In this document: positions 1 through 64,000 of the stretch, piece after piece
How positions within the stretch are numbered: position 1 is the stretch's first letter
Layout of the letters: every line of letters starts with the position of its first letter
From: Escherichia coli
GTDB taxonomy: Bacteria; Pseudomonadota; Gammaproteobacteria; Enterobacterales; Enterobacteriaceae
Assembly (NCBI RefSeq): GCF_003018235.1
Contig: NZ_CP027437.1
Reading direction: 5' to 3' (one strand)
Length of the DNA: 64,000 nucleotides
The notes under the pieces: generated by a model
The model's database searches: none
Told to the model about the DNA's origin: nothing
The model's input: the letters and a program-made list of their open reading frames with translations, nothing else
Program-made: the position numbers and the translations under genes

Positions 1-12915: not shown

Positions 12916-14277
12916 ATGTTTGATAATTTAACCGATCGTTTGTCGCGCACGCTGCGCAATATCAGTGGCCGTGGACGCCTCACTGAAGACAACGTAAAAG
13001 ATACGCTGCGCGAAGTGCGCATGGCGCTGCTGGAGGCGGACGTCGCTCTGCCGGTAGTGCGTGAGTTTATCAATCGCGTAAAAGAGAAAGCGGTTGGTCA
13101 TGAAGTTAATAAGAGCCTGACGCCGGGGCAGGAGTTCGTCAAAATCGTCCGTAACGAACTGGTTGCGGCGATGGGCGAAGAGAACCAGACCCTGAATCTG
13201 GCTGCGCAACCGCCTGCGGTCGTGCTGATGGCAGGCCTGCAAGGTGCCGGTAAAACAACCAGCGTTGGTAAACTCGGTAAATTCCTGCGCGAGAAGCACA
13301 AGAAGAAAGTGCTGGTGGTTTCTGCTGACGTCTATCGCCCGGCGGCAATCAAACAGCTTGAGACGCTGGCAGAGCAGGTGGGCGTTGATTTCTTCCCTTC
13401 TGATGTTGGTCAGAAGCCGGTTGATATTGTTAACGCGGCGCTGAAAGAAGCCAAACTGAAATTCTACGACGTGCTGCTGGTGGATACCGCTGGTCGTCTG
13501 CACGTTGACGAAGCGATGATGGACGAGATCAAACAAGTCCATGCGTCGATTAACCCGGTTGAAACCCTGTTTGTGGTTGACGCCATGACCGGTCAGGATG
13601 CGGCCAATACGGCAAAAGCATTCAATGAAGCGTTACCGCTTACCGGCGTAGTGTTGACCAAAGTGGACGGCGATGCCCGCGGCGGTGCGGCGCTCTCTAT
13701 TCGTCACATCACTGGCAAACCGATCAAGTTCCTCGGTGTTGGCGAGAAAACTGAGGCGCTGGAGCCGTTCCATCCGGACCGCATCGCGTCGCGTATTCTC
13801 GGTATGGGCGACGTACTGTCACTGATCGAAGATATCGAAAGCAAAGTTGACCGCGCGCAGGCAGAGAAATTAGCCAGCAAGTTGAAAAAAGGCGACGGCT
13901 TCGATCTCAACGACTTCCTTGAGCAACTGCGCCAGATGAAAAATATGGGCGGCATGGCCAGCCTGATGGGCAAACTGCCGGGCATGGGGCAGATCCCGGA
14001 TAACGTCAAGTCGCAGATGGACGATAAAGTGCTGGTGCGTATGGAAGCCATCATCAACTCGATGACGATGAAAGAGCGCGCTAAGCCAGAAATCATCAAA
14101 GGTTCACGTAAGCGTCGTATCGCTGCCGGTTGCGGTATGCAGGTGCAGGACGTTAACCGCCTTCTGAAACAGTTCGACGACATGCAGCGCATGATGAAGA
14201 AAATGAAGAAGGGCGGAATGGCGAAGATGATGAGAAGCATGAAGGGTATGATGCCGCCGGGATTTCCTGGTCGCTAA
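12916..14277 (+). CDS. ffh: Signal recognition particle protein Ffh
   Basis: 453 aa; GLQGAGKTT P-loop; Met-rich M-domain C-terminus. Confidence 0.97.
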   Translation: MFDNLTDRLSRTLRNISGRGRLTEDNVKDTLREVRMALLEADVALPVVREFINRVKEKAVGHEVNKSLTPGQEFVKIVRNELVAAMGEENQTLNLAAQPPAVVLMAGLQGAGKTTSVGKLGKFLREKHKKKVLVVSADVYRPAAIKQLETLAEQVGVDFFPSDVGQKPVDIVNAALKEAKLKFYDVLLVDTAGRLHVDEAMMDEIKQVHASINPVETLFVVDAMTGQDAANTAKAFNEALPLTGVVLTKVDGDARGGAALSIRHITGKPIKFLGVGEKTEALEPFHPDRIASRILGMGDVLSLIEDIESKVDRAQAEKLASKLKKGDGFDLNDFLEQLRQMKNMGGMASLMGKLPGMGQIPDNVKSQMDDKVLVRMEAIINSMTMKERAKPEIIKGSRKRRIAAGCGMQVQDVNRLLKQFDDMQRMMKKMKKGGMAKMMRSMKGMMPPGFPGR

Positions 14278-14335
14278 ATGACCTTATGCGACAGAGTTAT
14301 TAACTGCTGATTGCATTTTCTCCAGAAATCAGTAA

Positions 14336-14662
<327 letters not shown>

Positions 14663-14680
14663 TCTGTCACGGTGGTCATG

Positions 14681-15229
14681 ATGAGCAAACAACTCACCGC
14701 GCAAGCACCTGTTGATCCCATCGTTTTGGGAAAAATGGGTTCGTCTTACGGTATTCGTGGGTGGCTCAGAGTGTTTTCTTCCACCGAAGACGCCGAAAGC
14801 ATTTTTGACTATCAGCCCTGGTTTATCCAGAAGGCGGGTCAGTGGCAGCAAGTCCAACTGGAAAGCTGGAAGCACCACAATCAGGACATGATCATCAAGC
14901 TGAAAGGCGTTGACGATCGTGATGCGGCGAACCTGCTGACGAATTGTGAAATTGTCGTAGATTCATCGCAGCTGCCTCAGCTTGAAGAGGGTGACTACTA
15001 CTGGAAAGACCTGATGGGCTGCCAGGTAGTAACCACTGAAGGCTACGATCTCGGTAAAGTCGTTGATATGATGGAAACCGGATCTAATGACGTTCTCGTC
15101 ATTAAGGCAAACCTGAAAGATGCGTTTGGTATCAAGGAACGTCTCGTACCGTTCCTCGATGGGCAGGTTATCAAGAAAGTCGATCTCACTACTCGTTCAA
15201 TTGAAGTAGATTGGGATCCTGGTTTTTAA
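14681..15229 (+). CDS. rimM: Ribosome maturation factor RimM
   Basis: [33 protein letters not shown]...; rpsP-rimM-trmD-rplS operon order. Confidence 0.95.
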
Positions 15230-15259
15230 ACCACCGGATAAACGGTAAAAGACGGCGCT

Positions 15260-16027
15260 ATGTGGATTGGCATAATTAGCCTGTTTCCTGAAATGTTCCG
15301 CGCAATTACCGATTACGGGGTAACTGGCCGGGCAGTTAAAAATGGCCTGCTGAGCATCCAGAGCTGGAGTCCTCGCGACTTCACGCATGACCGGCACCGT
15401 ACCGTGGACGATCGTCCTTACGGCGGCGGACCGGGGATGTTAATGATGGTGCAACCCTTGCGGGACGCCATTCATGCAGCAAAAGCCGCGGCGGGTGAAG
15501 GCGCAAAGGTGATTTATCTGTCACCACAGGGACGCAAGCTTGATCAAGCGGGCGTCAGCGAACTGGCAACGAATCAAAAATTGATTCTGGTGTGCGGTCG
15601 CTACGAAGGTATAGATGAGCGCGTGATCCAAACCGAAATTGACGAAGAATGGTCAATCGGCGATTACGTTCTCAGTGGTGGTGAGTTACCAGCAATGACG
15701 CTGATTGACTCCGTTTCCCGGTTTATTCCGGGAGTACTGGGACATGAAGCTTCGGCAACGGAAGATTCCTTTGCTGAAGGATTGCTGGATTGCCCGCACT
15801 ATACGCGGCCTGAGGTGTTAGAAGGAATGGAAGTTCCGCCAGTGTTACTGTCGGGCAACCATGCCGAGATACGTCGCTGGCGTTTGAAACAGTCGCTGGG
15901 CCGTACCTGGCTTAGAAGACCTGAACTTCTGGAAAACCTGGCTCTGACTGAAGAGCAAGCAAGGTTGCTGGCGGAGTTCAAAAAGGAACACGCACAACAG
16001 CAACATAAACATGATGGGATGGCGTAA
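15260..16027 (+). CDS. trmD: tRNA (guanine37-N1)-methyltransferase TrmD
   Basis: 255 aa, SPOUT-fold motifs. Confidence 0.97.
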
Positions 16028-16065
16028 GCCCCCGAGATATCAGTTTACCCAGGATAAGAGATTAA

Positions 16066-16416
<351 letters not shown>

Positions 16417-16444
16417 GATTTCGCTTAAGCGACATCCTGTTAAG

Positions 16445-16474
16445 AAGGGCTGGCCAATTGGCTGGCCCTTTTTT
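16445..16474 (+). terminator. Rho-independent terminator after rplS (bidirectional, also ends yfiB)
   Basis: AAGGGCTGGCCAATTGGCTGGCCCTT hairpin followed by T-run. Confidence 0.6.
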
Positions 16475-16490
16475 ATCTGTTTGCTCGTGT

Positions 16491-16973
16491 TTAAGGGGTA
16501 GTAATCACCACTGCGACGCGGCGGTTCTCGGCGCGGCCCTGGGCGGTCTTGTTACTGGCTATGGGATATTTTTTTCCTAACCCCTGTGTGGTGAGATTGC
16601 TGCGCGGAATTTGTCCACCCATAGCCCATGCATCGGCCACGACATTCGCCCGTTTCAATGATAAGCCTTCGTTGTAACTGTCTTCACCATAGTTATCGGT
16701 GTGTCCATCCATACGGGCATGTGTTAGCCCTGTCGAGGCCAATTTGGCTGCCATGGTTTGGATCTGTTGCTGGCTTTCCGGGAGCAATTTGTAGTCATTT
16801 TTTGCGAACAGAATGGCATCTGATAAGCCCAGCGACCAGTCGCCGGCGGATTCAGTAAATCCATAAGATTGCATAGCGGCAACTTGCTCAGGAGTAAACT
16901 TTCCCTGAGGGGACTGGCAGCCAGTCAGTATTAGCGAGGTGAAAATCAGGGGTACTACCAGGTGCTTTATCAT
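16491..16973 (-). CDS. yfiB: OmpA-family lipoprotein YfiB
   Basis: 160 aa; lipobox LTGC; OmpA-like C-terminal domain; yfiRNB operon. Confidence 0.9.
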   Translation of the reverse strand: MIKHLVVPLIFTSLILTGCQSPQGKFTPEQVAAMQSYGFTESAGDWSLGLSDAILFAKNDYKLLPESQQQIQTMAAKLASTGLTHARMDGHTDNYGEDSYNEGLSLKRANVVADAWAMGGQIPRSNLTTQGLGKKYPIASNKTAQGRAENRRVAVVITTP

Positions 16974-16988
16974 ATCGATATATCCTTG

Positions 16989-18215
16989 TTATCTCACCAG
17001 CTTTTCGGCACGCTGGTGTTTGGCCTGATACATATTGTGATCGGCCAGCTCTTGTAATTTTTCCGCAGAGGCATGCTCAATGGTCATCGCGTAACCAATG
17101 CTTAATGTCATGGTGGTCTGATGACCATTATGAAGATCAAACGGGCGATTAAAGATTTGTGTCAGTGCTGAGCAAATCCGCTGAACTTCGGATTCCGACT
17201 GTACACCAAAGAGGACCATCGCAAATTCATCGCCGCCTATGCGGTATGCTTTATGTTGCAGCCCGCCAAATTCAGCTAACCGTTTTGCTACCTCAATCAA
17301 GACACGATCGCCCGTCGCATGACCCCAGGTATCATTGATATATTTGAAATTATCGCCATCAAGAAATAGTAACGCCGACGTTTTTCGGGCGTCGGAACTG
17401 CTCATCAACGTGTTGATGCCGCTACGAAACGCTGCGCGGTTAGCCAGCCCGGTTAATGGGTCATGTAGCGCGGTACGTAGAAGCTGCGCATTTTTGGCCT
17501 GTAAACGAAGCTGCCACTCTTCCATTTCATCCAGCAGACTGTTGAAGTCGAGTGCGAAGCGGTGAAATTCTGCAATGCGTTCTTCCGAAACTCGTCGGGA
17601 AAAATTGCGGTTGGAACGTACGTCATGCACGACATCGGTGATATTTTTCAATGCTTCCACCAGGCCATTGTGCAAATGGCGGGTGAGGGTAATTGCGATG
17701 CCTGATGCCAGCAGAATACAACCGGTCAGTACAGCGAGCGAAAACCAGATAAAATGGCTGATTGAACTGTCGCGAGCGGTTAAGCGTACTTCGCCAATGG
17801 TTTCACCATTGTGACGAATCGGCTGAATGATGGGGGCAGGGAAGAGCCAGTGGCTTATGAAATTGCTTAAAGTATCGCCTGGATCCTTACGGGTGTAATG
17901 CCAGGATGCCAGAATATTTTGCTGCTTATCACGTACTTCTGCAGTTGAAAATTGCCCTTGCTGGCCCAGCGCTGCCAGTGTTTCAGTTGCTGCAGGGCCA
18001 TCGGCAAAAACGACAGCTGCTTCCAGACTGTAAGTCATTGTTGCTGCTGTCAGTGCCAGGTTTTTTTGCGCGTACTGTTTCAGGGTCAGCACCGAGGTCA
18101 CGGAAAGCAGCAACCAGATCAGCATCATAGTGATAAATATGCTGGTCATACTGATGTTGCGTAATGCTCTTTTAAACGTGGGGCGCTTATTAAGAGAATT
18201 ATCGTTATCCATCAT
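16989..18215 (-). CDS. dgcN: Diguanylate cyclase DgcN (YfiN)
   Basis: 408 aa; two TM segments, HAMP, GGDEF domain (RIGGDEF motif). Confidence 0.9.
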
Positions 18216-18723
18216 TTTTCTTCCGTGCGAGCATCAAGACATCCGGGTTGACCTTTACACCGCTACGCGATAAGGCATCCAGGTTTACGGCAAATCTGAC
18301 GTCATTATTGTGGATGATCAGACAAAAGGCGCTACCAATAATGCACTCGGTATTTTGTTCGGCAATTAATAATAACGCCTTTGACGGATATTGTTCGGTT
18401 AATTCCATCTGGAATGTCGGTGACTCGTTGCCAAAATAAAAACCATTGCAGCCTGAAATCATCGCCTCTTGTTGAGTGTGAATGATGACAGGCAGATAAG
18501 GCAAAGATGTCGCGGCATTCTCTTGTAGGGCGGTACTAAAACGTGAAGATGAAAAGATACATAACTTTGGTGGCCCTGATAGCGCAGGCCAGCGGGTGTA
18601 ACTGACAATACCGGAAACCATCATACGCACGTTTTTCGCAACGTCAGAAGGCTCCTGAGCGAGTATTGGTGCTCCCGTCAGCAGGAGAATCAGAAGTAAG
18701 AACAGTCGGTGAGAAAAACGCAT
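18205..18723 (-). CDS. yfiR: Periplasmic repressor of DgcN, YfiR
   Basis: 172 aa with signal peptide; first gene of the yfiRNB operon. Confidence 0.9.
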
Positions 18724-18872
18724 TCAGGGATCCTCACCATCTTCGCTCGAAATGCATCGATATTTTTTCAGAATGCTCATTAAAATATCATTCTTTCATG
18801 CGGTCGTCATCAATGTGAGAAATAAAACACAATGAGTAAAATCTCATGCTTAATTTATTTGCGGGGGTTTAA

Positions 18873-19238
18873 TTAATTTAATCGTATTGTGCTGGCATTT
18901 TCATCAGCCCCTTTTTGCCATACTTCATGCAGTTGACTGGCATTTTCAACATTGTTGCAGCTGGCAGGAAAGCTTTTACCGGAAAGGCCCCGGGCATAAG
19001 TAAAATCGGTCTGGCAAGTTTTCTTTTGTCCTTCGGCATATCCTTTAAGGTATAGACCGCGATCCGCCTGTGAATCGCTAAATGCATCGTCATCTTTTAT
19101 GGTGCTGCCCGATATCGCATCTTCCATACCGACATCATACCAGTCGGTGCTGGTCAAGGTTGGCGCGTGAGTATAAGGATCAATCTGACATCCGCTAACC
19201 AGTAAAGCCAACAAGGGGGCGATAAACTTTTTCATCAT
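18873..19238 (-). CDS. yfiL: Lipoprotein YfiL
   Basis: MMKKFIAPLLALLVSGCQ lipobox; ~121 aa from internal Met. Confidence 0.8.
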   Translation of the reverse strand: MMKKFIAPLLALLVSGCQIDPYTHAPTLTSTDWYDVGMEDAISGSTIKDDDAFSDSQADRGLYLKGYAEGQKKTCQTDFTYARGLSGKSFPASCNNVENASQLHEVWQKGADENASTIRLN

Positions 19239-19283
19239 TTCTTTCTCCTTTTTCAAAGCATAGCTGATTGTTTTTAAAGGAGG

Positions 19284-19375
19284 TGTAAATTTATTTGTAC
19301 GAAATAAACATCAAAAGCGCGAGTAAATTGTTCATGTAAAGAAAAATGTACGAAATATGGATTGAAAACTTTACT
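19284..19375 (+). promoter_or_regulatory. Three TyrR boxes upstream of aroF
   Basis: TGTAAATTTATTTGTACG (19284-19301), TGTAAAGAAAAATGTACG (19335-19352), TGGATTGAAAACTTTACT (19358-19375); TGTAAA-N6-TTTACA-like. Confidence 0.5.
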
Positions 19376-19446
19376 TTATGTGTTATCGTTACGTCATCCT
19401 CGCTGAGGATCAACTATCGCAAACGAGCATAAACAGGATCGCCATC

Positions 19447-20517
19447 ATGCAAAAAGACGCGCTGAATAACGTACATATTACCGACGAACAGGTTTTAATG
19501 ACTCCGGAACAACTGAAGGCCGCTTTTCCATTGAGCCTGCAACAAGAAGCCCAGATTGCTGACTCGCGTAAAACCATTTCAGATATTATCGCCGGGCGCG
19601 ATCCTCGTCTGTTGGTAGTATGTGGTCCTTGTTCCATTCATGATCCGGAAACTGCTCTGGAATATGCTCGTCGATTTAAAGCCCTTGCCGCAGAGGTCAG
19701 CGATAGCCTCTATCTGGTAATGCGCGTCTATTTTGAAAAACCCCGTACCACTGTCGGCTGGAAAGGGTTAATTAACGATCCCCATATGGATGGCTCTTTT
19801 GATGTAGAAGCCGGGCTGCAGATCGCGCGTAAATTGCTGCTTGAGCTGGTGAATATGGGACTGCCACTGGCGACGGAAGCGTTAGATCCGAATAGCCCGC
19901 AATACCTGGGCGATCTGTTTAGCTGGTCAGCCATTGGTGCTCGTACAACGGAATCGCAAACTCACCGTGAAATGGCCTCCGGGCTTTCCATGCCGGTTGG
20001 TTTTAAAAACGGCACCGACGGCAGTCTGGCAACAGCAATTAACGCTATGCGCGCCGCCGCCCAGCCGCACCGTTTTGTTGGCATTAACCAGGCAGGGCAG
20101 GTGGCGTTGCTACAAACTCAGGGGAATCCGGATGGGCATGTGATCCTGCGCGGTGGTAAAGCGCCGAACTATAGCCCTGCGGATGTTGCGCAATGTGAAA
20201 AAGAGATGGAACAGGCGGGACTGCGCCCGTCTCTGATGGTAGATTGCAGCCACGGTAATTCCAATAAAGATTATCGCCGTCAGCCTGCGGTGGCAGAATC
20301 CGTGGTTGCTCAAATCAAAGATGGCAATCGCTCAATTATTGGTCTGATGATCGAAAGTAATATCCACGAGGGCAATCAGTCTTCCGAGCAACCGCGCAGT
20401 GAAATGAAATACGGTGTATCCGTAACCGATGCCTGCATTAGTTGGGAAATGACCGATGCCTTGCTGCGTGAAATTCATCAGGATCTGAACGGGCAGCTGA
20501 CGGCTCGCGTGGCTTAA
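19447..20517 (+). CDS. aroF: DAHP synthase, Tyr-sensitive
   Basis: 356 aa from [25 protein letters not shown]... Confidence 0.95.
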
Positions 20518-20527
20518 GAGGTTTATT

Positions 20528-21649
20528 ATGGTTGCTGAATTGACCGCATTACGCGATCAAATTGATGAAGTCGATAAAGCGCTGCTGAATTTATTAGCGA
20601 AGCGTCTGGAACTGGTTGCTGAAGTGGGAGAGGTGAAAAGCCGCTTTGGACTGCCTATTTATGTTCCGGAGCGAGAGGCATCTATGCTGGCCTCGCGTCG
20701 TGCAGAGGCGGAAGCTCTGGGTGTACCGCCAGATCTGATTGAGGATGTTTTGCGTCGGGTGATGCGTGAATCTTACTCCAGTGAAAACGACAAAGGATTT
20801 AAAACGCTTTGTCCGTCACTGCGTCCGGTGGTTATCGTCGGTGGTGGCGGTCAGATGGGACGTCTGTTCGAGAAGATGCTGGCACTCTCGGGTTATCAGG
20901 TGCGGATTCTGGAGCAACATGACTGGGATCGAGCGGCTGATATTGTTGCCGATGCCGGAATGGTGATTGTTAGTGTGCCCATCCACGTTACTGAACAAGT
21001 TATTGGCAAATTACCGCCTTTACCGAAAGATTGTATTCTGGTTGATCTGGCATCGGTGAAAAATGGACCATTACAGGCCATGCTGGCGGCGCATGATGGT
21101 CCGGTGCTGGGGTTACACCCGATGTTCGGCCCGGACAGCGGTAGCCTGGCAAAGCAAGTTGTGGTCTGGTGTGATGGACGTAAGCCGGAAGCATACCAAT
21201 GGTTTCTGGAGCAAATTCAGGTCTGGGGCGCTCGGCTGCATCGTATTAGCGCCGTCGAGCACGATCAGAATATGGCGTTTATTCAGGCTCTGCGCCACTT
21301 TGCTACTTTTGCTTATGGGCTGCACCTGGCAGAAGAAAATGTTCAGCTTGAGCAACTTCTGGCACTTTCTTCGCCGATTTACCGCCTTGAGCTGGCGATG
21401 GTCGGGCGACTGTTTGCTCAGGATCCGCAGCTTTATGCCGACATCATTATGTCGTCAGAGCGTAATCTGGCGTTGATCAAACGTTATTATAAGCGTTTCG
21501 GCGAGGCGATTGAGTTGCTGGAGCAGGGCGATAAGCAGGCGTTTATTGACAGTTTCCGCAAGGTGGAGCACTGGTTCGGCGATTACGCACAGCGTTTTCA
21601 GAGTGAAAGCCGCGTGTTATTGCGTCAGGCGAATGACAGTCGCCAGTAA
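20528..21649 (+). CDS. tyrA: Chorismate mutase / prephenate dehydrogenase (T-protein)
   Basis: 373 aa [34 protein letters not shown]... Confidence 0.95.
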
Positions 21650-21691
21650 TAATCCAGTGCCGGGTGGCGTGTTTCACCCGGCACGATTTCA

Positions 21692-22852
21692 TTATGCCGG
21701 ATCGACTGGTACCACATTCTCGCTTGGGTAACAGCCCAGGACTTTCATCGAGCGAGTGATTTCACCTAGCTCTTTCAACGCCTGTTGCATTTCCGCTGAT
21801 TCCAGATTGGCCTGAATATCCAGATAAAACATCTCTTCCCACGGGTTTCCGTGAATCGGGCGTGATTCCAGACGGGTCATAATCAGATTGTGGTTGCGCA
21901 GTACCAGCAACGCTTCAACCAGCGCACCAGCTTGTTGGCCGGTCGCCATTAACAACGTCGTTTTCGCCGGAACCTGGTCAGAAACGTTAATGGCTTTACG
22001 TGCCAACACCACAAATCGGGTGAAGTTTTGTCGCTGATTCGCTTCAATACGCTCCAGTACCTGCAAACCGTACAAAGTGCCGCCAGCTTCGCTTCCCAAC
22101 GCAGCAATATGCGGTGATTTTGCCTGTGCAACCTTTTCCATTGCCGCAGACGTACTTTCGGTATATTCAATCTTCCAGTGTGGATAACGATTAAGGAATT
22201 TGCTGCATTGCTGGAATGGCTGCGGATGGCTGTAGACCGTATTAATGGTGGATAAATCAGTAGTGCCGGAGACCAACAAACAATGGTCGATAGTTAACGT
22301 CATCTCGCCAACAATCGACAAACTGGTATGTTGCAGCAGATCGTAAACGTCGTTTATGGCACCGGAGCTGGTATTTTCAATCGGTACGACGGCATAGTCG
22401 GCCTGGCCGGTTTCCACCTGATTAAAAATATCGGCAAATTTGGCGCAGCCACTTTCAATGAATTGCTCAAAGTGACGGGCAGCGTACTGACGAGCGGCAA
22501 GATGTGAATAGGAGCCTTTGGGGCCGAGAAAAGCAATGCGGGCAGAGTGTGGATTAATTTTATTGAGATGTTGCTGGAGCAAAGCCTGCTGAGTTAATAC
22601 GGAATCTTCAATGATGAGCTGGAACAGGCGAGTAATGTAATGGGCGTCCAGATGGTGCGCTTTACCGAGCGTAATTAATCTTTCCAGTAAATCGCGTTCA
22701 CGATCAATATCACGTACCGGGCGATGCGAGAGCAGTTTGGCTTTTCCCACCTCGACGGCCAGTTCGCGCCGCTCTGCGAGTAATGCTAATAATTTTTCAT
22801 CCAGCGCGCTGATTTTCTCTCGCAGCGCCAGTAACGGGTTTTCCGATGTCAT
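21692..22852 (-). CDS. pheA: Chorismate mutase / prephenate dehydratase (P-protein)
   Basis: 386 aa [36 protein letters not shown]... Confidence 0.95.
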
Positions 22853-22874
22853 AGTGTTGCCTTTTTGTTATCAA

Positions 22875-22903
22875 TAAAAAAGGCCCCCCGATTTGGGAGG
22901 CCT
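22875..22903 (-). terminator. pheA attenuator terminator
   Basis: On the minus strand AGGCCTCCCAAATCGGGGGGCCT hairpin followed by TTTTTT, between the pheL stop and pheA start. Confidence 0.6.
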
Positions 22904-22950
22904 TATTGTTCGTCTTCGCATTCTGTTTCACACGACGAAACGCCTCCCAT

Positions 22951-22998
22951 TCAGGGGAAGGTAAAAAAGAATGCGAAGAAAAACGGTGTGTGTTTCAT
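22951..22998 (-). CDS. pheL: pheA leader peptide
   Basis: Encodes MKHTPFFFAFFFTFP* (Phe-rich 15-aa leader). Confidence 0.9.
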   Translation of the reverse strand: MKHTPFFFAFFFTFP

Positions 22999-23163
22999 GT
23001 TTGTTTCCTTAAGTGACTTCAGTACAGTACCCGTACTGTTTTCACGCTGTCAACAAAAAACGCGCCCGAAGGTGCTTTAATGAGGAGTGCCGCTTCTTTA
23101 TGTCTGTGAATTATCAACAACTTACGGGGAAACATAACCGCAAGAAGCGACAAGAAATTACAA

Positions 23164-24168
23164 CTATATGGACAGATTATGGACGCTTTCAGCCAGTGGA
23201 TTAAAGCTTATAGCATCCTGTAAAAAATCCGGTGCAAAATGCGCATATGTCATTGTTTGCTGGATAGTTGAATGTCCAAGAATCCGTTGAAGTGTTACTA
23301 TATTTCCTCCATTCATCATAAAGTGTGTTGCAAACGTATGCCGCATAACATGAGTTGCCTGTCCTTTGGGCAGATCTGGTTTTACTTCCTTTAGTGCTCG
23401 TCGAAAGTTTGTGTAATTAACATTAAACAATGCACCAGATTGTTTTATCTTGATGAGCTTTATAACTTCTTCGGATATAGGTATGGCGCGGGGTTTATTG
23501 GTTTTTGTCTGATTAAACATAACTCTGTTTCCCACAATATTTTCTCCCCGTAGTTTTGTTGCCTCTCCCCACCTTGCTCCTGTCGAAAGACACAGAATCG
23601 CTATTCGTTTGTTATCTCCAGTAAGATGATTGAGCAAGCGATCAATCTCTTCGTTTGATAAAAACGACATATCTGATGGTACAATCCTCAACTTCCTCAG
23701 ACCATGTAGCGGATTTGCATGGTGGAATTCTTCAGCATTAATCAGCACTGAAAACATGGCTGAAAGTACGCAGAGATCCCTGTTTACCGTGTTGGGTGTC
23801 AGTCCTGCACTGAGTTTGTTTGCACGATAACTCAGAAGGAACTTTCTGGTTACACCGTTGGCTCTGGGATCTCCCATTTCTCTGATCACTTTATTCAGCC
23901 TTTGCAGGTATGTCTCACCATAAGGCTGATTTTGCCCGTCGAGCATCCACCACATTTCGGCAAGTTCGGAAAGATGGCGTTTGTCTGCGGGTTTTTCCAG
24001 CCATGGTTTGTTATGCATGTTCTGAAGAACATATTTTTCATAATCCTGCGCTTTCGACTTCAGGGTGAAAATTTTTCGAATCCGCTTCCCTTCCGCACCC
24101 TGAGGTCTGACATCAACCTGATAACGTCCGTCTTTGAGCTGCTTAATCGACATGATTAGCACCTCCAA
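23164..24168 (-). CDS. int: Tyrosine-recombinase integrase, P2-family-like
   Basis: C-terminal catalytic region ...ATHVMRHTFATHFMMNGGNIVTLQRILGHSTIQQTMTYAHFAP...; ILCLSTGARWGEA and TKTNKPR motifs as I recall in P2 Int; true start may be the Met at 24153. Confidence 0.9.
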   Translation of the reverse strand: MEVLIMSIKQLKDGRYQVDVRPQGAEGKRIRKIFTLKSKAQDYEKYVLQNMHNKPWLEKPADKRHLSELAEMWWMLDGQNQPYGETYLQRLNKVIREMGDPRANGVTRKFLLSYRANKLSAGLTPNTVNRDLCVLSAMFSVLINAEEFHHANPLHGLRKLRIVPSDMSFLSNEEIDRLLNHLTGDNKRIAILCLSTGARWGEATKLRGENIVGNRVMFNQTKTNKPRAIPISEEVIKLIKIKQSGALFNVNYTNFRRALKEVKPDLPKGQATHVMRHTFATHFMMNGGNIVTLQRILGHSTIQQTMTYAHFAPDFLQDAISFNPLAESVHNLSI

Positions 24169-24243
24169 CGGTATTTTGTTGCTTTAATACATTTCTGTAC
24201 CTTGTAATGTATTCAATATGCAGGCCAAACCAGCATCCTGGTG

Positions 24244-24567
24244 TTATTGGTGTGATTTTGAGTTTGTTGTAGTTGAATCCTGAGCGGCCTCCGATTCTCC
24301 AGAGCCATCAAGAGAGAGAGCCGGGGCGATCTGCCCGGCCTGAGGGAAGGTTTTGCCGTGCAGGAGCCACATTGTGTATTTTTCGAACAGTGAGCACTGT
24401 AATACACGGAGGGCGATATCTGCCCGGGCAGGTTGATGTCCTGTTTCATAACTCTTAACAGAACCAAGAGCTATACCTGTTATCTCGCTAAACTTTTGCT
24501 GGGTTATTTTTTCAGCACGTCTGATCGCTCGTAGTTTTTGAGCAAAATCCATTGACAAGGTATTCAT
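24244..24567 (-). CDS. Immunity repressor, P2 C-like (HTH)
   Basis: HTH FSEITGIALGSVKSYETG; C-terminal KYTMWLLHGK..GQIAPAL resembles P2 C (KYTLWFMTN..GQIAPAL) from memory; same strand as int. Confidence 0.7.
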   Translation of the reverse strand: MNTLSMDFAQKLRAIRRAEKITQQKFSEITGIALGSVKSYETGHQPARADIALRVLQCSLFEKYTMWLLHGKTFPQAGQIAPALSLDGSGESEAAQDSTTTNSKSHQ

Positions 24568-24668
24568 ATAACGACTATCCTTCTTTTGGTTGTTGATTAA
24601 CGACGTTTGCAATAGCTGACTATAGTCGACAGTAGCCAGCAAACGCACCAACGATGGAGGATAACAAA
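24568..24668. promoter_or_regulatory. Divergent promoter/operator region between repressor and cox-like gene
   Basis: 100-bp intergenic region with perfect palindrome GACTATAGTC (24618-24627) and a GACTAT half-site at 24573-24578. Confidence 0.4.
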
Positions 24669-25127
24669 ATGCAGGAAACTATTGCAGAGGGGGGGATATT
24701 CAACGCTGGTGGGGATGACACGCAGTTACAGGAAAAGGAAGTCAGAAATAAATTATCACTGAGACTTGATGGACCTGTAGCGGATTTAGTTTTTCTGGAT
24801 AAAGGAGCAGCATACGTTGGGCTGACCAGGAAAGCGCTTGCAACAGCTTTACGTAGAGGCGAAATGCCTGGACATAAGAAAAGAAAAAATCCTGAAGATG
24901 AAACATCGCGTGGAGTGTGGATTTTTAACGTCAAGGCATGGAATGAACTTGCTGATATTTTGCCTGAAATTGAGCCACCAGAATGGCATCACTGGAAAGA
25001 TTACTGGTTATACAACCGAAACACTCGGAAATTTCAAAAGATTGATAAACAAGATTGTACACAGATTAATGGTAAACGTGTTTACAGGCCGCGTCAGAGC
25101 AGACTGGAAAAAGCACGTCAGTCATGA
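24669..25127 (+). CDS. Hypothetical DNA-binding protein in cox/apl position (possible excisionase or lytic-switch regulator)
   Basis: GGAGG SD 9 nt upstream; segment LVFLDKGAAYVGLTRKALATALRRGEMP resembles excisionase/AlpA-type HTH; divergent from repressor. Confidence 0.35.
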   Translation: MQETIAEGGIFNAGGDDTQLQEKEVRNKLSLRLDGPVADLVFLDKGAAYVGLTRKALATALRRGEMPGHKKRKNPEDETSRGVWIFNVKAWNELADILPEIEPPEWHHWKDYWLYNRNTRKFQKIDKQDCTQINGKRVYRPRQSRLEKARQS

Positions 25128-25299
25128 AACGGTATTTATTAGTAAGCAACAAGAAAGTGAATTAAACTCATCGGCAATAACTCGTTATTAAATTGTCATA
25201 CTGTCTGAAACTATTTCCTTCTATTACTGATGTGTGAGGCACGGAAAGGGAATTCCGTTTTTTTAGTGGTGCGATGAGAAAATAACAGAGGTGTCAGAA

Positions 25300-25485
25300 A
25301 TGGAAAAAGAAAAACTGAGACATTTTCGTAAAGAATTAAAAGCTTCTCAGCGTGTAATGACTTTGGCTATTAAGCGATTAGAGGAAGGACGTTATAAGTC
25401 TGCAGTGGAACTCATGCGTGCAGAAGCAGCGGATATATTTAAACTGGCAGATGAATTAAGTGATGTAACAGAACAACAATCCTGA
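25300..25485 (+). CDS. Hypothetical small protein (61 aa)
   Basis: ATG with AGAGGTG SD; helical MEKEKLRHFRKELKASQRVMTLAIKRLEEG... Confidence 0.3.
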   Translation: MEKEKLRHFRKELKASQRVMTLAIKRLEEGRYKSAVELMRAEAADIFKLADELSDVTEQQS

Positions 25486-26281
25486 ACACAGGAAAGTTAT
25501 GGGCTTGTGTGATTCAGAAAGTGTGAGGTTACGTGCAAAATGGCCAGACATGTAAAAAAGAACTTGAATGCAGTGTCGGCATGGTGGTATTTTTCATCTG
25601 CTGCCACAGTGCTGGCAGTCGGGAATACCACCCCGTATGTGTCAACGGCGACATCAGACGCCGCAAGCGTCTTTTTTGTTGTCGTAACCTTATACGCCAT
25701 GAAGCTCCATTTTATGGTGCGGTGTTATCCATTAAGAGCCGTTGCAAGCGCCTCTACCGGAAGGGGCTGGATAACATCCACCACCATGTCAATGGTAGCT
25801 CAGGCGGGGCCGACTTCGGTCGGGCCGGTTTCCGTTGGCACCGGTAGTGGTATCCCCGTCTGGGCTATCGCCAGTGAGCATACCACCTCCTGCGATAGCA
25901 GTATGTTATGTCAACGGAGGCTGCCTGAATGGCTACAATCCCAACCCAAAAGCGCCCAAAATCCGCGCTCCCCCAGCTCAGCAGTGACTGTCGTCGCCGG
26001 ATACACCGTGTGCAGATGGTTACGCTCCATTATTACATTCAGTGTCTCGCTGATAATCCGTGTTCAGTTGATTTTTGTTTTCCGTACTTATTGTCTTACA
26101 TCCACGATGATATTAAGGCTATAGATAATGAGTTAATTTCTCTTGGCCTGTTTGAACAGGCGATGGGAAAGAAAAAACGACGATAGTTTTCATCGTTATT
26201 AATTAACGTTGTCAGGAAGTATTAAACACACCGCTCACGCGGCGGGAATCTTACATCTTAAATATCTGACGAGGTGGAAAC

Positions 26282-26437
26282 ATGAAGCTGTTTTCATTAC
26301 GTAAAAATAAAAAAACGGAAAAAAAGAAACGCACTTATCCGGCAAATAATAACGTCCGTCTGTTACGTTATTACCAGAAATTACAGGAATTAAGTTGTGA
26401 ACCGGATAAAAAGTTCAGCCTGGATGTGTGGATGTAA
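26282..26437 (+). CDS. Hypothetical small basic protein (51 aa)
   Basis: Strong SD GAGGTGG 6 nt upstream; immediately precedes the exonuclease gene; preceded by the conserved 19-nt motif at 26228-26246. Confidence 0.3.
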   Translation: MKLFSLRKNKKTEKKKRTYPANNNVRLLRYYQKLQELSCEPDKKFSLDVWM

Positions 26438-26448
26438 TGGGGGAATAA

Positions 26449-27024
26449 ATGAACGATCTGATGATTGATACTGAAACAACAGGAACATCCCATCATTCAG
26501 GGATTATTTCCTTTGCCGCAGCATTTTTTAATCCAGATACCGGAGATAAAGGTGACCACATTTATCTTCGCCTGGACTGGGTGAGTGCGACACGTAATGG
26601 CGCAGTGATTGATCCGGAGACATTCTGTTTCTGGTTAGAGCAATCGACAGAAGTAAGAATGGAAGCCGTCAGGAAAGACGAAAGTATTTCTGAACGTGAC
26701 GCCACATATGCGCTGATTAATTTTATTGAGCAGCGTGCTGATATCAGACGGGTGCGTGTCTGGGCGAAGTCACCCACGTTTGACTGCTCACTTCTTCGTG
26801 ACATGTGTGATCGGAGTATTGGGTCAAATACCAGCGTAGAAATGTTGTGGCCGTTCTGGAATGAGAGAGATGTCAGGACTGTTGAAGGGCTTGCCGCGCA
26901 TCTTGGCATTCCGTTGCCTTACTCCAGAAAGGAAGTCACTCATCATGCTCTTAATGACGTTATGGGGCAGATAAAAAATGTGGCTACCGTATTTGCAGCA
27001 CTGCGTGGCGTGATGGAGGTGTGA
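26449..27024 (+). CDS. DEDDh-type 3'-5' exonuclease (DnaQ-like)
   Basis: Exo I motif MIDTETTGT at N-terminus; later acidic/His residues (HHALNDV) consistent with Exo III. Confidence 0.65.
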   Translation: MNDLMIDTETTGTSHHSGIISFAAAFFNPDTGDKGDHIYLRLDWVSATRNGAVIDPETFCFWLEQSTEVRMEAVRKDESISERDATYALINFIEQRADIRRVRVWAKSPTFDCSLLRDMCDRSIGSNTSVEMLWPFWNERDVRTVEGLAAHLGIPLPYSRKEVTHHALNDVMGQIKNVATVFAALRGVMEV

Positions 27025-27025
27025 T

Positions 27026-27244
27026 GTGAATAAAGCACAACGTAATGCTGCAGCGGCAGCGAATCGTCACAGGGTCTCGCCGGAACAGGTGCTCATCTGG
27101 TGTGAGCAACTGAAACGCATTGTGGACACAGCAAACCAGAATACGCGGCACAACGAAAAGAGCAGGGCGCTTGAGCCGATTATTGCGTGGATTGAGCAGC
27201 AGAAGAAACAGGCAATGGAAGAAATCAGAAAACGGGGTGAATGA
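27026..27244 (+). CDS. Hypothetical protein (72 aa)
   Basis: GTG start with GGAGGTG SD overlapping exonuclease stop; translationally coupled to the next gene (ATGA overlap). Confidence 0.4.
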   Translation: MNKAQRNAAAAANRHRVSPEQVLIWCEQLKRIVDTANQNTRHNEKSRALEPIIAWIEQQKKQAMEEIRKRGE

Positions 27245-29283
27245 AAATGGCAGAAGAAAAGAATCAGGAATATGCATATGTATTTCCGGTAAAAAACGAA
27301 GCCGCCAGAAAACGCCTGGGTTTTGCGCATGGCTTTTACTGGAAGAGTGATTGCTCACAGGCGAGAGTGTTGCTTCGGGCGAATGTTGCCATGCTGGATG
27401 CGGGTTTTGAACCGGAGGATTTCAAAAAGCCTGTACGTGTTAATTTCCCGGTGGTGAACGAACTCCCAGCGGAAGGTGTTTTTGATACGGAATTTTGCCA
27501 CCTGTATGTACCGGGCGGTGAAGACGGCAAGACGATGGTGTATATCGACGCTGTAAAACAGGAGGCAGACAAGGAAAAAAACAACGTAGCCAGTAACACC
27601 AACGTCAACGGCGAAGATATGACTGAGATTGAGGAGAGCATGCTTCTGCCGATTTCCGCTCAGGAGTTGCCAGTTCGCTGGCTGGCGCAACACGGGAAGG
27701 AGAACCCCGTTACTCACGTTTCCAGAGACGAACTTCAGGCTTTACATGTTGCACGGGCGGAAGAATTACCGGCAGTTACTGCACTGGCGGTTTCCCACAA
27801 AACAGGCCTGCTCGACCCGCTGGAGATCCGCGACCTTCACAAACTGGTGCGTGATACTGACAAAGTTTTCCCTCATCCTGGCAATTCAGACCTGGGGCTC
27901 TTGACTGCTTTTTTTGAAGCATACCTGAATGCTGACTACACCGATCGCGGTCTGCTGACAAAAGAATGGTGCAAAGGAAATCACATATCCCGCCTGGAAC
28001 GTAAAAAAATACAACCAGAGAGCGCAGAACCGCTACGTGCAACCAGGGAAAGACCGCGGCGTAGTGAAAAACCAACCTTCAGAACGATTAATTATGAAAT
28101 CGCCTGTGCTTTATGCCCGGGTGCGGACTGTCATGATTTACGTCCGGTGGTGAATTCAGCGAAGAAACTGATGGCTGACGGGGATGAAAGATGGCGGGCA
28201 TGGTCGACATCTCTTGGCATTACTGAAGGGATTAAAAACTGGGACAGAAAAACGATTTTTGACATGGTCAGTCAGGCTCCGTCACATGTCACAACGGGGT
28301 CAGCAGAGGCGCGCAGGGAGTGGATTGAAAACTTTCTGATTGCACGTGGTGTGCGTGATCCGGAGTGGGCTGAGCCGCTTGTATGCGTTTCCGTACCGGA
28401 ACATGAAGATAATCTGGAAAGAGTTCGCGGTGCAGGAAAACGTCTGCGGAAGCTTGAGAATAGTGATTGCACATTTCAGGCAGACAACGGTTCTGGGGAG
28501 GCTGAGGTGGTTGAAGCGGACGAAAGCAAAGCAACGTCATCTGCTGAAATTCAGGATGCCGATAAATTACTGGCCGCTTACCGTGGTGAATATGTTGAAG
28601 GGATTAGCGACCCGAATGATCCGAAGTGGGTGAAGGGGATCCAGAGACGCGATGATGAGGACCAGGATCAGGCTGAAGCGGAACAAGACGACCAACACGT
28701 GGAACGGAACAGCCCAGATGCGAGACAAAACGAGCCTGATACGGAACAGAATGAGCAAGGAGCACTGCAGGGACCGGAAAAAGTCTGCGACACCTGCGGA
28801 CAGGACGGAGGTGGAAAATGTCCGGATTGCGGTTCTGTCATGGGGGATAGCACATACAGTGCCGTTTATGGCGGGGATCGAGAGGAGTCAGCGTATGTGG
28901 CAGAGCATGGTGCTTTGAATAATCAGAGCAAAGTTACAGTTGGCGAGGTCATGGAGATCATGAAAGCGGTTAAGCCAGCCGTTCATGTTGATGCTGAAGG
29001 GGAAACGGAAGAGATAAACGGTGATCAACTATCACTGCAGACTGAAAATAAGGATGACCGGTCATCACGGAAAGCGTCAGAAGATGTGCCCATGTTTATC
29101 AGTGAGACCGTTCTCCATAAGGAGGATGGTGAGGCAAATATGAATATCTGTGAGTTGGTGAACATGTTGCATCAGCAACAGGAAATGCTGAAAGAAATCC
29201 GCTCAACTCAGGCCCGCTTTATGGGCGCGATTGTAGCCATGCTTTCGGTTATTTCAGGGGGAGAGCAGGTAGGACATGAGTAA
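27241..29283 (+). CDS. Hypothetical 680-aa protein with acidic tract and CxxC-x9-CxxC zinc ribbon
   Basis: Long ORF with balanced composition; CDTCGQDGGGKCPDCGS motif; D/E/Q-rich segment; no NTPase motif seen. Confidence 0.6.
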   Translation: MKMAEEKNQEYAYVFPVKNEAARKRLGFAHGFYWKSDCSQARVLLRANVAMLDAGFEPEDFKKPVRVNFPVVNELPAEGVFDTEFCHLYVPGGEDGKTMVYIDAVKQEADKEKNNVASNTNVNGEDMTEIEESMLLPISAQELPVRWLAQHGKENPVTHVSRDELQALHVARAEELPAVTALAVSHKTGLLDPLEIRDLHKLVRDTDKVFPHPGNSDLGLLTAFFEAYLNADYTDRGLLTKEWCKGNHISRLERKKIQPESAEPLRATRERPRRSEKPTFRTINYEIACALCPGADCHDLRPVVNSAKKLMADGDERWRAWSTSLGITEGIKNWDRKTIFDMVSQAPSHVTTGSAEARREWIENFLIARGVRDPEWAEPLVCVSVPEHEDNLERVRGAGKRLRKLENSDCTFQADNGSGEAEVVEADESKATSSAEIQDADKLLAAYRGEYVEGISDPNDPKWVKGIQRRDDEDQDQAEAEQDDQHVERNSPDARQNEPDTEQNEQGALQGPEKVCDTCGQDGGGKCPDCGSVMGDSTYSAVYGGDREESAYVAEHGALNNQSKVTVGEVMEIMKAVKPAVHVDAEGETEEINGDQLSLQTENKDDRSSRKASEDVPMFISETVLHKEDGEANMNICELVNMLHQQQEMLKEIRSTQARFMGAIVAMLSVISGGEQVGHE

Positions 29284-29497
29284 GTTAAGTGATGAAGCGT
29301 GTGATGTTTTTGAATGTCTGCTGGCATCAGAACGGAATACAGCACGGGGTGTGGCAAAAGAGTTACAGATATCTCCGGCAACTGCGGTTGAAATACTGAA
29401 ACGGCTGGAGGAAGAAGGGCTGGTAACACAACTGAATGGCTTCTGGTCTGTGCAGGAAAAGAAAAGCAACGGGAGTAAAAATGGAAAACATAGTTGA
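29276..29497 (+). CDS. Small winged-helix-like protein (paralog 1)
   Basis: TARGVAKELQISPATAVEILKRLEEEGLV pattern shared with 29481, 30300 and 37514 ORFs. Confidence 0.5.
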   Translation: MSKLSDEACDVFECLLASERNTARGVAKELQISPATAVEILKRLEEEGLVTQLNGFWSVQEKKSNGSKNGKHS

Positions 29498-30284
29498 TGC
29501 CCTGAAAGCGATGGGTAAAGCCACGTCAGTGGAACTGGCTGCGCGTCTCCAGATCAGCCGTGAGGAAGTACTGAATGAACTCTGGGAATTGCGGCGCAGT
29601 GGTGTTGTGGATCAAAACTTACAGGTCTGGACACTGGCCAGCGATGGTGCGCAACGGGAACAAAAAACGCCTGCTGCGGTGTATCAGCGTGATAACAAGG
29701 AGGAGCGTAAATTACGTGAGGTCGTCAGTCGCCAGGAGCGAGCGCCACTGAATCGCAGTGATATTCTGTCCGCGTTTGCTCATTGTGAGGAAATGACCAC
29801 CGCGGAGATAGCAACAGCAGTGGGGCGCGCTGATAGTGTCAGGTCGTTGGTTTCCGCAATGGAAAAACTTTGTCGTACTGGTCTGGTAATCAAAATGGGG
29901 CAGGGTAAGGGGTGTAAGTGGAAACTGGTAAAAAAATCCGGTGAAAATTTACCAACAGTGCCAGAAACAGAGCCGGTAGCGCTGTCCGGTGGTAAATCTG
30001 AGTCTGCCGCTGTGGTGGTCGATTTGCCACAGCAGAAAACGCAGACCAAAACCAAACAAGAGACTGTGACGGACATTGTGCAGTCGCTGCCATCGTTTAC
30101 CGCAACGCGGTATGATGACCTGATTTTACCATCGCTGCATATGGCAAACCGCGAACTGCGTCGGGCGAAAAGTCATGTCCAGAAGTGGGAGCGAGTCTGC
30201 GCCGCGCTGCGGGAGCTGAACAAGCACCGGGATATTGTTCGACAGATTACTGATTCTTCCCGCCGGGTTGCATCGGAAAAGTGA
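29481..30284 (+). CDS. Tandem winged-helix-like protein (paralogs 2a/2b)
   Basis: Two internal copies of the same ~50-aa pattern (ATSVELAARLQISREEVLNELWELRRSGVV and MTTAEIATAVGRADSVRSLVSAMEKLCRTGLV); GGGAG SD. Confidence 0.5.
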   Translation: MENIVDALKAMGKATSVELAARLQISREEVLNELWELRRSGVVDQNLQVWTLASDGAQREQKTPAAVYQRDNKEERKLREVVSRQERAPLNRSDILSAFAHCEEMTTAEIATAVGRADSVRSLVSAMEKLCRTGLVIKMGQGKGCKWKLVKKSGENLPTVPETEPVALSGGKSESAAVVVDLPQQKTQTKTKQETVTDIVQSLPSFTATRYDDLILPSLHMANRELRRAKSHVQKWERVCAALRELNKHRDIVRQITDSSRRVASEK

Positions 30285-30299
30285 TTGCCGGAGGCGCTT

Positions 30300-30722
30300 A
30301 TGGCAAAAGTATTTACACAAGAAGAGCGGGAAAAAATTAAAGGGCAGGTTGTTGAGCTAGTACGCCGGAGTGGGCGCGAGACGTTACGGCAACTGGAAGC
30401 CAAGACAGGTGTGACAAGATATCTGATGAGCGTTCTCGCCAGAGAGCTGGTTGCCAGTGGCGATGTATACAACTCTGGTTACGGGTTATTCCCCTCTGAA
30501 CAGGCTCGTAAGGACTGGCAAAACGCCCGTAAAAAACTATCTAGGGCAAAGGTAAAAAAAACGGTTGTGGTTGATCCTGACCTTATCTGGTCATTACCTG
30601 ATGGAGAAATACGCCGCTACGACAGGAGCCTGAATATAATCTGTCGCGAGTGCCGGAAGAGCGAAGCTATGCAGCGTGTACCGGCTTTCTATCAGGGCAA
30701 TTTTCAGGAGGCGGTACTGTGA
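30300..30722 (+). CDS. Winged-helix-like protein (paralog 3)
   Basis: VVELVRRSGRETLRQLEAKTGVTRYLMSVLARELVASGDV; GGAGG SD. Confidence 0.5.
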   Translation: MAKVFTQEEREKIKGQVVELVRRSGRETLRQLEAKTGVTRYLMSVLARELVASGDVYNSGYGLFPSEQARKDWQNARKKLSRAKVKKTVVVDPDLIWSLPDGEIRRYDRSLNIICRECRKSEAMQRVPAFYQGNFQEAVL

Positions 30723-30779
30723 GTGAAATTAGCTATCAGGCTTCAATTACCGCTGGCATTCGCATCAAAGGAGAGGAGC

Positions 30780-31136
30780 ATGGAAATAAAACCAGAAGAT
30801 GAGTTAAGCAATATCGTTTTATTCCCGGTAAAAGAGGATGACCCTCGTAATCGGGTTAATTTTCTTTATGAGCCATCGGAAAGACCATATTGCCATCACG
30901 CTTCTGTCCGGGTTGACGAAAAAGAGCGTCAGGTCCGCTGTAAAATCTGCGGCGCAGTTGTGGAGCCATTTGACTGGATGCTCTCTGTGGCGAAAAGAGA
31001 AACCAGACTGGCAGATGATGTAAGGCTCTTGCGCCAGGAGGAACGGGAAAGGCGAAAAAATATAGAAAAGCTAATTCAGATTGAGCGTAACGCGAAAGCG
31101 CGGATACGCAGGGTGACAAAATACAGAACTGAATAA
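30780..31136 (+). CDS. Hypothetical protein with Cys/His cluster
   Basis: AGGAGAGGAG SD; YCHHASVRVDEKERQVRCKICG; basic C-terminus. Confidence 0.45.
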   Translation: MEIKPEDELSNIVLFPVKEDDPRNRVNFLYEPSERPYCHHASVRVDEKERQVRCKICGAVVEPFDWMLSVAKRETRLADDVRLLRQEERERRKNIEKLIQIERNAKARIRRVTKYRTE

Positions 31137-31187
31137 TTAAATTCAGCACTGCAAATAAAAATTAAATCCTTAACTTGAGGTATATCT

Positions 31188-31400
31188 ATGTTAAATACAC
31201 AGAAAACAATTAACGCGGAAAAATATAACGAGTGGGTGAGAAAATTCTCTGAGCAGATTTTTAAAATTACTGGCGACGAGAATGTGGCAAAAAATGAATT
31301 AGAGCCGTGGACACCTGAAGGAACCGACCCAAATTATTGTTGGTGGGAGGTTGATCCGGTTGATGCTGCAAATGAAGCCATGAGTTACTACAACGATTAA
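31188..31400 (+). CDS. Hypothetical protein (70 aa)
   Basis: ORF with upstream GAGG; no recognisable motif. Confidence 0.35.
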   Translation: MLNTQKTINAEKYNEWVRKFSEQIFKITGDENVAKNELEPWTPEGTDPNYCWWEVDPVDAANEAMSYYND

Positions 31401-31435
31401 TGCCGGAAGACTACCCGAAAGAGAGGTAATGAAAA

Positions 31436-32065
31436 ATGGCTGAATTAACCAAAGAATGGCTAAAAAACATGATTACCGGAATTGAGTCGGTAATAGACGA
31501 TAAATCGTTTGTATGTGATGAAATAGTATTCAAAATAGGTGAGGTTAAAAACATACTTACCGCATTTAAAGTCGCGCTGGCATCGCTGGAAGCAGAGCCG
31601 GTGGCTGAGATTAGAGCGCACTACCCATTAGGGATTAACGGCGGTAAACAAAAGTTCGTCCAGGCCATTGGAGATCTTCCTGACTTTGGCGGACATCTGT
31701 ACGCCGCTCCGCCAGCGCCTGTAGTGCCGGATGAGGGGCGCGACAAGTTTGAAGCAATTATCAGGTTTCATGTCGGTGATGAAAACCATGAAACATTATT
31801 GCTGCGGGCCAACGAAGGGATGAATTACCGGGACCCAAATGTTGATTTTGCATGGATATTCTGGAAGTCCAGTCGTGAGCATCTGCTTCGGAATAATGAC
31901 GGCAGTCTGCCAGAATCGGGTCATCAGGTACGCGGATTAACACTGCTGGTTAAGCGACTGGCCAGTTCATTAAAAAGCGTCAATAAATCCAGCAAGCTGC
32001 CTGATAAGGCGCTGGAGTATCTGAAGCAGAACGGACTGATAAGCGTGGAGGATATTTTACGATGA
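31436..32065 (+). CDS. Hypothetical protein (209 aa)
   Basis: ORF with SD AGAGAGG; no recognisable motif. Confidence 0.45.
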   Translation: MAELTKEWLKNMITGIESVIDDKSFVCDEIVFKIGEVKNILTAFKVALASLEAEPVAEIRAHYPLGINGGKQKFVQAIGDLPDFGGHLYAAPPAPVVPDEGRDKFEAIIRFHVGDENHETLLLRANEGMNYRDPNVDFAWIFWKSSREHLLRNNDGSLPESGHQVRGLTLLVKRLASSLKSVNKSSKLPDKALEYLKQNGLISVEDILR

Positions 32066-32149
32066 CCTGGCCTGAAGCATTCACCACGGCAGGAATTGCG
32101 ATGGCGGTGGCACTGGTTGTGTATTCTATTTGTCGTTGGGGGTAAACAC

Positions 32150-32401
32150 ATGTTCTCTCTGATTCAGCGTGGTCAGCGGTATGTTGATGCAGCTGGTTAT
32201 CCTGTGGAGATTTGTTTTTGTTCTGCTGAGAAAGTGGTGTATCGCCGCCAGGACAATCAGACCCGTTCTGCAAGTATTGTTGACTTTAATCAGAATTTTG
32301 AACGTCTGGATTATCACGAATATATACGGATTAAATCAGATATGGAGCAGACAGAACATCTGCGGAAATTAAGACGATTACACAAAAGAGGTGGGGAATA
32401 A
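32150..32401 (+). CDS. Hypothetical protein (83 aa)
   Basis: Internal ATG with GGGGG SD; MFSLIQRGQRYVDAAGYPVEICF... Confidence 0.35.
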   Translation: MFSLIQRGQRYVDAAGYPVEICFCSAEKVVYRRQDNQTRSASIVDFNQNFERLDYHEYIRIKSDMEQTEHLRKLRRLHKRGGE

Positions 32402-32894
32402 CCACGGATAAAGAGAACTAAATTTCGTCAGAATTAACAGGAAATAACTGGAACGAAAAATACACCGCTTACGCGGCGGGGTTTCTGCAACCTTAAAACA
32501 GGGTAAGAGAAATGGCAGAGATGATGAACAATAAACTCTTCATAACCAGTCTCTTTAAGTTGACTGGCCGGGAGTAACGACCAGTGGCAATACAAAAAAA
32601 CCGCTTGCCAGCGTTTGTCTGGTCGGGTTACATTTCCCGTGCACCTCATAAAACGGGTGCCGGGATTCTCAACCCGCAGAAGAACAGAGCGCATAACCGC
32701 GCCAGCGGTTTTTTTATGCGTGCCGTATCGTCACACCTTTTTCGCACACGAATTATGGCGGGGCGTACGGGGCCGACTTCGGTCGGGCCGGATCCTCTGT
32801 TCTCCGGTGTTGAGAACCCCGTACGTCTCGCCACCCCGAGATTCTCAACTCTGGATGGTGAGTTATGTCTATCACTGAACAGAGGTTACCCCTT

Positions 32895-33125
32895 ATGGCA
32901 AACCGTAAACAACAGCGCGCCCGCACTGAGCGTCGTCACATCCAGACCGAAATCAACCGCAGACTGTACCGGGCTATCACTGTCGCCAGAGTCATGTACT
33001 TCAATATGCTGTGTGATCAGGGATGCCAGATTGCACCTGATTACATTGCCTCCACGTTCAGTTACCTGGCAGACGATCTGCGGGATATGCAACGCCTGGT
33101 TAACGATCAGGCGCATAACCTGTAA
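32895..33125 (+). CDS. Hypothetical small basic protein immediately upstream of repA
   Basis: MANRKQQRARTERRHIQTEINRRLY...; alternative start at 32865. Confidence 0.35.
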   Translation: MANRKQQRARTERRHIQTEINRRLYRAITVARVMYFNMLCDQGCQIAPDYIASTFSYLADDLRDMQRLVNDQAHNL

Positions 33126-33203
33126 CGCACTTTTTCCTGAAATCATGAAACGGCACTCCGCTATCTGGCGGGGTGTCTGGCTGCCCGTTATCCGGGAGGA
33201 CAT

Positions 33204-35126
33204 ATGACCGTGTATTCAGCGGGAGGTCCGCGCATGCCTGAGCCGGAAGAAGAACAGGCATTCACTGAAGAGGTGAACAGCGCCTTTTCCGGGCTGCCTC
33301 GTTTTGTGTCTGTAAAGCTGGGGCGCAGGATCAGCAGCGCATGGCAGACAAAGGGTTTTGCCGGTGCACGGGAAAAATTTGCGCTGATGGTTCAGAAGGA
33401 TTTGCCGTTCATTACCGGGGTGAATAAACGTTATGCCATTAATCCGGATGAATTACCGGGGTGGCTGTTTGGTGGGCTGGCATCTGATCAGGCATACGGT
33501 GCGGTTCATTCCATGACCTGGCGATTTAATGCCATGGTGGATGGTGACGACGGGGATGCGCATTTACTGGCTCAGGATCTGTCCGTGTTTCTTATTGCTG
33601 AAATGCAGCACCTGAGTGTTCTTCTTGCGGATGAAGATGCGGATGCGGCGGCAGATGCCATTTATGCCATGGTTGCCGGGCTTGTTGAGCATTTCCGGAT
33701 GGAGCCACCGGACTGGAAGCGTTTTATTGGCAGAAAGCTGACACTGGAGCAACTGACTGTTGCCATCAGCCGGATGCTGAGTGTTCGCTGGTGGCAGGGA
33801 AAACTCAGGGCATTCTCCCGTCGCTGGCGTGAACATCTGCTTATAGCTATGGGTGTCGTTCGTCGGCAGTCTTCACCGCACTGCAGTTATGAATGGGTGC
33901 AGAGGTGGCTGGCGGGGCGTAAGCACGGTCGAAGGCTGATGGCGGAAACGGACGTTGAGGATGAAGAAACAGGAGAAAGATTTTCACTTCTCGATTTGGT
34001 TGACAGCAGCATTTCAGATGCGGAGAAACGCCGCGCAGAGCTGATGACCAGGGTTAAGGGGCTGGAAGATTTAGCCCGTTTTGAAGGTGTGGCGCAGGAG
34101 CAGGGGTATATCGGGCTTTTTTTCACGATGACCGCGCCATCAAAATATCATGCCTGGCTGGAGACAGGATATCGCAATCGTCGTTATAACGGCGCAAGCC
34201 CGAAAGACACACAAAATTATTTCTCCGGACTCTGGCGTCAGATCAGTGCAACGCTGAGGCGCAGGGGGATCGGGATTTTTGGATTAAGAAGTGCCGAACC
34301 GCATCATGACGGAACGCCGCACTGGCATGGTGTTCTCTATGTGCATCAGGAGCATGCTGCCGCCTTACAGGACATTCTTGAGTATTACGCCAACCGCGAT
34401 GATGACGCGGGAAAAACGCCCATCCGCAAAGCAGGAAGAAAATCCCACCTGGAAATAAAACCGGTTCTTGATGATCTGGGGAGTGCCTCTGCCTATATCG
34501 CCAAGCATATTGGAATGAATCTTGACGGTTGTGCGCCAGGCGGAATGAATCATGAAACGGGCCATACACTGGTGGTCACTGCCCGCCACGCCTCGGCGTG
34601 GGCGTCATTATGGGGGATCAAGCAGTTTCAGTTTATAGGCAGCACACCGGTAAGTGTATGGCGTGAGCTGCGTCGCTTTAACAATCAGGCTCATGCTGAC
34701 CGGATAAGCCCGGCGCTGGGTGAGTTACACCGTGCAGCCAGTGAGGGTGACTGGAAAACCTATACCAGGCTGCAGGGTGGACCGTTTGTGGCACGAAGAG
34801 ATCTGGTCCTTCGCACATGGTATCAGCGTTCGGAGGAGCCGGATGAGTGTGGGCTACACACCAGTGCGATCAAAGGTGTTTATATGCCGGGGCGTGATAC
34901 GCCACCGGTAGTGACGCGTTCACGTAACTGGAGGATCACCCGGAACGTTACAACAGGCGCTCTCAATGTTAACCGGGGGTCTGCTTTAACGCCCTGGACT
35001 TGTGTCAATAACTGCATTTCGGGCAGAAAACGACCAGATGGTCATCCTCCGGATCCAGGTATAAGGATCCCTGTTCAACTGGAACTGAACTTCGGGGAAG
35101 AGAATAAAGGGAAAAGTGAGCAGTAA
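33204..35126 (+). CDS. Rolling-circle replication initiation endonuclease (HUH family; P2 gpA-like)
   Basis: GGGAGGA SD; HUH-type motif GTPHWHGVLYV; 640 aa in the position of gene A relative to int-C-cox. Confidence 0.75.
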   Translation: MTVYSAGGPRMPEPEEEQAFTEEVNSAFSGLPRFVSVKLGRRISSAWQTKGFAGAREKFALMVQKDLPFITGVNKRYAINPDELPGWLFGGLASDQAYGAVHSMTWRFNAMVDGDDGDAHLLAQDLSVFLIAEMQHLSVLLADEDADAAADAIYAMVAGLVEHFRMEPPDWKRFIGRKLTLEQLTVAISRMLSVRWWQGKLRAFSRRWREHLLIAMGVVRRQSSPHCSYEWVQRWLAGRKHGRRLMAETDVEDEETGERFSLLDLVDSSISDAEKRRAELMTRVKGLEDLARFEGVAQEQGYIGLFFTMTAPSKYHAWLETGYRNRRYNGASPKDTQNYFSGLWRQISATLRRRGIGIFGLRSAEPHHDGTPHWHGVLYVHQEHAAALQDILEYYANRDDDAGKTPIRKAGRKSHLEIKPVLDDLGSASAYIAKHIGMNLDGCAPGGMNHETGHTLVVTARHASAWASLWGIKQFQFIGSTPVSVWRELRRFNNQAHADRISPALGELHRAASEGDWKTYTRLQGGPFVARRDLVLRTWYQRSEEPDECGLHTSAIKGVYMPGRDTPPVVTRSRNWRITRNVTTGALNVNRGSALTPWTCVNNCISGRKRPDGHPPDPGIRIPVQLELNFGEENKGKSEQ

Positions 35127-35253
35127 ATTTTCCGGTTAAGTCAGCGGAAGAAACTGGACTTGTCCGGAGAATAAAAATACCGGTTTTACCTGGGCATGGT
35201 TTTATATACAGTGTCGCTGTATGGCGACAGTTAAGTGAAAAATGAGGTGGAAC

Positions 35254-35523
35254 ATGAGAGGACTGGAGCTTGAACGAATGACGCCGGAAAAAATGCATGC
35301 AATTGGTATGGAGTTCATCAGGAGATCTGAGGCCATGACGCAGGCGGGGATGACAAAAGACGCTGTCAGAAAAAATCTGCTTCCGGCGATACAGCGCCTG
35401 AACCGTGCAAAACATGAGCTTCAGATGGTGGTTGATCAGATGATCGATAAGGCAGCAGAGCTGGAAAAGTATAGCAGTGCGCTTGAAAAAATCATTCAGG
35501 ATATTGTGGGCACTGAGCAGTAA
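35254..35523 (+). CDS. Hypothetical coiled-coil protein
   Basis: GAGGTGG SD; 89 aa. Confidence 0.4.
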   Translation: MRGLELERMTPEKMHAIGMEFIRRSEAMTQAGMTKDAVRKNLLPAIQRLNRAKHELQMVVDQMIDKAAELEKYSSALEKIIQDIVGTEQ

Positions 35524-35533
35524 GAGGTGGGGT

Positions 35534-36613
35534 ATGCAGGCGATCCTGACGGTATTCCCGCAGCGTAATGCCGGGATAACACTGATGAAAACAGGTAATC
35601 TGACAGCGCGGTTCAGGGACGGGCAGAGAATAATGATAAGGGATGTTCCGTCTGTGATGGCTGGGATGCCATCAGGAGAAATTCCGTCATCAGGACAGAG
35701 GCTGGCGGAAGAGGAAGGACTGACGGCTTTCTTTGCTGACGGAAGGGTAATAAAGCGTGCTGGTGGCAGTGATGCCATGGCGCGTTGGGTGAGCAGGATT
35801 GCAGGCTGCCAGTGTGAGAATGGTGATCACGTGGAGAACATGACAACAGCGCGGACAATGCAGGGAGAGGCGCTTCGGTTATGCCATGCCTGTGATAATC
35901 ATCATTATATGAAAGGATATCGGGCGCTGGCAGATGTGGCAGCCAGAAATCGTGCAGAATGGCTGATGGATTATATCAGGATGAGTCTGGGGCTGGGGGA
36001 AGATCATCAGGTGACCATTCCTGAGTTGTTTTGCTGGGCAGTGCTGAATGATGTGGCAGATGCTGTTCCGGTTATGATCGTAAGGCGTATCAGACAATTG
36101 CCGGAAGAGGAAAAGCTGAGCGGCACGATGAAAGAAGCAGATATTAATCCCTGGCAGACATCAGCAGGCACAGTGGTGAAGAAACTGGCAGATAATGCGA
36201 AGAGCGTTAATGTGTGCAATGTGCGGGTCAGACATGCAGTACGCCAGGAAGAACACAAAGAAATGGAAAAACCGGTGCTGAAACTTGTTGCAGACAGTGA
36301 TCCGGCTGCGGGCTATATGAGGAAGCCCAGAATGCAGCGGCTGTCTCTGCCGGGTTATACCTCGTGGGTGAAGCGTCAGCGATGCTGTGGATGCGGGAAA
36401 CCTGCAGATGATCCGCATCACATCACCGGGCACGGTTTTGGTGGTGCAGGGATAAAAGCCAGTGATTTGTTTGTGATCCCGCTGTGTCGGCAATGTCATC
36501 AGGAATTACACAATGACAGCAAGGCATGGGAGGAGAAAAACGGCAGTCAGTTGCTGTGGGTGATAAGGACGCTGGACAGGGCAGCGGGCATTGGCGCTTT
36601 AGTTGGGGGGTAA
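35534..36613 (+). CDS. Hypothetical protein with C-terminal HNH-like Cys/His nuclease motif
   Basis: CCGCGKPADDPHHITGHGFGGAGIKASDLFVIPLCRQCHQELHND; translationally coupled to upstream gene. Confidence 0.55.
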   Translation: MQAILTVFPQRNAGITLMKTGNLTARFRDGQRIMIRDVPSVMAGMPSGEIPSSGQRLAEEEGLTAFFADGRVIKRAGGSDAMARWVSRIAGCQCENGDHVENMTTARTMQGEALRLCHACDNHHYMKGYRALADVAARNRAEWLMDYIRMSLGLGEDHQVTIPELFCWAVLNDVADAVPVMIVRRIRQLPEEEKLSGTMKEADINPWQTSAGTVVKKLADNAKSVNVCNVRVRHAVRQEEHKEMEKPVLKLVADSDPAAGYMRKPRMQRLSLPGYTSWVKRQRCCGCGKPADDPHHITGHGFGGAGIKASDLFVIPLCRQCHQELHNDSKAWEEKNGSQLLWVIRTLDRAAGIGALVGG

Positions 36614-36614
36614 C

Positions 36615-37319
36615 ATGACACCGCAACAGATGGTATGGGCGAGAGAGCAGGTTATTTTTGCACTGAATCCACCGGATAAACGTCAGAAGGGGCAACTGGA
36701 GGCATTTGGTGATTTTGCCAGGTCAGACACCAGGCGTTACGGGAGGCAGAGAAACAGGACACTGAACATTGATGGCCGGTGGTATTGTCAGGATGGTGAT
36801 CCGGTACATGCTGCGGCAACAGCCTGTTATGCAATACAACCGGATATGATCACCAGGGAAGCGTTCAGAACGGCACAACTGAGGAGGAGGATTTATTGTC
36901 TGGAGGATTATCATCGGGCCTGGGTGTTATTCAGTTACAGCTTGCAGAAAAAACGAATACACCATCTTCTGGTCAGTGAGTACATCTGGATGAGGATGTT
37001 CGAGCGGTTGCAGGGGAAACGGGTTACGGACAGGATGACAGGAAATCTGATTGAAATAGCGAGGATGGCTGCATGGAATGCTGCAGTGACAGCCGGTGGG
37101 ATTGTTGCAGGTAAGGTTCTGATTGCTCCTTCATGTGCGGCGCAGATTGCAGGTGTAAAACCAAACACATGGAGTCAGCATTACAAGGCTCACTGGTGTT
37201 TTATGCATGAAGTATGCGATGAACTGGATCATGAGGCGCTGGTGACCATTACAGGAATAAAAAATCACCAAAAAAACGGCGAAAAATATAAATTTGCTAA
37301 AGTGAATATTTTAAGGTAG
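36615..37319 (+). CDS. Hypothetical protein (234 aa); a late-gene antiterminator role is possible by position only
   Basis: Last long ORF before a terminator and the late region; no motif recognised with confidence. Confidence 0.4.
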   Translation: MTPQQMVWAREQVIFALNPPDKRQKGQLEAFGDFARSDTRRYGRQRNRTLNIDGRWYCQDGDPVHAAATACYAIQPDMITREAFRTAQLRRRIYCLEDYHRAWVLFSYSLQKKRIHHLLVSEYIWMRMFERLQGKRVTDRMTGNLIEIARMAAWNAAVTAGGIVAGKVLIAPSCAAQIAGVKPNTWSQHYKAHWCFMHEVCDELDHEALVTITGIKNHQKNGEKYKFAKVNILR

Positions 37320-37365
37320 ATTTGAGGCAAATTTGATAGTCTGCCGTATTTGTAAGCAGAGCATA

Positions 37366-37389
37366 AACCCGCATATTGCGGGTTTTTTT
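37366..37389 (+). terminator. Rho-independent terminator
   Basis: ACCCGC-atatt-GCGGGT hairpin followed by TTTTTTT. Confidence 0.55.
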
Positions 37390-37513
37390 ATGCCCGAAAT
37401 TTTCCCTCAGCGCAATAAATACGCTGGTGGTTGTGAGTACCGGTCTTTCAGCTTGCTGGCTTTTTCGACAAGAGTTATTGGTATGCCACGTTAACCGGAC
37501 AGGGGGAAAAGAC

Positions 37514-37711
37514 ATGCTGAAACAGCAGGATATGACAGAAACCGCCAGGGTGGTGTTTAATGAATTAAGCATTACCGAACCGGCGACCGTCGGGGAAATA
37601 GCGCAGAATACCTGCCTTTCACGTGAACGCTGCCAGTTAATACTGACTCAGCTTGTTATGGCGGGTCTGGCTGACTATCAGTTCGGTTGTTACAGACGCC
37701 TTCAGCAATGA
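37514..37711 (+). CDS. Small winged-helix-like protein (paralog 4)
   Basis: TARVVFNELSITEPATVGEIAQNTCLSRERCQLILTQLVMAGL; GGGGG SD; precedes the methyltransferase. Confidence 0.5.
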   Translation: MLKQQDMTETARVVFNELSITEPATVGEIAQNTCLSRERCQLILTQLVMAGLADYQFGCYRRLQQ

Positions 37712-37862
37712 AGGCATTCTTTTATTGTGAAGATGGGCGACTGGTTAGGTGTTACAGCACCCAACCAGTCATTCGCTCATGCTTGAAGGTCACAAGCGAA
37801 CCCAGGCCCACCGCTTTTGCACAAAAGCCCGGAGAGCCTACCGGAGATGAGTTTGTTGATCT

Positions 37863-38930
37863 ATGACGCATGTTGTAAAAATATCAGAAAGTGAACTGGT
37901 CAATGCTGACTGCCTGGAATTTATACACACGTTGCCAGATGACAGTATTGACCTGATCGTTACCGATCCACCGTACTTTAAAGTGAAACCCAATGGCTGG
38001 GATAACCAGTGGAAGGGTGATGAAGATTACCTGAAGTGGCTGGATCAGTGTCTTGCGCAGTTCTGGCGGGTGCTGAAACCTGCCGGAAGTCTTTACCTGT
38101 TCTGTGGCCATCGCCTGGCATCTGACATCGAAATCATGATGCGTGAACGCTTTAATGTGCTGAACCATATTATCTGGGCGAAGCCGTCCGGACGCTGGAA
38201 CGGATGCAACAAGGAAAGCCTGAGGGCGTATTTCCCGGCCACAGAGCGCATTCTGTTCGCGGAACACTATCTGGAGCCGTATCGCCCGAAAGATGATGGT
38301 TATGAGGCGAAGGGCAGGGCACTGAAACAGCATGTGATGGCACCGCTGATTTCTTACTTTCGTGATGCGCGTGCCGCCCTTGGGATAACGGCAAAACAGA
38401 TTGCTGATGTCACAGGAAAGAAAAACATGGTGTCGCACTGGTTCAGTGCCAGTCAGTGGCAGCTGCCGAACGAAAGCGATTATCTGAAATTACAGGCGCT
38501 GTTTGCCCGGGTGGCAGAAGAGAAGCATCAGCGCGGAGAACTGGAAAAGCCACACCACCAGCTGGTGGTAACGTATACCTCACTGAACCGGCAGTATGCG
38601 GAGTTGCTGAGTGAATACAAAAATCTGCGCCGGTATTTTGGCGTGACGGCGCGGGTCCCGTACACCGATGTGTGGACGCACAAGCCGGTCCAGTTTTACC
38701 CGGGTAAACACCCCTGTGAAAAACCGGCGGAGATGCTGCGGCAGATAATTTGTGCGAGCAGCCGTCCTGGTGACATGGTGGCGGATTTCTTTATGGGGTC
38801 GGGCTCAACCATAAAAGCCGCTATGGCGCTGGGGCGTCGTGCAATTGGTGTTGAACTGGAAGAGGAACGTTTTGCGCAGACCGTGAAAGAGATTAGTCAT
38901 ATCCTGACAGGCTCAATTGATGACGGATAA
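37863..38930 (+). CDS. DNA methyltransferase, beta-class N6-adenine/N4-cytosine
   Basis: Motif IV DPPY (IVTDPPYF) precedes motif I FMGSGST; 355 aa. Confidence 0.85.
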   Translation: MTHVVKISESELVNADCLEFIHTLPDDSIDLIVTDPPYFKVKPNGWDNQWKGDEDYLKWLDQCLAQFWRVLKPAGSLYLFCGHRLASDIEIMMRERFNVLNHIIWAKPSGRWNGCNKESLRAYFPATERILFAEHYLEPYRPKDDGYEAKGRALKQHVMAPLISYFRDARAALGITAKQIADVTGKKNMVSHWFSASQWQLPNESDYLKLQALFARVAEEKHQRGELEKPHHQLVVTYTSLNRQYAELLSEYKNLRRYFGVTARVPYTDVWTHKPVQFYPGKHPCEKPAEMLRQIICASSRPGDMVADFFMGSGSTIKAAMALGRRAIGVELEEERFAQTVKEISHILTGSIDDG

Positions 38931-39381
38931 GGATGGATAAAGACATGGTCAGTTCAGGATGCGAAGCAAGTAAACAGATAAGGCTATAAAAAAAACTGAC
39001 AGTAGAAAAATAGCTTTTTCCCAGGTATTCATGAACACAATCTCTTAAAAGCGCCCGCTGATACCAGCGGGCAATACATACTGGCATTGATGTTAAGTTT
39101 ACAGGTTTCATTTATCGTATCGTGCGACACGACGTTGTTATGTTAATAAGTGTGATTTTTGATGTGAAATGTTTGTTGCGTGTTTTTTGATGGGTTTCTC
39201 ATTTTTCAGGCATCATCTCGTCACTGATGTGCAGCACAGCGATGAGGTGCTACTACTTCCACGGAGCGGATTTTGTCTTTTTTGTGGGTGGTAAAAATCT
39301 CCTTATAGCAGGATGTGATAATTATTTATCAGTATAATCTTATGAGATTGACGCGATTTCTCCGGATTTGTTAGAAGATCA

Positions 39382-39456
39382 TGCATGGTGAATCCACCTC
39401 AGCGGTGGGTCATAATGACCGCCTGTTCGCCGGTTCAATCCCTGCGGGGGCCACCA
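39382..39456 (+). pseudogene. tRNA-Ile(CAU)-like remnant: intact-looking anticodon loop/T-arm/acceptor-CCA 3' half joined to a non-tRNA 5' half
   Basis: 3' part ...GTCATAATGACCGCCTGTTCGCCGGTTCAATCCCTGCGGGGGCCACCA resembles an ileX-type tRNA; no complementary 5' acceptor strand, so no cloverleaf. Confidence 0.3.
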
Positions 39457-39457
39457 T

Positions 39458-39534
39458 GCGCCGTTAGCTCAGCTGGACAGAGCAATTGCCTTCTAAGCAA
39501 TCGGTCACTGGTTCGAATCCAGTATGGCGCACCA
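39458..39534 (+). tRNA. tRNA-Arg (anticodon UCU)
   Basis: Manual cloverleaf: acceptor GCGCCGT/ATGGCGC, D-arm GCTC..GAGC, anticodon loop CTTCTAA, T-arm ACTGG-TTCGAAT-CCAGT, CCA end. Confidence 0.85.
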
Positions 39535-39535
39535 T

Positions 39536-39610
39536 GCGGTCATCGTATAATGGCTATTACCTCGGCCTTCCAGGCTGATGATGCGGGTTCGATTCCAGCT
39601 GGCCGCTCCA
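39536..39610 (+). tRNA. tRNA-Gly (anticodon UCC)
   Basis: Manual cloverleaf: acceptor GCGGTCA/TGGCCGC, anticodon loop CTTCCAG, T-loop TTCGATT, CCA end; close to glyT tRNA as I recall it. Confidence 0.8.
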
Positions 39611-39630
39611 TAGAGGATTATGGGGACTGT

Positions 39631-39768
39631 ATGTTGAGTATTTTTCTGCGTTACCTTTCATCGGTAAAAATAAACACACAACAACTATTTATGCTGGCAT
39701 TAGCAATGATAGTTATTGGTTTTCTCGGAACTTGTTTATTTATTTACTATATTTTTGTCGATAATTAA
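39631..39768 (+). CDS. Hypothetical small hydrophobic peptide (45 aa) in moron position
   Basis: MLSIFLRYLSSVKINTQQLFMLALAMIVIGFLGTCLFIYYIFVDN; weak SD; lies between tRNAs and the esterase gene. Confidence 0.25.
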   Translation: MLSIFLRYLSSVKINTQQLFMLALAMIVIGFLGTCLFIYYIFVDN

Positions 39769-40321
39769 TATTTTTAGTATTTAGCCAGAGTGGCCCAAAC
39801 AGAAAATAAAGTTACTGTGAAACAGGGGGGCCTAATAAAAATAATCACCACTAAATTCGGGGCTTTAAAAATGCTAAGAACATCACATTTCATTATGCCG
39901 GGTACTGGAGAATAACATGATGTTTTGTTAAAAATGATTTTGCATGGTGAATCCCCCTGTGCGGCGGGGCATAATGACAGATGTTTGGTTGCGTATTGTA
40001 TAGGCAAGTTGCGGATTCTGTCTGGTCATTGCAGAATTCACCGGGAGGCACCCGGCACCATGCAGATAATTGTTTTGTGGATGATAATACCAGCCCCTCT
40101 CCGGAGGGGCTTTCTTATGGGCGAAAAAAAGCCCGGGGAGCCGGGCAATAGCATGAGATATACGTTTTTATAGACGTACAGATTTTAATCAGAATTTATG
40201 GGGCTGCGCAACTGCGTGGCCTTTTTTGTTTTGTGGGCTAAGGTTTTCCCCTTTGATTCGCCATGTGGCTGAACCTGTAGCCCGCCACTGTTCAGACGCA
40301 ATCCCGGCAAGGGGAGGAATA

Positions 40322-42349
40322 ATGGCATTTAAACACTACGATCTGGTCTCTGCCAGCAGCGGTGATGAACTGCAAAAGAAACTGACAGAAAAAATAAATG
40401 AAGGGTGGCAGCCATACGGTTCGCCGCTTGTTTCGTATGACGATAACGGGATGAAAATTATTCAGGCCATTGCAGCAGAGGGTGATGTCAGGATCCCGGT
40501 TGAAACGCCTGATGATGGTGGTGATTCACCGGTCACAATGACCTCCGGTGCACCTGATTATTATTATGTTGTTGTGCTTGCCGGACAGTCCAACGGCATG
40601 GCCTACGGTGAGGGGCTTCCGTTACCGGACTCTTATGACCGCCCGGACCCGCGCATTAAACAGCTGGCACGCCGCAGTACAGTGACGCCGGGTGGGGACG
40701 CCTGTGCATACAATGATGTGATTCCGGCTGACCATTGTCTGCATGATGTACAGGATATGAGCGGTGTTAATCATCCGAAAGCGGACCTGAATAAGGGGCA
40801 GTATGGCTGTGTCAGTCAGGGGCTGCATATTGCCAAAAAACTGCTGTCGTATATCCCGCAGAATGCAGGGATACTTCTGGTGCCCTGCTGCCGTGGTGGT
40901 TCTGCATTCACCACCGGGGCTGACGGCACATTCAGTGAGGTCACCGGCGCATCCGCTGACGCTGCACGCTGGGGTGCCGGTAAACCCCTGTATCAGGACA
41001 TGGTCAGCCGGACAAAAGCGGCGCTGGCCAAGAACCCGAAAAACAGGCTGCTGGCGGTGGTATGGATGCAGGGCGAGGCAGACCTTGCGTCAGGCAGTCA
41101 GCAGCATAACGGGTTATTCACGGCCATGGTTCAGCAGTTCCGGACTGACCTGTCCTCACTTGCTGCGCAGTGCGTGAGTGGCAATGCTGCCACGGTGCCG
41201 TGGATTTGTGGTGATACCACGTATTACTGGAAGGCCACTTATGGCACACAGTATGAAGCCATTTATGGAGCCTATAAGAATCTGTCCGCACAGAATATTT
41301 TCTTTGTACCGTTCCTGACAGATGAAAACGGCGCAAACACGCCAACGAACCAGCCAGCGGAAGACCCGGATATTGTGGCTGTGGGGTATTACGGTGCGGC
41401 ATCACGAACACAGGCGAACTGGACGACAGCGCAACGTGACAGCCATTTCAGCACCTGGGCGCGTCGCGGCATCATTTCTGACCGCCTTGCGTCAGCTATT
41501 CTGGTGCACGCGGGACGTACGTCAGGTTTCATTACCGGTGAAGTTTCTTCTCCGGACACTGCATCCGGTGACGGTGGTTCGTCCACTGATGCGGGTACGG
41601 ATGCGGGGACCGGCACTTCCGGAACAGGAAGTGATGACGCTACCGGAACGACACCAGCCACCGCTGCCATTATTCTGAGTGCAGACGGAGGGGATGTTTC
41701 GGCACAGGGCTGGACGGTGGAAGGCACCACGGTGACCACCACGGCAAACACGGTGACTTCATCGGGTGAGGCGCTGGCGCAGAATGTGCTGAGTGTTCCG
41801 AAACAGAGCGGGGCAGCATGGAAGCTTGTTCATACCACCACAGATGAGCCAGCGGAACTGCTGAACAATGGCGGTGAGTTCCTGTGTCGTTTCCGTATCA
41901 CGGATACTGCCATTGCTGAGGGGCGTTATGCCTTTGGTCTTTACTGGCTTCCGGACGCACAGAAGATACCAGCCGGTGCGACATTCAATAAAACAGGAAG
42001 CGGGATGTCCCCGTCCATGCTCAACTTCTATGTCCAGACGGATGGCAGCAACATAAACCTGTTATCACACTGCAGTACGAAGAGTGCAGGGAATCTGAAG
42101 ATTGGCTCATTCGGTGCATTTAACAATGAATGGCATACCTTCCGTCTTCGCTACCATGGTGGCAATACGGCAAGAGCAACGGTGACGCTGGACAGTCAGG
42201 TGGTGGGAGATATAACGCTGTTATGTGCGCCGTCAGCGGCCAGTGCCGGTGACACTCTGTCGATGATAAGTATCACATCGGGTGATACATACAGTATTGA
42301 AGTGGAAAGCCTGAGTGTGACGGTGAACGGGGCTGCGGCAGCGGCGTGA
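40322..42349 (+). CDS. Prophage-type sialate O-acetylesterase-like protein (nanS-p-like)
   Basis: GGGGAGG SD; N-terminal MAFKHYDLV... domain then VVLAGQSNGMAYGEG esterase-like segment; located between tRNAs and holin as in Stx-type lambdoid prophages (recollection). Confidence 0.55.
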   Translation: MAFKHYDLVSASSGDELQKKLTEKINEGWQPYGSPLVSYDDNGMKIIQAIAAEGDVRIPVETPDDGGDSPVTMTSGAPDYYYVVVLAGQSNGMAYGEGLPLPDSYDRPDPRIKQLARRSTVTPGGDACAYNDVIPADHCLHDVQDMSGVNHPKADLNKGQYGCVSQGLHIAKKLLSYIPQNAGILLVPCCRGGSAFTTGADGTFSEVTGASADAARWGAGKPLYQDMVSRTKAALAKNPKNRLLAVVWMQGEADLASGSQQHNGLFTAMVQQFRTDLSSLAAQCVSGNAATVPWICGDTTYYWKATYGTQYEAIYGAYKNLSAQNIFFVPFLTDENGANTPTNQPAEDPDIVAVGYYGAASRTQANWTTAQRDSHFSTWARRGIISDRLASAILVHAGRTSGFITGEVSSPDTASGDGGSSTDAGTDAGTGTSGTGSDDATGTTPATAAIILSADGGDVSAQGWTVEGTTVTTTANTVTSSGEALAQNVLSVPKQSGAAWKLVHTTTDEPAELLNNGGEFLCRFRITDTAIAEGRYAFGLYWLPDAQKIPAGATFNKTGSGMSPSMLNFYVQTDGSNINLLSHCSTKSAGNLKIGSFGAFNNEWHTFRLRYHGGNTARATVTLDSQVVGDITLLCAPSAASAGDTLSMISITSGDTYSIEVESLSVTVNGAAAAA

Positions 42350-42689
42350 GGATAAAAAAAGCTGCCGTGGAAAGTGTCCTGAACCGGCAGCAAGGTCAAA
42401 TGATGGATATACCAATAAGGTTTAATAGGCGCAGATATTTCTAACCGGAAGGCACTTAACGGTCAATAATGGAGGTTGGTAATGACATTTATACAACTGA
42501 TACTGCTATATTTCTGCACGGTGGTCTGTGCGTTATATCTGGTGAGCGGTGGCTATAAAGCCATCAGAAATTATGTCCGCCGAAAAATTGATGATGCAGC
42601 GGCTGAGAAGCTCAGCAGAACAACACAGGCTGCCTCATCCCCGAACGAACCAACCCTTCCACAGTAACGTCTCTCAGCGGGAAAATACC

Positions 42690-43025
42690 ATGACAGAACT
42701 GAACAAACTGGTCACTGCAGATGCAGTGAAGGCCGCACTGCGCTCTGAAGAAGTGCGGGGAAAACTGAAGGAAACCATCCGCAAAACGTTTGAGGCACAG
42801 ATTGATGCGGATGTGGAAGCGGTGCTGGATGAGCTTATCGGGCCTGCGGAAGCTCAGCCGGGAGCACCGGCCGGAGAGGATGCGCAGGCGGATGACACGT
42901 CAGCGGAAAACGGTGCGGCACAACCGGAACCTGAATCAGGAACCGAAGCTCAACCGGACGCTGCTTCCGGAACAGGAACGCAACCGGAGGGTACCCCGGA
43001 GCCGGAACCGGCGACGTTGCTGTAA
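42690..43025 (+). CDS. Hypothetical acidic protein
   Basis: [32 protein letters not shown]...; Ala/Glu/Pro-rich tail. Confidence 0.4.
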
Positions 43026-43038
43026 CACCTCATACTCA

Positions 43039-43066
43039 GGCCACCAGCATACAGCGGTGGCCTTTT
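43039..43066 (+). terminator. Rho-independent terminator upstream of lysis genes
   Basis: GGCCACC-N10-GGTGGCC followed by TTTT. Confidence 0.5.
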
Positions 43067-43102
43067 GTTATCGTGCGCTTCCGGAGAACGGGAGACGGGG
43101 AT

Positions 43103-43318
43103 ATGTACCAGATGGAAAAAATCACAACAGGGGTGTCATACACCACGTCAGCGGCGGGAACGGGATACTGGTTACTGCAGCTGCTGGACAGGGTCTCCCC
43201 GTCCCAGTGGGCGGCGATAGGCGTGCTGGGGAGTCTGCTGTTTGGTCTGCTGACGTACCTGACGAACCTGTATTTTAAAATCAGAGAGGACCGTCGTAAG
43301 GCGGCGCGGGGAGAATAA
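43103..43318 (+). CDS. S: Holin, phage-21 S-type (pinholin-like), dual-start motif
   Basis: [71 protein letters not shown]; two TM segments; Met1 and Met4 starts. Confidence 0.85.
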
Positions 43319-43321
43319 ATA

Positions 43322-43953
43322 ATGAACCATGAAGAAATGAATCAGCGCTTCAGTCGCCTGGAAAATGAAATTGCCGGACTGAATAAAAAACTGTCGGCGC
43401 TGGTGACTTCTGAAGATGAAAAAAAAAACGCCGCGATGAACAGGAGGCGGCGTTTTATGATTATTGCATCAAAGTTGCCCGCAGGACCTTTGCGAATTTT
43501 TTGCAGGAAAAGCTATCACCGACCACATCGTCAGAAAAGTACTCCATTACGGTTGAAAGTGCCGGAGAGGAAGGCAATAAACGTTATTTTATTGCGTCTG
43601 CACCGGATAAAGACGAGGAACCCCGTCGGCCTTTCAGGGTTTCCTATGAAGAGGGGGAGTTCGTCGTTTATGAGAACGGAAAACCTGTCCGGGCATCGCA
43701 TCATCACTGCCTGAAAATTATTGATCTCGCTATTGGATGCCTGAAAGACGAAAACACCAGGGTTATGAAACGCATTGGCCGTTGCATGGGGTATCTGCAG
43801 GTGGCGGCAGAGATTGAAGCACTTGACAGTGGTGCTGACAGGGATACAGCGGTGCGGGAGTTCCTTCTTCGTGATTTCAATACCACGCCCTTTAAAAAAG
43901 TGCCTTATGACTGGATCCAGCCGGGCCTGACTTATCTCAAAGGGCGTATATGA
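43322..43953 (+). CDS. Hypothetical protein interrupted by a frameshift at an A10 tract (43419-43428)
   Basis: Frame 2 (43322-) and frame 1 (-43953) both look coding and would fuse into one ~210-aa protein with one extra A; starts 4 nt after the holin stop. Confidence 0.4.
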
Positions 43954-43995
43954 GTTGGCATGTTATCTGTGGCCGATAAATCCTGATAAATATCC

Positions 43996-44529
43996 ATGAA
44001 CGCAAAAATCAGATACGGCCTGTCGGCTGCCGTTCTGGCGCTGATTGCCGCAGGGGCTTCTGCGCCAGAAATCCTTGACCAGTTTCTGAATGAAAAAGAA
44101 GGTAATCACACCACGGCATACCGTGATGGTGCGGGTATCTGGACCATCTGCCGTGGTGCCATTCTGGTGGACGGTAAGCCTGTTGTTCCCGGCATGAAGT
44201 TGTCGAGGGAAAAATGCGACCAGGTTAACGCCATCGAACGTGACAGGGCGCTGGCATGGGTGGAGAAAAACATCAAAGTGCCGCTGACCGAACCGCAGAA
44301 AGCGGGGATTGCGTCATTCTGCCCGTACAACATCGGTCCTTCGAAATGCTTCACCTCAACGTTTTACCGGAGACTGAACGCCGGAGACCGTAAGGGGGCA
44401 TGTGCTGAAATCCGTCGGTGGATATATGACGGTGGCAGGGACTGCCGTATCCGCTCAAACAACTGCTACGGTCAGGTATCCCGGCGTGACCAGGAGAGTG
44501 CGCTGGCGTGCTGGGGTATCGACAGATAA
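43996..44529 (+). CDS. R: SAR endolysin (T4-lysozyme-like muramidase)
   Basis: Gly/Ala-rich N-terminal SAR segment GLSAAVLALIAAGASA; catalytic E-x8-D-x5-T (EGNHTTAYRDGAGIWT). Confidence 0.9.
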   Translation: MNAKIRYGLSAAVLALIAAGASAPEILDQFLNEKEGNHTTAYRDGAGIWTICRGAILVDGKPVVPGMKLSREKCDQVNAIERDRALAWVEKNIKVPLTEPQKAGIASFCPYNIGPSKCFTSTFYRRLNAGDRKGACAEIRRWIYDGGRDCRIRSNNCYGQVSRRDQESALACWGIDR

Positions 44530-44864
44530 GCAGAATATTTTGCTGAAAAATGAGATTTTCCCACGCGTCCGGAAAACACAAAATCCTTCATAAAGGTATT
44601 TCAGTAGTGAATAAAAGTAAAAACCCCGATTGCGCTAACAGTCGGGGTTTTGTGTTTCTGACCTTGAATAAGGCAAGGGAGAAATTATCAGGTAGGGAGG
44701 TGCTTTCCCTGTGAGGAAGTATAAAAGATTCTTTCTGAGGTTGTCCATTATGAAAGGCATTGAAGTGGAGACGCCAGCCAGTCTGGATTTAACAAGAGCA
44801 GCAGCCTTTGCCATTCGTATTGTGGCAATTGCCATACTGGTCTGGGCAATCCGCTGGTGGTGAT

Positions 44865-45332
44865 ATGAACCGTGTTCTGTATGTGTTGATTATTGTCCTG
44901 CTGGTGGCCTGCGGTGCGCTGTGGCTGGCAACAGACCATTACCGCGATAATGCCATCACTTACAAAGCGCAGCGCGATAAAAAAGTCAGAGAACTGAAGC
45001 TGGCTGACGCCACCATTACTGACATGCAGCAGCGCCAGCGTGATGTTGCTGCACTCGATGCAAAATACACAAAGGAGTTAGCCGATGCGAGAGCTGAAAA
45101 TGAAACTCTGCGCGCTGATGTTGCTGCTGGTCGTAAGCGCCTGCGTGTCAACGCCACCTGTGTGTCCGCCACAGACAAAGCCACCGGCACCGCCCGCGTG
45201 GGTAATGCTGCCCGCCCCAGACTGGCAGACGCCGCTCAACGGTATTATTTCACCCTCAGAGAGCGGCTGATGACGATGCAGAAGCAACTGGAAGGGGCAC
45301 AGGAATATATCAGGACGCAATGCGTGAAATAG
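44865..45332 (+). CDS. Rz: i-spanin Rz
   Basis: N-terminal TM then coiled coil; close to lambda Rz as I recall ([16 protein letters not shown]..). Confidence 0.85.
45085..45270 (+). CDS. Rz1: o-spanin Rz1 lipoprotein, embedded in Rz in another frame
   Basis: AAGGAG SD; lipobox LLLVVSAC; Pro-rich; ends ...[10 protein letters not shown] like lambda Rz1. Confidence 0.85.
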
Positions 45333-45764
45333 GTTTTCTCAGTGCGTTGTATCGTCGCCGTATTCCCGCATTAACAGAGACCGCAGCCCGACGGGGAGAC
45401 TCCTCTGCGCGAGTGTGCGGGAATAATCAGAAACGATGCACACCGGGTTTTGCCGCGTAAACAGGACGCGGACTGCACCCACATGGTCGCCTGTCCGGTG
45501 CGATGGTGGAAGAAACCGGAACACTCAGTACTCACCTGGAATAAAAAAAGCCGCAGGTGGTATGCGGCATAAAATGGCACGAATTAGTGGATGTTTCTTT
45601 TTTCGTTTGTATTTTTATCTGATTTCCTGAGGTGTAATCAATTCGAAAAATACGTGAGAACAGAGCGTGTATTTTCGACCTTTTTTTGCTGGAAGAAACC
45701 TGATGTAAACACAATTGATAATTATTATCATTTGTGGGGTCCTCCTGGCGGGGTTGGCCTGTCC

Positions 45765-45785
45765 ACGGGGCGGGTCGGCGCGGAA
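45765..45785. other. Putative cosN (cohesive-end site)
   Basis: ACGGGGCGGGTCGGCGCGG resembles lambda cosN ACGGGGCGGCGACCTCGCGG; about 200 bp upstream of the small terminase start, as in lambda. Confidence 0.35.
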
Positions 45786-45970
45786 AAAGGCGCATTTTTG
45801 TGATTTTATCGTCATCATCATCATGTGTTTAACGTATTGATTTTAAGTGAATTCATCCTGAAAAGATGATGATTGTGGTTAATTTTTGTTCGACATCTTT
45901 GTGTGGCGCTGTTTCTTTACAAAAAAAACAGAGTCACTTCTGTTTTGCGGTATTTGTGGAGGAGGAATAA

Positions 45971-46447
45971 ATGGACGGCGAGCTGAAAAATATGAAGTTC
46001 AATATTAATCAACTGGCATTCCTTTCAGGCCTGCACCGGCAGACTGTTGCCGCCAGAATGGCGGATGTTCCTCTTGCGCCAGGCAGTAATGAAAAGAAAA
46101 AACTTTATCTCCTGACGGATTTGATTAGTTCGTTACTGGAAAAACCACCCTCTTCCGAAGATGAGGAGATGGATCCACACGATCGCAAGGCATGGTATCA
46201 GTCCGAGCGCGAGCGCCTTAAATTTCAGCATGAAACTGTTCAGCTTGTGCCCGTCAGTGATGTCAGGCGGTCGTTTTCCGTCGTGGTGAAAGCCATTGTG
46301 CAGATACTGGAAACCTGGCCTGACAGGCTGGAAAGGGACAGGGGGTGGACTGCATCACAACTGAACGAAGTGCAGATCGTTGTTGATGAGATCCGTGACA
46401 CGCTGGAAAAGGCAGTGATTGCCTGCTGTGATGAGGCCGATATGTGA
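45971..46447 (+). CDS. Terminase small subunit (Nu1-like, N-terminal wHTH)
   Basis: GGAGGAGG SD; MKFNINQLAFLSGLHRQTVAARM resembles the lambda Nu1 N-terminus; precedes large terminase. Confidence 0.7.
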   Translation: MDGELKNMKFNINQLAFLSGLHRQTVAARMADVPLAPGSNEKKKLYLLTDLISSLLEKPPSSEDEEMDPHDRKAWYQSERERLKFQHETVQLVPVSDVRRSFSVVVKAIVQILETWPDRLERDRGWTASQLNEVQIVVDEIRDTLEKAVIACCDEADM

Positions 46448-48567
46448 ATCAGGTGAACGAGAGCCACAGCCGCGCATCAGATATCTGGCGCGAAGTGGCC
46501 TCACTGTTTCGCCCACCAGGCCGGTTACCTGTGGCGGAAGCCATCAGGCGTTACATGCGGGTACCACGGGGAGCCAATACTTCCGGTCCGTGGGAGTCAT
46601 CGCTGACGCCCTACATGATTGACCCCATTAATACATTATCAGCCCGTGAATATGACGCGGTGGTGTTTGTGGGACCGGCGCGAACCGGGAAAACCGAAGG
46701 GCTGATTGATGGCTGGATTGTGTATGGCATTATCTGCGATCCGGCGGATATGCTGGTGGTGCAGATGACCGAAACAAAGGCGCGGGAGCATTCCAGAACG
46801 CGTCTTTCCAGGACATTTCGTCACAGTCCGGAGGTCAGTAAACGCCTCAGCCCTTCCCGTAATGACAACAACGTCCACGATAAAATGTTTCTTGACGGCT
46901 CCTTTCTGAAAATTGGCTGGCCGTCGATCACCGTATTTTCCTCCTCAGATTACCGCCGGGTGGCGCTGACGGACTATGACCGTTTTCCTGAGAACGTCGA
47001 CGGTGAAGGGGATGCCTTCACGCTGGCATCAAAGCGTACCACCACCTTTATGTCCTCAGGGATGACCCTGGTCGAAAGTTCACCCGGGCGGGATATCACC
47101 GACACCAAATGGCGATGTGGTGGTGCACATGAGGCTCCGCCAACAACGGGGATCCTGTCGCTGTATAACCGGGGAGACCGCCGCCGGTGGTACTGGCCGT
47201 GTCCGCACTGCGGGGAATATTTTCAGCCGGTGATGGATAACATGACCGGTTACCGTAATAACCCAGATTTTGTGGCTGCGGGTCAGGCTGCCCGTCTGAT
47301 GTGTCCGCACTGTCGCGGGCTGATTGCTCCGGAACAGAAACGCGAACTGAATAACAGGGGGATCTGGCTGCGGGAAGGTGAACGGGCGGCGGCGGACGGC
47401 AGCATCACCGGAACGCCACGAAATTCCAGGATTGCGTCATTCTGGATGGAGGGTCCGGCTGCGGCGTTTCAGACCTGGGAACAACTGATTTTTAAGCTGC
47501 TGGCGGCAGAAGAAGAGTATGAGCGAACCGGCAGTGAAGAGACCCTGAAAGCGGTGGTGAATACCGATATCGGACGGCCTTATCTGCCCCGTTCAGCCAC
47601 GGAACAGCGTAAAAGTGAACTGCTTGAACAGCGTGCTGAGCCGGTTCCCCGGCGGTGTGTGCCGGATGGGGTGCGCTTCATTGAGGCAACGGTTGACGTA
47701 CAGGGCGGTAAAAACCGCCGGTTTGTGGTGCAGATCACCGGATATGGAGAGCAGGGGGAACGCTGGATTGTTGATCGCTACAACATCCGGCAATCACTGC
47801 GATGCAGTCCCGGTGGTGAGAGCCTGCCGGTTGATCCGGCGGCCTATCCGGAAGACTGGGAACTGTTGCTGACAGATGTGTTTCACAAAACCTGGCCGCT
47901 GGCGTCTGATCCGGATGTGCATATGCGGCTCATGGCGATGGCCGTGGATACGGGCGGTGAAGCCGGGGTGACGGATAACGCCTATCGTTTCTGGCGGCAG
48001 TGCCGCCGGGAAGGGCTGGGTAACCGGGTGTTTCTGTTCAAGGGGGATGGTCTTCGTCGCGACAGACTGATTAACCGGACATTCCCGGATAACACCGGCA
48101 GAAGCGCCCGCCGGGCCAGGGCGAGCGGTGACGTTGCCCTGTGGCTGGTACAGACCGATGCGTTTAAGGACCGGGTGAATAATGCGCTGTGGCGTGACAC
48201 ACCGGGGCCGAACTATATCCACTTTCCTGACTGGCTGGGACGGTGGTTTTTCGATGAGCTGACCTATGAGGAGCGCGGCAGTGACGGAAAATGGCGAAAA
48301 CCGGGCAGAGGCGCTAACGAAGCGTTTGACCTGCTGGTCTATGCGGATGCGCTTGCCGTTCTGCATGGCTACGAGAAGATACGCTGGCCGTCTGCACCGG
48401 ACTGGGCGCAGCGGGAAACATGGCTTGTCGGTCCGGAGGAGCGTTCAGGGCTGACAACATCACGGGCGCTGCCGGAAAGGAAAGAAAAACGCCGTCGCAG
48501 GCAGGAAAAACTGCGCGCAGAGCGGGCAGAGGATAATCCGTGGATAACATCAGGAGGCTGGTTGTGA
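46444..48567 (+). CDS. Terminase large subunit (lambda gpA family)
   Basis: 707 aa; Walker A-like GPARTGKT; CPHCGEYF zinc motif as in lambda A. Confidence 0.9.
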   Translation: MNQVNESHSRASDIWREVASLFRPPGRLPVAEAIRRYMRVPRGANTSGPWESSLTPYMIDPINTLSAREYDAVVFVGPARTGKTEGLIDGWIVYGIICDPADMLVVQMTETKAREHSRTRLSRTFRHSPEVSKRLSPSRNDNNVHDKMFLDGSFLKIGWPSITVFSSSDYRRVALTDYDRFPENVDGEGDAFTLASKRTTTFMSSGMTLVESSPGRDITDTKWRCGGAHEAPPTTGILSLYNRGDRRRWYWPCPHCGEYFQPVMDNMTGYRNNPDFVAAGQAARLMCPHCRGLIAPEQKRELNNRGIWLREGERAAADGSITGTPRNSRIASFWMEGPAAAFQTWEQLIFKLLAAEEEYERTGSEETLKAVVNTDIGRPYLPRSATEQRKSELLEQRAEPVPRRCVPDGVRFIEATVDVQGGKNRRFVVQITGYGEQGERWIVDRYNIRQSLRCSPGGESLPVDPAAYPEDWELLLTDVFHKTWPLASDPDVHMRLMAMAVDTGGEAGVTDNAYRFWRQCRREGLGNRVFLFKGDGLRRDRLINRTFPDNTGRSARRARASGDVALWLVQTDAFKDRVNNALWRDTPGPNYIHFPDWLGRWFFDELTYEERGSDGKWRKPGRGANEAFDLLVYADALAVLHGYEKIRWPSAPDWAQRETWLVGPEERSGLTTSRALPERKEKRRRRQEKLRAERAEDNPWITSGGWL

Positions 48568-48776
48568 GTATTGATGATGTCAGGAACATGATACAGCGGT
48601 ACCGCGATGCGGAAATGGCGGTACTGGAAGGAAAATCCGTCACATTTAACGGGCAGCAACTGACGCTGGAAAGTCTGTCCCAGATCCGCGCCGGTCGGCA
48701 GGAGTGGGAGCGAAGACTTACGGCGATGGAGAACCGCAGACGGGGGAGTCCGGGGTTTAAACTGGTGAGGTTCTGA
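48564..48776 (+). CDS. W: Head-tail joining protein gpW-like
   Basis: ~70 aa ending ...RRRGSPGF, similar to the lambda W C-terminus; GTG start overlapping terminase stop. Confidence 0.7.
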   Translation: MSIDDVRNMIQRYRDAEMAVLEGKSVTFNGQQLTLESLSQIRAGRQEWERRLTAMENRRRGSPGFKLVRF

Positions 48777-50278
48777 TGGCGATTAGTGATGATGTGATTG
48801 GTTTTTTCTCGCCCGGCTGGAAAGCGGCGCGATTACGCTCAAGGGCGTTAATTATGGCCTATGAGGCCGTGAAACCCACCCGCACGCACAAAGCCCGGCG
48901 GGAAAACCGTTCTGCCGATCAGCTCAGTAAATACGGTGCGGTTTCCCTGCGCGAGCAGGCCCGCTTTCTGGATATCAATCATGACCTGGTGATAGGCGTG
49001 TTTGACAAGCTGGAGGAGCGGGTGATTGGCGCCAGGGGGATCACCGTTGAACCTCATCCGGTGCTGAAAAACGGGAAGATTGCGGCGGAGCTGGCAGCGG
49101 ATATCCGGCGGCTGTGGGCGGAATGGTCTGTCAGTCCGGATGTGACCGGACAGTACACCCGTCCCATGCTTGAACGTCTGCTGCTGCGCACCTGGCTGCG
49201 GGACGGGGAAGTGTTTGCGCAGATGGTCAGTGGTGCGGCAGGCGGTCTTAAGCGGTCTGCCGGTGTGCCTTTCTGGCTTGAGGCGATGGAGCCGGATTTT
49301 GTGCCCATGCGCAGTGATGAATCTGCCGGACTGAATCAGGGCGTTTTTCTGGATGAGTGGGGCAGGCCGAAAAAATATCTGGTTTACAAAAATTATCCGG
49401 TTTCCGGGATACAGAGTGATACCAAAGAGATCGCCGCAGACAATATGGTGCACCTGAAGTTCACCCGTCGCCTGCACCAGACGCGTGGCACATCCATGCT
49501 GTCAGGGGTGCTGATGCGGATCAGTGCGCTTAAGGAATATGAAGACGCCGAGCTGACTTCGGCACGTGTTGCGGCGGCGCTGGGGCTGTATATCCGTAAA
49601 GGGGACGGACAGGACTATGAAGATCCGGGGGTGAAAGACAACGAACGTGAAGTGCATATCACCCCGGGCATTATCTATGACGATTTGCGCAAGGGTGAGG
49701 ATATCGGCATGGTCAAATCAGACCGTCCGAATCCCAATCTTGAGAATTTTCGTAACGGCCAGCTGCGTGCGGTGGCGGCAGGCAGTCGTCTGAGCTTTTC
49801 CAGTGCGGCGCGCAACTACAACGGCACCTACAGTGCCCAGCGGCAGGAGCTGGTGGAGTCCACCGATGGTTATTTTATCCTTCAGGACTGCTTTATTGGC
49901 GCGGTAACCCGTCCGGTATACCGGGCATGGCTGAATATGGCGGTTGCGGCAGGTCTGCTGAAAATCCCGACTGGCCTGGATATGAAGACGTTATATAACG
50001 CGACGTATTCCGGTCCGGTGATGCCGTGGATTGACCCGGTTAAGGAAGCTGAAGCCTGGCGGATACAGATCAGGGGTGGTGCCGCGACGGAATCCGACTG
50101 GATCCGCGCAAGCGGGCGCAACCCGGATGAGGTCAAACGTCGCCGTAAGGCTGAAACTGATGAAAACCGCAGGCTGGGGCTGGTCTTTGATACTGACCCC
50201 GTCAACGACAAAGGAGGCAACAGTGCCGGAACTGAACAACAGCGTCAGCAGGCCACCGACAGCCAGCATGAAGAATAA
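48776..50278 (+). CDS. B: Portal protein (lambda B family)
   Basis: 500 aa; position between W and the protease/capsid gene. Confidence 0.85.
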   Translation: MAISDDVIGFFSPGWKAARLRSRALIMAYEAVKPTRTHKARRENRSADQLSKYGAVSLREQARFLDINHDLVIGVFDKLEERVIGARGITVEPHPVLKNGKIAAELAADIRRLWAEWSVSPDVTGQYTRPMLERLLLRTWLRDGEVFAQMVSGAAGGLKRSAGVPFWLEAMEPDFVPMRSDESAGLNQGVFLDEWGRPKKYLVYKNYPVSGIQSDTKEIAADNMVHLKFTRRLHQTRGTSMLSGVLMRISALKEYEDAELTSARVAAALGLYIRKGDGQDYEDPGVKDNEREVHITPGIIYDDLRKGEDIGMVKSDRPNPNLENFRNGQLRAVAAGSRLSFSSAARNYNGTYSAQRQELVESTDGYFILQDCFIGAVTRPVYRAWLNMAVAAGLLKIPTGLDMKTLYNATYSGPVMPWIDPVKEAEAWRIQIRGGAATESDWIRASGRNPDEVKRRRKAETDENRRLGLVFDTDPVNDKGGNSAGTEQQRQQATDSQHEE

Positions 50279-52238
50279 ATCCTGGTTCAGGATGCAGGCG
50301 GGTGGTCAGGGTGAGGCGGATATTTATATTTATGACGAGATTGGTTTCTGGGGGGTTACGGCGAAGCAGTTTATCAGTGATCTGAATGCGCTTGGCGACA
50401 TCACCCACATTAATCTCCATATCAATTCACCGGGTGGCGAGGTCTTTGAAGGCATCGCCATTTTTAATACCCTCAGAAATCACGGTGCAGGCATTACCGT
50501 GTATGTGGACGGGGTTGCCGCGTCGATGGCATCCCTGATTGCGATGGCCGGTGACACGGTCATTATGCCGGAAAATGCCTTCATGATGATCCATAAGCCC
50601 TGGGGGATCAGCGGTGGTGACGCGGAGAAAATGCGCACTTATGCCGATCGCCTCGACAAACTTGAGTCGGTTATGGTGCCGGTATATGCGCAGAAAACCG
50701 GGAAAACCACCGATGAAATTGCTGCCATGCTGGCGGATGAGACCTGGATGTCCGGTGCGGAATGTCTGGCACACGGATTTGCAGACCAGGTGACGCCAGC
50801 CGTTAAGGCAATGGCATGTATTCAGTCAAAACGTACAGAGGAATTTAAAAAGATGCCGGAATCCATCAGAAATATGATCACACAACCGTCTGACCGTACC
50901 CCGCGTGAGGCGACCACCACACAGGCAGTCACAGAACCCGCCCCGGCACCGGCAGCGCCAGATGAGGAGACCATCCGGGCCAGTGTACTGGCGGAGCAGA
51001 AGGCCCGTATGTCAGGCATTAACGATCTGTTTGCCATGTTTGGTGGTCGTTATCAGGCACTTCATGCGCAGTGTGTGGCCGATCCCGGCTGCTCGCTGGA
51101 GATGGCCCGAGAGCGTCTGCTGAATGAAATGGGTAAGGAGTCCTCGCCGACTAACAAAACCACACCGGCACATATTTATGCCGGAAACGGTAATTTTGTG
51201 GGTGACGGGATCCGTCAGGCGCTGATGGCCCGCGCCGGATTTGAGACTACGGAGAAGGATAATGCCTATAACGGGATGACCCTGCGTGAATGCGCCCGCA
51301 TGTCACTGACGGAGCGGGGGATCGGGGTGGCCAGTTACAACCCCATGCAGATGGTGGGGCTGGCGCTGACGCACAGCACCTCGGATTTTGGCAATATCCT
51401 GCTGGATGTGTCGAATAAGGGACTGATTCAGGGCTGGGAGGAATCAGAGGAAACCTTCCAGAAATGGACCCGCAAAGGTCGCCTGTCTGACTTCAAAACG
51501 GCATACCGTGTGGGGATGGGGGGCTTTGGTTCACTGCGTCAGGTGCGCGAAGGGGCAGAGTACAAGTACATCACCACCTCAGACCGCAGGGAAACCATCG
51601 CGCTGGCGACCTACGGGGAAATTTTCTCCATCACCCGTCAGGCCATTATCAATGATGACCTGAATATGCTGGTGGATGTCCCGATGAAGATGGGGCGTGC
51701 CGCGAAGGCAACGATTGGTGACCTGGTGTATGACGTGCTGACAAAAAATCCGAAACTGTCAGACGGCAAGGCGCTGTTCCATGCCGATCACCAGAATATT
51801 GCCACCGGCGGGATCTCCGTTTCCGGTCTGGATGCGGCACGTCAGATGATGCGTCTGCAGAAGGAGGGGAATCGTGCACTGAATATCCGTCCGGCCTTCA
51901 TGCTGGTACCGGTGGCGCTGGAGACGGTGGCAAACCAGACCATCAAATCGGCCAGTGTGAAAGGGGCGGATGCGAATGCCGGTGTCATTAACCCGATTCA
52001 GAACTTTGCCGAAGTGATTGCGGAAGCGCGTCTTGATGCGGCAGATCCGAAAACCTGGTATCTGGCGGCGGCACAGGGGACCGATACGATAGAAGTGGCC
52101 TGGCTGGATGGTGTGGACACGCCGTATATTGATCAGCAGGAAGGCTTCACCACTGACGGTATCGCCACAAAAATCCGTATTGATGCCGGTGTGGCACCGC
52201 TTGACTGGCGCGGACTGGTACGATCATCTGCTGCCTGA
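50268..52238 (+). CDS. Prohead protease (ClpP/S14-like) fused to major capsid protein
   Basis: N-terminal INSPGGEVFEGIAIFNTLR...MASLIAMAGD ClpP-like; ~400-aa C-terminal capsid domain; start at internal ATG 50268 overlapping portal stop. Confidence 0.8.
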   Translation: MKNKSWFRMQAGGQGEADIYIYDEIGFWGVTAKQFISDLNALGDITHINLHINSPGGEVFEGIAIFNTLRNHGAGITVYVDGVAASMASLIAMAGDTVIMPENAFMMIHKPWGISGGDAEKMRTYADRLDKLESVMVPVYAQKTGKTTDEIAAMLADETWMSGAECLAHGFADQVTPAVKAMACIQSKRTEEFKKMPESIRNMITQPSDRTPREATTTQAVTEPAPAPAAPDEETIRASVLAEQKARMSGINDLFAMFGGRYQALHAQCVADPGCSLEMARERLLNEMGKESSPTNKTTPAHIYAGNGNFVGDGIRQALMARAGFETTEKDNAYNGMTLRECARMSLTERGIGVASYNPMQMVGLALTHSTSDFGNILLDVSNKGLIQGWEESEETFQKWTRKGRLSDFKTAYRVGMGGFGSLRQVREGAEYKYITTSDRRETIALATYGEIFSITRQAIINDDLNMLVDVPMKMGRAAKATIGDLVYDVLTKNPKLSDGKALFHADHQNIATGGISVSGLDAARQMMRLQKEGNRALNIRPAFMLVPVALETVANQTIKSASVKGADANAGVINPIQNFAEVIAEARLDAADPKTWYLAAAQGTDTIEVAWLDGVDTPYIDQQEGFTTDGIATKIRIDAGVAPLDWRGLVRSSAA

Positions 52239-52325
52239 TAACCGGCCCGACACAATCACTGCCCGTAAGGGCTTTTTTTATGCCTGAAAACAGCCCCGCC
52301 GGGGGCTGTCCGGAGATACAGCATT

Positions 52326-52652
52326 ATGGCGAAAAATTTTGTACAGGACGGCACCACCATTGAACTGGTGAATGCCGGGGATCAGACCATTCTGAGCGGT
52401 GCCGCTGTGGTGGTCGGCAGCATGGTGGCGGTGGCCATTACCGATATTCCTGCCGGGGAAACCGGTGACGGGTTCGCAGAAGGCGTGTTCCTGCTGCCAA
52501 AACAGTCAGTTGATGATATTCCGCAGGGGACGGTGGTTTATCTGAAGGATGGCCTTGTGCAGCCTGCGGCGGATGGTGCAGTGGCGGCAGGGGTGGCATG
52601 GGAACATGCGACGGCAGGCAGCGACACAGTGGCGGTCAGAATCAATGCCTGA
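52326..52652 (+). CDS. Small head protein (FI/decoration position)
   Basis: 108 aa, Ala/Gly/Val-rich; directly after capsid gene. Confidence 0.5.
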   Translation: MAKNFVQDGTTIELVNAGDQTILSGAAVVVGSMVAVAITDIPAGETGDGFAEGVFLLPKQSVDDIPQGTVVYLKDGLVQPAADGAVAAGVAWEHATAGSDTVAVRINA

Positions 52653-52926
52653 TTTGCTTTCACGGATGTGCCGCCATATGGATCTGGCGACGGTGCGCAT
52701 GATGGGAAAAACGGCGGAGATTAACGGCGTCAGTTATGACGTGATACCGGAGTATGAGTCCGCTGATATGGGGGCGCTTTCCGGCAGTCAGTTGTCACTG
52801 GTGGTGTTTTCAGCGCAGTACCGGCCTGCCCGCGATGATGTGGTTGTGTTTGACGGTCGCTCACTGGTGGTGACCCGTTATGACACTTACAACGGTAAAC
52901 CCCGGATTTTTGTCGAACAGGAGTAA
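52645..52926 (+). CDS. Head-tail connector protein, gpFII-like
   Basis: Internal ATG overlapping previous stop; 93 aa; position before Z. Confidence 0.5.
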   Translation: MPDLLSRMCRHMDLATVRMMGKTAEINGVSYDVIPEYESADMGALSGSQLSLVVFSAQYRPARDDVVVFDGRSLVVTRYDTYNGKPRIFVEQE

Positions 52927-52928
52927 GT

Positions 52929-53552
52929 ATGGCGATAAAAGGTCTGGCGCAGGCCATGAAAAATCTGGATGCCATTGATCGCCGTGCCGTTCCCCGTGCT
53001 GCTGCCACGACGCTTAACCGTGTGGCGGCGTCCGTTATTGCGAAAACAGCCTCTTCGGTTGCCCGGGAGCTGGCGGTCCCACGACGTCTTATCCGTGAGC
53101 GTATCCGCCTGCAACAGGCCAGCGCAGACAGGGTTTATGCGAAGGTCATCATCAACACCGGTAATCTGCCCGCCATAAAACTGGGGACGGCCAGCGTGCG
53201 GCTTTCCCGCAGAAAGCGGCGAAAGAAAGGCGAGCGATCGGTCACGAAAGGCGGTGGCAGCGTGCTGATTGTCGGGAAACGGCGGATCCCGAATGCCTTT
53301 ATTACCCGGCTGGAAAATGGCCGGTGGCATGTGATGCAGCGTATGCCGTGGGCGTCGTCGTCAACCGGTGTTGACCGTAAGGGCAGGCCTGCGCGTTATC
53401 GTCTGCCGATTGATGTGGTGAAAATCCCGACGGTAAAACCGCTGACAGAAACCTTTGAGCGTGAACGTGAGCGAATGTACCGGGAGAAATTACCGGAACA
53501 GATGATGAAAGCCATGACGCAGCAGTTGCGTCTGGTCATGAAACGAAAATGA
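52929..53552 (+). CDS. Z: Tail completion protein gpZ
   Basis: MAIKGL...RRKRRKKG..GGGSV..NGRWHVMQR.. matches lambda Z pattern. Confidence 0.8.
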   Translation: MAIKGLAQAMKNLDAIDRRAVPRAAATTLNRVAASVIAKTASSVARELAVPRRLIRERIRLQQASADRVYAKVIINTGNLPAIKLGTASVRLSRRKRRKKGERSVTKGGGSVLIVGKRRIPNAFITRLENGRWHVMQRMPWASSSTGVDRKGRPARYRLPIDVVKIPTVKPLTETFERERERMYREKLPEQMMKAMTQQLRLVMKRK

Positions 53553-53563
53553 CAGGGGGTGGC

Positions 53564-53962
53564 ATGAAACACCGTGAGATACGGGCGGCAATACTGTCTG
53601 CCCTGAAGGCAAATATTGCTGAGCGGGTGACCTGGTTTGACGGGCGACCTGTTTTTATTGACGAGCAGGAGCTTCCGGCAGTGGCGGTCTACCTGACTGA
53701 CGCGTCAGCGGCTGACGAGTTTGTGGATGAGGATACCTGGGAGGCGGTACTGCATGTCGAAGTGTTTCTCAGGGCAAAAGAGACGGACTCCGTACTGGAT
53801 ACATGGATGGAAGAAAAAATTTTTCCGGCGCTGGAAGGCGTTCCCGGTCTCAGTGCACTGCTGCTGAAAATGAATCTTCAGGGGTACGACTACAGCCGTG
53901 ATGATGAATTCATGATGTGGGGATCGGCAGATCTCCGGTGGAACATTACCTACGAAATGTGA
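53564..53962 (+). CDS. U: Tail terminator protein gpU
   Basis: [14 protein letters not shown]...AVAVYLT...[13 protein letters not shown] matches lambda U. Confidence 0.85.
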
Positions 53963-53969
53963 GGACGAT

Positions 53970-54728
53970 ATGTCAACACCTAATCCTCTTGAGCCGGTAA
54001 AAGGCTCCGGCACCACACTCTGGCTTTATTCCGGAAATGGTGATGCTTATGCAAATCCACTGTCTGATGATGACTGGACGCGACTGGCAAAAATCAAGGA
54101 ACTGACGCCGGGCGATATGACGGCAGAATCCTATGACGATAACTACCTGGATGATGAGGATGCCGACTGGGTTTCCACCGGGCAGGGACAGAAATCGGCG
54201 GGTGATACCAGTTTCACCCTGGCCTGGAAGCCCGGTGAGGCAGGCCAGCAGGCGCTGTTGCGGTGGTTTGATGAGGGCGATACCCGTGCCTATAAAATCC
54301 GTTTTCCCAATGGCACGGTCGATGTGTTCCGTGGCTGGGTGAGCAGTATTGGCAAGGCCGTCACCGCAAAAGAAGTGATCACCCGTACGATAAAAGTCAC
54401 CAATATTGGTCGTCCGTCGCTGGCGGAAGACAGCGGAACCATCACGCCGGTGACGGGGATCACCGTCACACCGGCCACGGCTTCTGTTGAGGCGGGGAAA
54501 ACGGTGGAACTGACGGTGGCCGTTCAGCCGGATACGGCATCGGACAAAACCTTCCGGGTGTCATCTGACCACAACAATGTGGCGACGGTGACCGTGAAGG
54601 ATAACGTCATCACGGTGAAAGGGGTGGCAAAAGGTACCGCGCTTATCCCGGTCATGAGTAATGGTGGCGCTTTCGCTGCCGTGGCCACCGTAACGGTCAC
54701 AACACCTGCAGCACAGCCTGCCACTTAA
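53970..54728 (+). CDS. V: Major tail protein gpV with C-terminal Ig-like domain
   Basis: Near-identical stretches to lambda V ([59 protein letters not shown]). Confidence 0.9.
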
Positions 54729-54746
54729 TTTTCCGGGAGTGAATTC

Positions 54747-55163
54747 ATGTTTCTGAAAACGGAACCGTTTGAATATAACGGGCAGACTGTCACGCTCAGC
54801 GAACTGTCCGCCCTGCAGCGCCTCGAGTATCTGGCCTGGGTGAAGGAGAAGGAAGAACAGCGGGGGGAGGGTGTCAGTGAACAGCAGGCGCTCACTGACA
54901 TCATCAGCGAAGGTGCCCTGCTGGTGGCCATGTCGCTCTGGCATCACCATGAGCTGAACGGAGCGTCATCCTCACTGCGTGAAGAGACGGACAGGCTCAT
55001 GCAGGAAGTCCTGACCTCCTGGCCGGTGGAAGCCATCGCCGCAGGCCGGAACGTGGTGGCACGTCTGAGTGGTATGTCGGCTCCGGCAGGTGAAAAATCC
55101 CCCGCTCAGGGGGGTAAAACAGACGAACCGGTAACGGCAAAAAAGCGTACGAAGGGGAGCTGA
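54747..55163 (+). CDS. G: Tail assembly chaperone gpG
   Basis: MFLKTEPFEYNGQTVTLSELSALQRLEYLA... like lambda G. Confidence 0.85.
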   Translation: MFLKTEPFEYNGQTVTLSELSALQRLEYLAWVKEKEEQRGEGVSEQQALTDIISEGALLVAMSLWHHHELNGASSSLREETDRLMQEVLTSWPVEAIAAGRNVVARLSGMSAPAGEKSPAQGGKTDEPVTAKKRTKGS

Positions 55164-55471
55164 TTTTTGCCCTGCAACTGGCGCGCGAGATGGGCCGTCC
55201 TGACTGGCGTGCCATGCTGGCCGGGATGTCATCAACCGAGTATTCCGACTGGCGTCATTTTTACCGCACGCATTATTTTCAGGATGCACAACTGGATATG
55301 CATTTTGCCGGGCTGACGTATGCCGTACTCAGCCTGTTTTTTGCCGATCCTGATATGAGTCCGTCTGATTTCAGCCTGCTGAACCGGCGTGGTGCTGAAG
55401 AAGAGCCTGAAGATGATGTGCTGATGTCGGTATCAGAAGGTATAGCAGGAGGTGTCCGCTATGGCGGGTAA
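54747..55471 (+). CDS. T: Tail assembly chaperone gpG-T fusion via programmed -1 ribosomal frameshift at A_AAA_AAG (55139-55145)
   Basis: Slippery heptamer in G frame near G 3' end; T reading frame (frame 2) open from the site to 55471. Confidence 0.75.
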
Positions 55472-58058
55472 CTTTGCAGATCTGACAGCAATTCTGACCC
55501 TGGATTCCACCCGCTTTTCTGAAGAAATGGGGCGGGTGAAAAAAGAGCTTGGCGAAACCAGCTCACTGGCAGACACGATGTCAGGCAAGGTCAGCCAGTC
55601 CCTGAATAAATCCGCAGAGGCCATTGAGCAGAGTCTGAGCCGTCAGGCGCTGGCCGCACAGAAAGCGGGGATTTCCGTCGGGCAGTATAAAGCCGCCATG
55701 CGTATGCTGCCTGCACAGTTCACGGATGTCGCCACGCAGCTTGCAGGCGGGCAAAGTCCGTGGCTGATCATGCTGCAACAGGGGGGCCAGGTGAAGGACT
55801 CCTTTGGCGGGATAATCCCTATGTTCAGGAGCCTTGCCGGTGCTGTCACCCTGCCGATGGCCGGGCTCACCTCGCTGGCGGTGGCGACAGGTGCGCTGGT
55901 GTATGCCTGGTACAAGGGTGATACCGTCCTGTCTGAATTTAATAAAACGCTGGTTCTTTCCGGTAATCAGTCGGGACTGACGGCAGATCGTATGTTGTCC
56001 CTGACCAGAGCCGGGCAGGCGGCAGGGCTGACGTTTAACCAGACCAGTGAGGCACTGACGGCGCTGGTGAATGCCGGTGTGCGTGGTGGTGAGCAGTTTG
56101 AAGCCATCAGCCAGAGTGTGGCACGTTTCTCCGCCGCATCGGGTGTGGAGGTGGACAAGGTTGCTGAAGCCTTCGGGAAGCTGACCACCGACCCGACGTC
56201 GGGGCTGACGGCGATGGCGCACCAGTTCCATAACGTGACGGCGGAGCAGATTGCGTATGTTGCTCAGTTGCAGCGTTCCGGCGATGAAGCCGGGGCATTG
56301 CAGGCGGCGAACGAGGCCGCAACGAAAGGGTTTGATGACCAGACCCGCCGCCTGAAAGAAAACATGGGGACACTGGAGACCTGGGCAGACAGGACAGCAC
56401 GGGCATTCAAATCCATGTGGGATGCGGTGCTGGATATTGGTCGTCCTGATACCGCGCAGGAGATGCTGATTAAGGCAGAGGCCGCGTTTAAGAAAGCGGA
56501 CGATATCTGGAATCTGCGCAAGGATGATTATTTTGTTAACGATGAAGCGCGGGCGCGTTACTGGGATGATCGTGAAAAGGCCCGTCTTGCGCTTGAAGCC
56601 GCCAGAAAGAAGGCAGAACAGCAGAGTCAACAGGACAAAAATGCGCAGCAGCAGAGCGATACCGAAGCGTCACGGCTGAAATATACCGAAGAGGCGCAGA
56701 AGGCTTACGAACGGCTGCAGACGCCGCTGGAAAAATACACCGCCCGTCAGGAGGAGCTGAATAAAGCCCTGAAGGCCGGGAAAATCCTGCAGGCGGACTA
56801 CAACACGCTGATGGCGGCGGCGAAAAAGGACTATGAGTCGACGCTGAAAAAGCCGAAACAGTCAGGCGTGAAAGTGTCAGCAGGCGATCGTCAGGAGGAC
56901 AACACCCGTACAGCGCTGCTGGCGCTGCAGACTGAGCTGCGGACACTTCAGGCCCACGCCGGGGCGAATGAAAAAATCAGCCAGCAGCGTCGGGAACTGT
57001 GGAAGGCGGAAAGTCAGTATGCGGTACTGGCGGAGGCGGCACAACGTCGCCAGTTATCCGCACAGGAGAAATCCCTGCTGGCGCATAAAGACGAGACGCT
57101 GGAGTACAGACGCCAGCTGGCTGACCTGGGCGACAAGGTTGAATACCAGAAACGGCTGAACGAGCTGGCAGACCAGGCGGAGAAATTTGCACAGCAGCAG
57201 CGGGCAAAACAGGCTGCCATCAGTGCAAAAGGCAGGGGGCTGACTGACAGGCAGGCGCAGCGGGAGTCAGAAGAGCAGCGGTTGCGCGAGGTGTATGGTG
57301 ATAATCCGCAGGCGCTGGTGAAGGCAACAGGTGCGCTGAAACAGACATGGGCTTCGGAAGACCAGCTGAATGGCAGCTGGATGGCCGGGCTTCAGTCGGG
57401 CTGGAGCCAGTGGGCTGAGAGTGCGATGGACAGTTTTTCGCAGGTGAAAAGTGTGTCCATGCAGACCTTTGACGGGATTGCGCAGAATATGGCAGCAATG
57501 CTGACCGGCAGTGAACAGAACTGGCGCAGCTTCACCCGTTCGGTGTTGTCGATGCTGACAGAAATTCTGCTGAAGCAGGCCATGGCCGGAATGGTCGGAA
57601 GTGCGATCAGTGCCATTGGCAGCGCTTTCGGCGGTGGTGCGTCGGCTTCAGCCGGTACGGCCATTCAGGCTGCGGCGGCGAACTTCCATTTTGCGACCGG
57701 AGGATTTACGGGCACGGGTGGCAAATATGAGCCTGCGGGGATTGTTCACCGCGGGGAGTTTGTCTTCACGAAGGAGGCAACCAGCCGGATTGGTGTCGGT
57801 AACCTGTACCGCCTGATGCGGGGCTATGCGGAAGGTGGTTATGTGGGCGGTGCCGGAAGTCCGGCGCAGATGCGGCGGGCGGAAGGTATCCGGTTTGAGC
57901 AGAACAACAGCGTGGTGATTCAGAACGACGGTACCAACGGGCAGGCGGGACCGCAACTGATGAAGGCGGTGTATGACATGGCCCGCAAAGGGGCGCAGGA
58001 TGAGATTCAGGCGCAGATGCGTGATGGCGGCGTATTTTCCGGAGGAGGTGGACGATGA
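55461..58058 (+). CDS. H: Tail tape measure protein gpH
   Basis: AGGAGGTG SD; long stretches matching lambda H (LSRQALAAQKAGISVGQYKAAMRMLPAQFTDVATQLAGGQSPWLI). Confidence 0.9.
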   Translation: MAGNFADLTAILTLDSTRFSEEMGRVKKELGETSSLADTMSGKVSQSLNKSAEAIEQSLSRQALAAQKAGISVGQYKAAMRMLPAQFTDVATQLAGGQSPWLIMLQQGGQVKDSFGGIIPMFRSLAGAVTLPMAGLTSLAVATGALVYAWYKGDTVLSEFNKTLVLSGNQSGLTADRMLSLTRAGQAAGLTFNQTSEALTALVNAGVRGGEQFEAISQSVARFSAASGVEVDKVAEAFGKLTTDPTSGLTAMAHQFHNVTAEQIAYVAQLQRSGDEAGALQAANEAATKGFDDQTRRLKENMGTLETWADRTARAFKSMWDAVLDIGRPDTAQEMLIKAEAAFKKADDIWNLRKDDYFVNDEARARYWDDREKARLALEAARKKAEQQSQQDKNAQQQSDTEASRLKYTEEAQKAYERLQTPLEKYTARQEELNKALKAGKILQADYNTLMAAAKKDYESTLKKPKQSGVKVSAGDRQEDNTRTALLALQTELRTLQAHAGANEKISQQRRELWKAESQYAVLAEAAQRRQLSAQEKSLLAHKDETLEYRRQLADLGDKVEYQKRLNELADQAEKFAQQQRAKQAAISAKGRGLTDRQAQRESEEQRLREVYGDNPQALVKATGALKQTWASEDQLNGSWMAGLQSGWSQWAESAMDSFSQVKSVSMQTFDGIAQNMAAMLTGSEQNWRSFTRSVLSMLTEILLKQAMAGMVGSAISAIGSAFGGGASASAGTAIQAAAANFHFATGGFTGTGGKYEPAGIVHRGEFVFTKEATSRIGVGNLYRLMRGYAEGGYVGGAGSPAQMRRAEGIRFEQNNSVVIQNDGTNGQAGPQLMKAVYDMARKGAQDEIQAQMRDGGVFSGGGGR

Positions 58059-58384
58059 AAACCTTCCGCTGGAAAGTGAAGCCGGATATGGAGGTCAGTT
58101 CGCAGCCATCGGTACGGGAGGTGCGCTTTGGTGATGGTTATTCCCAGCGTGCGCCTGCCGGGCTGAATGCCGACCTGAAAACGTACAGCGTGACGCTTTC
58201 TGTCTCCCGGGAGGAGGCCCGGTATCTGGAAGCATTCCTGGCAGAGCACGGAGGCTGGAAGGCGTTTCTGTGGACGCCGCCTTATGGTTACAGGCAGATA
58301 AAGGTGACCTGCGCCAGGTGGTCATCCCGGGTGGGAATGCTGCGAGTGGAATTCAGCGCGGAGTTTAAACAGGTGGTGAACTGA
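58055..58384 (+). CDS. M: Minor tail protein gpM
   Basis: MKTFRWKVKPDMEVSSQPSVREVRFGDGYSQRAPAGLNADLKTYSVTLSV... like lambda M. Confidence 0.9.
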   Translation: MKTFRWKVKPDMEVSSQPSVREVRFGDGYSQRAPAGLNADLKTYSVTLSVSREEARYLEAFLAEHGGWKAFLWTPPYGYRQIKVTCARWSSRVGMLRVEFSAEFKQVVN

Positions 58385-59082
58385 TGCAGGAAATTCACGA
58401 AGAGAGCCTGAACGAGTCGGTAAAATCAGAGCAGTCAGCCCGCGTGGTGCTGTGGGAAATCGACCTGACAGCGGTCGGTGGTGAACGGTATTTTTTCTGT
58501 AATGAGCTGAATGAAAAAGGGGAGCCTGTGACCTGGCAGGGCAGGGAGTATCAGGCATACCCGATTGACGGCAGCGGTTTTGAGATGAACGGAAAGGGCA
58601 GCAGTGCCCGCCCGTCACTGACGGTGTCCAATCTTTTCGGGCTGGTCACCGGCATGGCGGAGGACCTGCAGAGCCTGGTGGGGGCCACAGTGGTCCGCCG
58701 CCGGGTGTATGCCCGTTTTCTGGATGCGGTGAATTTTGTGGCGGGAAATCCGGAGGCTGACCCGGAGCAGGAGCTGACGGACCGCTGGGTGGTGGAGCAG
58801 ATGTCAGAGCTCACAGCCATGAAGGCCTCGTTTGTGCTGGCGACACCGACGGAGACGGACGGGGCGCTGTTTCCCGGTCGCATCATGCTGGCGAACACCT
58901 GCACCTGGGATTACCGGGGGGAGGAGTGCGGTTATGACGGTCCGGCAGTCGCAGATGAATATGACCAGCCCACATCTGATATCGCGAAGGACAAGTGCAG
59001 TAAATGCCTGCGCGGGTGTGAGCTGCGCGGGAATGTGGCAAACGGCGGTTTTTTCCTTTCCATCAATAAGCTTTCGCAGTGA
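58384..59082 (+). CDS. L: Minor tail protein gpL
   Basis: 232 aa; conserved position and C-terminal Cys cluster. Confidence 0.9.
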   Translation: MQEIHEESLNESVKSEQSARVVLWEIDLTAVGGERYFFCNELNEKGEPVTWQGREYQAYPIDGSGFEMNGKGSSARPSLTVSNLFGLVTGMAEDLQSLVGATVVRRRVYARFLDAVNFVAGNPEADPEQELTDRWVVEQMSELTAMKASFVLATPTETDGALFPGRIMLANTCTWDYRGEECGYDGPAVADEYDQPTSDIAKDKCSKCLRGCELRGNVANGGFFLSINKLSQ

Positions 59083-59087
59083 TTATC

Positions 59088-59831
59088 ATGAAACAGACAG
59101 AATCAGACATTCTGGCGCATGCCCGGCGGTGTGCGCCAGCGGAGTCGTGCGGCTTCGTGATAACCACGCCGGAGGGTGAACGGTACCAGCCGTGTGTGAA
59201 TATTTCCGCAGAGCCGGAGGCGTATTTTCGTATTGCTCCGGAAGACTGGCTGCGGGCGAAGATGTCGGGGGAGATTGTGGCGCTGGTCCACAGTCATCCC
59301 GGCGGCCTGGCCTGGCTGAGTGAGGCAGACCGGCGTCTGCAGATAAAAAGCGCACTGTCCTGGTGGCTGGTCTGCCGGGGAGACATTCATAAATTCCGCT
59401 GTGTTCCACACCTGACCGGGCGGCGTTTTGAGCACGGGGTGACGGACTGTTACACGCTGTTCCGGGATGCATACCATCTGGCGGGGATTGAGATGCCGGA
59501 TTTTCACCGCGAGGATGAGTGGTGGCGAAACGGTCAGAACCTGTACCTGGACAATATGGAGGCAACGGGCTTTTACCGGGTGCCCCTGTCCTCTGCACAG
59601 GCGGGCGATATTCTGCTGTGCTGCTTTGGTTCATCGGTACCGAACCATGCCGCGGTTTACTGTGGCAACGGCGAGCTGCTTCACCATATACCTGAACAAC
59701 TGAGTAAACGGGAGAGGTATTCCGAAAAATGGCAACGACGAACGCATTCAGTCTGGCGTCACCGCCACTGGCACGCATCTGCCTTCACGGGGATTTACAA
59801 CGATTTGGCCGCCGCATCAGCCTGTATGTGA
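59088..59831 (+). CDS. K: Tail assembly protein gpK (NlpC/P60-MPN)
   Basis: HSHP motif (LVHSHPGG); position between L and I. Confidence 0.85.
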   Translation: MKQTESDILAHARRCAPAESCGFVITTPEGERYQPCVNISAEPEAYFRIAPEDWLRAKMSGEIVALVHSHPGGLAWLSEADRRLQIKSALSWWLVCRGDIHKFRCVPHLTGRRFEHGVTDCYTLFRDAYHLAGIEMPDFHREDEWWRNGQNLYLDNMEATGFYRVPLSSAQAGDILLCCFGSSVPNHAAVYCGNGELLHHIPEQLSKRERYSEKWQRRTHSVWRHRHWHASAFTGIYNDLAAASACM

Positions 59832-60373
59832 ACACGGCAGCGGAGGCCATCCGTGCCCTGTCGTTACAGGTGCCCGGTTTTCGCCGTCAGATGAACGAAG
59901 GCTGGTACCGGGTGCGTATTGCCGGTGAGGATACCTCGCCGGAACAGATAATGACACGACTGCATGAGCCGTTGAGCCACGGGGATATCATTCATCTGAT
60001 CCCCCGGACCGAAGGTGCCAAAAGCGGTGGTGTTTTTCAGGCGGTGCTGGGAGCTGCACTGGTTGTTGCCTCCATCTGGATGCCGGGTATCGGTATTGCT
60101 GCCAGCAACATTATGTTTTCCATGGGGGCAGCAATGGCGCTGGGGGGTGTCGCACAACTGCTGGCCCCGAAGGCAAAGACGCCGGAGTACAGAAGCACGG
60201 ATAACGGTAAACAGAACACGTATTTCTCCTCACTGGACAACATGATTGCCCAGGGCAACCCGATGCCGGTGCCTTATGGTGAGATGCTGGTGGGTTCACG
60301 ACGGATATCCCAGGACATCAGCACCCGGGATGAAGGCGGTGACGGAAAAGTGGTGGTTATCGGTCGGGGGTGA
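59729..60373 (+). CDS. I: Tail assembly protein gpI
   Basis: MATTNAFSLASPPLARICLHGDLQRFGRRISL... like lambda I; overlaps K 3' end. Confidence 0.85.
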   Translation: MATTNAFSLASPPLARICLHGDLQRFGRRISLYVNTAAEAIRALSLQVPGFRRQMNEGWYRVRIAGEDTSPEQIMTRLHEPLSHGDIIHLIPRTEGAKSGGVFQAVLGAALVVASIWMPGIGIAASNIMFSMGAAMALGGVAQLLAPKAKTPEYRSTDNGKQNTYFSSLDNMIAQGNPMPVPYGEMLVGSRRISQDISTRDEGGDGKVVVIGRG

Positions 60374-60546
60374 GAATAAAAAAATACCCACAGTGTTGGC
60401 CAGGCTGTGGGGAATACGATGAAAAACCATGTGAAGGAGTTATTTTTATGTACGGTGAAACTGTAACGCTGTGCAATTATCAGCGCCACAGGTATTTTGC
60501 AGAAATGTGAAGAAATTCAGAATTTTTATTCAGTCAGTCAACAGAC

Positions 60547-60575
60547 AGGCACCCCACGGGGTGCCTGTTGTTTTT
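60547..60575 (+). terminator. Rho-independent terminator-like hairpin upstream of J
   Basis: AGGCACCCC-ac-GGGGTGCCT followed by GTTGTTTTT; 44 nt before the J start. Confidence 0.45.
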
Positions 60576-60618
60576 GGGTATAAACAGATTCAGGCATCAG
60601 GCTGGACAGGGGGACAGA

Positions 60619-64000: not shown

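Follow-up and report, generated by a model that had tools for sequence, protein, structure and literature searches.

The window analysed here is a 64,000-nucleotide stretch of an Escherichia coli contig (NZ_CP027437.1). Within it, a 38-nt element occurs twice among the late genes of a lambdoid prophage, at 39382-39419 (copy 1) and 39941-39978 (copy 2). Copy 1 stands ahead of two tRNA genes and copy 2 at the start of a small RNA (sRNA) gene, in the following arrangement.

37294..37392, plus strand: pR'/tR'-like site, likely the actual late promoter with its terminator (TTGCTA-17-TAGATT, lying across the stop codon of Q)
37365-37385, then a T-run, plus strand: tR'-like terminator (terminator scan)
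39348..39377, plus strand: promoter-like site of copy 1 (TTGACG 39348-39353, 18-nt spacer, TG 39369-39370, TAGAAG 39372-39377)
39366..39419, plus strand: copy 1, STnc100/PasD-derived segment, about -17 to +37 (STnc100 alleles align to 39366-39421)
39383-39390, plus strand: 5' strand of the copy 1 closing stem, GCATGGTG
39394-39408, plus strand: copy 1 hairpin, CCACC-TCAGC-GGTGG
39420..39457, plus strand: 3' half of tRNA-Ile(CAU), a pseudogene remnant (variable loop, T arm 39429-39445, acceptor 3' strand GGGGGCC, ACCA, 1-nt spacer)
39458..39534, plus strand: tRNA-Arg(UCU), intact (ARAGORN; Rfam 69.3 bits)
39536..39610, plus strand: tRNA-Gly(UCC) (ARAGORN; Rfam 46.6 bits, with non-canonical pairs marked)
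39631..39768, plus strand: unannotated hydrophobic open reading frame of 45 codons between the tRNAs and the sRNA gene, conserved in loci L003 and L004
39926..39941, plus strand: -10 region of copy 2 (TG 39926-39927, TAAAAA 39929-39934, 7 nt to +1)
39942 to about 40117, plus strand: intact STnc100/PasD-family sRNA gene (RF02076), its first 37 nt being copy 2
39942-39949 with 40056-40063, plus strand: closing stem of copy 2 (Rfam structure line; kept in the minimum-free-energy fold)
40064-40091, plus strand: tail of the sRNA gene, likely single-stranded
40092-40111, then a T-run, plus strand: terminator of the sRNA gene (terminator scan)
40124..40179, minus strand: AsxR/AgvB-like anti-sRNA candidate, convergent with the STnc100 terminator and below thresholds

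A preliminary description of this DNA had reported the repeat and offered it as a possible late promoter, processing signal or tRNA-derived regulatory module. The repeat itself, 33/38 identical with five differences at a distance of 559 bp, was borne out by the sequence and by a repeat search, which extended the pair to 39377-39419 and 39936-39978 (43 nt, 84% identity, spacing 559). Chance origin is ruled out by shuffling: the best ungapped 43-mer match in the range 38900-40400 reaches 36/43, whereas 100 dinucleotide shuffles gave 25.4 on average and at most 28. The string GCATGGTGAATCCNCC has two occurrences in the 64 kb, only at the two repeat copies. Relative to the sRNA start, the repeat spans about -17 to +37, taking in the -10-like TGtTAAAAA, the strand that forms the 5' side of an 8-bp closing stem, and the first hairpin. 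Among the sequences examined, the element was found only at STnc100 gene starts and in the chimera formed by copy 1.

Copy 2 is the 5' end of a known prophage sRNA gene, STnc100/PasD, and not a new regulatory signal. The gene scores 145.6 bits against RF02076 (gathering score 47) over model positions 1-206, and its relatives score 107-171 bits. In its closing stem GCAUGGUG pairs with CACCAUGC, 115 nt further 3', and the related locus L002 carries a double change in this stem (GCATGATG/CATCATGC). A TTGTTAAAAA block is conserved 5-7 nt 5' of the start in about 40 distinct family members, whose promoters share the layout TTG(T/C)CT or TTGACT, N17-18, TGtTAAAAA, N5-7 and a +1 G. The estimated start of PasD2 in enteropathogenic E. 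coli (EPEC; NC_011601:741157), which comes from RNA-seq and not from mapping of primary 5' ends, falls on the G of GCATGGTGAATCC, homologous to the +1 of copy 2. PasD1 and PasD2 are Hfq-dependent EPEC sRNAs supported by Northern blots and RIL-seq (PMC8550237), PasD is related to STnc100 (bioRxiv 10.64898/2026.05.13.724894), and STnc100 has been reported in outer-membrane vesicles of STEC (PMC12370729). By analogy with these homologues, the copy 2 gene may be expressed and depend on Hfq; its single-stranded tail and terminator would correspond to the parts where PasD has its seed and, presumably, its Hfq site.

As judged from its alignments, copy 1 is a chimera in which the start of an STnc100/PasD gene runs into the 3' half of a phage tRNA-Ile(CAU) gene. 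An STnc100 HMM matches it at positions 1-43 (E=1e-7), confidently to about position 35 with the signal lost beyond, and RF02076 gives 25.8 bits, below the gathering score of 47, with the model stretched over 39355-39586. In the alignment, copy 1 follows STnc100 alleles up to CATAATGAC and then tRNA-Ile from CCGCC to CCA; the junction, between CATAATGAC and CGCC, lies inside the anticodon loop. The copy 1 of STEC299 is identical at 37/37 positions to copy 2 of the window. Copy 1 has no sRNA body, no tail with the seed region and no terminator of its own, the sequence past +37 being tRNA-derived; between 39383 and 40092 the terminator scan found no terminator except a weak hairpin without a T-run at 39606.

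The downstream half aligns with the intact tRNA-Ile genes of SHP24 and 2015C-4944, and in BLAST 39420-39456 resembles annotated tRNA-Ile genes, with 86.7% identity across 45 nt. Its T arm, discriminator and CCA are homologous to those of tRNA-Ile; the T arm, described earlier as perfect, has a C.U mismatch in the window (GCCGG/CCTGC). Within 39382-39457 there is no GGCCCCC partner for GGGGGCC and no D arm, and the CAUAA of the remnant sits in a hairpin with a 3-nt loop (GGUCA-UAA-UGACC). Neither ARAGORN nor Rfam, even at E<=10, called a tRNA at 39382-39457, and neither called one at copy 1 in five related loci besides the window. A functional but divergent tRNA-Ile is therefore rejected across six variants, and the earlier observation of a non-tRNA 5' half upstream of a tRNA-Ile(CAU) 3' half agrees with the alignment, with BLAST and with the tRNA finders' failure to call a full tRNA-Ile at the upstream copy.

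Compensatory change between the two hairpins had also been suggested. Both copies do pair, but in different registers, CCCC(U)/(C)GGGG in copy 2 (Rfam register) and CCACC/GGTGG, shifted, in copy 1, so there is no covariation within one register. The A that completes the CCACC/GGTGG pairing is found in one of five distinct copy 1 sequences compared, only the window's own; the other prophage copy lacks it, as do the four other strains in the comparison. The two tRNAs described as clean cloverleaves are indeed called by both tools, but the T stem of tRNA-Gly(UCC) is mismatched (G39585.A39597), the SHP24 allele scoring 62.7 bits. SHP24 has the intact, parental-type array Ile-Thr-Arg-Gly-orf-STnc100, and intact arrays with tRNAs of these kinds (Ile-CAU, Arg-UCU) are seen at this locus in L002, L004 and ON470612. 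The tRNA-Thr gene is missing from the window by an exact 77-nt deletion relative to O170:H18.

Copy 1 is best explained as a truncated duplicate of the promoter-proximal module of STnc100. In related prophages a tRNA-Ile(CAU) gene stands at the head of the tRNA array; ectopic recombination attached the module to the 3' half of this gene, with the join in the anticodon loop, and so destroyed tRNA-Ile. Afterwards, in the window's lineage, tRNA-Thr was lost by the exact 77-nt deletion between CACCATGC direct repeats. The 5' part of copy 1 equals a modern STnc100 allele and the 3' part has four differences from modern tRNA-Ile, so the fusion is recent. The fusion is present in 9/5,426 complete E. 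coli genomes, and the junction had no occurrences in IMG/VR, phage records, JGI metagenomes or GTDB representatives; it is a rare outcome of recombination and a curiosity of mosaic phage genomes. Strains that carry copy 1 include CFIAFB20140388, A8 and STEC299. The flank at 39180-39365 was found only in the nine chimera-bearing genomes, and a left-hand parent, with the same flank and an intact STnc100 or tRNA-Ile, was sought without success in complete E. coli genomes, phage records and IMG/VR. The fusion may have come about by an unequal exchange between phages, or the STnc100 gene nearby may have donated a short gene-conversion patch. A simple tandem duplication through unequal crossing-over inside one array is not supported, the homology upstream of copy 2 ending about 17-22 nt before the start. 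Upstream of about 37300, the window follows, of the two prophages on NZ_CP076709.1, not the copy at 1.156 Mb but the other one.

Copy 1 probably still serves as promoter and leader for tRNA-Arg(UCU) and tRNA-Gly(UCC). Its layout, TTGACG-18-TGtTAGAAG, is the same as that of the family's promoters; the -10, TAGAAG, falls short of the family's TAAAAA in strength and lacks T6, so a consensus promoter scan misses it. Since copy 1 keeps this full promoter-like architecture, it likely starts a transcript, most probably one with a 75-nt chimeric leader. An RNase P cut at the 5' end of tRNA-Arg would remove that leader, and an sRNA-type promoter would then drive both tRNAs. For copy 1, promoter activity, leader processing and whatever role the leader may have are inferred. 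The earlier suggestion that the repeat might be a promoter holds in so far as both copies carry a promoter-like module of presumed function, but not as regards a late promoter. The identity and origin of both copies are demonstrated; the reading as a whole, which takes the repeat as an sRNA module and joins to this the origin of the chimera and the use of its promoter, we regard as quite probable.

A real possibility, if a less likely one, is that copy 1 is a transcriptionally silent scar, with the tRNAs transcribed only from an upstream promoter or by Q-antiterminated late transcription. A perfect TATAAT at 39333-39338 is an alternative source of tRNA transcripts, and Q-dependent late read-through is another, as the late operon reads through the region. 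The -10 of copy 1 has moreover decayed from TAAAAA (O170 lineage) to TAGAAG, and the consensus scan does not find it. Against silence, copy 1 retains a 5/6 match to the -35 (TTGACG) at the family spacing together with a TG extended -10, a motif that usually compensates for weak hexamers, and PasD is abundant even though T6 is missing from the family's own promoters as well.

It is quite unlikely, in our view, that the copy 1 RNA is itself under selection, whether as a regulatory leader gating tRNA-Arg maturation or as a stable sRNA/tRNA-like hybrid. An 8-bp stem between GCAUGGUG (39383-39390) and CACCAUGC (39452-39459), which includes G1 and C2 of tRNA-Arg, does appear when the minimum-free-energy fold is predicted for the leader, both by itself and together with the two tRNAs, and the module is kept in a pair of diverged lineages as well as in two prophages of a single strain. 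However, the folds have unremarkable z-scores (-0.6 to -2.3), very few genomes carry the fusion, and the segment is the most diverged of the region, the STnc-derived part being 85% identical between the two copy 1 lineages and the flanks about 96%. Copy 1 variants break the closing stem, in one case (GCATAGTG), the hairpin, mismatched in most, or the T stem, as in the window; no pair is changed on both sides and no covariation was found among them. From this pattern of variation, the chimeric leader seems to be drifting rather than under selection. The 3' strand of the stem, CACCATGC, pre-exists at the tRNA junctions of the intact array, which means that selection in copy 1 did not create the complementarity.

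A more specific proposal along these lines, which we consider very unlikely, is that the STnc100 5' module was co-opted to express and process the prophage tRNA operon, the pairing of GCAUGGUG masking the RNase P site and so tuning the supply of the rare-codon tRNA-Arg(UCU). With GCAUGGUG facing the CCA end of the remnant and G1-C2 of tRNA-Arg, supply may be tuned by leader folding or by a binder of the sRNA 5' module.

It is highly improbable that STnc100/PasD sRNAs descend from a phage tRNA and that copy 1 is an evolutionary intermediate instead of a recent fusion. Some resemblances point that way: the STnc100 3' closing strand CCCGGCACCATGC looks like a T arm followed by CCA and an inter-tRNA junction, CACCATGC clusters in the locus, the sRNA gene stands at the end of tRNA arrays, and the M8 allele reads CCGTCAGGT, like the CCGCCAGGT of tRNA-Ile. 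Yet CATAAT is confined to one sub-family (consensus CgAcUg), no tRNA covariance-model signal was found on STnc100 at E<=10, and the STnc100 HMM found no similarity in intact phage tRNAs (1.6-kb database, filters off), an nhmmer search of the family profile against the intact arrays returning only an 11-nt match, CGGCACCATGC (E=0.26). The fusion is also recent, its halves lying near a modern allele and tRNA-Ile. These searches give no support to the tRNA-derived regulatory module that had been proposed; only what follows the repeat comes from a tRNA.

Equally hard to credit is a repeated late-promoter or Q-utilisation site, or a phage RNA-processing signal, as the preliminary description had put forward. 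The repeat has promoter-like features and its setting is that of late genes, but the Q gene (36603-37319; PHROG 304, E=8e-42) is followed directly by a pR'-like promoter (read by eye, 8/12, below the scan threshold) and a strong terminator, as in L002 and ON470612; both repeat copies lie further downstream, by 2.0 and 2.6 kb, and the late-promoter candidate is rejected. Apart from the chimera the element is only the start of STnc100 genes, and PasD expression is seen in uninduced lysogens (PMC8550237). Nor is there much to recommend the direct repeats as ends of an inserted cassette or as an att-type duplication from integration into a tRNA-Ile gene: tRNA 3' halves are indeed well known as scars of integration and the repeats do flank tRNA-Arg, tRNA-Gly and the open reading frame, but the window has no intact tRNA-Ile with the same 3' half, no empty site was found (the left flank occurring only alongside copy 1), SHP24 has the same Arg-Gly-orf-STnc100 segment after an intact Ile-Thr, which makes copy 1 no cassette boundary, and the repeated sequence is not tRNA sequence.

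The repeat is thus the start of a known-family sRNA gene together with a rare fusion of such a start. The sRNA gene and the chimera are both unannotated in RefSeq, and the repeat is easily mistaken for a new signal; the practical value of the result lies in annotation. It also offers a datable example of a lambdoid moron region rebuilt by short-homology recombination between RNA genes. Such regions hold the tRNA array and the sRNAs STnc100/PasD and AsxR/AgvB; those of Stx phages also hold the genes for Shiga toxin. The candidate at 40124-40179 scores 44.5 bits for AsxR (gathering 63) and 28.4 bits for AgvB (gathering 56) in Rfam. No family match was found for the open reading frame at 39631-39768, and its assignment to DUF3927, the family preceding PasD2 in EPEC, was rejected for want of similarity. 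If the grafted promoter is active, rare-codon tRNAs would come under an sRNA-type promoter active in lysogens, a small but testable change in the prophage's contribution to its host.

Several known systems bear comparison with this locus. The sRNAs and leaders born from tRNA transcripts include the 3'ETS-leuZ sponge, which resembles the copy 1 leader as a non-tRNA RNA co-transcribed with tRNAs and released by RNase P/E; the copy 1 leader differs in its origin, a gene fusion and not a native spacer, and any stability or targets of this leader would be hypothetical. Lambda pR'-6S RNA and StxS (reportedly described by Sy et al. 2020) are short transcripts from the late promoter, like STnc100 in being terminated transcripts of the lambdoid late region; their element lies right after Q (here 37294-37392), whereas STnc100 lies about 2.5 kb downstream with its own promoter. 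Literature searches returned nothing usable on EcOnc13 or on ileZ/argN/argO. Stx and lambdoid phages carry arrays of the same tRNA kinds (Ile-CAU, Arg-UCU) at the same locus, among them ileZ-argN-argO of 933W, reportedly described by Plunkett et al. (1999). Unlike these, the window has a decapitated tRNA-Ile, a deleted tRNA-Thr and a tRNA-Gly(UCC), and its array is headed by an sRNA-gene start instead of its own promoter-tRNA junction. The closest likeness is to STnc100/PasD1-PasD2/EcOnc13 of Salmonella and pathogenic E. coli. Copy 2 has their closing stem, first hairpin, CCGGGAGGCACCCGG hairpin and terminator, and shares the position of STnc100 in a lambdoid prophage, with the Q/methylase/tRNA region on one side and the DUF1737-SASA esterase gene on the other; in Stx2 phages the slot is 75 nt downstream of stx2 (PMC12370729). 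Copy 1 has in common with the family the -17 to +37 module, and differs in taking its 3' closing strand from a tRNA CCA end and the first two bases of the next tRNA.

The element TGCATGGTGAATCC-hairpin-CATAATGAC occurs twice in the window, at 39382-39419 and 39941-39978, the copies differing at 5 of 38 nt, and the sequence layout of 39300-40200 is as the preliminary description had it. A repeat search lengthens the match to 43 nt (39377-39419 and 39936-39978; 84% identity, spacing 559). At 36/43, this is the best ungapped 43-mer self-match within 38900-40400, compared with a mean of 25.4 and a maximum of 28 in 100 dinucleotide-preserving shuffles, while GCATGGTGAATCCNCC is confined to the two copies across the whole 64 kb. 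The features discussed below are as follows.

4756-5118, host ssrA (tmRNA)
22874-22999, host pheA leader
25788-25875, 32641-32715 and 32751-32838, two C4 antisense RNAs and an isrK-like RNA, elsewhere in the prophage
36603-37319, Q gene (PHROG 304, E=8e-42)
37294-37392, pR'-like promoter (TTGCTA-17-TAGATT over the Q stop codon), with a strong intrinsic terminator ~45 nt later
39348-39353 and 39369-39377, promoter-like site of the upstream copy (TTGACG, 18-nt spacer, TGtTAGAAG)
39458-39534, tRNA-Arg(tct), called by ARAGORN and Rfam
39536-39610, tRNA-Gly(tcc), called by ARAGORN and Rfam
39631-39768, unannotated 45-codon hydrophobic ORF (MLSIFLRYLSSVKINTQQLFMLALAMIVIGFLGTCLFIYYIFVDN), between tRNA-Gly and STnc100
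40064-40091, tail of the downstream sRNA
40092-40111, its terminator (terminator scan)
40124-40179, minus strand, AsxR/AgvB-like anti-sRNA candidate

The downstream copy opens a full-length STnc100 gene, matched by Rfam RF02076 at 39912-40122 with 145.6 bits (gathering score 47). This sRNA is known from prophages of Salmonella and STEC, and in Stx2 phages it lies 75 nt downstream of stx2 (PMC12370729). Its EPEC relatives PasD1 and PasD2 (bioRxiv 10.64898/2026.05.13.724894) are abundant, depend on Hfq and have been confirmed on Northern blots (PMC8550237). PasD2 is placed at NC_011601:741157-741328 (Table S6, PMC8550237), and in that genome position 741157 is the G of GCATGGTGAATCC. This 5' end suggests that the Rfam seed includes ~29 nt of promoter and that the RNA of the downstream copy most likely starts at 39942. 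A block (T)TGTTAAAAA precedes the start G by 5-7 nt in ~40 distinct members of the family, drawn from E. coli genomes and IMG/VR, and many carry a TTG(T/C)CT or TTGACT hexamer 17-18 nt above it, an arrangement that looks like an extended -10 promoter. The repeated element thus represents the -17 to +37 part of the sRNA gene, comprising the -10 region, one strand of the closing stem (the 5' one, GCAUGGUG) and the first hairpin. The partner strand in the downstream copy is CACCAUGC at 40056-40063, and in comparison locus L002 both sides of the stem are changed (GCATGATG/CATCATGC). The predicted PasD seed sits in the equivalent of the tail. The sRNA family is a known one, and the downstream copy is simply a new allele within it.

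The upstream copy has a different composition. Aligned with STnc100 alleles and intact tRNA-Ile genes, it tracks the sRNA over ~39366-39419 (...CATAATGAC) and then the tRNA-Ile(CAU) genes of related prophages, beginning with CCGCC... at 39420 and ending with the CCA at 39454-39456. The STnc100 profile HMM aligns with high confidence at positions 1 to ~35 and loses signal beyond. The junction falls within the anticodon loop (slash, junction):

STnc100, GGGGCATAATGAC / AGATG
tRNA-Ile, GGCTCATAAC / CGCCAGG
upstream copy, GGGGCATAATGAC / CGCCTG

The fusion was thus made across a few shared bases (CATAA / AC). Neither ARAGORN nor Rfam calls a tRNA at 39382-39457, even at E<=10; in membership tests the upstream copy qualifies neither as STnc100 nor as a tRNA, and the term chimeric gene fragment describes it best. 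The undisturbed order is seen in SHP24 (methylase, tRNA-Ile, tRNA-Thr, tRNA-Arg, tRNA-Gly, small ORF, STnc100, esterase), and in 2015C-4944 and phage vB_EcoS-640R1 Q and pR'/tR' are followed by tRNA-Ile and so on, then STnc100. The window's tRNAs are ordinary members of this known lambdoid tRNA array. The upstream copy of STEC299 is identical to the window's downstream copy at 37/37 positions and the tRNA-derived part differs from the SHP24 tRNA-Ile at 4; the fusion is therefore a recent one between two modern sequences.

Other readings of the repeat were rejected. An att site or cassette boundary has neither an intact tRNA-Ile partner nor an empty site, and SHP24 carries the same Arg-Gly-ORF-STnc100 segment behind intact Ile-Thr. 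A tRNA origin of the STnc100 family finds no match in a profile search of intact phage tRNAs, and CATAAT is limited to one sub-family. The late promoter proposed earlier is displaced by the pR'-like site and terminator that follow Q, as in relatives, and from which the prophage's short, 6S/StxS-like late-leader transcript would be expected.

The chimera is present in 9 of 5,426 complete E. coli genomes, and absent from 50,697 phage records, IMG/VR, JGI metagenome contigs and 100,044 species-representative genomes. It forms two lineages, chimera-Thr-Arg-Gly (O170:H18, STEC299) and the window's chimera-Arg-Gly; the latter lost tRNA-Thr through an exact 77-nt deletion bounded by direct repeats of CACCATGC at inter-tRNA junctions. 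These junctions read CACCA-T-GC (window 39452-39459 and 39530-39537; L003 3620-3710); counting either strand, CACCATGC occurs 11 times in the 64 kb, five of them inside 39383-40063. The left flank (39180-39365) occurs only alongside the chimera, so that a search with it did not identify the left parent. The fusion may have arisen by exchange between two phages, or by conversion of a short patch, with the STnc100 gene 560-640 bp downstream as donor; simple unequal crossover inside one array is unlikely, because homology to the region upstream of the downstream copy ends ~17-22 nt before the start. CFIAFB20140388 (NZ_CP076709.1) has the chimera-Arg-Gly-STnc100 segment twice, at 1.156 Mb and 2.994 Mb, in prophages whose Q modules differ. 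Window 39300-40200 is 100% identical to one of these copies and the upstream sequence follows the other (98.4% over 5 kb; compared over 35400-40400); apparently the segment was exchanged between co-resident prophages, or the window derives from a close relative.

The STnc-derived part of the upstream copy shows 85% identity from one lineage to the other, against 92-97% for the flanks, tRNAs and downstream copy. Its five distinct sequences differ by pair-breaking changes: GCATAGTG disrupts the closing stem in the 2.99-Mb copy, A8 and PS2 have a C.U mismatch in the hairpin, and the window's T stem (GCCGG/CCTGC), part of a T-arm previously called perfect, also has a C.U mismatch. A structure-pair count over these variants detected no pair in which both partners had changed, nor any excess relative to shuffles. 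The supposedly compensatory CCACC/GGTGG hairpin lies in another register than the family's CCCC(U)/(A)GGGG, its A-U pair occurring in one of the five sequences, the window's. Fold energies of the leader are ordinary (z-scores -0.6 to -2.3). Divergence, pair-breaking variants, lack of covariation and ordinary folding together form the pattern of a drifting by-product; the fusion is rare, and nothing points to selection on it. Both tRNAs, described as clean cloverleaves, are called, but in tRNA-Gly(UCC) the T stem (39583-39599) contains a G39585.A39597 mismatch (CCAGC versus CCCGC in SHP24). With this mismatch and a covariance-model score of 46.6 bits compared with 62.7 for the SHP24 allele, its function may be impaired.

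The promoter-like layout of the upstream copy is that of the PasD2 promoter, and its start region that of the family; since both are kept, transcription would be expected to start near 39383. A terminator scan finds none upstream of 40092 on such a transcript, which would comprise a 75-nt chimeric leader, tRNA-Arg, tRNA-Gly, the 45-codon ORF and possibly STnc100, with RNase P cutting at 39457/39458 to free the leader. Transcripts of the tRNAs could also come from a TATAAT at 39333-39338 or from late transcription that depends on Q. Folding predictions pair the leader's GCAUGGUG with CACCAUGC at 39452-39459, a stretch that includes G1 and C2 of tRNA-Arg. We treat this as an accident of fusion, because the same complementarity already exists at the tRNA junctions of the intact array; that the pairing gates RNase P has low probability.

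The 45-codon ORF is conserved in comparison loci L003 and L004, has no NCBIfam or PHROG match, and is unlike the DUF3927 protein preceding PasD2 in EPEC. The anti-sRNA candidate is convergent with the STnc100 terminator and scores below the Rfam gathering scores (44.5 versus 63; 28.4 versus 56); L002 has an AgvB match at threshold in the equivalent position.

The literature covered, which was not searched for such fusions specifically, holds no description of an sRNA start joined to half a tRNA. The main value of the case lies in correct annotation and as an example of short-homology reshuffling among RNA genes, here in the moron region of lambdoid prophages, which is associated with virulence. 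In E. coli M8 (L005, 3019-3075) an intact STnc100 allele carries CATAATGACCGTCAGGT, 8/9 like CCGCCAGGT of tRNA-Ile, at the very point where the upstream copy passes into tRNA sequence; conversion of a short stretch, from a similar chimera or from tRNA-Ile, may account for it. In phage ON470612.1 (L130, 1320-1365) tRNA-Arg(UCU) breaks off in the anticodon arm, where …CCTTCTAAGC gives way to unrelated sequence, a second tRNA truncated near the anticodon loop at this phage locus. Tandem STnc100 arrays of 2-4 copies occur in IMG/VR contigs and phage vB_EcoS-640R1 (L113 6765-9700; L099 9152-9600; L026; L130 1569-2226), and the family is modular, with a constant 5' module and 3' CCGGGAGGCACCCGGCACCATGC clamp and a variable middle, tail and terminator.

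Follow-up and report, generated by a model that had tools for sequence, protein, structure and literature searches.

The interval between the tRNA genes and the sialate esterase gene

The window studied here is a stretch of 64,000 nucleotides from Escherichia coli (contig NZ_CP027437.1), and the interval in question, positions 39611–40321, lies in the late region of a lambdoid prophage, between tRNA-Gly and the gene for a NanS-p-type sialate O-acetylesterase. It contains a short open reading frame (hereafter, ORF45), an sRNA gene of the STnc100 family, a putative minus-strand anti-sRNA gene convergent with the latter, and three terminator-like hairpins (Table 1). The context genes recognized by Pfam are those for Q, for a DNA methylase (complete, and situated between the Q region and the tRNA array), for the esterase, whose homologues are annotated in phage 933W and in relatives, and for lysozyme. 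The tR'-like terminator, matched in 933W by a terminator annotated at the corresponding position, is the context for Q-dependent read-through. In an identical segment from O158:H23, the stretch from tRNA-Gly to the esterase gene is left blank by PGAP, which in relatives places spurious pseudogenes over the STnc100-family gene.

Table 1. Features of the locus, in window coordinates, with the basis of each assignment.
Feature	Coordinates	Strand	Basis or remark
Q late-gene antiterminator	36603–37319	+	Pfam Phage_antiter_Q, 97.3 bits
tR'-like intrinsic terminator, just 3' of Q	37365–37385	+	9-bp stem followed by a T-tract
Chimera of STnc100 5' domain and tRNA 3' half; first repeat copy, tRNA-array leader	39355–39457	+	Repeat and Rfam
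tRNA-Arg (TCT)	39458–39534	+	ARAGORN; Rfam tRNA, 69.3 bits
tRNA-Gly (TCC)	39536–39610	+	ARAGORN; Rfam tRNA, 46.6 bits
ORF45, candidate small single-pass membrane protein, sole cargo of the moron slot	39631–39768	+	
Spacer	39769–39911	+	Variable to ~39880, then a conserved block (39881–39911) before the sRNA
STnc100-family sRNA gene (relatives: EcOnc27/sRNA103/PasD)	39912–40122	+	Rfam RF02076, full-length
Predicted terminator of the STnc100-family sRNA (hairpin 1)	40092–40111	+	−17.3 kcal/mol
Putative AsxR/AgvB/EcOnc03-class anti-sRNA	40124–40176	−	Rfam (sub-threshold) and synteny with 933W AsxR
Predicted intrinsic terminator of the anti-sRNA (hairpin 2), followed by U7	40131–40146	−	Terminator scan and folding
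Putative anti-sRNA promoter	40182–40211	−	Hexamers shared with 933W AsxR
Third terminator-like hairpin with a T-tract (hairpin 3), 5' of the esterase gene	40200–40223	+	10-bp stem
NanS-p-type sialate O-acetylesterase (DUF1737 + SASA + DUF6645)	40322–42349	+	Pfam; first backbone gene past the slot

The locus can be directly compared with the stx2 locus of phage 933W (Q, pR', tR', tRNAs, stx2AB, STnc100/AsxR, esterase, S, R), with which it agrees in gene order, the backbone being homologous to the left and to the right of the cargo slot. Downstream of stx2B, 933W carries an STnc100 copy (207.7 bits), AsxR on the minus strand (88.1 bits), hairpin 3 and the esterase gene, and positions 39880–40330 of the window align to this segment with a mean column identity of 78%. 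The two loci differ in cargo (ORF45 in the window, stx2AB in 933W), in the tRNA set (a chimera, Arg(TCT) and Gly(TCC) in the window; ileZ, argN and argO in 933W), and in the methylase gene, which is complete in the window, whereas 933W keeps only its 3' remnant. As stx2AB of 933W is flanked by the last tRNA and the esterase gene, the first-pass annotation was right in identifying the interval with the stxAB slot of Stx phages. However, its description of a practically empty slot of ~700 bp, with nothing but the ORF and stacked hairpins, is wrong, since the repeat and the hairpins belong to two sRNA genes, and this pair is conserved phage backbone, also found downstream of stx2B in 933W. Thus, the true variable cargo slot, as delimited by the alignment, is only 39611–~39890 (~280 bp).

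The claim that the interval carries neither Stx nor any other recognizable toxin is supported by our searches. Stx2A and Stx2B of 933W gave no significant tblastn match in the whole window (best E-value 0.64), the scores in the positive control, 933W itself, being 658 and 185 bits, respectively. None of the nine ORFs of the interval (at least 37 aa) matched Pfam significantly, the sole match being that of Keratin_assoc to ORF45 (E-value 0.13; 12.4 bits at a cut-off of 23.5 bits), and blastn with 933W stxAB and its flanks produced two ~20-nt matches in the window, both outside the interval, with E-values of at least 0.26. The cargo of Stx-converting phages, that is, stxA encoding the RIP-type N-glycosidase together with stxB between the tRNAs and the esterase gene, is not found here, and a risk assessment can list the whole window as stx-negative.

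A repeated element of 38 nt, noted earlier, is indeed present and covers 43 nt with 84% identity (39936–39978 repeats 39377–39419), its second copy being no mere repeat, but the 5' domain of the STnc100-family sRNA gene. The first copy belongs to the chimera preceding tRNA-Arg, in which an STnc100 5' domain (Rfam STnc100 25.8 bits, under the cut-off) is joined to a 3' half like that of the ileZ/ileX tRNA and resembling ileZ of 933W. The predicted fold is cloverleaf-like, with an 8-bp closing helix, and neither ARAGORN nor the Rfam tRNA model calls a tRNA here. A possibility is that this chimera serves as a functional leader or processing element; if so, it would hint at an exchange of parts between phage tRNA arrays and STnc100-type sRNAs.

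In a second strain, the module is identical over ~3 kb within otherwise diverged prophages, which suggests recent exchange of the intact module.

The convergent sRNA genes and their hairpins

The plus-strand gene (211 nt) matches the RF02076 model over positions 1–206 of 206 with 145.6 bits (E-value 3e-33), about three times the gathering score of 47 bits, and since membership requires a full-length match at or above this score, the gene is assigned to the STnc100 family. The 8-bp closing helix, the internal hairpins and the Rho-independent terminator are the same as in STnc100, alias EcOnc27 of O157 Sakai and sRNA103 of EDL933, and PasD1/PasD2 of EPEC E2348/69 are structurally related to this family. 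Both the minimum free energy and the centroid folds retain the closing helix and the terminator, and RNAalifold applied to seven homologues yields 32 pairs, two of them with compensatory changes. The location is also that of STnc100/EcOnc27, on the late strand of the late region, past the moron cargo and directly 5' of the sialate esterase gene, the difference from the Stx phages being that no stxB lies upstream in the window. EcOnc27/sRNA103 overlaps STnc100 and binds Hfq (PMC12711010), and by analogy with these homologues the RNA of the window may be a discrete Hfq-associated transcript. The promoter scan, which included the spacer 39769–39911, found no sigma-70 consensus promoter for this gene. 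The central ~65 nt (39976–40040) are 38–51% identical to the STnc100 copies of three divergent prophage lineages, and hence any seed located there may differ from those of known copies.

The putative minus-strand RNA (about 51–53 nt) has the 5' variable region CGUCUAUAAAAACGUA and the 3' core UAUCUCAUGCUAUUGCCCG; comparison of seven loci shows conservation of the core and variation of the 16 nt at the 5' end. Its Rfam scores are below the gathering thresholds for both AsxR (RF02703, 44.5 vs. 63 bits) and AgvB (RF02702, 28.4 vs. 56 bits). It is predicted to fold into a 5' hairpin and a terminator (z = −3.8), and the terminator stem shows a compensatory change from G–C to A–U among the seven loci. 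The putative promoter consists of the −10 box TAAAAT (40187–40182) and the −35 box TTGCGC (40211–40206) separated by 18 nt; the latter matches the consensus at three out of six positions, which leaves the promoter below the threshold of a consensus scan. The same hexamers with the same spacing are found 5' of the authentic AsxR of 933W, and they are conserved in the seven loci.

It has been previously reported that anti-sRNAs of this class are 51–60 nt long, with a conserved 3' part of ~42 nt and a variable 5' part of 14–18 nt, and that convergent sRNAs are flanked by the moron CDS and a downstream ORF that is conserved (Tree et al., 2014; PMC4104026). The RNA of the window agrees with the class in length and in the arrangement of the conserved and variable parts; it also lies 3' of pR' and faces a second sRNA, in the stretch from the cargo to the conserved downstream ORF, and the locus matches the "convergent sRNAs at the moron site" of that study. 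With AsxR, the FnrS antagonist of the Stx2 phages Sp5/933W, it shares the locus, strand, promoter hexamers, length of ~51 nt, 3' core and terminator architecture, and in both cases the partner is a convergent STnc100-family gene; the differences are at five out of 16 nt of the 5' region, with predicted loss of pairing to the FnrS loop, and in the terminator loop, which is 2 nt shorter. With AgvB (EcOnc01a/b of Sp10/Sp17, the anti-GcvB sponge), it shares the class, the moron-site position and the 3' core, which matches the AgvB consensus, whereas the CA-rich motif AACAACACAACAA mimicking GcvB targets is missing from its 5' end. GcvB was rejected as a target, the predicted duplex (−8.9 kcal/mol) being weaker than those of shuffled sequences, compared with −24.8 kcal/mol for the AgvB consensus. 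The exact allele has no match among IMG/VR viral contigs, and no second site complementary to the 5' end exists within the window. Judged by homology and synteny, the minus-strand RNA is an AsxR/AgvB-type anti-sRNA with a rare, novel 5' allele.

Both hairpins listed by the first-pass annotation exist. Hairpin 1, AGCCCCTC-TCCG-GAGGGGCT, is predicted to terminate the STnc100-family sRNA, and hairpin 2, GCCCGG-GGAG-CCGGGC, which had been placed 4 nt off (at 40127–40142), is predicted to terminate the anti-sRNA when read on the minus strand. The two would be opposite-strand terminators of convergent genes, standing back to back. Hairpin 3 had been overlooked; it has a folding energy of −19.7 kcal/mol (z = −3.5), overlaps the −35 box of the anti-sRNA, and is nearly invariant in 933W and the other five aligned loci. 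The region 38900–40400 contains seven terminator-like sites, compared with 1.3 ± 1.0 in shuffled sequences. A PasA/PasC-like sRNA is expected between the esterase and holin genes from a 2026 preprint (Zhu, Shabalina and Storz); this stretch has no Rfam match for such an sRNA and contains two weak terminator-like sites, no more than in shuffles.

ORF45, the cargo of the slot

The hydrophobic ORF of 45 aa (MLSIFLRYLSSVKINTQQLFMLALAMIVIGFLGTCLFIYYIFVDN) reported earlier is present, running from an ATG to a TAA stop, with one predicted transmembrane helix (Kyte–Doolittle maximum 2.62, residues 20–38). Its GC content is 28%, compared with ~52% in the surroundings, and it thus represents extra DNA of unlike base composition set between backbone genes, as expected of a moron in the sense of Juhala et al. 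(2000); the earlier suggestion that it is a possible moron stands as a reasonable candidate assignment. ORF45 occurs in 23 out of 5426 complete E. coli genomes, where it is unannotated in each, compared with thousands of genomes for the tRNA and sRNA backbone on either side. Nine alleles from these 23 carriers were examined; in each of them ORF45 follows tRNA-Gly, and some have different cargo downstream (iraM, a tolA-like gene). Its homologues form seven protein clusters, all from E. coli, and a profile search of 1.84 billion proteins recovered five representatives, all of the same E. coli family. No family was found in Pfam, NCBIfam, PHROGs or PADLOC, and none of 50,697 phage records was matched by tblastn.

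The small inner-membrane proteins of enterobacteria include the type I toxins Hok, Ldr and TisB and the regulators MgrB and AcrZ. ORF45 bears a resemblance, in general features only, to these families: 45 residues, encoded in AT-rich, horizontally acquired DNA, with a basic N-terminal part that precedes a single, strongly hydrophobic helix; it has no sequence relationship to any family searched. The marks of a type I toxin or small membrane toxin, family homology or an antisense antitoxin, were not found, and the minus strand across ORF45 contains no promoter-like site or detectable antisense RNA.

The frame and the position of the stop codon are intact in eight out of nine alleles, the exception being that of strain M3 with frame-breaking indels. 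The conservation of ORF45 is 88–91%, vs. 66–70% for the spacer 3' of it. The pN/pS ratio ranges from 0.2 to 0.8, calculated from very few changes, and the distribution of variable sites over the three codon positions (8/5/9) shows no enrichment of the third one; thus, coding selection is weakly supported. As 45-codon ORFs arise in 12% (ATG starts) to 24% (any start codon) of shuffles of the 301-nt AT-rich slot, the mere presence of ORF45 is not significant. RNA structure was rejected as the cause of conservation, the z-score across ORF45 being +0.43, with none of 53 pairs compensatory. A moron in the above sense also has its own promoter and terminator, so that it can be expressed from the repressed prophage. 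The scan found no promoter or terminator specific to ORF45, which starts 20 nt past tRNA-Gly, and its expression would depend on the promoter of the tRNA array and the terminator of the STnc100-family gene.

Interpretation of the locus

Considering sequence homology, structure, synteny and the absence of a toxin, we interpret the interval as, most probably (about 0.8), the moron-site cassette that is standard in Stx-type lambdoid prophages, minus the toxin. The view of an essentially empty moron slot, with a non-genic repeat, plain terminators and ORF45 as the only possible gene, agrees with the lack of a protein family for any ORF of the interval and with the blank left by PGAP in the O158:H23 segment, but it is made very improbable by an STnc100 match that spans the whole model and scores three times the threshold, by the homology to EcOnc27/AsxR, the pair defined by experiment in Stx2 phages, and by the conserved anti-sRNA promoter. 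A scar of recent stx deletion from a once Stx-converting phage would account for the Stx-phage type of the backbone on both sides; yet no stx remnant is seen in the blastn search with 933W stxAB and flanks, the tRNA set is unlike that of 933W, and the slot is occupied by ORF45, placed after tRNA-Gly in each of the nine alleles examined and in some of them accompanied by other downstream cargo, so that we consider this origin highly unlikely. The two sRNA genes could also be decaying relics in a cryptic prophage, with expression and function gone, as might be suspected from the anti-sRNA scoring under the Rfam thresholds and from the lower STnc100 score than in 933W (145.6 vs. 207.7 bits). Such decay is quite unlikely, given that every structural helix and terminator is intact, the anti-sRNA retains its promoter hexamers without change, and ~3 kb of the module are identical in a second strain within otherwise diverged prophages.

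For the minus-strand RNA, the role of a functional AsxR orthologue, which would sponge and destabilize FnrS and thereby de-repress chuS as in Stx2 phage Sp5, is rather unlikely, although AsxR is the best Rfam match, 41 out of 53 positions are identical by hand count, and the position and promoter coincide. Apart from the score under the family threshold, there are five differences within the first 16 nt, and three out of 11 AsxR–FnrS pairs would be lost (hand count). FnrS pairing of the AsxR type is not supported, as the predicted duplex with the FnrS terminator region reaches −5.0 kcal/mol, a value attained by 43% of shuffles, in a test of low power, since the AsxR–FnrS control itself (−7.7 kcal/mol, an 11-pair helix) is attained by 9.6% of them. 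A whole-RNA duplexfold screen for targets was unspecific, the same control not being significant. For ORF45, a serious alternative, with chances somewhat short of even, is that it is untranslated and its conserved 138 nt work at the RNA level, whether by forming a 3' external transcribed spacer of the tRNA operon, comparable to the 3'ETS-leuZ sponge, or by belonging to a longer STnc100-family precursor. The start 20 nt past tRNA-Gly with no terminator in between, the long invariant stretches that include synonymous sites, the absence of third-position bias, and the frequency of such ORFs in shuffles speak for it; the unstructured segment without compensatory pairs, the in-frame start in all intact alleles (GTG or ATG at codon 2 if the first ATG is lost), the stop codon fixed in place (TAA or TGA), and the conservative replacements that retain a strong transmembrane segment speak against it. 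A bolder reading, less likely than not, is that ORF45 represents a real, hitherto unannotated family of inner-membrane peptides of 44–45 residues, a moron expressed from the tRNA operon in lysogens, and that the anti-sRNA, its 5' end being nearly unique, sponges a host sRNA other than FnrS and GcvB.

From characterized homologues, we infer expression, Hfq binding, sponge activity, terminator function, and translation of ORF45, and the cassette would then work as follows. Downstream of Q, pR' and tR' come the methylase gene, tRNA-Arg/tRNA-Gly and the ~280-bp slot with ORF45, followed by the STnc100-family sRNA, the convergent anti-sRNA, hairpin 3, and the ribosome-binding site and start of the NanS-p esterase/lysis operon. 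In the lysogen, pR' transcripts would end at tR', and both sRNAs would be made independently, ORF45 being transcribed together with the tRNAs. The variable 5' end of the anti-sRNA may sequester a host Hfq-dependent sRNA, and its conserved 3' end may provide stability and contact with Hfq, while the STnc100-family RNA would base-pair with mRNA targets. Hairpins 1 and 3 would block transcription from the tRNA and sRNA promoters from entering the lysis genes, and after induction, Q-modified RNA polymerase would pass all three hairpins.

The locus consists of fresh members of already known kinds; it is mostly ordinary and does not challenge the current understanding. It extends the picture drawn by Tree et al. 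(2014; PMC4104026) and by Zhu, Shabalina and Storz (2026), and contributes a further 5' variant to the class of anti-sRNAs, whose members re-target host sRNAs by changing 14–18 nt. Where a lambdoid prophage has an "empty" toxin slot, the DNA there is not silent; both sRNA genes and ORF45 are missed by PGAP, and the latter is flagged as a candidate small protein, a rare small membrane ORF linked to tRNAs. If the tentative roles of ORF45 and the anti-sRNA hold true, the stx slot with the sRNA pair would be a general, rapidly re-targeted cassette for host manipulation, including that by non-toxigenic prophages.

The stxAB position and its conserved backbone

The gene order around the interval 39611-40321 is that of the late region of a Stx-type lambdoid phage, and the interval itself lies, as the first-pass annotation stated, where Stx phages carry stxAB: in the Stx2 phage 933W, stx2A and stx2B are located between the last tRNA gene (argO) and the esterase gene. 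The same annotation found no toxin here, and this holds in both searches performed. Pfam gave no significant match for any of the nine interval ORFs of at least 37 aa, the sole match being Keratin_assoc on the 45-aa ORF (ORF45; E 0.13, far under its cut-off); the proposed tblastn check with Stx2A and Stx2B of 933W yielded no significant match across all 64 kb (best E 0.64), while these queries scored 658 and 185 bits on 933W, used as a positive control. The window contains no stx DNA remnant.

The hydrophobic ORF and hairpin 1 are present as described. Hairpin 2 is real but was placed 4 nt away, and the direct repeat described as a 38-nt element extends over 43 nt (84% identity between the copies). 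The view that the interval holds only an ORF and hairpins does not stand, as the repeat and hairpins are parts of an STnc100 match and an AsxR/AgvB-type match. The earlier observation is confirmed and its interpretation is partly supported: the locus comprises an STnc100-family sRNA, a minus-strand AsxR/AgvB-type RNA (anti-sRNA) whose 5' end is novel, and, replacing stxAB, a small ORF that is rare and lacks annotation.

Features of the window and of related loci
Feature	Position	Strand	Remark
ssrA (tmRNA)	4756-5118	-	tag ANDENYALAA
P2-type replication protein GPA	33204-35126	+	259 bits
Q antiterminator	36603-37319
tR'-like terminator	37365-37385	+	directly 3' of Q
DNA methylase	37863-38930
TATAAT	39333-39338		5' of repeat copy 1
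STnc100/tRNA chimera	39355-39457	+
Repeat copy 1	39377-39419
tRNA-Arg(TCT)	39458-39534
tRNA-Gly(TCC)	39536-39610
ORF45	39631-39768	+	ATG to TAA
STnc100-family gene	39912-40122	+
Repeat copy 2	39936-39978
Hairpin 1	40092-40111
Hairpin 2	40131-40146
AsxR/AgvB match	40176-40126	-
Anti-sRNA -10 box TAAAAT	40187-40182	-	conserved
Anti-sRNA -35 box TTGCGC	40211-40206	-	conserved, seven-locus alignment
Hairpin 3	40200-40223	+	5' of esterase
NanS-p-type esterase	40322-42349		DUF1737 + SASA + DUF6645
DUF1378 protein	42476-42667
Lysozyme	43996-44529
PGAP pseudogene fragments	L003 2143-2271, L004 2015-2113, L005 2009-2130, L010 1533-1661	-	related prophages
iraM	L006 2216-2533	-	O170:H18 strain
tolA-like CDS	L008 1386-1814	+	mouse strain M3

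The pair of small RNAs

The match to Rfam STnc100 (RF02076) is full-length (145.6 bits, E 3e-33; gathering score 47), with repeat copy 2 as its 5' domain and hairpin 1 as its predicted terminator. The consensus fold of seven homologues has an 8-bp closing helix, three internal hairpins and the terminator, with compensatory changes at two pairs. In the Rfam scan of 933W, STnc100 (207.7 bits) starts 75 nt 3' of stx2B, convergent with AsxR (88.1 bits) and followed by a third hairpin and the esterase start, in the same order as here; positions 39880-40330 align with their 933W counterpart at a mean column identity of 78%, in an alignment that also covers hairpin 3, almost unchanged, and the ribosome-binding site of the esterase gene. 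Given these matches and the shared arrangement, 39912-40321 belongs to the conserved phage backbone rather than to the cargo. This is the sRNA-pair locus type that Tree et al. reported (2014; PMC4104026), whose plus-strand partner is EcOnc27 (sRNA103 in EDL933), an Hfq-binding RNA overlapping STnc100 (PMC12711010). In related prophages both sRNAs and ORF45 lack annotation, and the STnc100-family gene is overlain by minus-strand "hypothetical protein" pseudogene fragments in RefSeq/PGAP, probably an annotation artefact.

The anti-sRNA scores below the gathering thresholds of both related families (AsxR, 44.5 vs. 63 bits; AgvB, weaker, 28.4 vs. 56 bits), and hairpin 2 followed by U7 forms its predicted terminator, whose stem differs from that of AsxR by a compensatory G-C to A-U change. 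In the minus-strand alignment of seven loci, the putative promoter boxes, separated by an 18-nt spacer, and the core TCTCATGC(T/A)ATTGCCCG are conserved, and almost every lineage has its own version of the 5' segment. Judging by the alignment, this is the signature of the class defined by Tree et al. (PMC4104026), namely, 51-60 nt with a conserved 3' part of ~42 nt and a variable 5' part of 14-18 nt.

The 5' end CGUCUAUAAAAACGUA differs from that of AsxR, CGAUUAUUAAAACGAG, at five of 16 positions; counted by hand, three of the 11 AsxR–FnrS pairs would be lost, and the duplex predicted with the terminator of FnrS (-5.0 kcal/mol) is equalled by shuffles, compared to -7.7 kcal/mol for AsxR. AgvB carries a CA-rich GcvB-target mimic, which the anti-sRNA lacks, and the GcvB duplex reaches -8.9 kcal/mol vs. 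-24.8 kcal/mol for the AgvB consensus. Since neither AsxR-type FnrS pairing nor AgvB-type GcvB pairing is predicted, the anti-sRNA is a class member distinct from both. The allele is rare: it occurs at ≥99% identity in one of 5426 complete E. coli genomes and at 90-99% in two more, and its exact 26-mer is found in none of 2.9 million IMG/VR contigs.

Hairpin 3, unnoticed previously, is terminator-like, nearly invariant and followed by a T-tract. Its loop and 3' arm contain the -35 box of the anti-sRNA promoter (40182-40211), and hence a single DNA segment appears to be used by both strands. Overall, 38900-40400 has seven terminator-like sites vs. 1.3 ± 1.0 in shuffles.

The cargo slot and ORF45

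The difference from 933W is limited to about 39611-39890, which includes ORF45. Its product, MLSIFLRYLSSVKINTQQLFMLALAMIVIGFLGTCLFIYYIFVDN, has one strongly hydrophobic helix (Kyte–Doolittle maximum 2.62, residues 20-38). The segment is present in 23 of 5426 genomes and annotated in none; the peptides form seven 90%-identity clusters, exclusively from E. coli, and match no known family, none of 50,697 phage records and, in a profile search of 1.84 billion proteins, nothing beyond the ORF45 family itself.

In all nine alleles examined, tRNA-Gly immediately precedes the segment. In favor of a gene, the frame is intact in eight of the nine; alleles lacking the first ATG have GTG or ATG at codon 2, the stop position is constant (TAA or TGA), replacements are conservative, and in diverged loci ORF45 is 88-91% identical vs. 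66-70% for the spacer 3' of it. A structured RNA as the source of this conservation is disfavored, as the segment lacks both RNA structure (z = +0.43) and covariation. Also in favor of a gene, the GC content (28% vs. about 52% in the surroundings) is typical of a moron. On the other hand, an equally long ORF arises in 12-24% of shuffles, variable sites are spread 8/5/9 across the codon positions, pN/pS of 0.2-0.8 derives from a handful of changes, and indels of -2 and +5 occur in the allele of strain M3. We put the odds that ORF45 is translated and has a function at roughly even. Judging from its architecture, it may encode a small inner-membrane protein and be co-transcribed with the tRNAs. 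Relatives have other cargo in this slot: the O170:H18 strain has iraM, whose product is an anti-adaptor for RpoS degradation, instead of the anti-sRNA, and a tolA-like CDS follows the frameshifted ORF45 in M3.

Probable mosaicism and a proposed regulatory circuit

The tRNA array is headed by ileZ in 933W, tRNA-Thr in the O170:H18 relative, and here by a chimera, in which an STnc100 5' domain (25.8 bits, sub-threshold) and the 3' half of an ileZ/ileX-like tRNA, resembling 933W ileZ, meet at a shared CATAAT. Its fold resembles a cloverleaf closed by an 8-bp helix (GCAUGGUG/CACCAUGC), and it is called as tRNA by neither ARAGORN nor the Rfam tRNA model; matches that begin at the query start occur in only about 7 complete E. 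coli genomes. About 3 kb (~38000-41079), spanning the 3' part of the methylase gene, the tRNAs, ORF45, both sRNAs and the 5' part of the esterase gene, differ from E. coli O158:H23 (NZ_CP076709.1) by a single mismatch, with many mismatches in the flanks (in places about 60 in 100 nt), and the remainder of the O158:H23 stretch does not correspond to this window; by sequence comparison, the tract looks like a recently exchanged mosaic module. The P2-type GPA in a prophage with a lambdoid, Stx-phage-like late region suggests a mosaic replication module.

An sRNA is suggested to be common between the esterase gene and the holin region (Zhu, Shabalina and Storz, 2026 preprint), and a weak Esr41-like match in 933W likewise points to one; no PasA/PasC- or Esr41-like sRNA was detected at 42350-43300. 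Around the tR'-like terminator, 37327-37391 (+) weakly resembles isrK and the Trp leader in Rfam. A short pR' transcript could end at this terminator, much like StxS in Stx phages.

By analogy with characterized homologues, tR' would end pR' transcripts in the lysogen, the anti-sRNA, expressed from its own promoter, would sequester a host Hfq-dependent sRNA via its 5' end, and the STnc100-family RNA would act on mRNA targets, with hairpins 1 and 3 insulating the esterase/lysis operon from upstream promoters. Upon induction, Q-modified polymerase would read through all three hairpins; being perfectly antisense to this late transcript, the anti-sRNA could also act in cis.

Follow-up and report, generated by a model that had tools for sequence, protein, structure and literature searches.

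A nanS-p-type sialate O-acetylesterase gene in a non-Stx Escherichia coli prophage and the covariation of its N-terminal domain with head type

Upstream of the lysis cassette of an E. coli lambdoid prophage lies a gene whose product is named in databases only as "DUF1737/DUF6645 domain-containing," which raises the question of what this protein does and where it acts. The gene occupies positions 40322 to 42349 (+ strand) of the 64,000-nucleotide stretch of DNA analyzed here (the window). The exact 675-aa protein is already present in NCBI without a functional name (EIM3166406.1 and others), and identical copies were found on 13 contigs. We consider very probable a joint account in which the gene encodes a NanS-p-type esterase of three modules connected by disordered linkers, which would be expressed with the late operon, released by lysis, and, as comparison with a characterized phage suggests, docked on the capsid.

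Domain architecture and the esterase

The reading frame runs from ATG 40322 to the stop codon at 42347–42349, enclosed in a longer TTG-started frame (40226–42349), and a Shine-Dalgarno sequence, GGGGAGG, can be read at 40311–40317 (+), 4 nt 5′ of the ATG, bearing out the 675-aa ORF with a strong Shine-Dalgarno sequence described in an earlier note on this DNA. The protein matched PHROG 143 across its full length (E=1.9e-278), with no functional label attached to its PHROG matches, and an NCBIfam search gave no match. Pfam identified DUF1737 (PF08410; residues 3–53, E=3.6e-15), SASA (83–280, E=3.3e-14), and DUF6645 (PF20350; 514–632, E=7.8e-21), so that both SGNH/SASA and DUF1737, for which the earlier note had proposed a profile search, were found. 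The ORF, PHROG, and Pfam results together delimit a nanS-p-type gene for a predicted three-domain sialate O-acetylesterase. From 5′ to 3′ on the + strand, it comprises an N-terminal DUF1737 domain of loop class A, a candidate capsid adaptor (aa 1–54; 40322–40483; PF08410 and model); linker 1 (aa 55–76; 40484–40549; delimited by alignment); the esterase domain (aa 77–399; 40550–41518); linker 2 (aa 400–449; 41519–41668); and a C-terminal domain carrying DUF6645 and belonging to CTD cluster 0 (aa 450–675; 41669–42346). Both linkers were predicted to be disordered (pLDDT <50) in an AlphaFold2 model that reached moderate confidence only (mean pLDDT, 65.9).

The esterase domain is closely related to chromosomal NanS (YjhS), whose structure (PDB 3PT5) was matched by residues 77–394 in a PDB sequence search (E=2e-122; 60.5% identity over 314 residues) and by the modeled protein in Foldseek (E=1e-29). 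Blocks I and II read GQSNG (88–92, with Gln89 and Ser90) and RGGSAF (191–196), and blocks III and V read MQGEAD (249–254) and RDSHFS (372–377); Ser90 is encoded at 40589–40591 and His375 at 41444–41446. S90, H375, Q89, G192, and the SGNH blocks were invariant among 23 homologues, and all catalytic and oxyanion residues mapped onto 3PT5 (Gln18/Ser19/His301 corresponding to Gln89/Ser90/His375), in which, as here, a catalytic Asp is absent. With residue roles taken from published work (PMC9063846, PMC10792757), the central domain is by homology a NanS-like SGNH type II esterase, with a predicted Ser90/His375 dyad and an oxyanion hole formed by Gln89 and Gly192-193. Chromosomal NanS is a single-domain enzyme of about 320 aa belonging to the chromosomal sialic acid regulon; the window protein, in contrast, has DUF1737, two linkers, and a lectin-like C-terminal domain in addition, and its gene is prophage borne and placed in a putative late operon.

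Linker 2 is a 50-residue low-complexity stretch (T12, G11, S8, A7, D6), and the Gly/Thr/Ser-rich central linker of the earlier note can be placed at residues 416–449 within it, where Gly, Thr, Ser, Asp, and Ala predominate. Its DNA yielded no repeat with Tandem Repeats Finder, and thus the run encoding DAGTDAGT is not detectable as a repeat array. Linker 2 contains SSP at 409–411, a motif that is itself a preprint proposal only; linker 1 reads EGDVRIPVETP, without SSP. Residues 450–669 matched the structure of a NanS-p C-terminal domain, 6YP6 (PDB sequence search, E=2.4e-34), which also led the Foldseek matches for this domain (TM 0.89), with 2W68 and other sialic-acid-binding lectin domains ranking next. 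Of the four aromatics proposed for the sugar site, three are kept (Y536, Y541, and Y570) and the fourth is replaced (F611 to S641). By homology and fold, the domain is therefore a lectin-like jelly roll, with 6YP6 as a relative and sialic-acid-binding lectin domains as more distant kin. This putative glycan-binding class is only about 34% identical to the sole solved one.

Judged by its sequence, the gene is an ordinary NanS-p family member, a prophage sialate O-acetylesterase, and the NanS-p assignment made in the earlier note holds on the SASA, 3PT5, and 6YP6 matches, the intact catalytic residues, and synteny. Enzyme activity is on record for many alleles of NanS-p, from Stx as well as non-Stx prophages (PMC8065619, PMC10462455), and other alleles hydrolyze Neu5,9Ac2 and O-acetylated mucin glycans (PMC8065619). 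By analogy with the family, whose function is to deacetylate the sialic acids of gut mucus, and with the NanS and NanS-p enzymes that have been assayed, the esterase domain would hydrolyze O-acetyl esters on sialic acids (Neu5,9Ac2, either free or on mucin O-glycans), with the C-terminal domain probably targeting the enzyme to sialoglycans. Sialic acids deacetylated in this way would become open to sialidases and the Nan catabolic pathway.

Genomic setting, expression, and release

The gene is preceded by genes for the late antiterminator Q (36603–37319, +; PF06323, Pfam E=1.4e-27), a DNA methylase (37863–38930), tRNA-Arg(UCU) (39458–39534, +), and tRNA-Gly(UCC) (39536–39610, +), the latter two identified with ARAGORN. 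Downstream, Pfam and ORF analyses delimit a lysis cassette spanning 42476–45332 (+), which contains genes for DUF1378 (42476–42667), DUF826 (42696–43025), a P21-type holin (43073–43318), a lysozyme (43996–44529), and Rz (44808–45332) with an embedded Rz1 (45085–45270), as well as a frameshifted 209-aa gene between holin and lysozyme (43322–43953; ORFs and annotation of the related prophage H1, described below). The earlier note had placed the gene where prophage nanS-p genes lie, upstream of the lysis cassette, and Q and the tRNAs on the 5′ side and DUF1378 through Rz on the 3′ side agree with this. The tRNA genes at 39458–39610 occupy the position of the tRNAs that precede stx in Stx phages (Min27 and H1 compared). 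Stx phages such as Min27 carry the stx genes between the tRNAs and nanS-p; tblastn of stx against this prophage gave chance-level matches only, which also rules out a remnant of stx in the 710-bp gap that precedes the gene.

Expression of the gene would depend on prophage induction. A strong terminator, a candidate tR′, lies directly 3′ of Q (37365–37392, +; folding energy, −16.1 kcal/mol, z=−3.7), and a terminator-like hairpin with a U-tract lies at about 40200–40233 (+; RNA folding energy, −19.7 kcal/mol, z=−3.5), some 100 bp 5′ of the ATG, where it would insulate the esterase gene unless transcription is antiterminated. A crude consensus scan found no sigma-70-like promoter between this hairpin and the ATG (40234–40321) and no enrichment of promoter-like sites (6 found versus 6.5 expected). 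Given the lack of a promoter of its own, the terminators in front, and Q upstream, transcription with the late operon upon induction is expected, and we infer that the esterase is a Q-dependent late gene. A crude hydropathy test, rather than a dedicated predictor, found no signal peptide and no hydrophobic or transmembrane segment: the N terminus is polar (MAFKHYDLVSASSGDELQKK), and Kyte-Doolittle 19-mer values peaked at 0.32 within residues 1–40 and at 1.19 across the full length. Of the "multidomain secreted enzyme" proposed in the earlier note, the multidomain part thus stands (DUF1737, SASA, and DUF6645) and the secreted part does not. Since a signal peptide is lacking, exit of the protein would be through lysis, with the adjacent holin, lysozyme, and Rz cassette freeing it from the cell.

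The earlier note had called the gene a moron. A classical moron is a conversion gene that forms an autonomous transcription unit, with a promoter active in the lysogen and a terminator of its own. Such a gene could well be expected in an accessory-gene slot where relatives carry stx, and the esterase is not evidently needed in the phage life cycle, but we regard this reading as improbable, because the interval that should hold a promoter has none by the scans above, the hairpin downstream of the gene has no U-tract, and nanS-p expression rises upon prophage induction in the strains studied (PMC10462455). The label is further countered by the phi24B orthologue, which forms part of the virion structure (bioRxiv 10.64898/2026.04.10.717836). 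That the gene is an inactive relic is very hard to credit. The frameshift in the neighboring 209-aa gene does indicate some decay of the prophage, but the 675-codon frame is intact and preceded by a strong Shine-Dalgarno sequence, its catalytic blocks are all kept, and the identical protein recurs on the 13 contigs.

The N-terminal domain and the phage head

In phage phi24B, cryo-EM has shown gp84 to be a virion structural protein that decorates the capsid through its DUF1737 domain, with binding only at the flat hexon in the center of the T=9 facets (bioRxiv 10.64898/2026.04.10.717836). The window protein resembles this hexon-center decoration protein (DCP) in having a homologous small N-terminal domain of one helix and three strands, a flexible linker, and domains that in phi24B face outward; the anchor residue, however, is not kept. 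The domain was modeled as β5–11/α14–26/β36–40/β43–52 (AlphaFold2 pLDDT, ~75 to 80), so that the DUF1737 fold of one helix and three antiparallel strands is seen in a model rather than in a solved structure. It is 54% identical to the Min27/phi24B-type domain, but its anchor loop reads SYDDNGMKI (class A) instead of STAGYGAEF, Asn42 stands in place of the phi24B anchor Tyr42, and in the alignment DVRIPVETP takes the place of the SISSP motif that follows Gly54 in phi24B. Foldseek with the full-length model returned matches for the two large domains only and thus adds nothing independent on the N-terminal one.

The head genes of this prophage also differ from those of phi24B. Its "W-type" head module (45971–52652, +; PHROGs and Pfam) contains a DUF1441 small terminase, a 707-aa GpA-type large terminase, a portal, a ClpP-protease/major-capsid fusion ORF (50031–52238), and Phage_cement_2 (52326–52652); the capsid is thus a ClpP–Phage_capsid_4 fusion with Phage_cement_2, of a lambda-like siphovirus and not of the T=9 Sepvirinae head type. 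The same module was found at loci L001, L006, L009, L010, L017, L018, L022, L024, L025, L030, L033, and L034, and DUF1737 classes A, D, and E co-occur with it.

Among 34 loci drawn from relatives of the 675-aa protein (25 unique protein/head combinations), the N-terminal domain tracked the type of head. The first 54 residues averaged 84.9% identity within a head type versus 48.3% between types, with a permutation P value of about 0.0002 from statistics that ignore shared ancestry, whereas neither the esterase domain (82.2% within and 80.1% between) nor the C-terminal domain (49.8% and 49.6%) was associated with head type, nor were DUF1378, holin, and lysozyme at the same 34 loci. Individual pairs illustrate the pattern: the window protein and that of L007 are 52% identical in the N-terminal domain, 94% in the esterase, and 99% in the C-terminal domain, and their heads differ, while the window and L006 share the head and are 100% identical in the N-terminal domain but only 31% in the C-terminal domain. 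All eight predictions that had been fixed ahead of look-up were borne out. Hitchhiking was considered as a cause of the covariation and ruled out, because no association was seen for the coding regions that separate the N-terminal one from the head genes (C-terminal domain, DUF1378, holin, and lysozyme); in addition, prophages with one and the same head type differ in their type of Q. Prophage H3 (lambda head), entertained as a counter-example, was dropped, since its protein is of class B and fits. The covariation ties DUF1737 to the entire morphogenesis module and not to the capsid protein in particular, and the match between domain and head is not one-to-one, as class B DUF1737, and even one identical protein, occurs with both lambda-like and HK97-like heads. 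Furthermore, in the nanS-p genes of Mu-like prophages the N-terminal module is another one altogether, for which no PHROG match was found, and PF09950-capsid prophages also carry a different one on the same esterase.

That the N-terminal domain follows head type when esterase, C-terminal domain, and lysis genes do not makes attachment of this protein to the virion plausible. DUF1737 would then be an adaptor that docks the enzyme on the phage's own capsid, as in phi24B gp84, and the virion would bear an enzyme that both binds and modifies mucus and that cleavage of the linkers may release at a later stage. We tentatively extend this to a broader proposal, whose chances we place a little under even: DUF1737 and its nonhomologous replacements may be exchangeable, head-specific docking modules that present the same esterase-lectin cargo on the capsids of lambdoid siphoviruses, Sepvirinae podoviruses, and Mu-like phages of E. 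coli. On this proposal, the class A domain would serve as adaptor to the ClpP-capsid-fusion (W) head, and NanS-p would be a virion-displayed, mucus-engaging enzyme, the phage equivalent of viral haemagglutinin-esterases, rather than only a nutrition factor of the lysogen.

Alternatively, the protein may be a soluble lysogen-fitness enzyme only, which leaves the cell by lysis or leakage and feeds deacetylated sialic acid to kin, with DUF1737 serving, in this siphovirus, in oligomerization, folding, or the like instead of in virion binding. We think this unlikely, although it deserves serious weight: it is the classical reading of NanS-p, based on growth experiments on Neu5,9Ac2 (PMC8065619), and it sits well with a protein that keeps neither Tyr42 nor SISSP, with a head family other than that of phi24B, and with a class B domain common to two head types. 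It leaves unexplained, however, why of all these parts only the first 54 residues follow the head module when the nearer C-terminal domain and lysis genes do not, and why in Mu-like and PF09950-capsid prophages the same esterase is joined to other N-terminal modules. Less probable still, and a shade less so than a moron, is an esterase directed at polysaccharide of the bacterial surface (capsule or O-antigen in O-acetylated form, e.g., O-acetylated polysialic acid) that aids adsorption or release in the manner of esterase tailspikes. This idea was raised in a review, which cites virion-borne acetylesterases in G7C and Vi phages (PMC8065619), but the closest characterized relatives act specifically as sialate O-acetylesterases and do so on mucin glycans, the phi24B orthologue is on the capsid and not the tail, and the nearest structural matches of the C-terminal domain outside the family are sialic-acid-binding lectin domains.

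Relatives and implications

The Stx-phage NanS-p proteins (933W z1466/L0105, phi24B vb_24B_21 [gp84], and Min27 pMIN27_43) share the three-domain architecture and the SGNH blocks, and their genes occupy the same slot between Q/tRNAs and DUF1378-DUF826-holin-lysozyme, the synteny being exact save for the stx that is missing here. They differ in sequence, with overall identities of only ~49 to 52% (for Min27, 54% in DUF1737, 70% in the esterase, and 34% in the C-terminal domain, with unrelated linkers), in block V (RSSH or RASH instead of RDSH), and in having a T=9 podovirus head rather than the W-type siphovirus head. Much closer are proteins of E. coli prophages. Those of the P0001 cluster (Stx prophages) have the same linker, with 94% identity in the esterase and 99% in the C-terminal domain, but their DUF1737 is of class B (52%), and their prophages have a lambda head and stx upstream of the gene. 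WP_216781411.1 (E. coli O158:H23, prophage H1), with 100% identity in DUF1737 and 95% in the esterase, shares the W-type head module, and the 1.4 kb upstream of its gene are 99.9% identical to the window, but its C-terminal domain is only 78% identical and its linker 11 residues shorter. As read from these sequences, the window gene combines the P0001 and H1 types in a mosaic. In the phage collection searched, the nearest proteins reached only 57% (N-terminal domain) and 35% (C-terminal domain), so that, in the lack of close isolated phages, the references were taken from E. coli genomes and from contigs derived from metagenomes. Among complete E. coli genomes, 750 were positive for nanS-p, with about 2,100 places in total.

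Other hexon-center decoration proteins on which a functional domain is displayed include the Bas63 decorator and T4 Hoc (bioRxiv 10.64898/2026.04.10.717836). A similar way of working is known from influenza C HEF and betacoronavirus HE, in which an SGNH (PMC9063846) sialate-9-O-acetylesterase is combined with a lectin domain on the virus surface. These proteins belong to enveloped viruses of eukaryotes, have another domain order, and have no detectable sequence kinship with the window protein beyond the SGNH superfamily; the likeness to haemagglutinin-esterases is thus offered as an analogy only.

In sum, a protein annotated by its domains of unknown function can be named as a NanS-p sialate O-acetylesterase of a non-Stx E. 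coli prophage, which is in itself a routine annotation gain. Beyond this, the esterase-lectin body is swapped freely among prophages, but the module at its N terminus keeps to the matching set of head genes. Should this covariation reflect capsid docking, NanS-p enzymes would be virion borne across several phage morphotypes, which would change how the role of NanS-p in gut-mucus colonization and in the spread of phages, Stx phages included, is studied.

Identity and active site of the esterase

The 675-aa frame proposed in an earlier note proved to be real, running from an ATG at 40322 to a stop ending at 42349 and preceded by a Shine-Dalgarno sequence, GGGGAGG (40311-40317). That note had called it a nanS-p-type esterase from motifs and position. 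Pfam profiles detected both DUF1737 (residues 3-53, E=3.6e-15) and SASA (83-280, E=3.3e-14), together with DUF6645 (514-632, E=7.8e-21), and PHROG 143 matched the full length (E=1.9e-278). A sequence search of solved structures aligned residues 77-394 with chromosomal NanS (YjhS, PDB 3PT5; E=2e-122), which is 60.5% identical to the window protein across 314 residues, and residues 450-669 with the NanS-p C-terminal domain (CTD) 6YP6 (E=2.4e-34).

In NanS, the active site is built on Ser19/His301 and lacks a catalytic Asp, Gln18 and a glycine contribute to the oxyanion hole, and the blocks are GQSNA, RGGSAF, MQGEFD, and R-x-SHFS (PMC9063846, PMC10792757). The window protein carries GQSNG (88-92), RGGSAF (191-196), MQGEAD (249-254), and RDSHFS (372-377); Q89, S90, G192/193, and H375 are one-to-one counterparts of the NanS active-site residues and were unchanged across 23 aligned homologues. 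Block V (41435-41452) likewise reads RDSHFS in most sampled non-Stx alleles; a Stx2a-phage survey gives RSSH/RASH, rarely RPTH, and the variants RDMH and RKTHFG occur in comparison locus L034 and PhiR12_3, respectively.

In an AlphaFold2 model, built on a shallow alignment and moderately confident (mean pLDDT 65.9), the N-terminal domain is small and beta-alpha-beta-beta, the core is alpha/beta, the CTD is a beta sandwich, and the linkers at 54-76 and 399-446 are disordered. The low-complexity stretch previously remarked upon corresponds to residues 416-449, within a 50-residue Gly/Thr/Ser/Asp/Ala-rich linker. Foldseek returned 3PT5 and 6YP6 as top matches, the next CTD matches being sialic-acid-binding lectin domains (Vibrio cholerae sialidase lectin domain 2W68, Akkermansia sialidases, and ganglioside-binding neurotoxin domains). 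Three of the four aromatics proposed for sugar binding in vb_24B_21, the NanS-p of Stx phage phi24B, are retained (Y536, Y541, Y570), and the fourth, F611, is Ser641. Domain matches, active-site mapping, and fold matches thus support the esterase assignment, and, judged by sequence, the gene is a NanS-p-type sialate O-acetylesterase of a known family in a non-Stx prophage.

Prophage setting, expression, and release

The left flank, which carries recN, ffh, nadK, and neighbours, matches complete E. coli genomes at 99% identity and identifies the window as E. coli DNA. The lambdoid prophage starts at ~23.1 kb, next to pheA, has its integrase at 23164-24168, and extends beyond the window end. Local order is DUF968, antiterminator Q (36603-37319), DNA methylase, tRNA-Arg(UCU) and tRNA-Gly(UCC) (39458-39610), the nanS-p-type ORF, DUF1378, DUF826, P21-type holin, lysozyme, Rz/Rz1, and terminase. 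Phage Min27 is annotated with the same order plus stxAB, which there separates the esterase gene from the tRNAs, whereas no stx was found in the window.

The same tRNA pair precedes nanS-p in E. coli O158:H23 (H1, WP_216781411.1); other relatives (among L020, L021, and L033-L035) have Ile+Arg+Arg, the Stx-phage type, or Ile+Lys in this place, which makes the tRNA cassette a variable module in its own right. Between holin and lysozyme, two overlapping ORFs (130 and 150 aa; 43322-43953) correspond to a single ~209-aa function-unknown gene in relatives (e.g., L006 12903-13532), which appears to be frameshifted here, as the H1 genome annotation also has it. At lambda's O/P position lies a P2-type replication endonuclease (33204-35126; Phage_GPA, E=5.5e-77), as in L024 and L034. 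A 1214-aa AIDA/pertactin-type autotransporter adhesin gene (831-4475) adjoins the tmRNA gene ssrA (4756-5118, minus strand) and probably represents a separate island at the ssrA site.

One strong terminator follows Q (37365-37385 plus U7, z=-3.7), and the ATG is preceded, at a distance of 100 bp, by a second (40200-40223 with its U-tract, z=-3.5). A promoter scan found no sigma-70-like site between the latter and ATG 40322, promoter-like sites were not enriched (6 found versus 6.5 expected), and the hairpin 3' of the stop codon lacks a U-tract. This pattern speaks against the "moron" of the earlier note as an autonomous unit and is what a Q-antiterminated late gene would show, the mode of expression reported for nanS-p in strains studied so far (PMC10462455, PMC8065619); Q antitermination through both terminators would allow its late transcription. 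Nor was the suggested secretion borne out, since no signal peptide or hydrophobic segment was found in the window protein, and the adjacent lysis cassette would hence offer the simplest route of release.

Mosaic origin of the allele

The DUF1737-SASA-DUF6645 architecture is shared by at least 1576 proteins, almost all of them E. coli proteins, and the exact 675-aa sequence occurs in 13 NCBI contigs, named only 'DUF1737/DUF6645 domain-containing protein'. By alignment, the protein is not close to studied alleles: Stx-phage NanS-p is 49-52% identical overall, and the Min27 protein is 54% identical in DUF1737, 70% in the esterase, and 34% in the CTD. H1 is 99.9-100% identical over the upstream 1.4 kb and N-terminal domain but only 78% in the CTD, whereas P0001, a protein cluster from Stx prophages, is 94% identical in the esterase and 99% in the CTD but only 52% in the N-terminal domain. 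On these identities the gene is a mosaic, and it pairs a class A DUF1737 with a CTD whose class is distant from the solved one, an uncharacterised combination. The nearest relatives of the esterase-CTD body lie directly 3' of Shiga toxin genes (L007 8277-9510; L021 8555-9790), these being RIP+SLT_beta in L007/L008 and Stx2h in L021. L007 is ~93% identical to window DNA from 39924 onward, so the non-Stx window prophage has its late region in common with Stx prophages.

N-terminal class and head type

In phi24B, gp84 (vb_24B_21) is an abundant virion protein whose DUF1737 hexamers occupy the central hexon of every T=9 facet, with Tyr42 as anchor, and both of whose linkers are cleaved after release (2026 preprint, bioRxiv 10.64898/2026.04.10.717836). 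In the window protein, however, Asn replaces Tyr42, no SISSP motif follows Gly54, and an SSP motif occurs in linker 2 only. Unlike phi24B, the window prophage is a lambda-like siphovirus, with a W head module (45971-52652) that combines a DUF1441 small terminase and a 707-aa GpA terminase with a ClpP-capsid fusion and a Phage_cement_2 protein. Given these differences, the protein falls outside the phi24B-type decoration system as defined. The window DUF1737 also matched a protein of Pseudomonas phages H66 and vB_Pae_BR326a (34%, E=6e-5), which one record calls 'head fiber protein' and another 'tail fiber protein', an independent hint from sequence similarity that virion-associated DUF1737 proteins may exist outside E. 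coli.

Whether the N-terminal domain is matched to head type was asked across 34 loci with a typed head module. Anchor loops fell into classes A (SYDDNGMKI, window), B (short loop AITPYTLMQ), C (STAGYGAEF, phi24B type), D (SYTDDGAAL), and E (LLSDMDGIFYQ), beside non-DUF1737 N-termini. All 13 loci of classes A, D, and E had W heads. Class B occurred with lambda-type heads at 7 loci and with HK97-like 'Y' heads at 9, and class C with Sepvirinae heads at 2; an unrelated 112-aa N-terminus occurred in two independent Mu-like prophages and a remote DUF1737-like one with a PF09950-capsid head. The one exception to a one-to-one match is an identical 647-aa NanS-p (P0110) adjoining two different head modules, lambda-type and HK97-like (L013 versus L011/L012).

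The Mu-like genes (L019 10662-12794, E. coli STEC299; L036 11662-13740, E. coli CI5) lie between a tail-fibre assembly gene and com/mom, with a gin-like recombinase also on the tail-fibre side in L019. Their esterase domain is 92% identical to that of the window, and the 112-aa module that replaces DUF1737 had no PHROG match.

Among 25 unique protein/head combinations, the N-terminal domains were 84.9% identical within a head type and 48.3% across head types (label permutation p~0.0002), in a sample of relatives of the window protein and with statistics that ignore shared ancestry. The corresponding values were 82.2/80.1 for the esterase and 49.8/49.6 for the CTD and, in a 21-combination set, 72.4/69.1 for DUF1378, 88.2/86.3 for holin, 91.7/91.8 for lysozyme, and 90.7/88.3 for the upstream methylase. 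Simple linkage does not account for such matching, because the CTD and lysis genes, which separate the N-terminal coding region from the head genes, show no such pattern. Q types also differ within a single head type. It is the entire morphogenesis module with which the N-terminal domain is associated. All eight predictions made ahead of look-up proved correct (P0035, P0066, P0032, P0002, and four blind genome loci). Collectively, these comparisons lend moderate support to DUF1737 acting as a head-matched docking module in the window prophage too, and this matching of N-terminal domain to head is the only result that extends beyond the cited papers.

Follow-up and report, generated by a model that had tools for sequence, protein, structure and literature searches.

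Two lysis genes that overlap in phage 21 lie well apart in the Escherichia coli prophage region described here, and a broken reading frame stands between them. Does this split layout mark an unusual lysis system, and what might the intervening gene, here called X, contribute to it? The window, that is, the whole stretch of 64,000 nucleotides that was analysed, was assigned to its host through recN, which is 99.4% identical to that of E. coli.

The locus holds the usual lysis genes of a lambda-like E. coli prophage, with a pinholin-type S, a membrane-tethered lysozyme and spanins. We consider it highly probable that these genes form a late-operon cassette for lysis, belonging to a lambdoid prophage of the Stx-phage kind that lacks stx and is integrated in the chromosome, in which S acts as a pinholin, R as a signal-arrest-release (SAR) endolysin and Rz/Rz1 as spanins, and in which X is a passenger that has gone out of frame. 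The observations that bear on this reading are homology, residue conservation, gene order, a frameshift and a tract polymorphism.

Layout of the lysis cassette

The genes and elements of the cassette and of its upstream flank are as follows.

42476..42667, plus strand: small DUF1378 ORF upstream of the lysis genes (Pfam PF07125, E = 1.9e-36)
42687..43025, plus strand: DUF826 ORF directly 5' of the holin gene (Pfam PF05696, E = 5.1e-19)
43103..43318, plus strand: holin S, 71 aa, P21 holin S family (class II, pinholin type; PF04971 and homology to S21)
43322..43953, plus strand: the passenger, ORF X, in the S-R interval, 209 aa when its A tract is A8 (alignments with intact homologues, repaired translation)
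43996..44529, plus strand: endolysin R, 177 aa, GH24 (T4-lysozyme-like), RrrQ/933W-R type (PF00959, E = 3e-25)
44620..44651, no single strand: terminator-like hairpin between R and Rz, strong and bidirectional (terminator scan, 13 pairs)
44750..44863, plus strand: ORF of 37 aa, hydrophobic in one C-terminal segment, with a stop that abuts the Rz start (phrog_4493, hydropathy)
44865..45332, plus strand: Rz i-spanin (155 aa), anchored in the membrane through its N-terminus (PF03245, E = 2.2e-49; TMD mean KD 2.84)
45085..45270, plus strand: Rz1 o-spanin lipoprotein, in the +1 frame within Rz (PF06085, E = 1.1e-18)

The reading frames of S, R, Rz and Rz1 are all intact and full-length, Rz1 shows a lipobox-like V-S-A-C motif, and PHROG assigns holin and endolysin to S and R. 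The block formed by nanS-p, DUF1378, DUF826 and S is conserved in Stx-like lambdoid phages, and its order is the same in three related loci (L001, L003 and L008); stx genes themselves were absent from the 64-kb window. The cassette is followed by a 158-aa ORF (45971-46447), a 707-aa ORF (46444-48567) and then more long ORFs, and in identical sibling loci the counterparts of the first two carry DUF1441 and large-terminase GpA domains. When a 2.4-kb cassette query was searched against 5426 complete genomes, 4926 of them matched parts of it.

The frameshift in one late-operon gene, and the annotation of the K-12 prophage Qin, which has the same layout, as cryptic, might indicate that the cassette lies in a decaying prophage and has lost its lysis function. 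This is quite unlikely, given that S, R, Rz and Rz1 are all full-length and that other genomes contain sequences identical to S and R; the 158-aa and 707-aa ORFs, with their DUF1441 and terminase counterparts, and the long ORFs beyond them also speak against it.

The comparison with known systems places the present cassette among familiar ones. In Qin the order is essQ, ydfR, rrrQ and rzpQ/rzoQ, and the likeness extends to a 71-aa holin (79% identical), a single gene in between, a 177-aa lysozyme (86% identical) and the spanins behind it. With the Stx phage 933W the locus shares the upstream block (the SASA esterase gene nanS-p and small ORFs) and the lengths of S (216 nt) and R (534 nt). The order in 933W is S, R, ant and Rz/Rz1, with a gap of 4 nt between S and R and with ant between R and Rz, whereas X lies between S and R here and the R-Rz interval holds only the hairpin, with its weak sar-like match, and the 37-aa ORF. 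Phage 21 has an Rz with an embedded Rz1 as well, but its R and Rz genes overlap, while those of the present cassette are 335 nt apart. The split arrangement, in which a gene separates S from R, recurs in Qin, in several Stx phages and in E. coli genomes. The cassette is therefore of an already known kind and a matter of routine annotation, and its split layout is common rather than special.

Within the R-Rz spacer, positions 44616-44691 of the minus strand, which cover the hairpin, resemble the P22 immI sar RNA (Rfam RF00262), but below threshold: a local search scored 31 bits at E = 1.7e-4, where the gathering score is 43. The 37-aa frame is enclosed in a 50-aa ORF (44711-44863) that matches phrog_4493 at E = 2.8e-24, and it is the 37-aa gene that is called in the siblings.

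The holin and the endolysin

The holin matches the Pfam family 'Bacteriophage P21 holin S' at E = 1.9e-33 over profile positions 1-63 of 64, and it aligns with S21-71 of phage 21 (OL657228) without a gap, 55 of the 71 residues (77%) being identical. It contains two hydrophobic segments only, and its 71 residues leave no space for a third TMD. TMD1 (residues 8-28) is weakly hydrophobic (mean KD 0.46, 57% G/A/S/T), TMD2 (residues 36-58) has a mean KD of 1.48 and a conserved G40/S44/G48 helix face, and both hydropathy values nearly equal those of S21. Met1 and Met4 are both present, as they are in all eight homologues compared; the second in-frame start, Met4 (43112), would yield a 68-aa form, and SD-like GGAG/GGGG sequences precede the starts. 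The preliminary description had likened this holin to phage 21 S, with two TM segments and a Met1/Met4 dual start, and the S21 alignment, the PF04971 match and the hydropathy bear it out, the dual start being present at the level of sequence.

One feature departs from the model. Lys2 gives S21-71 its antiholin character. The N-terminal extension of the present holin is M-Y-Q and lacks this Lys, whereas S21 and EssQ have M-K-S; the charge difference is thus missing, and antiholin regulation may differ. In the 5' region of the holin gene, RNA structure did not go beyond chance (z -0.58). The protein is 100% identical to a holin of E. coli O158:H23 (L003 3785-4000) whose annotation places it in the class II holin family, and the index of the collection lists the identical sequence for 1023 blocks.

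The endolysin carries its catalytic residues, E35 (44098-44100), D44 and T50, in the pattern E-x8-D-x5-T. Its best solved relative is R21 (3hde, E = 1.6e-18), with which it shares the GH24 fold family, and 4zpu (RrrD) could also be aligned; E35, D44 and T50 are in register with the same residue numbers of R21, as expected from the E-D-T triad first proposed for this protein. The overall identity to R21 is nevertheless 34% (BLASTP), against 86% to K-12 RrrQ and 93-95% to the compared R proteins of Stx phages and of the O158:H23 prophage, and R21 has 165 residues with 4 Cys, whereas the present endolysin has 177 with 8 Cys. Judged by its sequence, it is of the RrrQ/933W type and not a close R21 relative. 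A protein identical to it was found on 24 contigs, and endolysins of this 177-aa RrrQ/933W type have a very wide distribution in E. coli.

The N-terminus of the endolysin holds the following element.

44014..44064, plus strand: predicted signal-arrest-release segment, residues 7-23 (YGLSAAVLALIAAGASA), after K4 and R6 and followed by Pro24 (hydropathy, composition)

This segment is 65% G/A/S/T with a mean KD of 1.71, close in composition to the SAR segment of R21 (63%, KD 2.11), while the Rz anchor, taken as a control, gives 21% and 2.84. The SAR segment claimed in the preliminary description therefore stands as a prediction: the protein is SAR-like, and it would remain uncleaved and be released on depolarisation. 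The same N-terminus also resembles a Sec signal peptide. If that signal were an ordinary cleavable one, the endolysin would be secreted and matured, and the holin would have a different role; the n-h-c architecture (MNAKIRY / GLSAAVLALIAA / GASA), the A-S-A (A-x-A) at residues 21-23 and a hydrophobic core of merely ~17 residues would all suit such a peptide. However, Pro24 occupies position +1 after A-S-A, and a Pro at +1 blocks cleavage by signal peptidase I, as is established for the specificity of this enzyme. Moreover, the composition fits the SAR segment of R21, and E35, D44 and T50 are as far from the N-terminus as in R21. The partner holin, too, belongs to the pinholin family, and P21-family pinholins have been reported in Stx phages paired to SAR endolysins (PMC10462455). 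We regard a cleavable signal as very unlikely for these reasons and retain the SAR assignment. The literature search returned no paper testing SAR release or pinhole formation with a 177-aa RrrQ/933W-type endolysin, the matches to 'rrrQ + SAR' being irrelevant.

Pinholins form small pinholes of ~2 nm, which depolarise the membrane and do not release a cytoplasmic endolysin. By homology with phage 21, we infer the topology dynamics, the pinhole formation and the SAR release of the present cassette. Induction would lead to Q-antiterminated late transcription through nanS-p, DUF1378, DUF826, S, X, R, the small ORF and Rz/Rz1. The 71- and 68-aa forms of S would build up in the inner membrane, where the weakly hydrophobic TMD1 would exit the bilayer and TMD2, through its G40-S44-G48 face, would oligomerise into small pinholes, through which the proton-motive force would collapse. 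By then Sec would have exported the endolysin, and its Gly/Ala/Ser-rich N-terminal segment would have kept it inactive at the membrane; freed by the depolarisation, it would refold and cut the peptidoglycan with E35/D44/T50, and Rz/Rz1 would then disrupt the outer membrane.

The passenger gene between S and R

The S-R spacer (43319-43995) contains a single ORF, X, which begins 3 nt past the holin stop and ends 42 nt before R. An insert of ~650 bp with an unrelated, frameshifted ORF had been described between the holin and the endolysin genes, unlike in phage 21. The spacer measures 677 nt, X is an unrelated ORF, and its frame is disrupted by ten A residues where the intact homologues have 8 nt; the contrast with phage 21 is real, because the S stop of that phage (OL657228) overlaps its R start. 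All parts of this description thus hold.

The relatives of X are intact proteins of 209-213 aa, and one intact copy (P0001) is 96% identical to it. After repair of the frame, X matches positions 161-296 of phrog_1085, a family of unknown function, at E = 2.5e-78, and it carries the conserved C-terminal ~110 residues of this module (…GRCMGYLQ…PFKK…W…PG…YLK). A total of 151 homologues were found, and 32 columns are invariant among the 28 that were aligned, including those of GRCMGYLQ. A profile search for the family in 1.84 billion representative proteins yielded 43 clusters, all short or uncharacterised, and neither the repaired X nor the 130-aa ORF1 was on record in exact-protein look-ups. X belongs to a small prophage family whose named members are from E. 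coli or Shigella only and whose function is unassigned. AlphaFold2 modelling on the 28-sequence alignment gave a mean pLDDT of 49.9 and a pTM of 0.23, too poor for a fold search.

The middle gene of Qin offers a point of comparison. It is ydfR, which encodes a DUF1327 protein of 103 aa and whose stop overlaps the rrrQ start, whereas X lacks DUF1327 and stops short of R. X corresponds to the C-terminal ~190 residues (two thirds) of long 'YdfR family' proteins of 259-333 aa; the C-terminal module is common to X, phrog_1085 and these DUF1327 proteins, but their N-terminal DUF1327 is not found in X. Accordingly, DUF1327 (PF07041) was absent from the ORF fragments and from the repaired 209-aa X in Pfam searches at E up to 1, whereas the long relative P0112 scores it at 9.1e-41; among nine diverged relatives, Pfam gave a single sub-threshold DUF1327 match, in one of them. 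Residues 1-72 of YdfR, the N-terminal part that is missing from X, have been reported to bind the catalytic half of RNase E, and YdfR may bind RNA too (PMC13232886). No paper in the literature searched ties YdfR or DUF1327 to a holin or an endolysin. The repaired X had no significant match in Pfam, NCBIfam or PADLOC, so that a role in defence or in known regulation finds no support.

Loci with the identical holin have either no insert, a 213-aa X homologue or a DUF1327/YdfR gene behind it, and the S/R junction can therefore be viewed as a variable slot for passenger genes. A distant relative of X sits between Q and a holin of another family. We infer that X is most likely a passenger ('moron') in this variably filled slot and dispensable for lysis.

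The poly(A) tract of X

Two overlapping elements lie near the 5' end of X.

43419..43428, plus strand: A10 homopolymer, the frameshift site (alignments with intact homologues)
43425..43456, plus strand: hairpin AAAACGCCGC(12-nt loop)GCGGCGUUUU, formed in part by the 3' end of the A tract and terminator-like in shape (RNA fold)

The A10 tract is the only homopolymer of at least nine residues in the 64-kb window, and all in-frame relatives have 8 nt at this place (AAAAAAAA, AAAACAAA, CAAACAAA). The resulting +2 frameshift splits X into a frame at 43322-43714, of which only the first ~35 codons are authentic, and a -1 frame at 43429-43953. Among E. coli assemblies the tract is polymorphic from A7 to A10, A8 being the intact length. 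A8, A9 and A10 are all found in copies that show 0 substitutions over 1.7-6.5 kb, and a relative that is 94% identical across the S-R spacer has A7, which identifies the tract as a hypermutable site. The present copy of X has lost its frame through expansion of A8 to A10 by strand slippage.

A9 was found in five draft assemblies and in one metagenome contig, the sole contig from the metagenome scan, and A7 in at least three assemblies, with three more similar places besides; a scan of IMG/VR for the tract gave zero matches. A10 was found in the window alone, and siblings identical elsewhere have A8 or A9. Since homopolymers are a classic site of error on some sequencing platforms, this singularity would fit a sequencing or assembly error in a gene that is really an intact A8. 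We consider such an error unlikely. Out-of-frame lengths (A9 and A7) recur in independent assemblies, so that real length variation at the tract is likely, and another A8 run (45921-45928) lies inside the same shared 6.5 kb, yet the tract at 43419 is the sole gap in the alignments of that stretch. Of the sampled copies with a pure A tract, 10 of 15 are out of frame (L017 and L023, the same SCU-111 locus, entered once), a majority that could reflect selection rather than neutral decay.

This raises the alternative that X is a functional regulator of lysis or late genes and that its tract is a contingency or recoding site, at which replication slippage toggles between the in-frame A8 and the out-of-frame A7, A9 and A10 and at which transcriptional or -1 ribosomal slippage yields graded amounts of X that modulate lysis timing, the translation of R or host RNA metabolism. 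Such a switch would be a phase-variable accessory gene within a phage lysis cassette. Four tract lengths on at least three sequence backgrounds, most copies being out of frame, are compatible with it. The slippery heptamer A_AAA_AAA (43420-43426) sits in the ORF1 frame of the A10 tract (GA_A_AAA_AAA_AC), and a -1 slip would lead exactly into the downstream frame, itself open from the tract on. Runs of 9 or more A have been reported to cause slippage during transcription, by which ORFs can be restored (PMC1088944). By -1 ribosomal or transcriptional slippage, the A10 allele could yield full-length X, as a small fraction at most.

The hairpin that follows is stable (-18.8 kcal/mol, z -2.97, with 0 of 200 shuffles as stable), but it overlaps the tract, so that it is not spaced as a classic frameshift stimulator would be. 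Its stem also encodes the conserved RR...AA residues of X, and we therefore claim no function for it. An intrinsic terminator inside X was considered as well, but the scan made no call, the loop being 12 nt long.

The position of X could also speak for a regulatory role. X takes its SD from the 3' end of S, standing where R does in phage 21, and no obvious Shine-Dalgarno sequence precedes the R start (AAATATCC-ATG); translation upstream might thus be needed for the expression of R, which would weaken the picture of X as a bystander. RNA structure at the R start did not exceed chance, however (z -0.16), and lends no support to R-X translational coupling via structure. Furthermore, X is missing from phage 21 and 933W, is swapped for unrelated genes beside the same holin elsewhere, and has a relative at another place of the late operon. 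Since lysogens keep their late genes silent, a dispensable gene with such a hot-spot would decay in the same manner. We therefore hold a switch to be highly improbable and keep to X as a passenger with an unstable tract. Given a family without known function and a hypervariable A tract, 'frameshifted' pseudogene calls need care here, and the tract could be used as a naturally occurring slippage marker or might, conceivably, act as a switch.

The lysis cassette and its prophage setting

The lysis cassette is ordinary and already present in reference annotations; its sole mildly new element is a hypervariable A tract in the passenger gene X. The window is chromosomal E. coli DNA; its recN (7255-8916) is 99.4% identical to E. 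coli genomes. While ssrA, smpB and adjacent genes fill the first ~20 kb, the remainder is a lambdoid prophage. The tmRNA gene ssrA lies at 4756-5118 on the minus strand, with a 1214-aa ORF (831-4475) beyond its 3' end, and the two may form an ssrA-associated island (1-5118) distinct from the prophage. The lysis genes sit within the prophage late region, which has the Stx-phage layout, as in 933W, without stx genes.

36603-37319, 238-aa ORF, putative Q-like gene, judged by eye
37863-38930, 355-aa ORF, putative DNA methyltransferase gene, judged by eye
Between the 355-aa ORF and the nanS-p-like gene, tRNA-Arg and tRNA-Gly genes
40226-42349, nanS-p-like esterase gene
43103-43318, holin gene S
43322-43953, passenger ORF X
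43996-44529, endolysin gene R
44750-44863, plus strand, ORF of 37 aa whose C-terminal segment is hydrophobic and whose stop directly adjoins the start of Rz; annotated as a gene in sibling assemblies
44865-45332 and 45085-45270, spanin genes Rz and Rz1

The nanS-p-like esterase gene is followed by DUF1378, DUF826, S, X, R, a small ORF, Rz/Rz1 and two further ORFs; in sibling loci, the genes matching these two have DUF1441 and large-terminase GpA domains. The segment 40000-40228, which separates the prophage tRNAs from nanS-p, corresponds to the site of the stx genes in Stx phages. It gave an above-threshold Rfam match to the sRNA STnc100 (81.6 bits, clipped by the search start) and, on the minus strand, sub-threshold matches to AsxR, an anti-stx2 sRNA (44.5 bits versus 63), and AgvB. 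In the closest complete-genome relative, E. coli O158:H23 (NZ_CP076709), an IS200C transposase gene (3184-3642 of the compared locus) lies between DUF826 and the holin gene, a further sign that this neighbourhood tolerates insertions.

The preliminary description likened the holin to the phage 21 S pinholin, and the comparison bears this out. The 71-aa product matches the full Pfam profile 'Bacteriophage P21 holin S' (E 1.9e-33) and is identical to S21-71, the 71-aa form of the phage 21 holin, at 55 of 71 positions without gaps (annotated phage 21 genome OL657228). Both putative starts, Met1 and Met4, are present and are kept in 8/8 homologues compared. Hydropathy gives the two predicted TM segments, a strongly hydrophobic one at 36-58 (mean KD hydropathy 1.48; S21, 1.50), and a weakly hydrophobic one at 8-28 with 57% G/A/S/T (0.46; S21, 0.33); a third is excluded by the 71-aa length and the profile. 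G40, S44 and G48 are retained. While the N-terminal extension of S21-71 contains Lys, that of the window holin is MYQ, without Lys, and an antiholin function of the long S form is therefore doubtful.

The 177-aa R product belongs to the lysozyme family PF00959 (E 3e-25), and its best solved relatives are the phage 21 endolysin R21 (3hde, 3hdf) and RrrD (4zpu). The proposed E-D-T triad is in register, E35, D44 and T50 aligning with catalytic residues that have the same numbers in R21. At 34% identity, R21 is no near relative, and R is of the RrrQ/933W type. The N-terminus reads MNAKIRY-GLSAAVLALIAAGASA-P. Residues 7-23 (65% G/A/S/T, mean KD 1.71) resemble the SAR segment of R21 (63%, 2.11) and differ from the ordinary anchor of the window Rz (21%, 2.84), which agrees with the predicted SAR segment. 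The A-S-A motif at residues 21-23 could be taken as a sign of a cleavable signal peptide, but Pro24 occupies the +1 position, and a proline there argues against signal-peptide cleavage.

Homology, motif conservation, gene order and intact reading frames are observed directly, and both the observation and the interpretation first offered for this locus hold. By homology, the cassette would operate as in phage 21: the pinholin would depolarise the membrane, the endolysin, Sec-exported and membrane-tethered, would next be released and activated, and the Rz/Rz1 spanin would finish lysis. The topology changes, the pinhole size, the uncleaved state of the signal segment and the release of the endolysin are presumed from the same analogy.

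The S-R junction and its passenger gene

The two genes had been described as split by an insert with a frameshifted ORF, in contrast to phage 21, and this arrangement is confirmed. S and R overlap in OL657228 and are separated by 4 nt in 933W, whereas in the window 677 nt (43319-43995) lie between them. The spacer holds a single ORF, X, starting at 43322, 3 nt past the S stop, with its Shine-Dalgarno sequence, GGGGAG, at the S 3' end; R occupies the same position in phage 21. No Shine-Dalgarno sequence is evident 5' of R, and the R start region showed no RNA structure linking R to X.

The split layout is common. It recurs in the K-12 Qin prophage, with essQ (71 aa), ydfR, rrrQ (177 aa) and rzpQ/rzoQ; EssQ shares 79% identity with the window holin, and RrrQ 86% with the lysozyme. 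One or two ORFs also separate S and R in Stx2_EH2201, vB_EcoS-783R2, Stx2_12E129, CFSAN029787, SCU-111 and O158:H23. According to a published survey, Stx phages have pinholins of the P21 family in association with SAR endolysins (PMC10462455). The index of the assembly collection lists the exact 71-aa holin in 1023 blocks. At the ten places shown, the next feature is R itself, a 213-aa X homologue, a DUF1327 gene and a small ORF, or a 674-nt stretch in which no gene is called. The S/R junction thus acts as a slot with variable passengers. A second such slot is the R/Rz junction, occupied by ant in 933W and by a hairpin and the 37-aa ORF in the window.

X was aligned with the 213-aa ORF of Stx2_12E129, the 209-aa ORF of CFSAN029787 and the ORF of O158:H23. 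The window has ten A's at 43419-43428, versus eight bases in all in-frame relatives; deleting two restores a 209-aa ORF ending at 43953. The frameshift is therefore a +2 within a homopolymer, the sole run of at least nine in the 64-kb window. The O158:H23 copy is annotated 'frameshifted', yet its tract is A8, as in the in-frame relatives. The gene for the 'intact' 209-aa WP_001300760.1 (2504-3133 of the CFSAN029787 locus, L004) lacks 1 nt close to its 3' end compared with other family members (L001 and the O158:H23 locus, L003), and so reaches an earlier stop in another frame. The PGAP label may stem from this deletion in the reference, since the O158:H23 gene is annotated up to that same stop and has a tract like that of the in-frame relatives.

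The repaired X translation, with two A's removed, has no match in Pfam, NCBIfam or PADLOC, and matches phrog_1085, a PHROG of unknown function, at profile positions 161-296. Among 5.8 billion proteins, 151 homologues were found, many with no source name; every stated source is E. coli or Shigella, and the proteins are labelled 'hypothetical' or, if long, 'YdfR family/DUF1327'. Searching 1.84 billion representatives with a profile returned only 43 clusters. The alignment reveals a mosaic family: a conserved C-terminal module of ~110 residues (32 invariant positions) is preceded by a coiled-coil-like region, and forms of 259-333 aa add an N-terminal DUF1327 domain, which X lacks. YdfR was recently reported to bind RNase E, at its catalytic half, and possibly RNA (PMC13232886); the interacting region, residues 1-72, falls within the N-terminal part absent from X. 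In another prophage, one diverged relative is flanked by Q and by a holin from another family (Phage_holin_2_3), so the association of the X family is with the lambdoid late operon, not with the pinholin. The AlphaFold model of X was unusable (pLDDT 49.9). Our best guess is that X is a dispensable late-operon passenger.

Length variation of the A tract

A protein identical to R is present on 24 contigs, from which eight loci were fetched. Four of them (L008, L009, L012 and L015) show zero substitutions against the window over 1.7-6.5 kb, and L014 shows three mismatches over 3.8 kb, none in the S-R spacer. Each of these five has one alignment gap, located at the tract: L008 carries A8, with an intact 209-aa ORF, and the others A9, versus A10 in the window. 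An A8 run at 45921-45928, within the region common to L008, L009 and L012, is invariant. On other backgrounds, A9 occurs in L013 (74 mismatches over 4.3 kb) and in one metagenome contig, A8 in O158:H23, L010, L011 and SCU-111, and A7 in three assemblies of a variant 94% identical over the spacer. In more distant relatives the run is interrupted (AAAACAAA, CAAACAAA), in frame. Among the lengths A7-A10 only A8 is in frame, and of the 15 copies with a pure tract, 10 are out of frame, spread over at least three backgrounds (loci covered: the window, L003, L008-L017 and L022-L027; L017 and L023 are the same SCU-111 locus, counted once).

The most parsimonious explanation is that the tract is a hot-spot of replication slippage and the gene is under weak selection, as the late genes are silent in lysogens. 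A10 was observed once, in the window, and could be an assembly error there. Another possibility would be recoding. The A10 allele reads GA-A_AAA_AAA-AC in the frame from the X start (43322-43714), and a tandem -1 slip on A_AAA_AAA (43420-43426) would shift reading precisely into the downstream frame, and that frame is open from the tract on; judged from the sequence, the slip would yield a 210-aa protein. An mRNA with one A more or two A's fewer would restore the same frame, and runs of nine A's or T's have been described as prone to slippage, including transcriptional slippage that can restore disrupted ORFs (PMC1088944). A stable hairpin within X (AAAACGCCGC/GCGGCGUUUU; 43425-43456, plus strand; -18.8 kcal/mol, z -2.97), 3' of the tract, has a terminator-like shape, being built from the four 3'-terminal A's of the tract, CGCCGC, a loop of 12 nt, GCGGCG and UUUU. 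It overlaps the tract, and its stem codes for conserved residues. Two relatives have C-to-T changes in it that keep pairing as G-U. We consider a programmed role for the A10 allele quite improbable.

The R-Rz spacer

A strong, bidirectional, terminator-like hairpin lies at 44620-44651. On the minus strand, 44616-44691 gave a sub-threshold match to the P22 sar antisense RNA (31 bits versus a gathering score of 43), just upstream of which is a sigma-70-like promoter site (44747-44718, minus strand). As 933W has a P22-like ant gene at this position, the sar-like element may be a remnant or a small antisense RNA. A 50-aa ORF (44711-44863) enclosing the 37-aa ORF matches phrog_4493, a PHROG of unknown function.

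Follow-up and report, generated by a model that had tools for sequence, protein, structure and literature searches.

A ten-adenine run that splits an accessory gene of an Escherichia coli prophage is probably a slipped-strand expansion of an in-frame A8 tract

Between the holin and endolysin genes of a lambdoid prophage, in the 64-kb stretch of Escherichia coli DNA analysed here (hereafter the window), a run of ten adenines (A10) divides an accessory gene between two reading frames. We consider it probable that A10 arose by slipped-strand expansion of an in-frame A8 tract encoding Glu-Lys-Lys, and that it is an inactivating frameshift at a hypermutable tract. Three sequence-based observations, namely that A10 is a +2 expansion, that A8, A9 and A10 occur in otherwise identical copies, and that the tract has shifted independently elsewhere, favour a hotspot or a recent pseudogene over a designed slippage site. 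The feature is real and ordinary in nature: the homopolymer is hypermutable, its gene is accessory and non-essential, and the site does not resemble one conserved for recoding.

The run, the two frames and their prophage setting

The features around the run, all on the + strand, are as follows.

43103..43318, +: class II (S21-type) holin, 71 aa; matches phrog_9876 (8e-40) and phrog_20; adjoins the broken gene upstream
43322..43428, +: N-terminal part of the broken gene, frame 2; residues 1-35, MNHEEM...SEDEKK, to the end of the A-run
43419..43428, +: A10 homopolymer where the two frames meet; in-frame ancestral state A8, GAT GAA AAA AAA CGC = DEKKR
43425..43456, +: RNA/DNA hairpin, AAAACGCCGC, 12-nt loop, GCGGCGUUUU; includes the final four A's of the run
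43429..43714, +: out-of-frame tail, frame 2; 95 residues, basic (NAAMNRRRRFMII...), ending at TGA 43712-43714; product 130 aa
43429..43953, +: C-terminal part of the broken gene, frame 1; RRDEQEAAFYDYC...LTYLKGRI, ending at TGA 43951-43953
43996..44529, +: lysozyme-type endolysin, 177 aa; matches phrog_7 (endolysin, 1e-61); adjoins the broken gene downstream
44865..45332, +: Rz-like spanin, 155 aa from ATG 44865; matches phrog_13 (2e-72), aligned from residue 20 of a 174-aa ORF
45085-45270, +: Rz1 lipoprotein gene, embedded in Rz; completes the lysis cassette

Read from the sequence, 43410-43435 is CTGAAGATG-AAAAAAAAAA-CGCCGCG, so that the A-run occupies exactly 43419-43428 and its immediate flanks are GATG-AAAAAAAAAA-CGCC. 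This is the longest homopolymer of the window, the next being four runs of 8. Dinucleotide shuffles contained 0.30 A10 matches on average, with at least one A10 in 20 of 100 shuffles; an A10 by itself is not very improbable in the window. What is not chance is its position: the run sits exactly where the frame changes in a gene that homologues encode as one ORF.

The original prediction had been that the run splits one gene of about 210 aa, read in frame 2 from 43322 and in frame 1 to 43953, that one extra A would fuse both frames, and that the gene lies between a holin and an endolysin gene. All of this was borne out. The gene is flanked by the PHROG-matched holin and endolysin genes, and its ATG at 43322 lies 3 nt past the holin stop and is preceded, 8 nt upstream, by GGAG. 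The N-terminal part is collinear with residues 1-35 of intact 209-aa homologues. Zero-frame (frame 2) reading through the run gives GAA AAA AAA AAC, or ...SEDEKK-N-AAMNRRRR..., and leads into the out-of-frame tail. Frame 1 is shut upstream by a TGA at 43417-43419 and is open from the tract (43420) to its own TGA; its earliest possible start codon is a TTG at 43501, so close to the junction the downstream part lacks an independent start. When the run was edited in silico, adding one A gave a 210-aa protein and removing two A's gave a 209-aa protein.

Under the slipped-strand reading, the +2 change would cost the gene its frame after residue 35 and inactivate it at the DNA level. Ordinary decoding of the A10 allele would then yield 130 aa, the last 95 of which are a nonsense tail, and the conserved C-terminal 174 residues are without a start codon of their own. 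A search for exact matches to the tail sequence in a collection of 15 billion proteins found none, and neither the whole 130-aa product nor the 209-aa protein occurs there as an exact match. The locus bears the usual marks of a frameshift pseudogene: intact collinear orthologues, a lesion at the run and no independent downstream start.

The first 16.4 kb of the window are E. coli core chromosome (ypjA, ssrA, smpB to rplS), where identity to E. coli genomes is about 99%, and a lambdoid, Stx-phage-like prophage without stx extends from an integrase at ~23.2 kb onward. Within it, the gene order is a DUF6645/SASA esterase-like gene (40226-42349), a DUF1378-type gene, a 111-aa gene, the holin gene, the broken gene, the endolysin gene, Rz/Rz1 and the terminase, whose small and large subunit genes lie downstream of Rz/Rz1. 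The lysis and packaging genes that flank the broken gene are all intact. The holin has a possible dual start, MYQMEK (Met1 and Met4), and PF04971 is on record for an identical holin protein in sister loci, that is, in related copies of this region. The endolysin carries an N-terminal hydrophobic segment resembling a signal-anchor-release (SAR) sequence; PF00959 is on record for an identical endolysin, RefSeq names its homologues lysozyme, and PF03245 and PF06085 are called in sister loci for Rz/Rz1. The broken gene seems to sit, in a lambdoid E. coli prophage, between a holin of the pinholin type and a SAR endolysin.

Tract length in relatives and in copies of the same prophage

Tract states were counted only where lengths were read from DNA. 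Two pattern scans, which we judged to be unbiased, covered IMG/VR viral contigs (matches listed) and metagenome contigs, with the following results.

IMG/VR, 84 family loci among the matches listed: A8, 63; interrupted 8-nt tract, 18 (CAAACAAA, 8; AAAACAAA, 7; CAAAAAAA, 3); A7, 3; A9, 0; A10, 0
Metagenome contigs, 21 family loci: A8, 12; interrupted tract, 7 (CAAAAAAA, which is CA7, 6; AAAACAAA, 1); A7, 1; A9, 1; A10, 0

An in-frame 8-nt tract was present in 100 of the 105 loci listed by both scans, meaning that about 95% are in frame and about 5% are shifted at the tract. Intact genes read GAT GAA AAA AAA CGC here, with A8 coding for DEKKR, and in 296-aa relatives the KRRDE segment is missing altogether. 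Outside the window, A10 was found in none of the 105 scan loci listed and in none of the sister loci read, and an A11 allele in none of the scanned or retrieved loci. Because homologues nearly always carry the in-frame 8-nt tract, A10 is a derived +2 expansion of A8, and the ancestral state was one uninterrupted ORF. Nor do orthologues consistently carry A10 with a separate downstream start, the pattern that the original prediction had set against itself; what they carry is an in-frame 8-nt tract within one ORF.

Sister loci were retrieved through an identical endolysin or an identical 111-aa upstream protein, and the counts of A8, A9 and A10 among them are the minimum of verified loci. Sister copies that match the window without a single mismatch over 1.7-5.5 kb differ from it in the tract alone. 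At 0 mismatches, A8 occurs in at least one assembly (L006/L169), where the intact 209-aa protein is identical to the repaired window protein and the C-terminal part of the window gene (43429..43953) is 100% identical to its counterpart, and A9 occurs in at least five assemblies (L005, L007, L010, L013 and L170). A9 is also found in two more distant copies, L012 (3 mismatches to the window) and L011 (48 mismatches). Among the verified sister loci, A10 is confined to the window. Apart from the tract, the A9 and A10 alleles are undamaged, with both halves translating identically to the intact A8 allele, so the events that produced them are recent. Most probably A8 first became A9, which most sister copies have, and A9 then became A10 in the window strain.

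That A10 is a singleton, set against at least five identical-prophage assemblies with A9 and at least one with A8, also raises the possibility that the run was miscounted in sequencing or assembly. The strain would then truly have A9, still frameshifted but in the other frame, or else A8 or A11, with the gene intact. Homopolymers of 9-10 are a classic error site of long-read sequencing and pyrosequencing, and the window contains a second 1-nt homopolymer frameshift, G6 versus G7 in ypjA, which only 1 of 56 close alleles shares. We nevertheless regard a miscount as unlikely. The ypjA change is the sole indel over 16.4 kb of core genes in comparison with a 99%-identical genome, a T8 run at 5927 is unaffected, and, over 5.5 kb of identical prophage, all copies have the same A8 run at 45921; because these runs agree and the core genes hold one indel, the assembly does not seem to be generally prone to homopolymer errors. 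Moreover, for the gene to be intact, either a 2-nt error (A8 read as A10) or A11, which was found nowhere, would be needed, while a true A9, as in the sisters, would still leave the gene broken.

Tract lengths that put the gene out of frame (A7, A9 and CA8), verified from DNA, occur in at least six further allele backgrounds. A9 is found in L136-141 and in L145, both 92% identical to the window, and in L142 (82% identical); CA8 is found in L143, and A7 in L033/L101, L064 and L153. The 90%-identity clusters to which the A9 groups L136-141 and L142 belong also hold intact relatives. Among the IMG/VR matches listed, 3 of the ~7 truncated copies are due to the tract, which makes up about 1% of the gene length. 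The recurrent shifts, together with this excess share of truncations, show that the tract is a mutational hotspot that has been hit repeatedly and in both directions, and among the alleles compared it has shifted independently in several other lineages. Under the slipped-strand reading, tract length would drift (A7, A8, A9, A10) among identical or near-identical prophages because homopolymers of at least 8 slip in replication and because the gene is dispensable in the lysogen. Read loosely, the recurrence of A9 in non-identical sequences is something that one published description of functional slippage looks for, and to this extent it counts against a hotspot.

The same tract states could alternatively mark a phase-variable contingency locus, in which reversible, high-rate switching among A8, A9 and A10 would adaptively turn an accessory protein of the lysis cassette ON and OFF. 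As in the contingency loci of Haemophilus, Neisseria and Campylobacter, the tract falls near the start of the ORF (codons 33-35 of 209), its length is polymorphic in otherwise identical sequences, and there are ON and OFF alleles: the three states are all that distinguishes copies that match over up to 5.5 kb, shifts to longer and to shorter tracts recur in several lineages, and the OFF alleles are without secondary lesions. Unlike those loci, however, the tract here is short (8 when ON), is often interrupted in relatives and resides in a mismatch-repair-proficient host. A8 is short for a contingency tract in mismatch-repair-proficient E. coli, and this counts against phase variation, as does the finding that ~95% of copies are in frame in both scans (loci listed). 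Because the run is interrupted in many lineages (CAAAAAAA, AAAACAAA, CAAACAAA) or absent, the KRRDE segment being gone in the 296-aa relatives, the tract does not seem to be maintained by selection. The pattern is the one predicted by neutral hotspot mutation in a dispensable prophage gene; judged by sequence comparison, the interrupted or lost runs and the 95% in-frame frequency fit a neutral hotspot better than phase variation, which we consider improbable.

The hairpin, the slippery heptamer and possible rescue

The immediate surroundings of the run contain several elements that would be expected of programmed recoding, in which slippage or a hairpin-aided -1 frameshift sets a fixed ratio of short to full-length product, as in tssM1, mxiE, dnaX and lambda G/GT. 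The run has at least nine A's; a zero-frame slippery heptamer, A_AAA_AAA, lies at 43420-43426 in the frame of the ATG at 43322; frame 1 opens at the tract, and a 1-nt insertion fuses the overlapping ORFs. A stable hairpin (43425-43456; -15.7 kcal/mol, z -4.4, with 0 of 200 shuffles as stable) follows directly, and published sites of like composition shift at 15-60%.

Closer consideration of the hairpin weakens this case. Its GC stem begins 2 nt past the heptamer, whereas the usual spacing of a -1 frameshift stimulator is 5-9 nt. A weaker hairpin (-11.7 and -11.8 kcal/mol) formed in 2 of the 3 relatives folded; the fold of the third, L142, ended before the 3' arm, and the sequence of that arm in L142 differs from that of the window. 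Because of the 2-nt spacing and the only partial conservation, we do not count the hairpin as a frameshift stimulator. A clear upstream SD-like stimulator is also missing, the only candidate being a weak GGTGA 13-14 nt upstream, and no Rfam family matched at the site. The hairpin and U-run were also considered as an intrinsic terminator and set aside; a terminator scan did not flag them (12-nt loop).

Programmed recoding is further opposed by the relatives, which do not keep the split layout: in diverged homologues one ORF contains A8 or an interrupted run, and the variants that are out of frame (A7, A9, A10) land in different frames. Nothing on record matches the 95-residue zero-frame tail, which is no more than a wrong-frame reading of the conserved domain. 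Baranov et al. 2005 look for a split-ORF arrangement and a run that are both conserved in non-identical homologues, and at the A10 site they are not. It is on this point of conservation that programmed recoding fails, and we hold it to be very improbable.

Even if A10 is a frameshift mutation, it may not silence the gene completely. A/T runs of at least 9 are both prone to transcriptional slippage and hypermutable, and split genes with single-ORF homologues have been classed as frameshift mutants, with partial rescue by slippage considered possible (PMC1088944). Rescue amounts to ~20-25% at the A11 run of Citrobacter rodentium tssM1 and to 15-55% at Shigella slippage sites (PMC4256274), and in an E. 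coli expression vector, -1 ribosomal frameshifting on C-AAA-AAA amounted to 25-60% (PMC1851650). Such work on A11, T9 and AAA-AAA sites makes slippage-based expression at a reduced level plausible for A10; the comparison of relatives lends it no support. By analogy, a minority of full-length 210-aa protein might be made from A10, either through an extra A added in transcription or through a -1 shift on A_AAA_AAA; each event would give an EKKKRR junction and the 210-aa protein. In the A9 sisters, rescue would instead need a disfavoured deletion. On A-runs no longer than 8, E. coli RNA polymerase slipped weakly, and deletions were not detected on the poly-A runs tested, up to about A8 (PMC6260861); this poor slippage makes the extent of any A10 rescue uncertain. 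If such rescue takes place, it would be a by-product of the sequence and not a conserved expression strategy.

A further reading would make the tract a genuine expression switch for an accessory protein of the lysis cassette, with A8 fully ON, A9 OFF and A10 leaky, +1 transcriptional slippage or a -1 ribosomal shift giving perhaps 5-25% of the 210-aa protein. We think this quite improbable. Were it true, the step from A9 to A10 would be a partial phenotypic suppressor and not a neutral second hit, and lambdoid prophage populations would tune a late-gene product by tract length.

Identity of the gene and known systems compared

The repaired protein matches phrog_1085 (E = 2.5e-78; residues 78-209 against profile positions 161-296), a phage protein family without assigned function (PHROG). 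Intact homologues of 209-217 aa occupy the same holin-lysozyme position in many E. coli prophages, and the best of them is 96% identical to the repaired protein over its full length. A Pfam scan of the repaired protein gave no match at E <= 0.001, including to DUF1327/YdfR (PF07041); it belongs to no NCBIfam family and matched no PADLOC defence model, and a PDB profile search returned only noise (E >= 0.1). AlphaFold2, run with a 40-sequence alignment, produced a poor model (mean pLDDT 49.9, pTM 0.22), which suggests no more than a helical hairpin at the N-terminus and, past a linker that is poorly modelled, a small beta unit and a C-terminal domain of helices. From the position of the gene and its apparent coupling to the holin gene, we infer that its product is a dispensable, late-expressed accessory protein.

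The YdfR family offers one comparison. In K-12, ydfR of the Qin prophage lies between essQ and rrrQ, the same holin-lysozyme position as that of the broken gene. Proteins named 'YdfR family' (287-333 aa) are 47-73% identical to the repaired protein and likewise match phrog_1085; in the 296-aa forms, the part that begins at about residue 100 spans 99% of the repaired protein. DUF1327 is an N-terminal extension of these longer relatives, and the repaired protein is without it. K-12 YdfR is reported to bind RNase E and RNA through residues 1-72 of the DUF1327 domain (PMC13232886). Because that domain is absent, this activity cannot be transferred to the repaired protein, and the only literature found on DUF1327/YdfR was work on the same N-domain of the K-12 protein.

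As an event, the A10 site is a new instance of a well-known type, and the A/T-run frameshift mutants of Baranov et al. are the closest described category. In their 'green' class (Baranov et al. 2005, Genome Biol 6:R25, PMC1088944), there is likewise a run of at least 9 A's at the junction of overlapping ORFs, and one additional A in the mRNA likewise restores a protein that relatives encode as a single ORF. The genes of this class are usually annotated as pseudogenes, and the authors note that such runs are hypermutable in DNA. In contrast to that class, the run here is an A10 that comes from A8, and the A9 sisters would need a deletion and not an insertion.

The A11 run of Citrobacter rodentium tssM1 and the Shigella mxiE, mxiA and spa sites (PMC4256274) are also enterobacterial genes interrupted at a long A/T run, where addition of bases by the host polymerase and ~15-30% full-length product are documented (PMC4256274). 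There, however, the split is the normal, required state and both products matter, whereas here the split is a rare derived variant whose short product has a nonsense tail. The A10 site therefore resembles tssM1 and mxiE in its sequence, yet we would not place it in their class, because the conservation of the split arrangement was tested and did not hold. A third comparison is with the dnaX A_AAA_AAG site and the pDEST17 attB1 AAA-AAA site (PMC1851650), which share with the present site the zero-frame A_AAA_AAA and tRNA-Lys, a -1 shift leading to full-length protein and a downstream hairpin. By comparison with these, the hairpin spacing here is too short (2 nt), a strong SD-like element is missing and the layout is not conserved.

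For annotation, the ORFs at 43322-43714 and 43501-43953 should be recorded as one frameshifted gene and not as two hypothetical proteins, and the out-of-frame 130-aa product should stay out of protein databases. The tract is a handy hypervariable marker in Stx-phage-like prophages, with the warning that homopolymer length calls at the tract differ between assemblies of the same prophage. If the phrog_1085 gene affects lysis timing, the natural A8, A9 and A10 alleles would serve as isogenic ON, OFF and leaky variants.

RefSeq marks comparable broken copies of the gene as pseudogenes, for example one with an internal stop (L004). In two loci, L169 and L172, the ORF is intact in the DNA though the gene call between holin and lysozyme is missing. 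RefSeq also flags both copies of the gene in CP076709 as 'frameshifted'. We considered these flags as an effect of the tract and rejected this explanation, since one of the copies (L001) has A8 and an intact 209-aa ORF; the flags may instead reflect a reference protein with a different C-terminus.

Alleles and lesions of the interrupted gene

The A-tract between the holin and endolysin genes is in frame as A8 and frameshifted as A9 or A10. A9 alleles (e.g. L005, 1915-1945, and L136, 1501-2037, both loci of related prophage copies in other assemblies) read G-ATG-AAA-AAA-AAA-CGC at the run, which puts the downstream part of the gene in frame with an ATG; gene callers consequently return a 38-aa ORF and an overlapping 178-aa ORF (MKKKRRDE...). 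Such N-terminally truncated "proteins" occur in public protein collections (P0016, P0046, and P0152).

The 209-aa homologue WP_001300760.1, annotated as intact and encoded by a gene that is the same in six RefSeq genomes (H9-H14), ends in ...FNTPPLRKSLMTGSSRG, while another frame of the same DNA (prophage locus L002, about 2096-2150, NZ_CP011416.1) yields the family-consensus C-terminus ...PFKKEPDDWIQPGLTYLKRRI. This ending looks like the result of a 1-nt loss in a C-run, which would be a second homopolymer-linked lesion of the gene family. It may also be the reason that RefSeq flags the A8 copies in CP076709 as "frameshifted"; the one of these copies that was translated (L001) gave an intact ORF.

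Hairpins and other features of the lysis cassette

Two hairpins were found in this region:

43425-43456: stable hairpin, AAAACGCCGC, 12-nt loop, GCGGCGUUUU; -15.7 kcal/mol, z -4.4
44620-44651: strong terminator-like hairpin, 13-bp stem, AAAACCCCGATTG...CAGTCGGGGTTTT, then T-rich sequence

The first incorporates the last four A's of the A10 tract and is followed on its 3' side by a U-rich stretch; two relatives carry weaker versions. Its presence might have an effect on slippage at the tract, during replication or transcription, or might be a coding coincidence of the RR...AA codons. The second lies within the spacer of approximately 335 nt (44530-44864) that separates the endolysin stop codon from the start of Rz, and inside which a 37-aa ORF is called in sister loci. 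The holin begins MYQMEK (43103-43114), so that a second Met codon follows the first in frame at a distance of three codons; this arrangement appears to resemble the holin/antiholin dual-start motif known from the S gene of phage 21.

Prophage RNAs, the stx position, and ypjA

25788-25875, 32641-32715, 32751-32838, 39458-39607, 39912-40122: prophage segments that match Rfam families, namely C4 antisense RNA (two), isrK, tRNA genes (two), and STnc100

The STnc100 match is situated just upstream of the late region. In related Stx phages, the stx genes are found at the position occupied here by a 707-aa SASA/DUF6645 esterase-like gene (40226-42349).

Separately, a G6 run was seen at 465-470 inside ypjA (about 28-4596). 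The run is G7 in E. coli strain 1190 and in a further 54 close alleles, and the only complete genome sharing G6 is that of strain N3 (NZ_CP031609.1). The 1-nt difference splits ypjA/ehaD, an adhesin-like autotransporter gene, into ORFs at 19-513 and 831-4475. As no other indel occurs across the 16.4 kb of core sequence, it is either a genuine frameshift, the second at a homopolymer, or a miscall of the run's length.

Follow-up and report, generated by a model that had tools for sequence, protein, structure and literature searches.

What lies between the endolysin and the Rz spanin gene of a lambdoid prophage, and does the short reading frame that ends one base before Rz encode a protein of the lysis machinery? 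Lambdoid lysis is usually described as the work of holin, endolysin and spanin; recent studies of Mu gp25 and of Lcc6 from LambdaSo show that lysis can also require further small membrane proteins. We addressed the question in a stretch of 64,000 nt of Escherichia coli DNA (the window; contig NZ_CP027437.1), for which a sequence-only reading had picked out a 37-aa micro-ORF with one transmembrane (TM) helix, had likened it to a second micro-ORF of the early region, and had offered both as lysis-timing or membrane-depolarising factors or else as chance ORFs.

The window is E. coli chromosome, with ypjA at 99% identity and a tmRNA at 4756-5118, and it carries a lambdoid prophage whose lysis cassette surrounds the micro-ORF. 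This cassette runs from a phage 21 S-type (pin)holin (43073-43318, + strand; PF04971, E 3e-33), past a frameshifted phrog_1085 gene (43322-43953), to the endolysin R, a phage lysozyme (43996-44529, + strand; PF00959, E 3e-25; phrog_7), whose N-terminus holds a hydrophobic segment rich in Ala/Gly, MNAKIRYGLSAAVLALIAAGASAP, that appears to resemble a SAR domain. The R-Rz gap of 335 nt (44530-44864) is followed by the Rz i-spanin (44865-45332, + strand; PF03245, E 2e-49; phrog_13 / phrog_3198 for Rz + Rz1), with the Rz1 o-spanin inside it (45085-45270, + strand; PF06085, E 1e-18), and terminase begins at 46444. The AgvB/AsxR/Pas sRNAs were considered as occupants of the gap and rejected; their place is upstream of the holin.

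Coding status and family of the micro-ORF

The micro-ORF sits where the sequence-only reading had placed it, between the Phage_lysozyme gene (43996-44529) and Rz (44865-45332): 37 codons on the + strand (44750-44863), from an internal ATG at 44750 to a TGA at 44861-44863, with one base before the Rz ATG at 44865. PGAP calls this same 37-aa form a hypothetical protein (WP_033553196.1, WP_000675931.1), and the phage GER2 record annotates it as well. The suspicion of a chance ORF is ruled out by substitution patterns. A scan of IMG/VR yielded 80 related loci, and of the relatives recovered in all for a check of the frame, 85 of 85 keep it intact. In the 37-codon core, comparison with the more distant group-2 relatives gives a pS of ~0.75 (about 20.5 differences at 27 synonymous sites) and a pN of 0.066 (5.5 differences at 84 non-synonymous sites), and the variable sites number 27, 7 and 0 at codon positions 3, 1 and 2. 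In a six-frame comparison the lowest pN/pS (0.05-0.09) belongs to the + frame; the antisense frame gives 0.17-0.32, a mirror signal to be expected since it shares wobble positions with the + frame, and the remaining frames give at least 0.9. An antisense-strand ORF at 44635-44835 was also weighed as a true gene and discarded, its pN/pS being 2-6 times higher and its start and end unconserved. The micro-ORF is a genuine, strongly conserved gene for a small membrane protein.

The protein belongs to the family of PHROG 4493/1115/3246 (phage proteins without assigned function), with a significant profile match. Specifically, the 37-aa form matches phrog_4493 with an E-value of 1.1e-15 over profile positions 14-54 of 56, a 57-aa group-2 form matches it with 82 bits over positions 2-54, and the homologue in PhiR12_1 matches all three PHROGs (4493, 1115, 3246). 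In a collection of 1.84 billion proteins clustered at 50% identity, the family has 33 representatives; apart from one weak, repetitive match of 680 aa they measure 20-87 aa, and the source names are only 'hypothetical' or 'putative transmembrane protein'. The gene is under very strong purifying selection yet has neither a name nor a Pfam family; searches of Pfam, NCBIfam, PADLOC and PDB sequences with the micro-protein gave no match, the Ribo-seq small-gene supplements for Sakai do not contain the peptide, and a literature search with peptide strings and WP accessions found no mention of it.

Start codons and predicted membrane architecture

The 37-aa ORF is present as first described, but its boundary is probably too short. 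The frame is open from a GTG at 44711, 13 codons upstream of the ATG at 44750, and is bounded upstream by an in-frame TAG at 44693; the full gene is probably 44711-44863 on the + strand, encoding a small membrane protein of 50 aa, so that the RefSeq start, probably 13 codons short, would call for correction. The 13-residue basic N-extension, RKYKRFFLRLSI, is kept as protein in all six divergent lineages (it is conserved in loci L006, L095, L096 and L094 and in the group-2 lineages), across full-length protein identities of 40-53%. The homologous start position is GTG, ATG or TTG, alternating among relatives; for example, the extension reads EKYKRILLRLT in PhiR12_1, MNYKRFFVRLN in L095 and MTVYRKTFRLRIS in L094, each with an ATG start, and NYIRILLRLSV in L096, with a GTG start. 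Codon comparisons over the extension show synonymous first-position changes (AGA/CGA, CTG/TTG). Furthermore, the PHROG 4493 profile covers the extension, whose inclusion lifts the score from 58 to 82 bits, and a 60-aa homologue with an ATG start is annotated at full length in RefSeq.

Upstream of the GTG, the sequence GGGAGGTG at 44695-44702 (+ strand) would serve as its Shine-Dalgarno (SD) element. In the predicted fold of the + strand it pairs with UUUCCCU right before GTG 44711, a pairing that recalls the lambda sdi element. A further ribosome-binding-like motif, GAGG at 44738-44741 (+ strand), lies 8 nt upstream of ATG 44750, inside the conserved L-R-L codons (CTG AGG TTG); the AGG codon of this site is retained in the window, L065, L006 and L096. 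The internal Met at 44750 is conserved in all lineages along with the GAGG in the L-R-L codons, and because both are kept everywhere two starts are possible, with ATG 44750 as one that may act second.

This arrangement invites comparison with the dual-start holin/antiholin genes of lambda (S105/S107) and phage 21 (S68/S71). As there, a small inner-membrane protein is encoded in a lambdoid lysis cassette with two conserved in-frame starts, the longer form adding positive charge at the N-terminus. The differences are nevertheless considerable: the micro-protein has one TM helix where holins have 2-3, its extension is of 13 residues and +5 where that of the holins is of 2-3 residues, it matches no holin Pfam or PHROG, and an S21-type holin is already encoded at 43073-43318 in the window. 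Dual-start use at the micro-gene is a candidate only.

Structure prediction is in keeping with the single TM helix that had been proposed. AF2, run on a 12-sequence alignment, models the 50-aa form as a helix at residues 3-14, coil at 15-24 and a helix at 25-49, with pLDDT above 90 over the TM helix (the last 20 residues). The N-terminal helix (residues 1-13) carries a net charge of +5 and is strongly amphipathic (hydrophobic moment 0.84). It is joined by an acidic, conserved linker, M-x-x-G-(L/I)-E-x-x-(A/T)-P, in which G-(L/I)-E-x-x-(A/T)-P is conserved better than any other part of the micro-protein and the Pro is invariant, to an Ala-rich C-terminal segment that ends R-W-W. This segment passes the Kyte-Doolittle TM criterion (19-residue maximum 2.12) but includes a conserved Arg/Lys in the motif AFAI(R/K), and the Arg inside the TM segment weighs against our preferred reading of the micro-protein. 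The micro-protein is predicted to be a tail-anchored small membrane protein, about 50 aa long, of lambdoid (pro)phages. Holins carry at least two TM helices (class I/II), or one TM helix with a large periplasmic domain (class III), whereas here there is a single predicted helix at the extreme C-terminus; the holin families of Pfam, PHROG and NCBIfam gave no match at E<=1, and profile and sequence searches linked the micro-protein to none of the known families of holins, antiholins, releasins or spanins.

A portable module and its genomic contexts

The micro-gene does not stand alone. A terminator scan finds a 13-bp GC-rich hairpin at 44620-44651, preceded by an A-run and followed by a T-run, which occurs once in the window against 0 chance matches expected. 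The hairpin is present in every lineage, 33-86 nt upstream of the micro-ORF, whatever the gene upstream of it (lysozyme R, GH108/M15 endolysin, phrog_33497, a capsid gene or a tail-fibre-region gene), and its stem covaries, with compensatory double changes in 6 of 12 pairs. Its minus-strand T-run is at least as good as its plus-strand one, and the whole looks like a bidirectional intrinsic terminator that forms part of the module. A sigma-70-like scan of the + strand from the hairpin to the micro-ORF, a weak test that uses the consensus only, found no promoter.

On the downstream side, the junction CGC TGG TGG TGA T ATG (44852-44867, + strand; unique in the window) comprises the R-W-W codons, the stop, one base and the Rz start. 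The pattern TGGTGGTRAnATG recurs in 87 of 98 fetched loci, with both types of downstream partner; the gene so joined is Rz here and elsewhere an o-spanin-like lipoprotein or a lysozyme. Within the junction, GGTGGTGA is SD-like for Rz, and this resemblance to a Shine-Dalgarno sequence suggests that the next gene is probably translationally coupled. An unrelated family of TM micro-ORFs, phrog_6632, occupies the same gap in TL-2011c (unannotated), recurs in L094 and likewise ends RWW-stop, so the R-W-W end may in part be a property of the junction and not of the protein. The micro-gene travels as a module of hairpin, ORF and junction to the next envelope gene; it is a real, conserved small membrane-protein gene in a defined portable unit, one whose annotated start is probably wrong.

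How widely does this module occur, and in what company? The R-Rz gap sequence (341 bp) is found in 669 of 5426 complete E. coli genomes (~12%) at ~88% identity, placing a member of the family between endolysin and spanin in about one of every eight. Carriers include Shiga-toxin-producing strains and Stx-phage-like prophages, and defining what the micro-gene does could bring a further player into the lysis pathway, by which the release of phage, and hence of Shiga toxin, is controlled. All 80 IMG/VR loci are lysis cassettes: 52 of them combine lysozyme R, the micro-ORF and Rz, and the other 28 combine a GH108/M15 endolysin, the micro-ORF and a 60-aa lipoprotein (phrog_7528), with Rz absent within 1.5 kb. 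In those 28 loci the micro-ORF lies one base upstream of the lipoprotein gene, in the slot between endolysin and bor. The same lipoprotein is listed as the o-spanin of phiP27 in SpaninDB (Kongari et al., 2018; PMC6139136, supplement).

Could the micro-protein then be a spanin-associated partner, that is, an inner-membrane component serving the downstream outer-membrane-disruption genes? It would act as a minimal i-spanin-like partner of the 60-aa lipoprotein in the Rz-less cassettes, those of the phiSTEC1575-Stx2k type, and as an accessory to Rz/Rz1 in the window. Position speaks for this idea: in those 28 of the 80 loci the micro-ORF and the o-spanin-like lipoprotein gene just downstream, a single base away, fill the exact Rz/Rz1 slot, and in the window the micro-ORF is joined in the same way, one base upstream, to Rz/Rz1. 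Structure speaks against it: the TM helix is C-terminal where that of Rz is N-terminal, there is no periplasmic coiled coil or other periplasmic domain able to span to the outer membrane, translocation of the cationic N-terminus is unlikely, and the micro-protein does not match PF03245. Furthermore, the micro-gene coexists in the window with a complete Rz/Rz1, the true Rz being the next gene, and in some members of the family what follows is a lysozyme gene or small TM ORFs instead. In phiP27 itself, the lipoprotein is present and the micro-ORF absent, which also counts against the idea. We consider a spanin-partner role unlikely. Identity of the micro-ORF with the 'i-spanin' that SpaninDB lists for phiP27 was rejected, phiP27 being without the micro-ORF.

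Other contexts extend beyond these two arrangements. The micro-ORF of L095 extends over the start of a lysozyme gene whose product has an N-terminal hydrophobic segment. In the distant member L094, it follows a capsid gene and heads an array of small TM ORFs, and the same hairpin recurs downstream of it, giving an array of hairpin + small-ORF units. The context of the micro-ORF in L096 is ambiguous. Given the capsid context of L094 and the ambiguity of L096, the lysis linkage of the family is not absolute. The R-Rz gap itself is a swap site, holding ant in 933W, a phrog_6632 ORF in TL-2011c and two small TM ORFs in PhiR12_1. The micro-ORF is missing from lambda and phage 21 and, in K-12, from the cryptic prophages DLP12 and Qin, R and Rz abutting in each, which indicates that the micro-ORF is not essential for lysis in general.

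Such turnover brings up another explanation, a 'moron' of lysogenic conversion or a filler: the micro-gene would encode a small membrane protein that has nothing to do with lysis and has settled in a recombination-tolerant gap, and the RWW-stop junction would be kept only because the next gene needs it as a ribosome-binding site. The exchange of gap contents among 933W, TL-2011c and PhiR12_1, the array of repeated units after the capsid gene in L094 and the SD-like character of GGTGGTGA are all in its favour. A classical moron, however, is laid out as promoter, gene and terminator, and the reverse is seen here: the terminator-like hairpin precedes the micro-ORF, the stretch from there to Rz has none, and no + strand promoter was found. 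Purifying selection is strong across the whole peptide, beyond its 3' end, and all 80 sampled relatives are in lysis cassettes. We regard the moron or filler explanation as very improbable. If a mutant had no lysis phenotype, the micro-gene would be one more conserved small phage membrane protein.

Candidate roles in lysis and control, and a second micro-ORF

The reading that we prefer, with a probability of about one half, is that the micro-protein is a late-expressed inner-membrane accessory lysis factor. In its favour are the lysis-cassette setting of all 80 sampled relatives, the co-orientation of the micro-gene with the late operon, the lack of a promoter of its own in the + strand scan, the join to envelope genes and the two precedents described below; the earlier suggestion of a lysis-related membrane peptide agrees with this context. 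In the mechanism that we propose, the gene would be read from the Q-antiterminated late transcript as this passes the upstream terminator hairpin. Translation from GTG 44711, and possibly also from ATG 44750, would give 50-aa and 37-aa isoforms after the fashion of holin dual-start motifs, and Rz translation would be coupled to that of the micro-ORF, whose stop is joined to the Rz start. Once inserted in the inner membrane, the product would assist lysis as an accessory factor, either at the step of holin action and endolysin release or at the spanin step. The micro-ORF accompanies SAR-type and cytoplasmic endolysins alike, which makes a role specific to SAR release unlikely.

Two characterized proteins offer precedents, likened here by description. 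Lcc6 of the Shewanella phage LambdaSo, a lambda-like phage with a pinholin/SAR-endolysin/Rz-Rz1 system, is a 65-aa protein with a single TM helix that is required for lysis at the holin level and is non-toxic alone (bioRxiv 10.1101/2024.01.23.576932). Like the micro-protein it is a very small single-TM protein of a lambda-like phage; homology is not claimed, and unlike the micro-protein it has its TM helix at the N-terminus and a tail in the cytoplasm, and its gene lies near xis/int, outside the lysis cassette. The Mu releasin gp25 (DUF2730) is a membrane-tethered accessory that promotes SAR endolysin release (PMC9239132). An accessory lysis protein tethered to the membrane is what our preferred reading envisages, but gp25 has 99 aa, an N-terminal TM helix and an anionic cytoplasmic domain of 73 aa; the micro-protein does not match PF10805 and has the opposite layout, a cationic N-terminus and a C-terminal TM helix. 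Moreover, gp25 promotes the release of SAR endolysins, whereas the micro-ORF also occurs with non-SAR ones.

Perhaps the micro-gene is in addition controlled from the opposite strand. A scan identified a putative sigma-70 promoter, TGGACA-18-TATACT, on the - strand at 44718-44747, inside codons 3-13, and promoter-like sites stand at the homologous codons in four lineages despite their differing sequences (the window, L065, L006 with TAGTCA/TATACT and L096 with CCGACA/TATAAT), each with 9-10 of 12 consensus matches and an 18-nt spacer. The same scan found no site in L095 or L094. Scanned over 500 nt, the site is the sole match in three of four relatives (0.4-0.8 expected) and two scans gave no match; over 3 kb of the window, it is one of 2 matches where 2.8 are expected. 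All six lineages use TAT for the Tyr codon that makes up the -10 element, and third-position diversity is about three times lower in the N-extension (0.10) than in the core (0.33), a comparison that covers only ~7 synonymous sites. Starting from this site and ending at the hairpin, a hypothetical cis-antisense RNA of ~100 nt (44608-44711, - strand) would span the start-codon region and both SD-like sites; its predicted fold has a free energy of -29.1 kcal/mol (z = -3.8). Promoter-like site and terminator are suitably arranged for such an RNA in 4 of 6 lineages. On this evidence a minus-strand antisense RNA at the micro-gene is a tentative proposal, and the micro-gene constitutes a compact candidate antisense/coupling circuit.

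The geometry and the coupling recall both P22 sar/ant and hok/mok/sok, and control by a module resembling hok/sok (of the type I toxin-antitoxin kind) or sar is a possibility that we consider less likely than not. Here, the antisense RNA would silence a small hydrophobic protein in lysogens, the peptide being a membrane toxin or gatekeeper, and the next gene would also be silenced through translational coupling, as mok does for hok; such control is compatible with an accessory lysis factor. The likeness extends to a small hydrophobic protein, a candidate antisense promoter in the 5' coding region, an upstream terminator and predicted coupling. Indeed, the micro-protein is small, hydrophobic and cationic, as type I toxins are (50 aa, below 60, with a Kyte-Doolittle maximum of 2.12); the hairpin accompanies the micro-ORF in every context, covaries and has a good minus-strand T-run; and a true hokW/sokW pair exists in related phages. 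To these points add the recurrence of the promoter-like site at the same codons in four lineages, the invariant TAT codon, the threefold lower synonymous divergence of the extension and the z-score of the predicted RNA. Against the module stand the missing sites in L095 and L094 and the make-up of the promoter elements, which consist of conserved codons (K-Y-K, L-S-I) and may be explained by protein constraint, while the argument from extra constraint rests on those ~7 sites. The micro-protein also lacks Hok homology, and the consensus scan of the + strand found no dedicated promoter for a toxin mRNA. At gathering thresholds Rfam gave no match in the R-Rz gap, and none to the Sok family; the sar model (RF00262) scored 31 bits on the minus strand (44616-44691), below its gathering score of 43. 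At E<=0.01 sar was not matched in five related loci, nor in 933W, which has ant in its gap. We took the sub-threshold sar match as chance, given that it hinges on the loop sequence of the window itself and does not recur in relatives.

Taken jointly, two-start switching, antisense RNA and spanin gating would make the micro-gene a control point of lambdoid lysis, a combination that seems to us improbable. In the first part of this proposal, the 50-aa form would be held N-in by its +5 amphipathic extension while the 37-aa form, with an acidic N-tail, could flip outward, a one-helix analogue of holin and antiholin. In the second, a hok/sok-style antisense RNA ending at the bidirectional terminator would block the ribosome-binding region in lysogens. 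In the third, the fused TGG TGG TGA n ATG would gate translation of the spanin or envelope gene, the downstream gene depending on the micro-gene because stop and next start are fused.

Beyond the lysis cassette, the second micro-ORF of the sequence-only reading was examined alongside the first. It encodes 27 aa, MTWPEAFTTAGIAMAVALVVYSICRWG, at 32062-32145 including the stop (+ strand), and, as described, overlaps the stop of the ORF that begins at 31436, through an ATGA overlap with TGA and with GGAGG 9 nt upstream. The proposed similarity of the two peptides is a generic likeness only, a TM helix followed by R-W: BLASTP produced no alignment even at E<=100, the two match different PHROGs or none, and we rejected homology between them. 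In the protein collection the peptide clusters with DUF551 proteins, an association that we set aside as a likely clustering artefact since the DUF551 sequences do not contain the 27-aa peptide. The second micro-ORF is nevertheless no chance ORF either. It is kept, unannotated, in 933W and in ArgO145, right after L0139, and also in the virulent phage Av-05, adjoining early-region genes in the temperate phages, and it is under purifying selection, with a pS of 0.65 and a pN of 0.098 against Av-05; it is a real conserved small-protein gene of a separate family.

Start region of the micro-ORF and other small genes of the R-Rz gap

Compared with PhiR12_1, a phage with a divergent homologue of the micro-ORF (the small transmembrane-protein gene between lysozyme R and Rz), the lineage of the window (44681-44702) has ~23 nt inserted after the ancestral Shine-Dalgarno sequence (AAGGGAGAA) and ahead of the start codon. 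These extra bases include a second Shine-Dalgarno sequence, GGGAGG, which in the predicted mRNA fold is paired with UUUCCCU immediately 5' of the GTG.

A second, unrelated family of transmembrane micro-ORFs, phrog_6632 (peptide MAEKLSTWKYILIWLVFVIMASGYFIGQIRWW), occupies the R-Rz gap behind the same GC-rich, terminator-like hairpin in TL-2011c (L005 2750-2845), where it is unannotated, and it too ends in R-W-W codons and a stop one base before Rz; the family recurs at L094 3805-3903. The L094 locus (2950-3910) further holds a run of small transmembrane ORFs after a lambda-E-type capsid gene; a near-identical GC-rich hairpin (AACGCCCCGGCAG...CTGCCGGGGCGTT) precedes the micro-ORF there and is present again downstream of it, and the array looks like repeated insertion of hairpin and micro-gene units.

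Flanking intervals and the phiP27 i-spanin entry

Between holin and endolysin, the window has a phrog_1085 gene split into two overlapping frames (43322-43953). The first, 43322-43714, aligns with the central portion of the profile and the second, 43501-43953, with the C-terminal portion; this is probably a frameshifted pseudogene, and relatives have an intact gene of ~185 aa or a DUF1327 gene at this position. On the other side of the cassette, the ~630 nt from Rz to the DUF1441/terminase genes (45340-45970) hold no convincing ORF; they contain AT-rich repeats and a terminator-like hairpin on the minus strand (45568..45550), and relatives have bor or other genes here.

The phiP27 i-spanin listed in SpaninDB (64 aa, TTG start; L097 3170-3364, phiP27 20348-20542) looks doubtful. 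It is overlapped by a 90-aa ORF on the opposite strand (L097 3154-3426), and in related cassettes the micro-ORF, instead of this ORF, lies directly upstream of the phiP27-type o-spanin-like lipoprotein gene.

Small gene and RNAs of the prophage outside the lysis cassette

The 27-aa transmembrane micro-ORF of the early region (window 32062-32145; L007 701-787; L008 772-855; L009 701-784) is a small gene that is both conserved and portable; its ATG overlaps the stop codon of the gene before it, whichever gene that is. It is unannotated in 933W, where it follows L0139 beside hokW/sokW, and in ArgO145; the virulent Vequintavirinae phage Av-05 likewise carries it.

Rfam matches in the prophage (25788-25875, 32641-32715, 32751-32838, 39458-39607 and 39912-40122) comprise two C4-type antisense RNAs, an isrK-like RNA, two tRNAs and STnc100. 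Here, then, a prophage of E. coli has a Gifsy-1-like antQ/isrK arrangement; its first C4 copy points to a second region for immunity or ant control.
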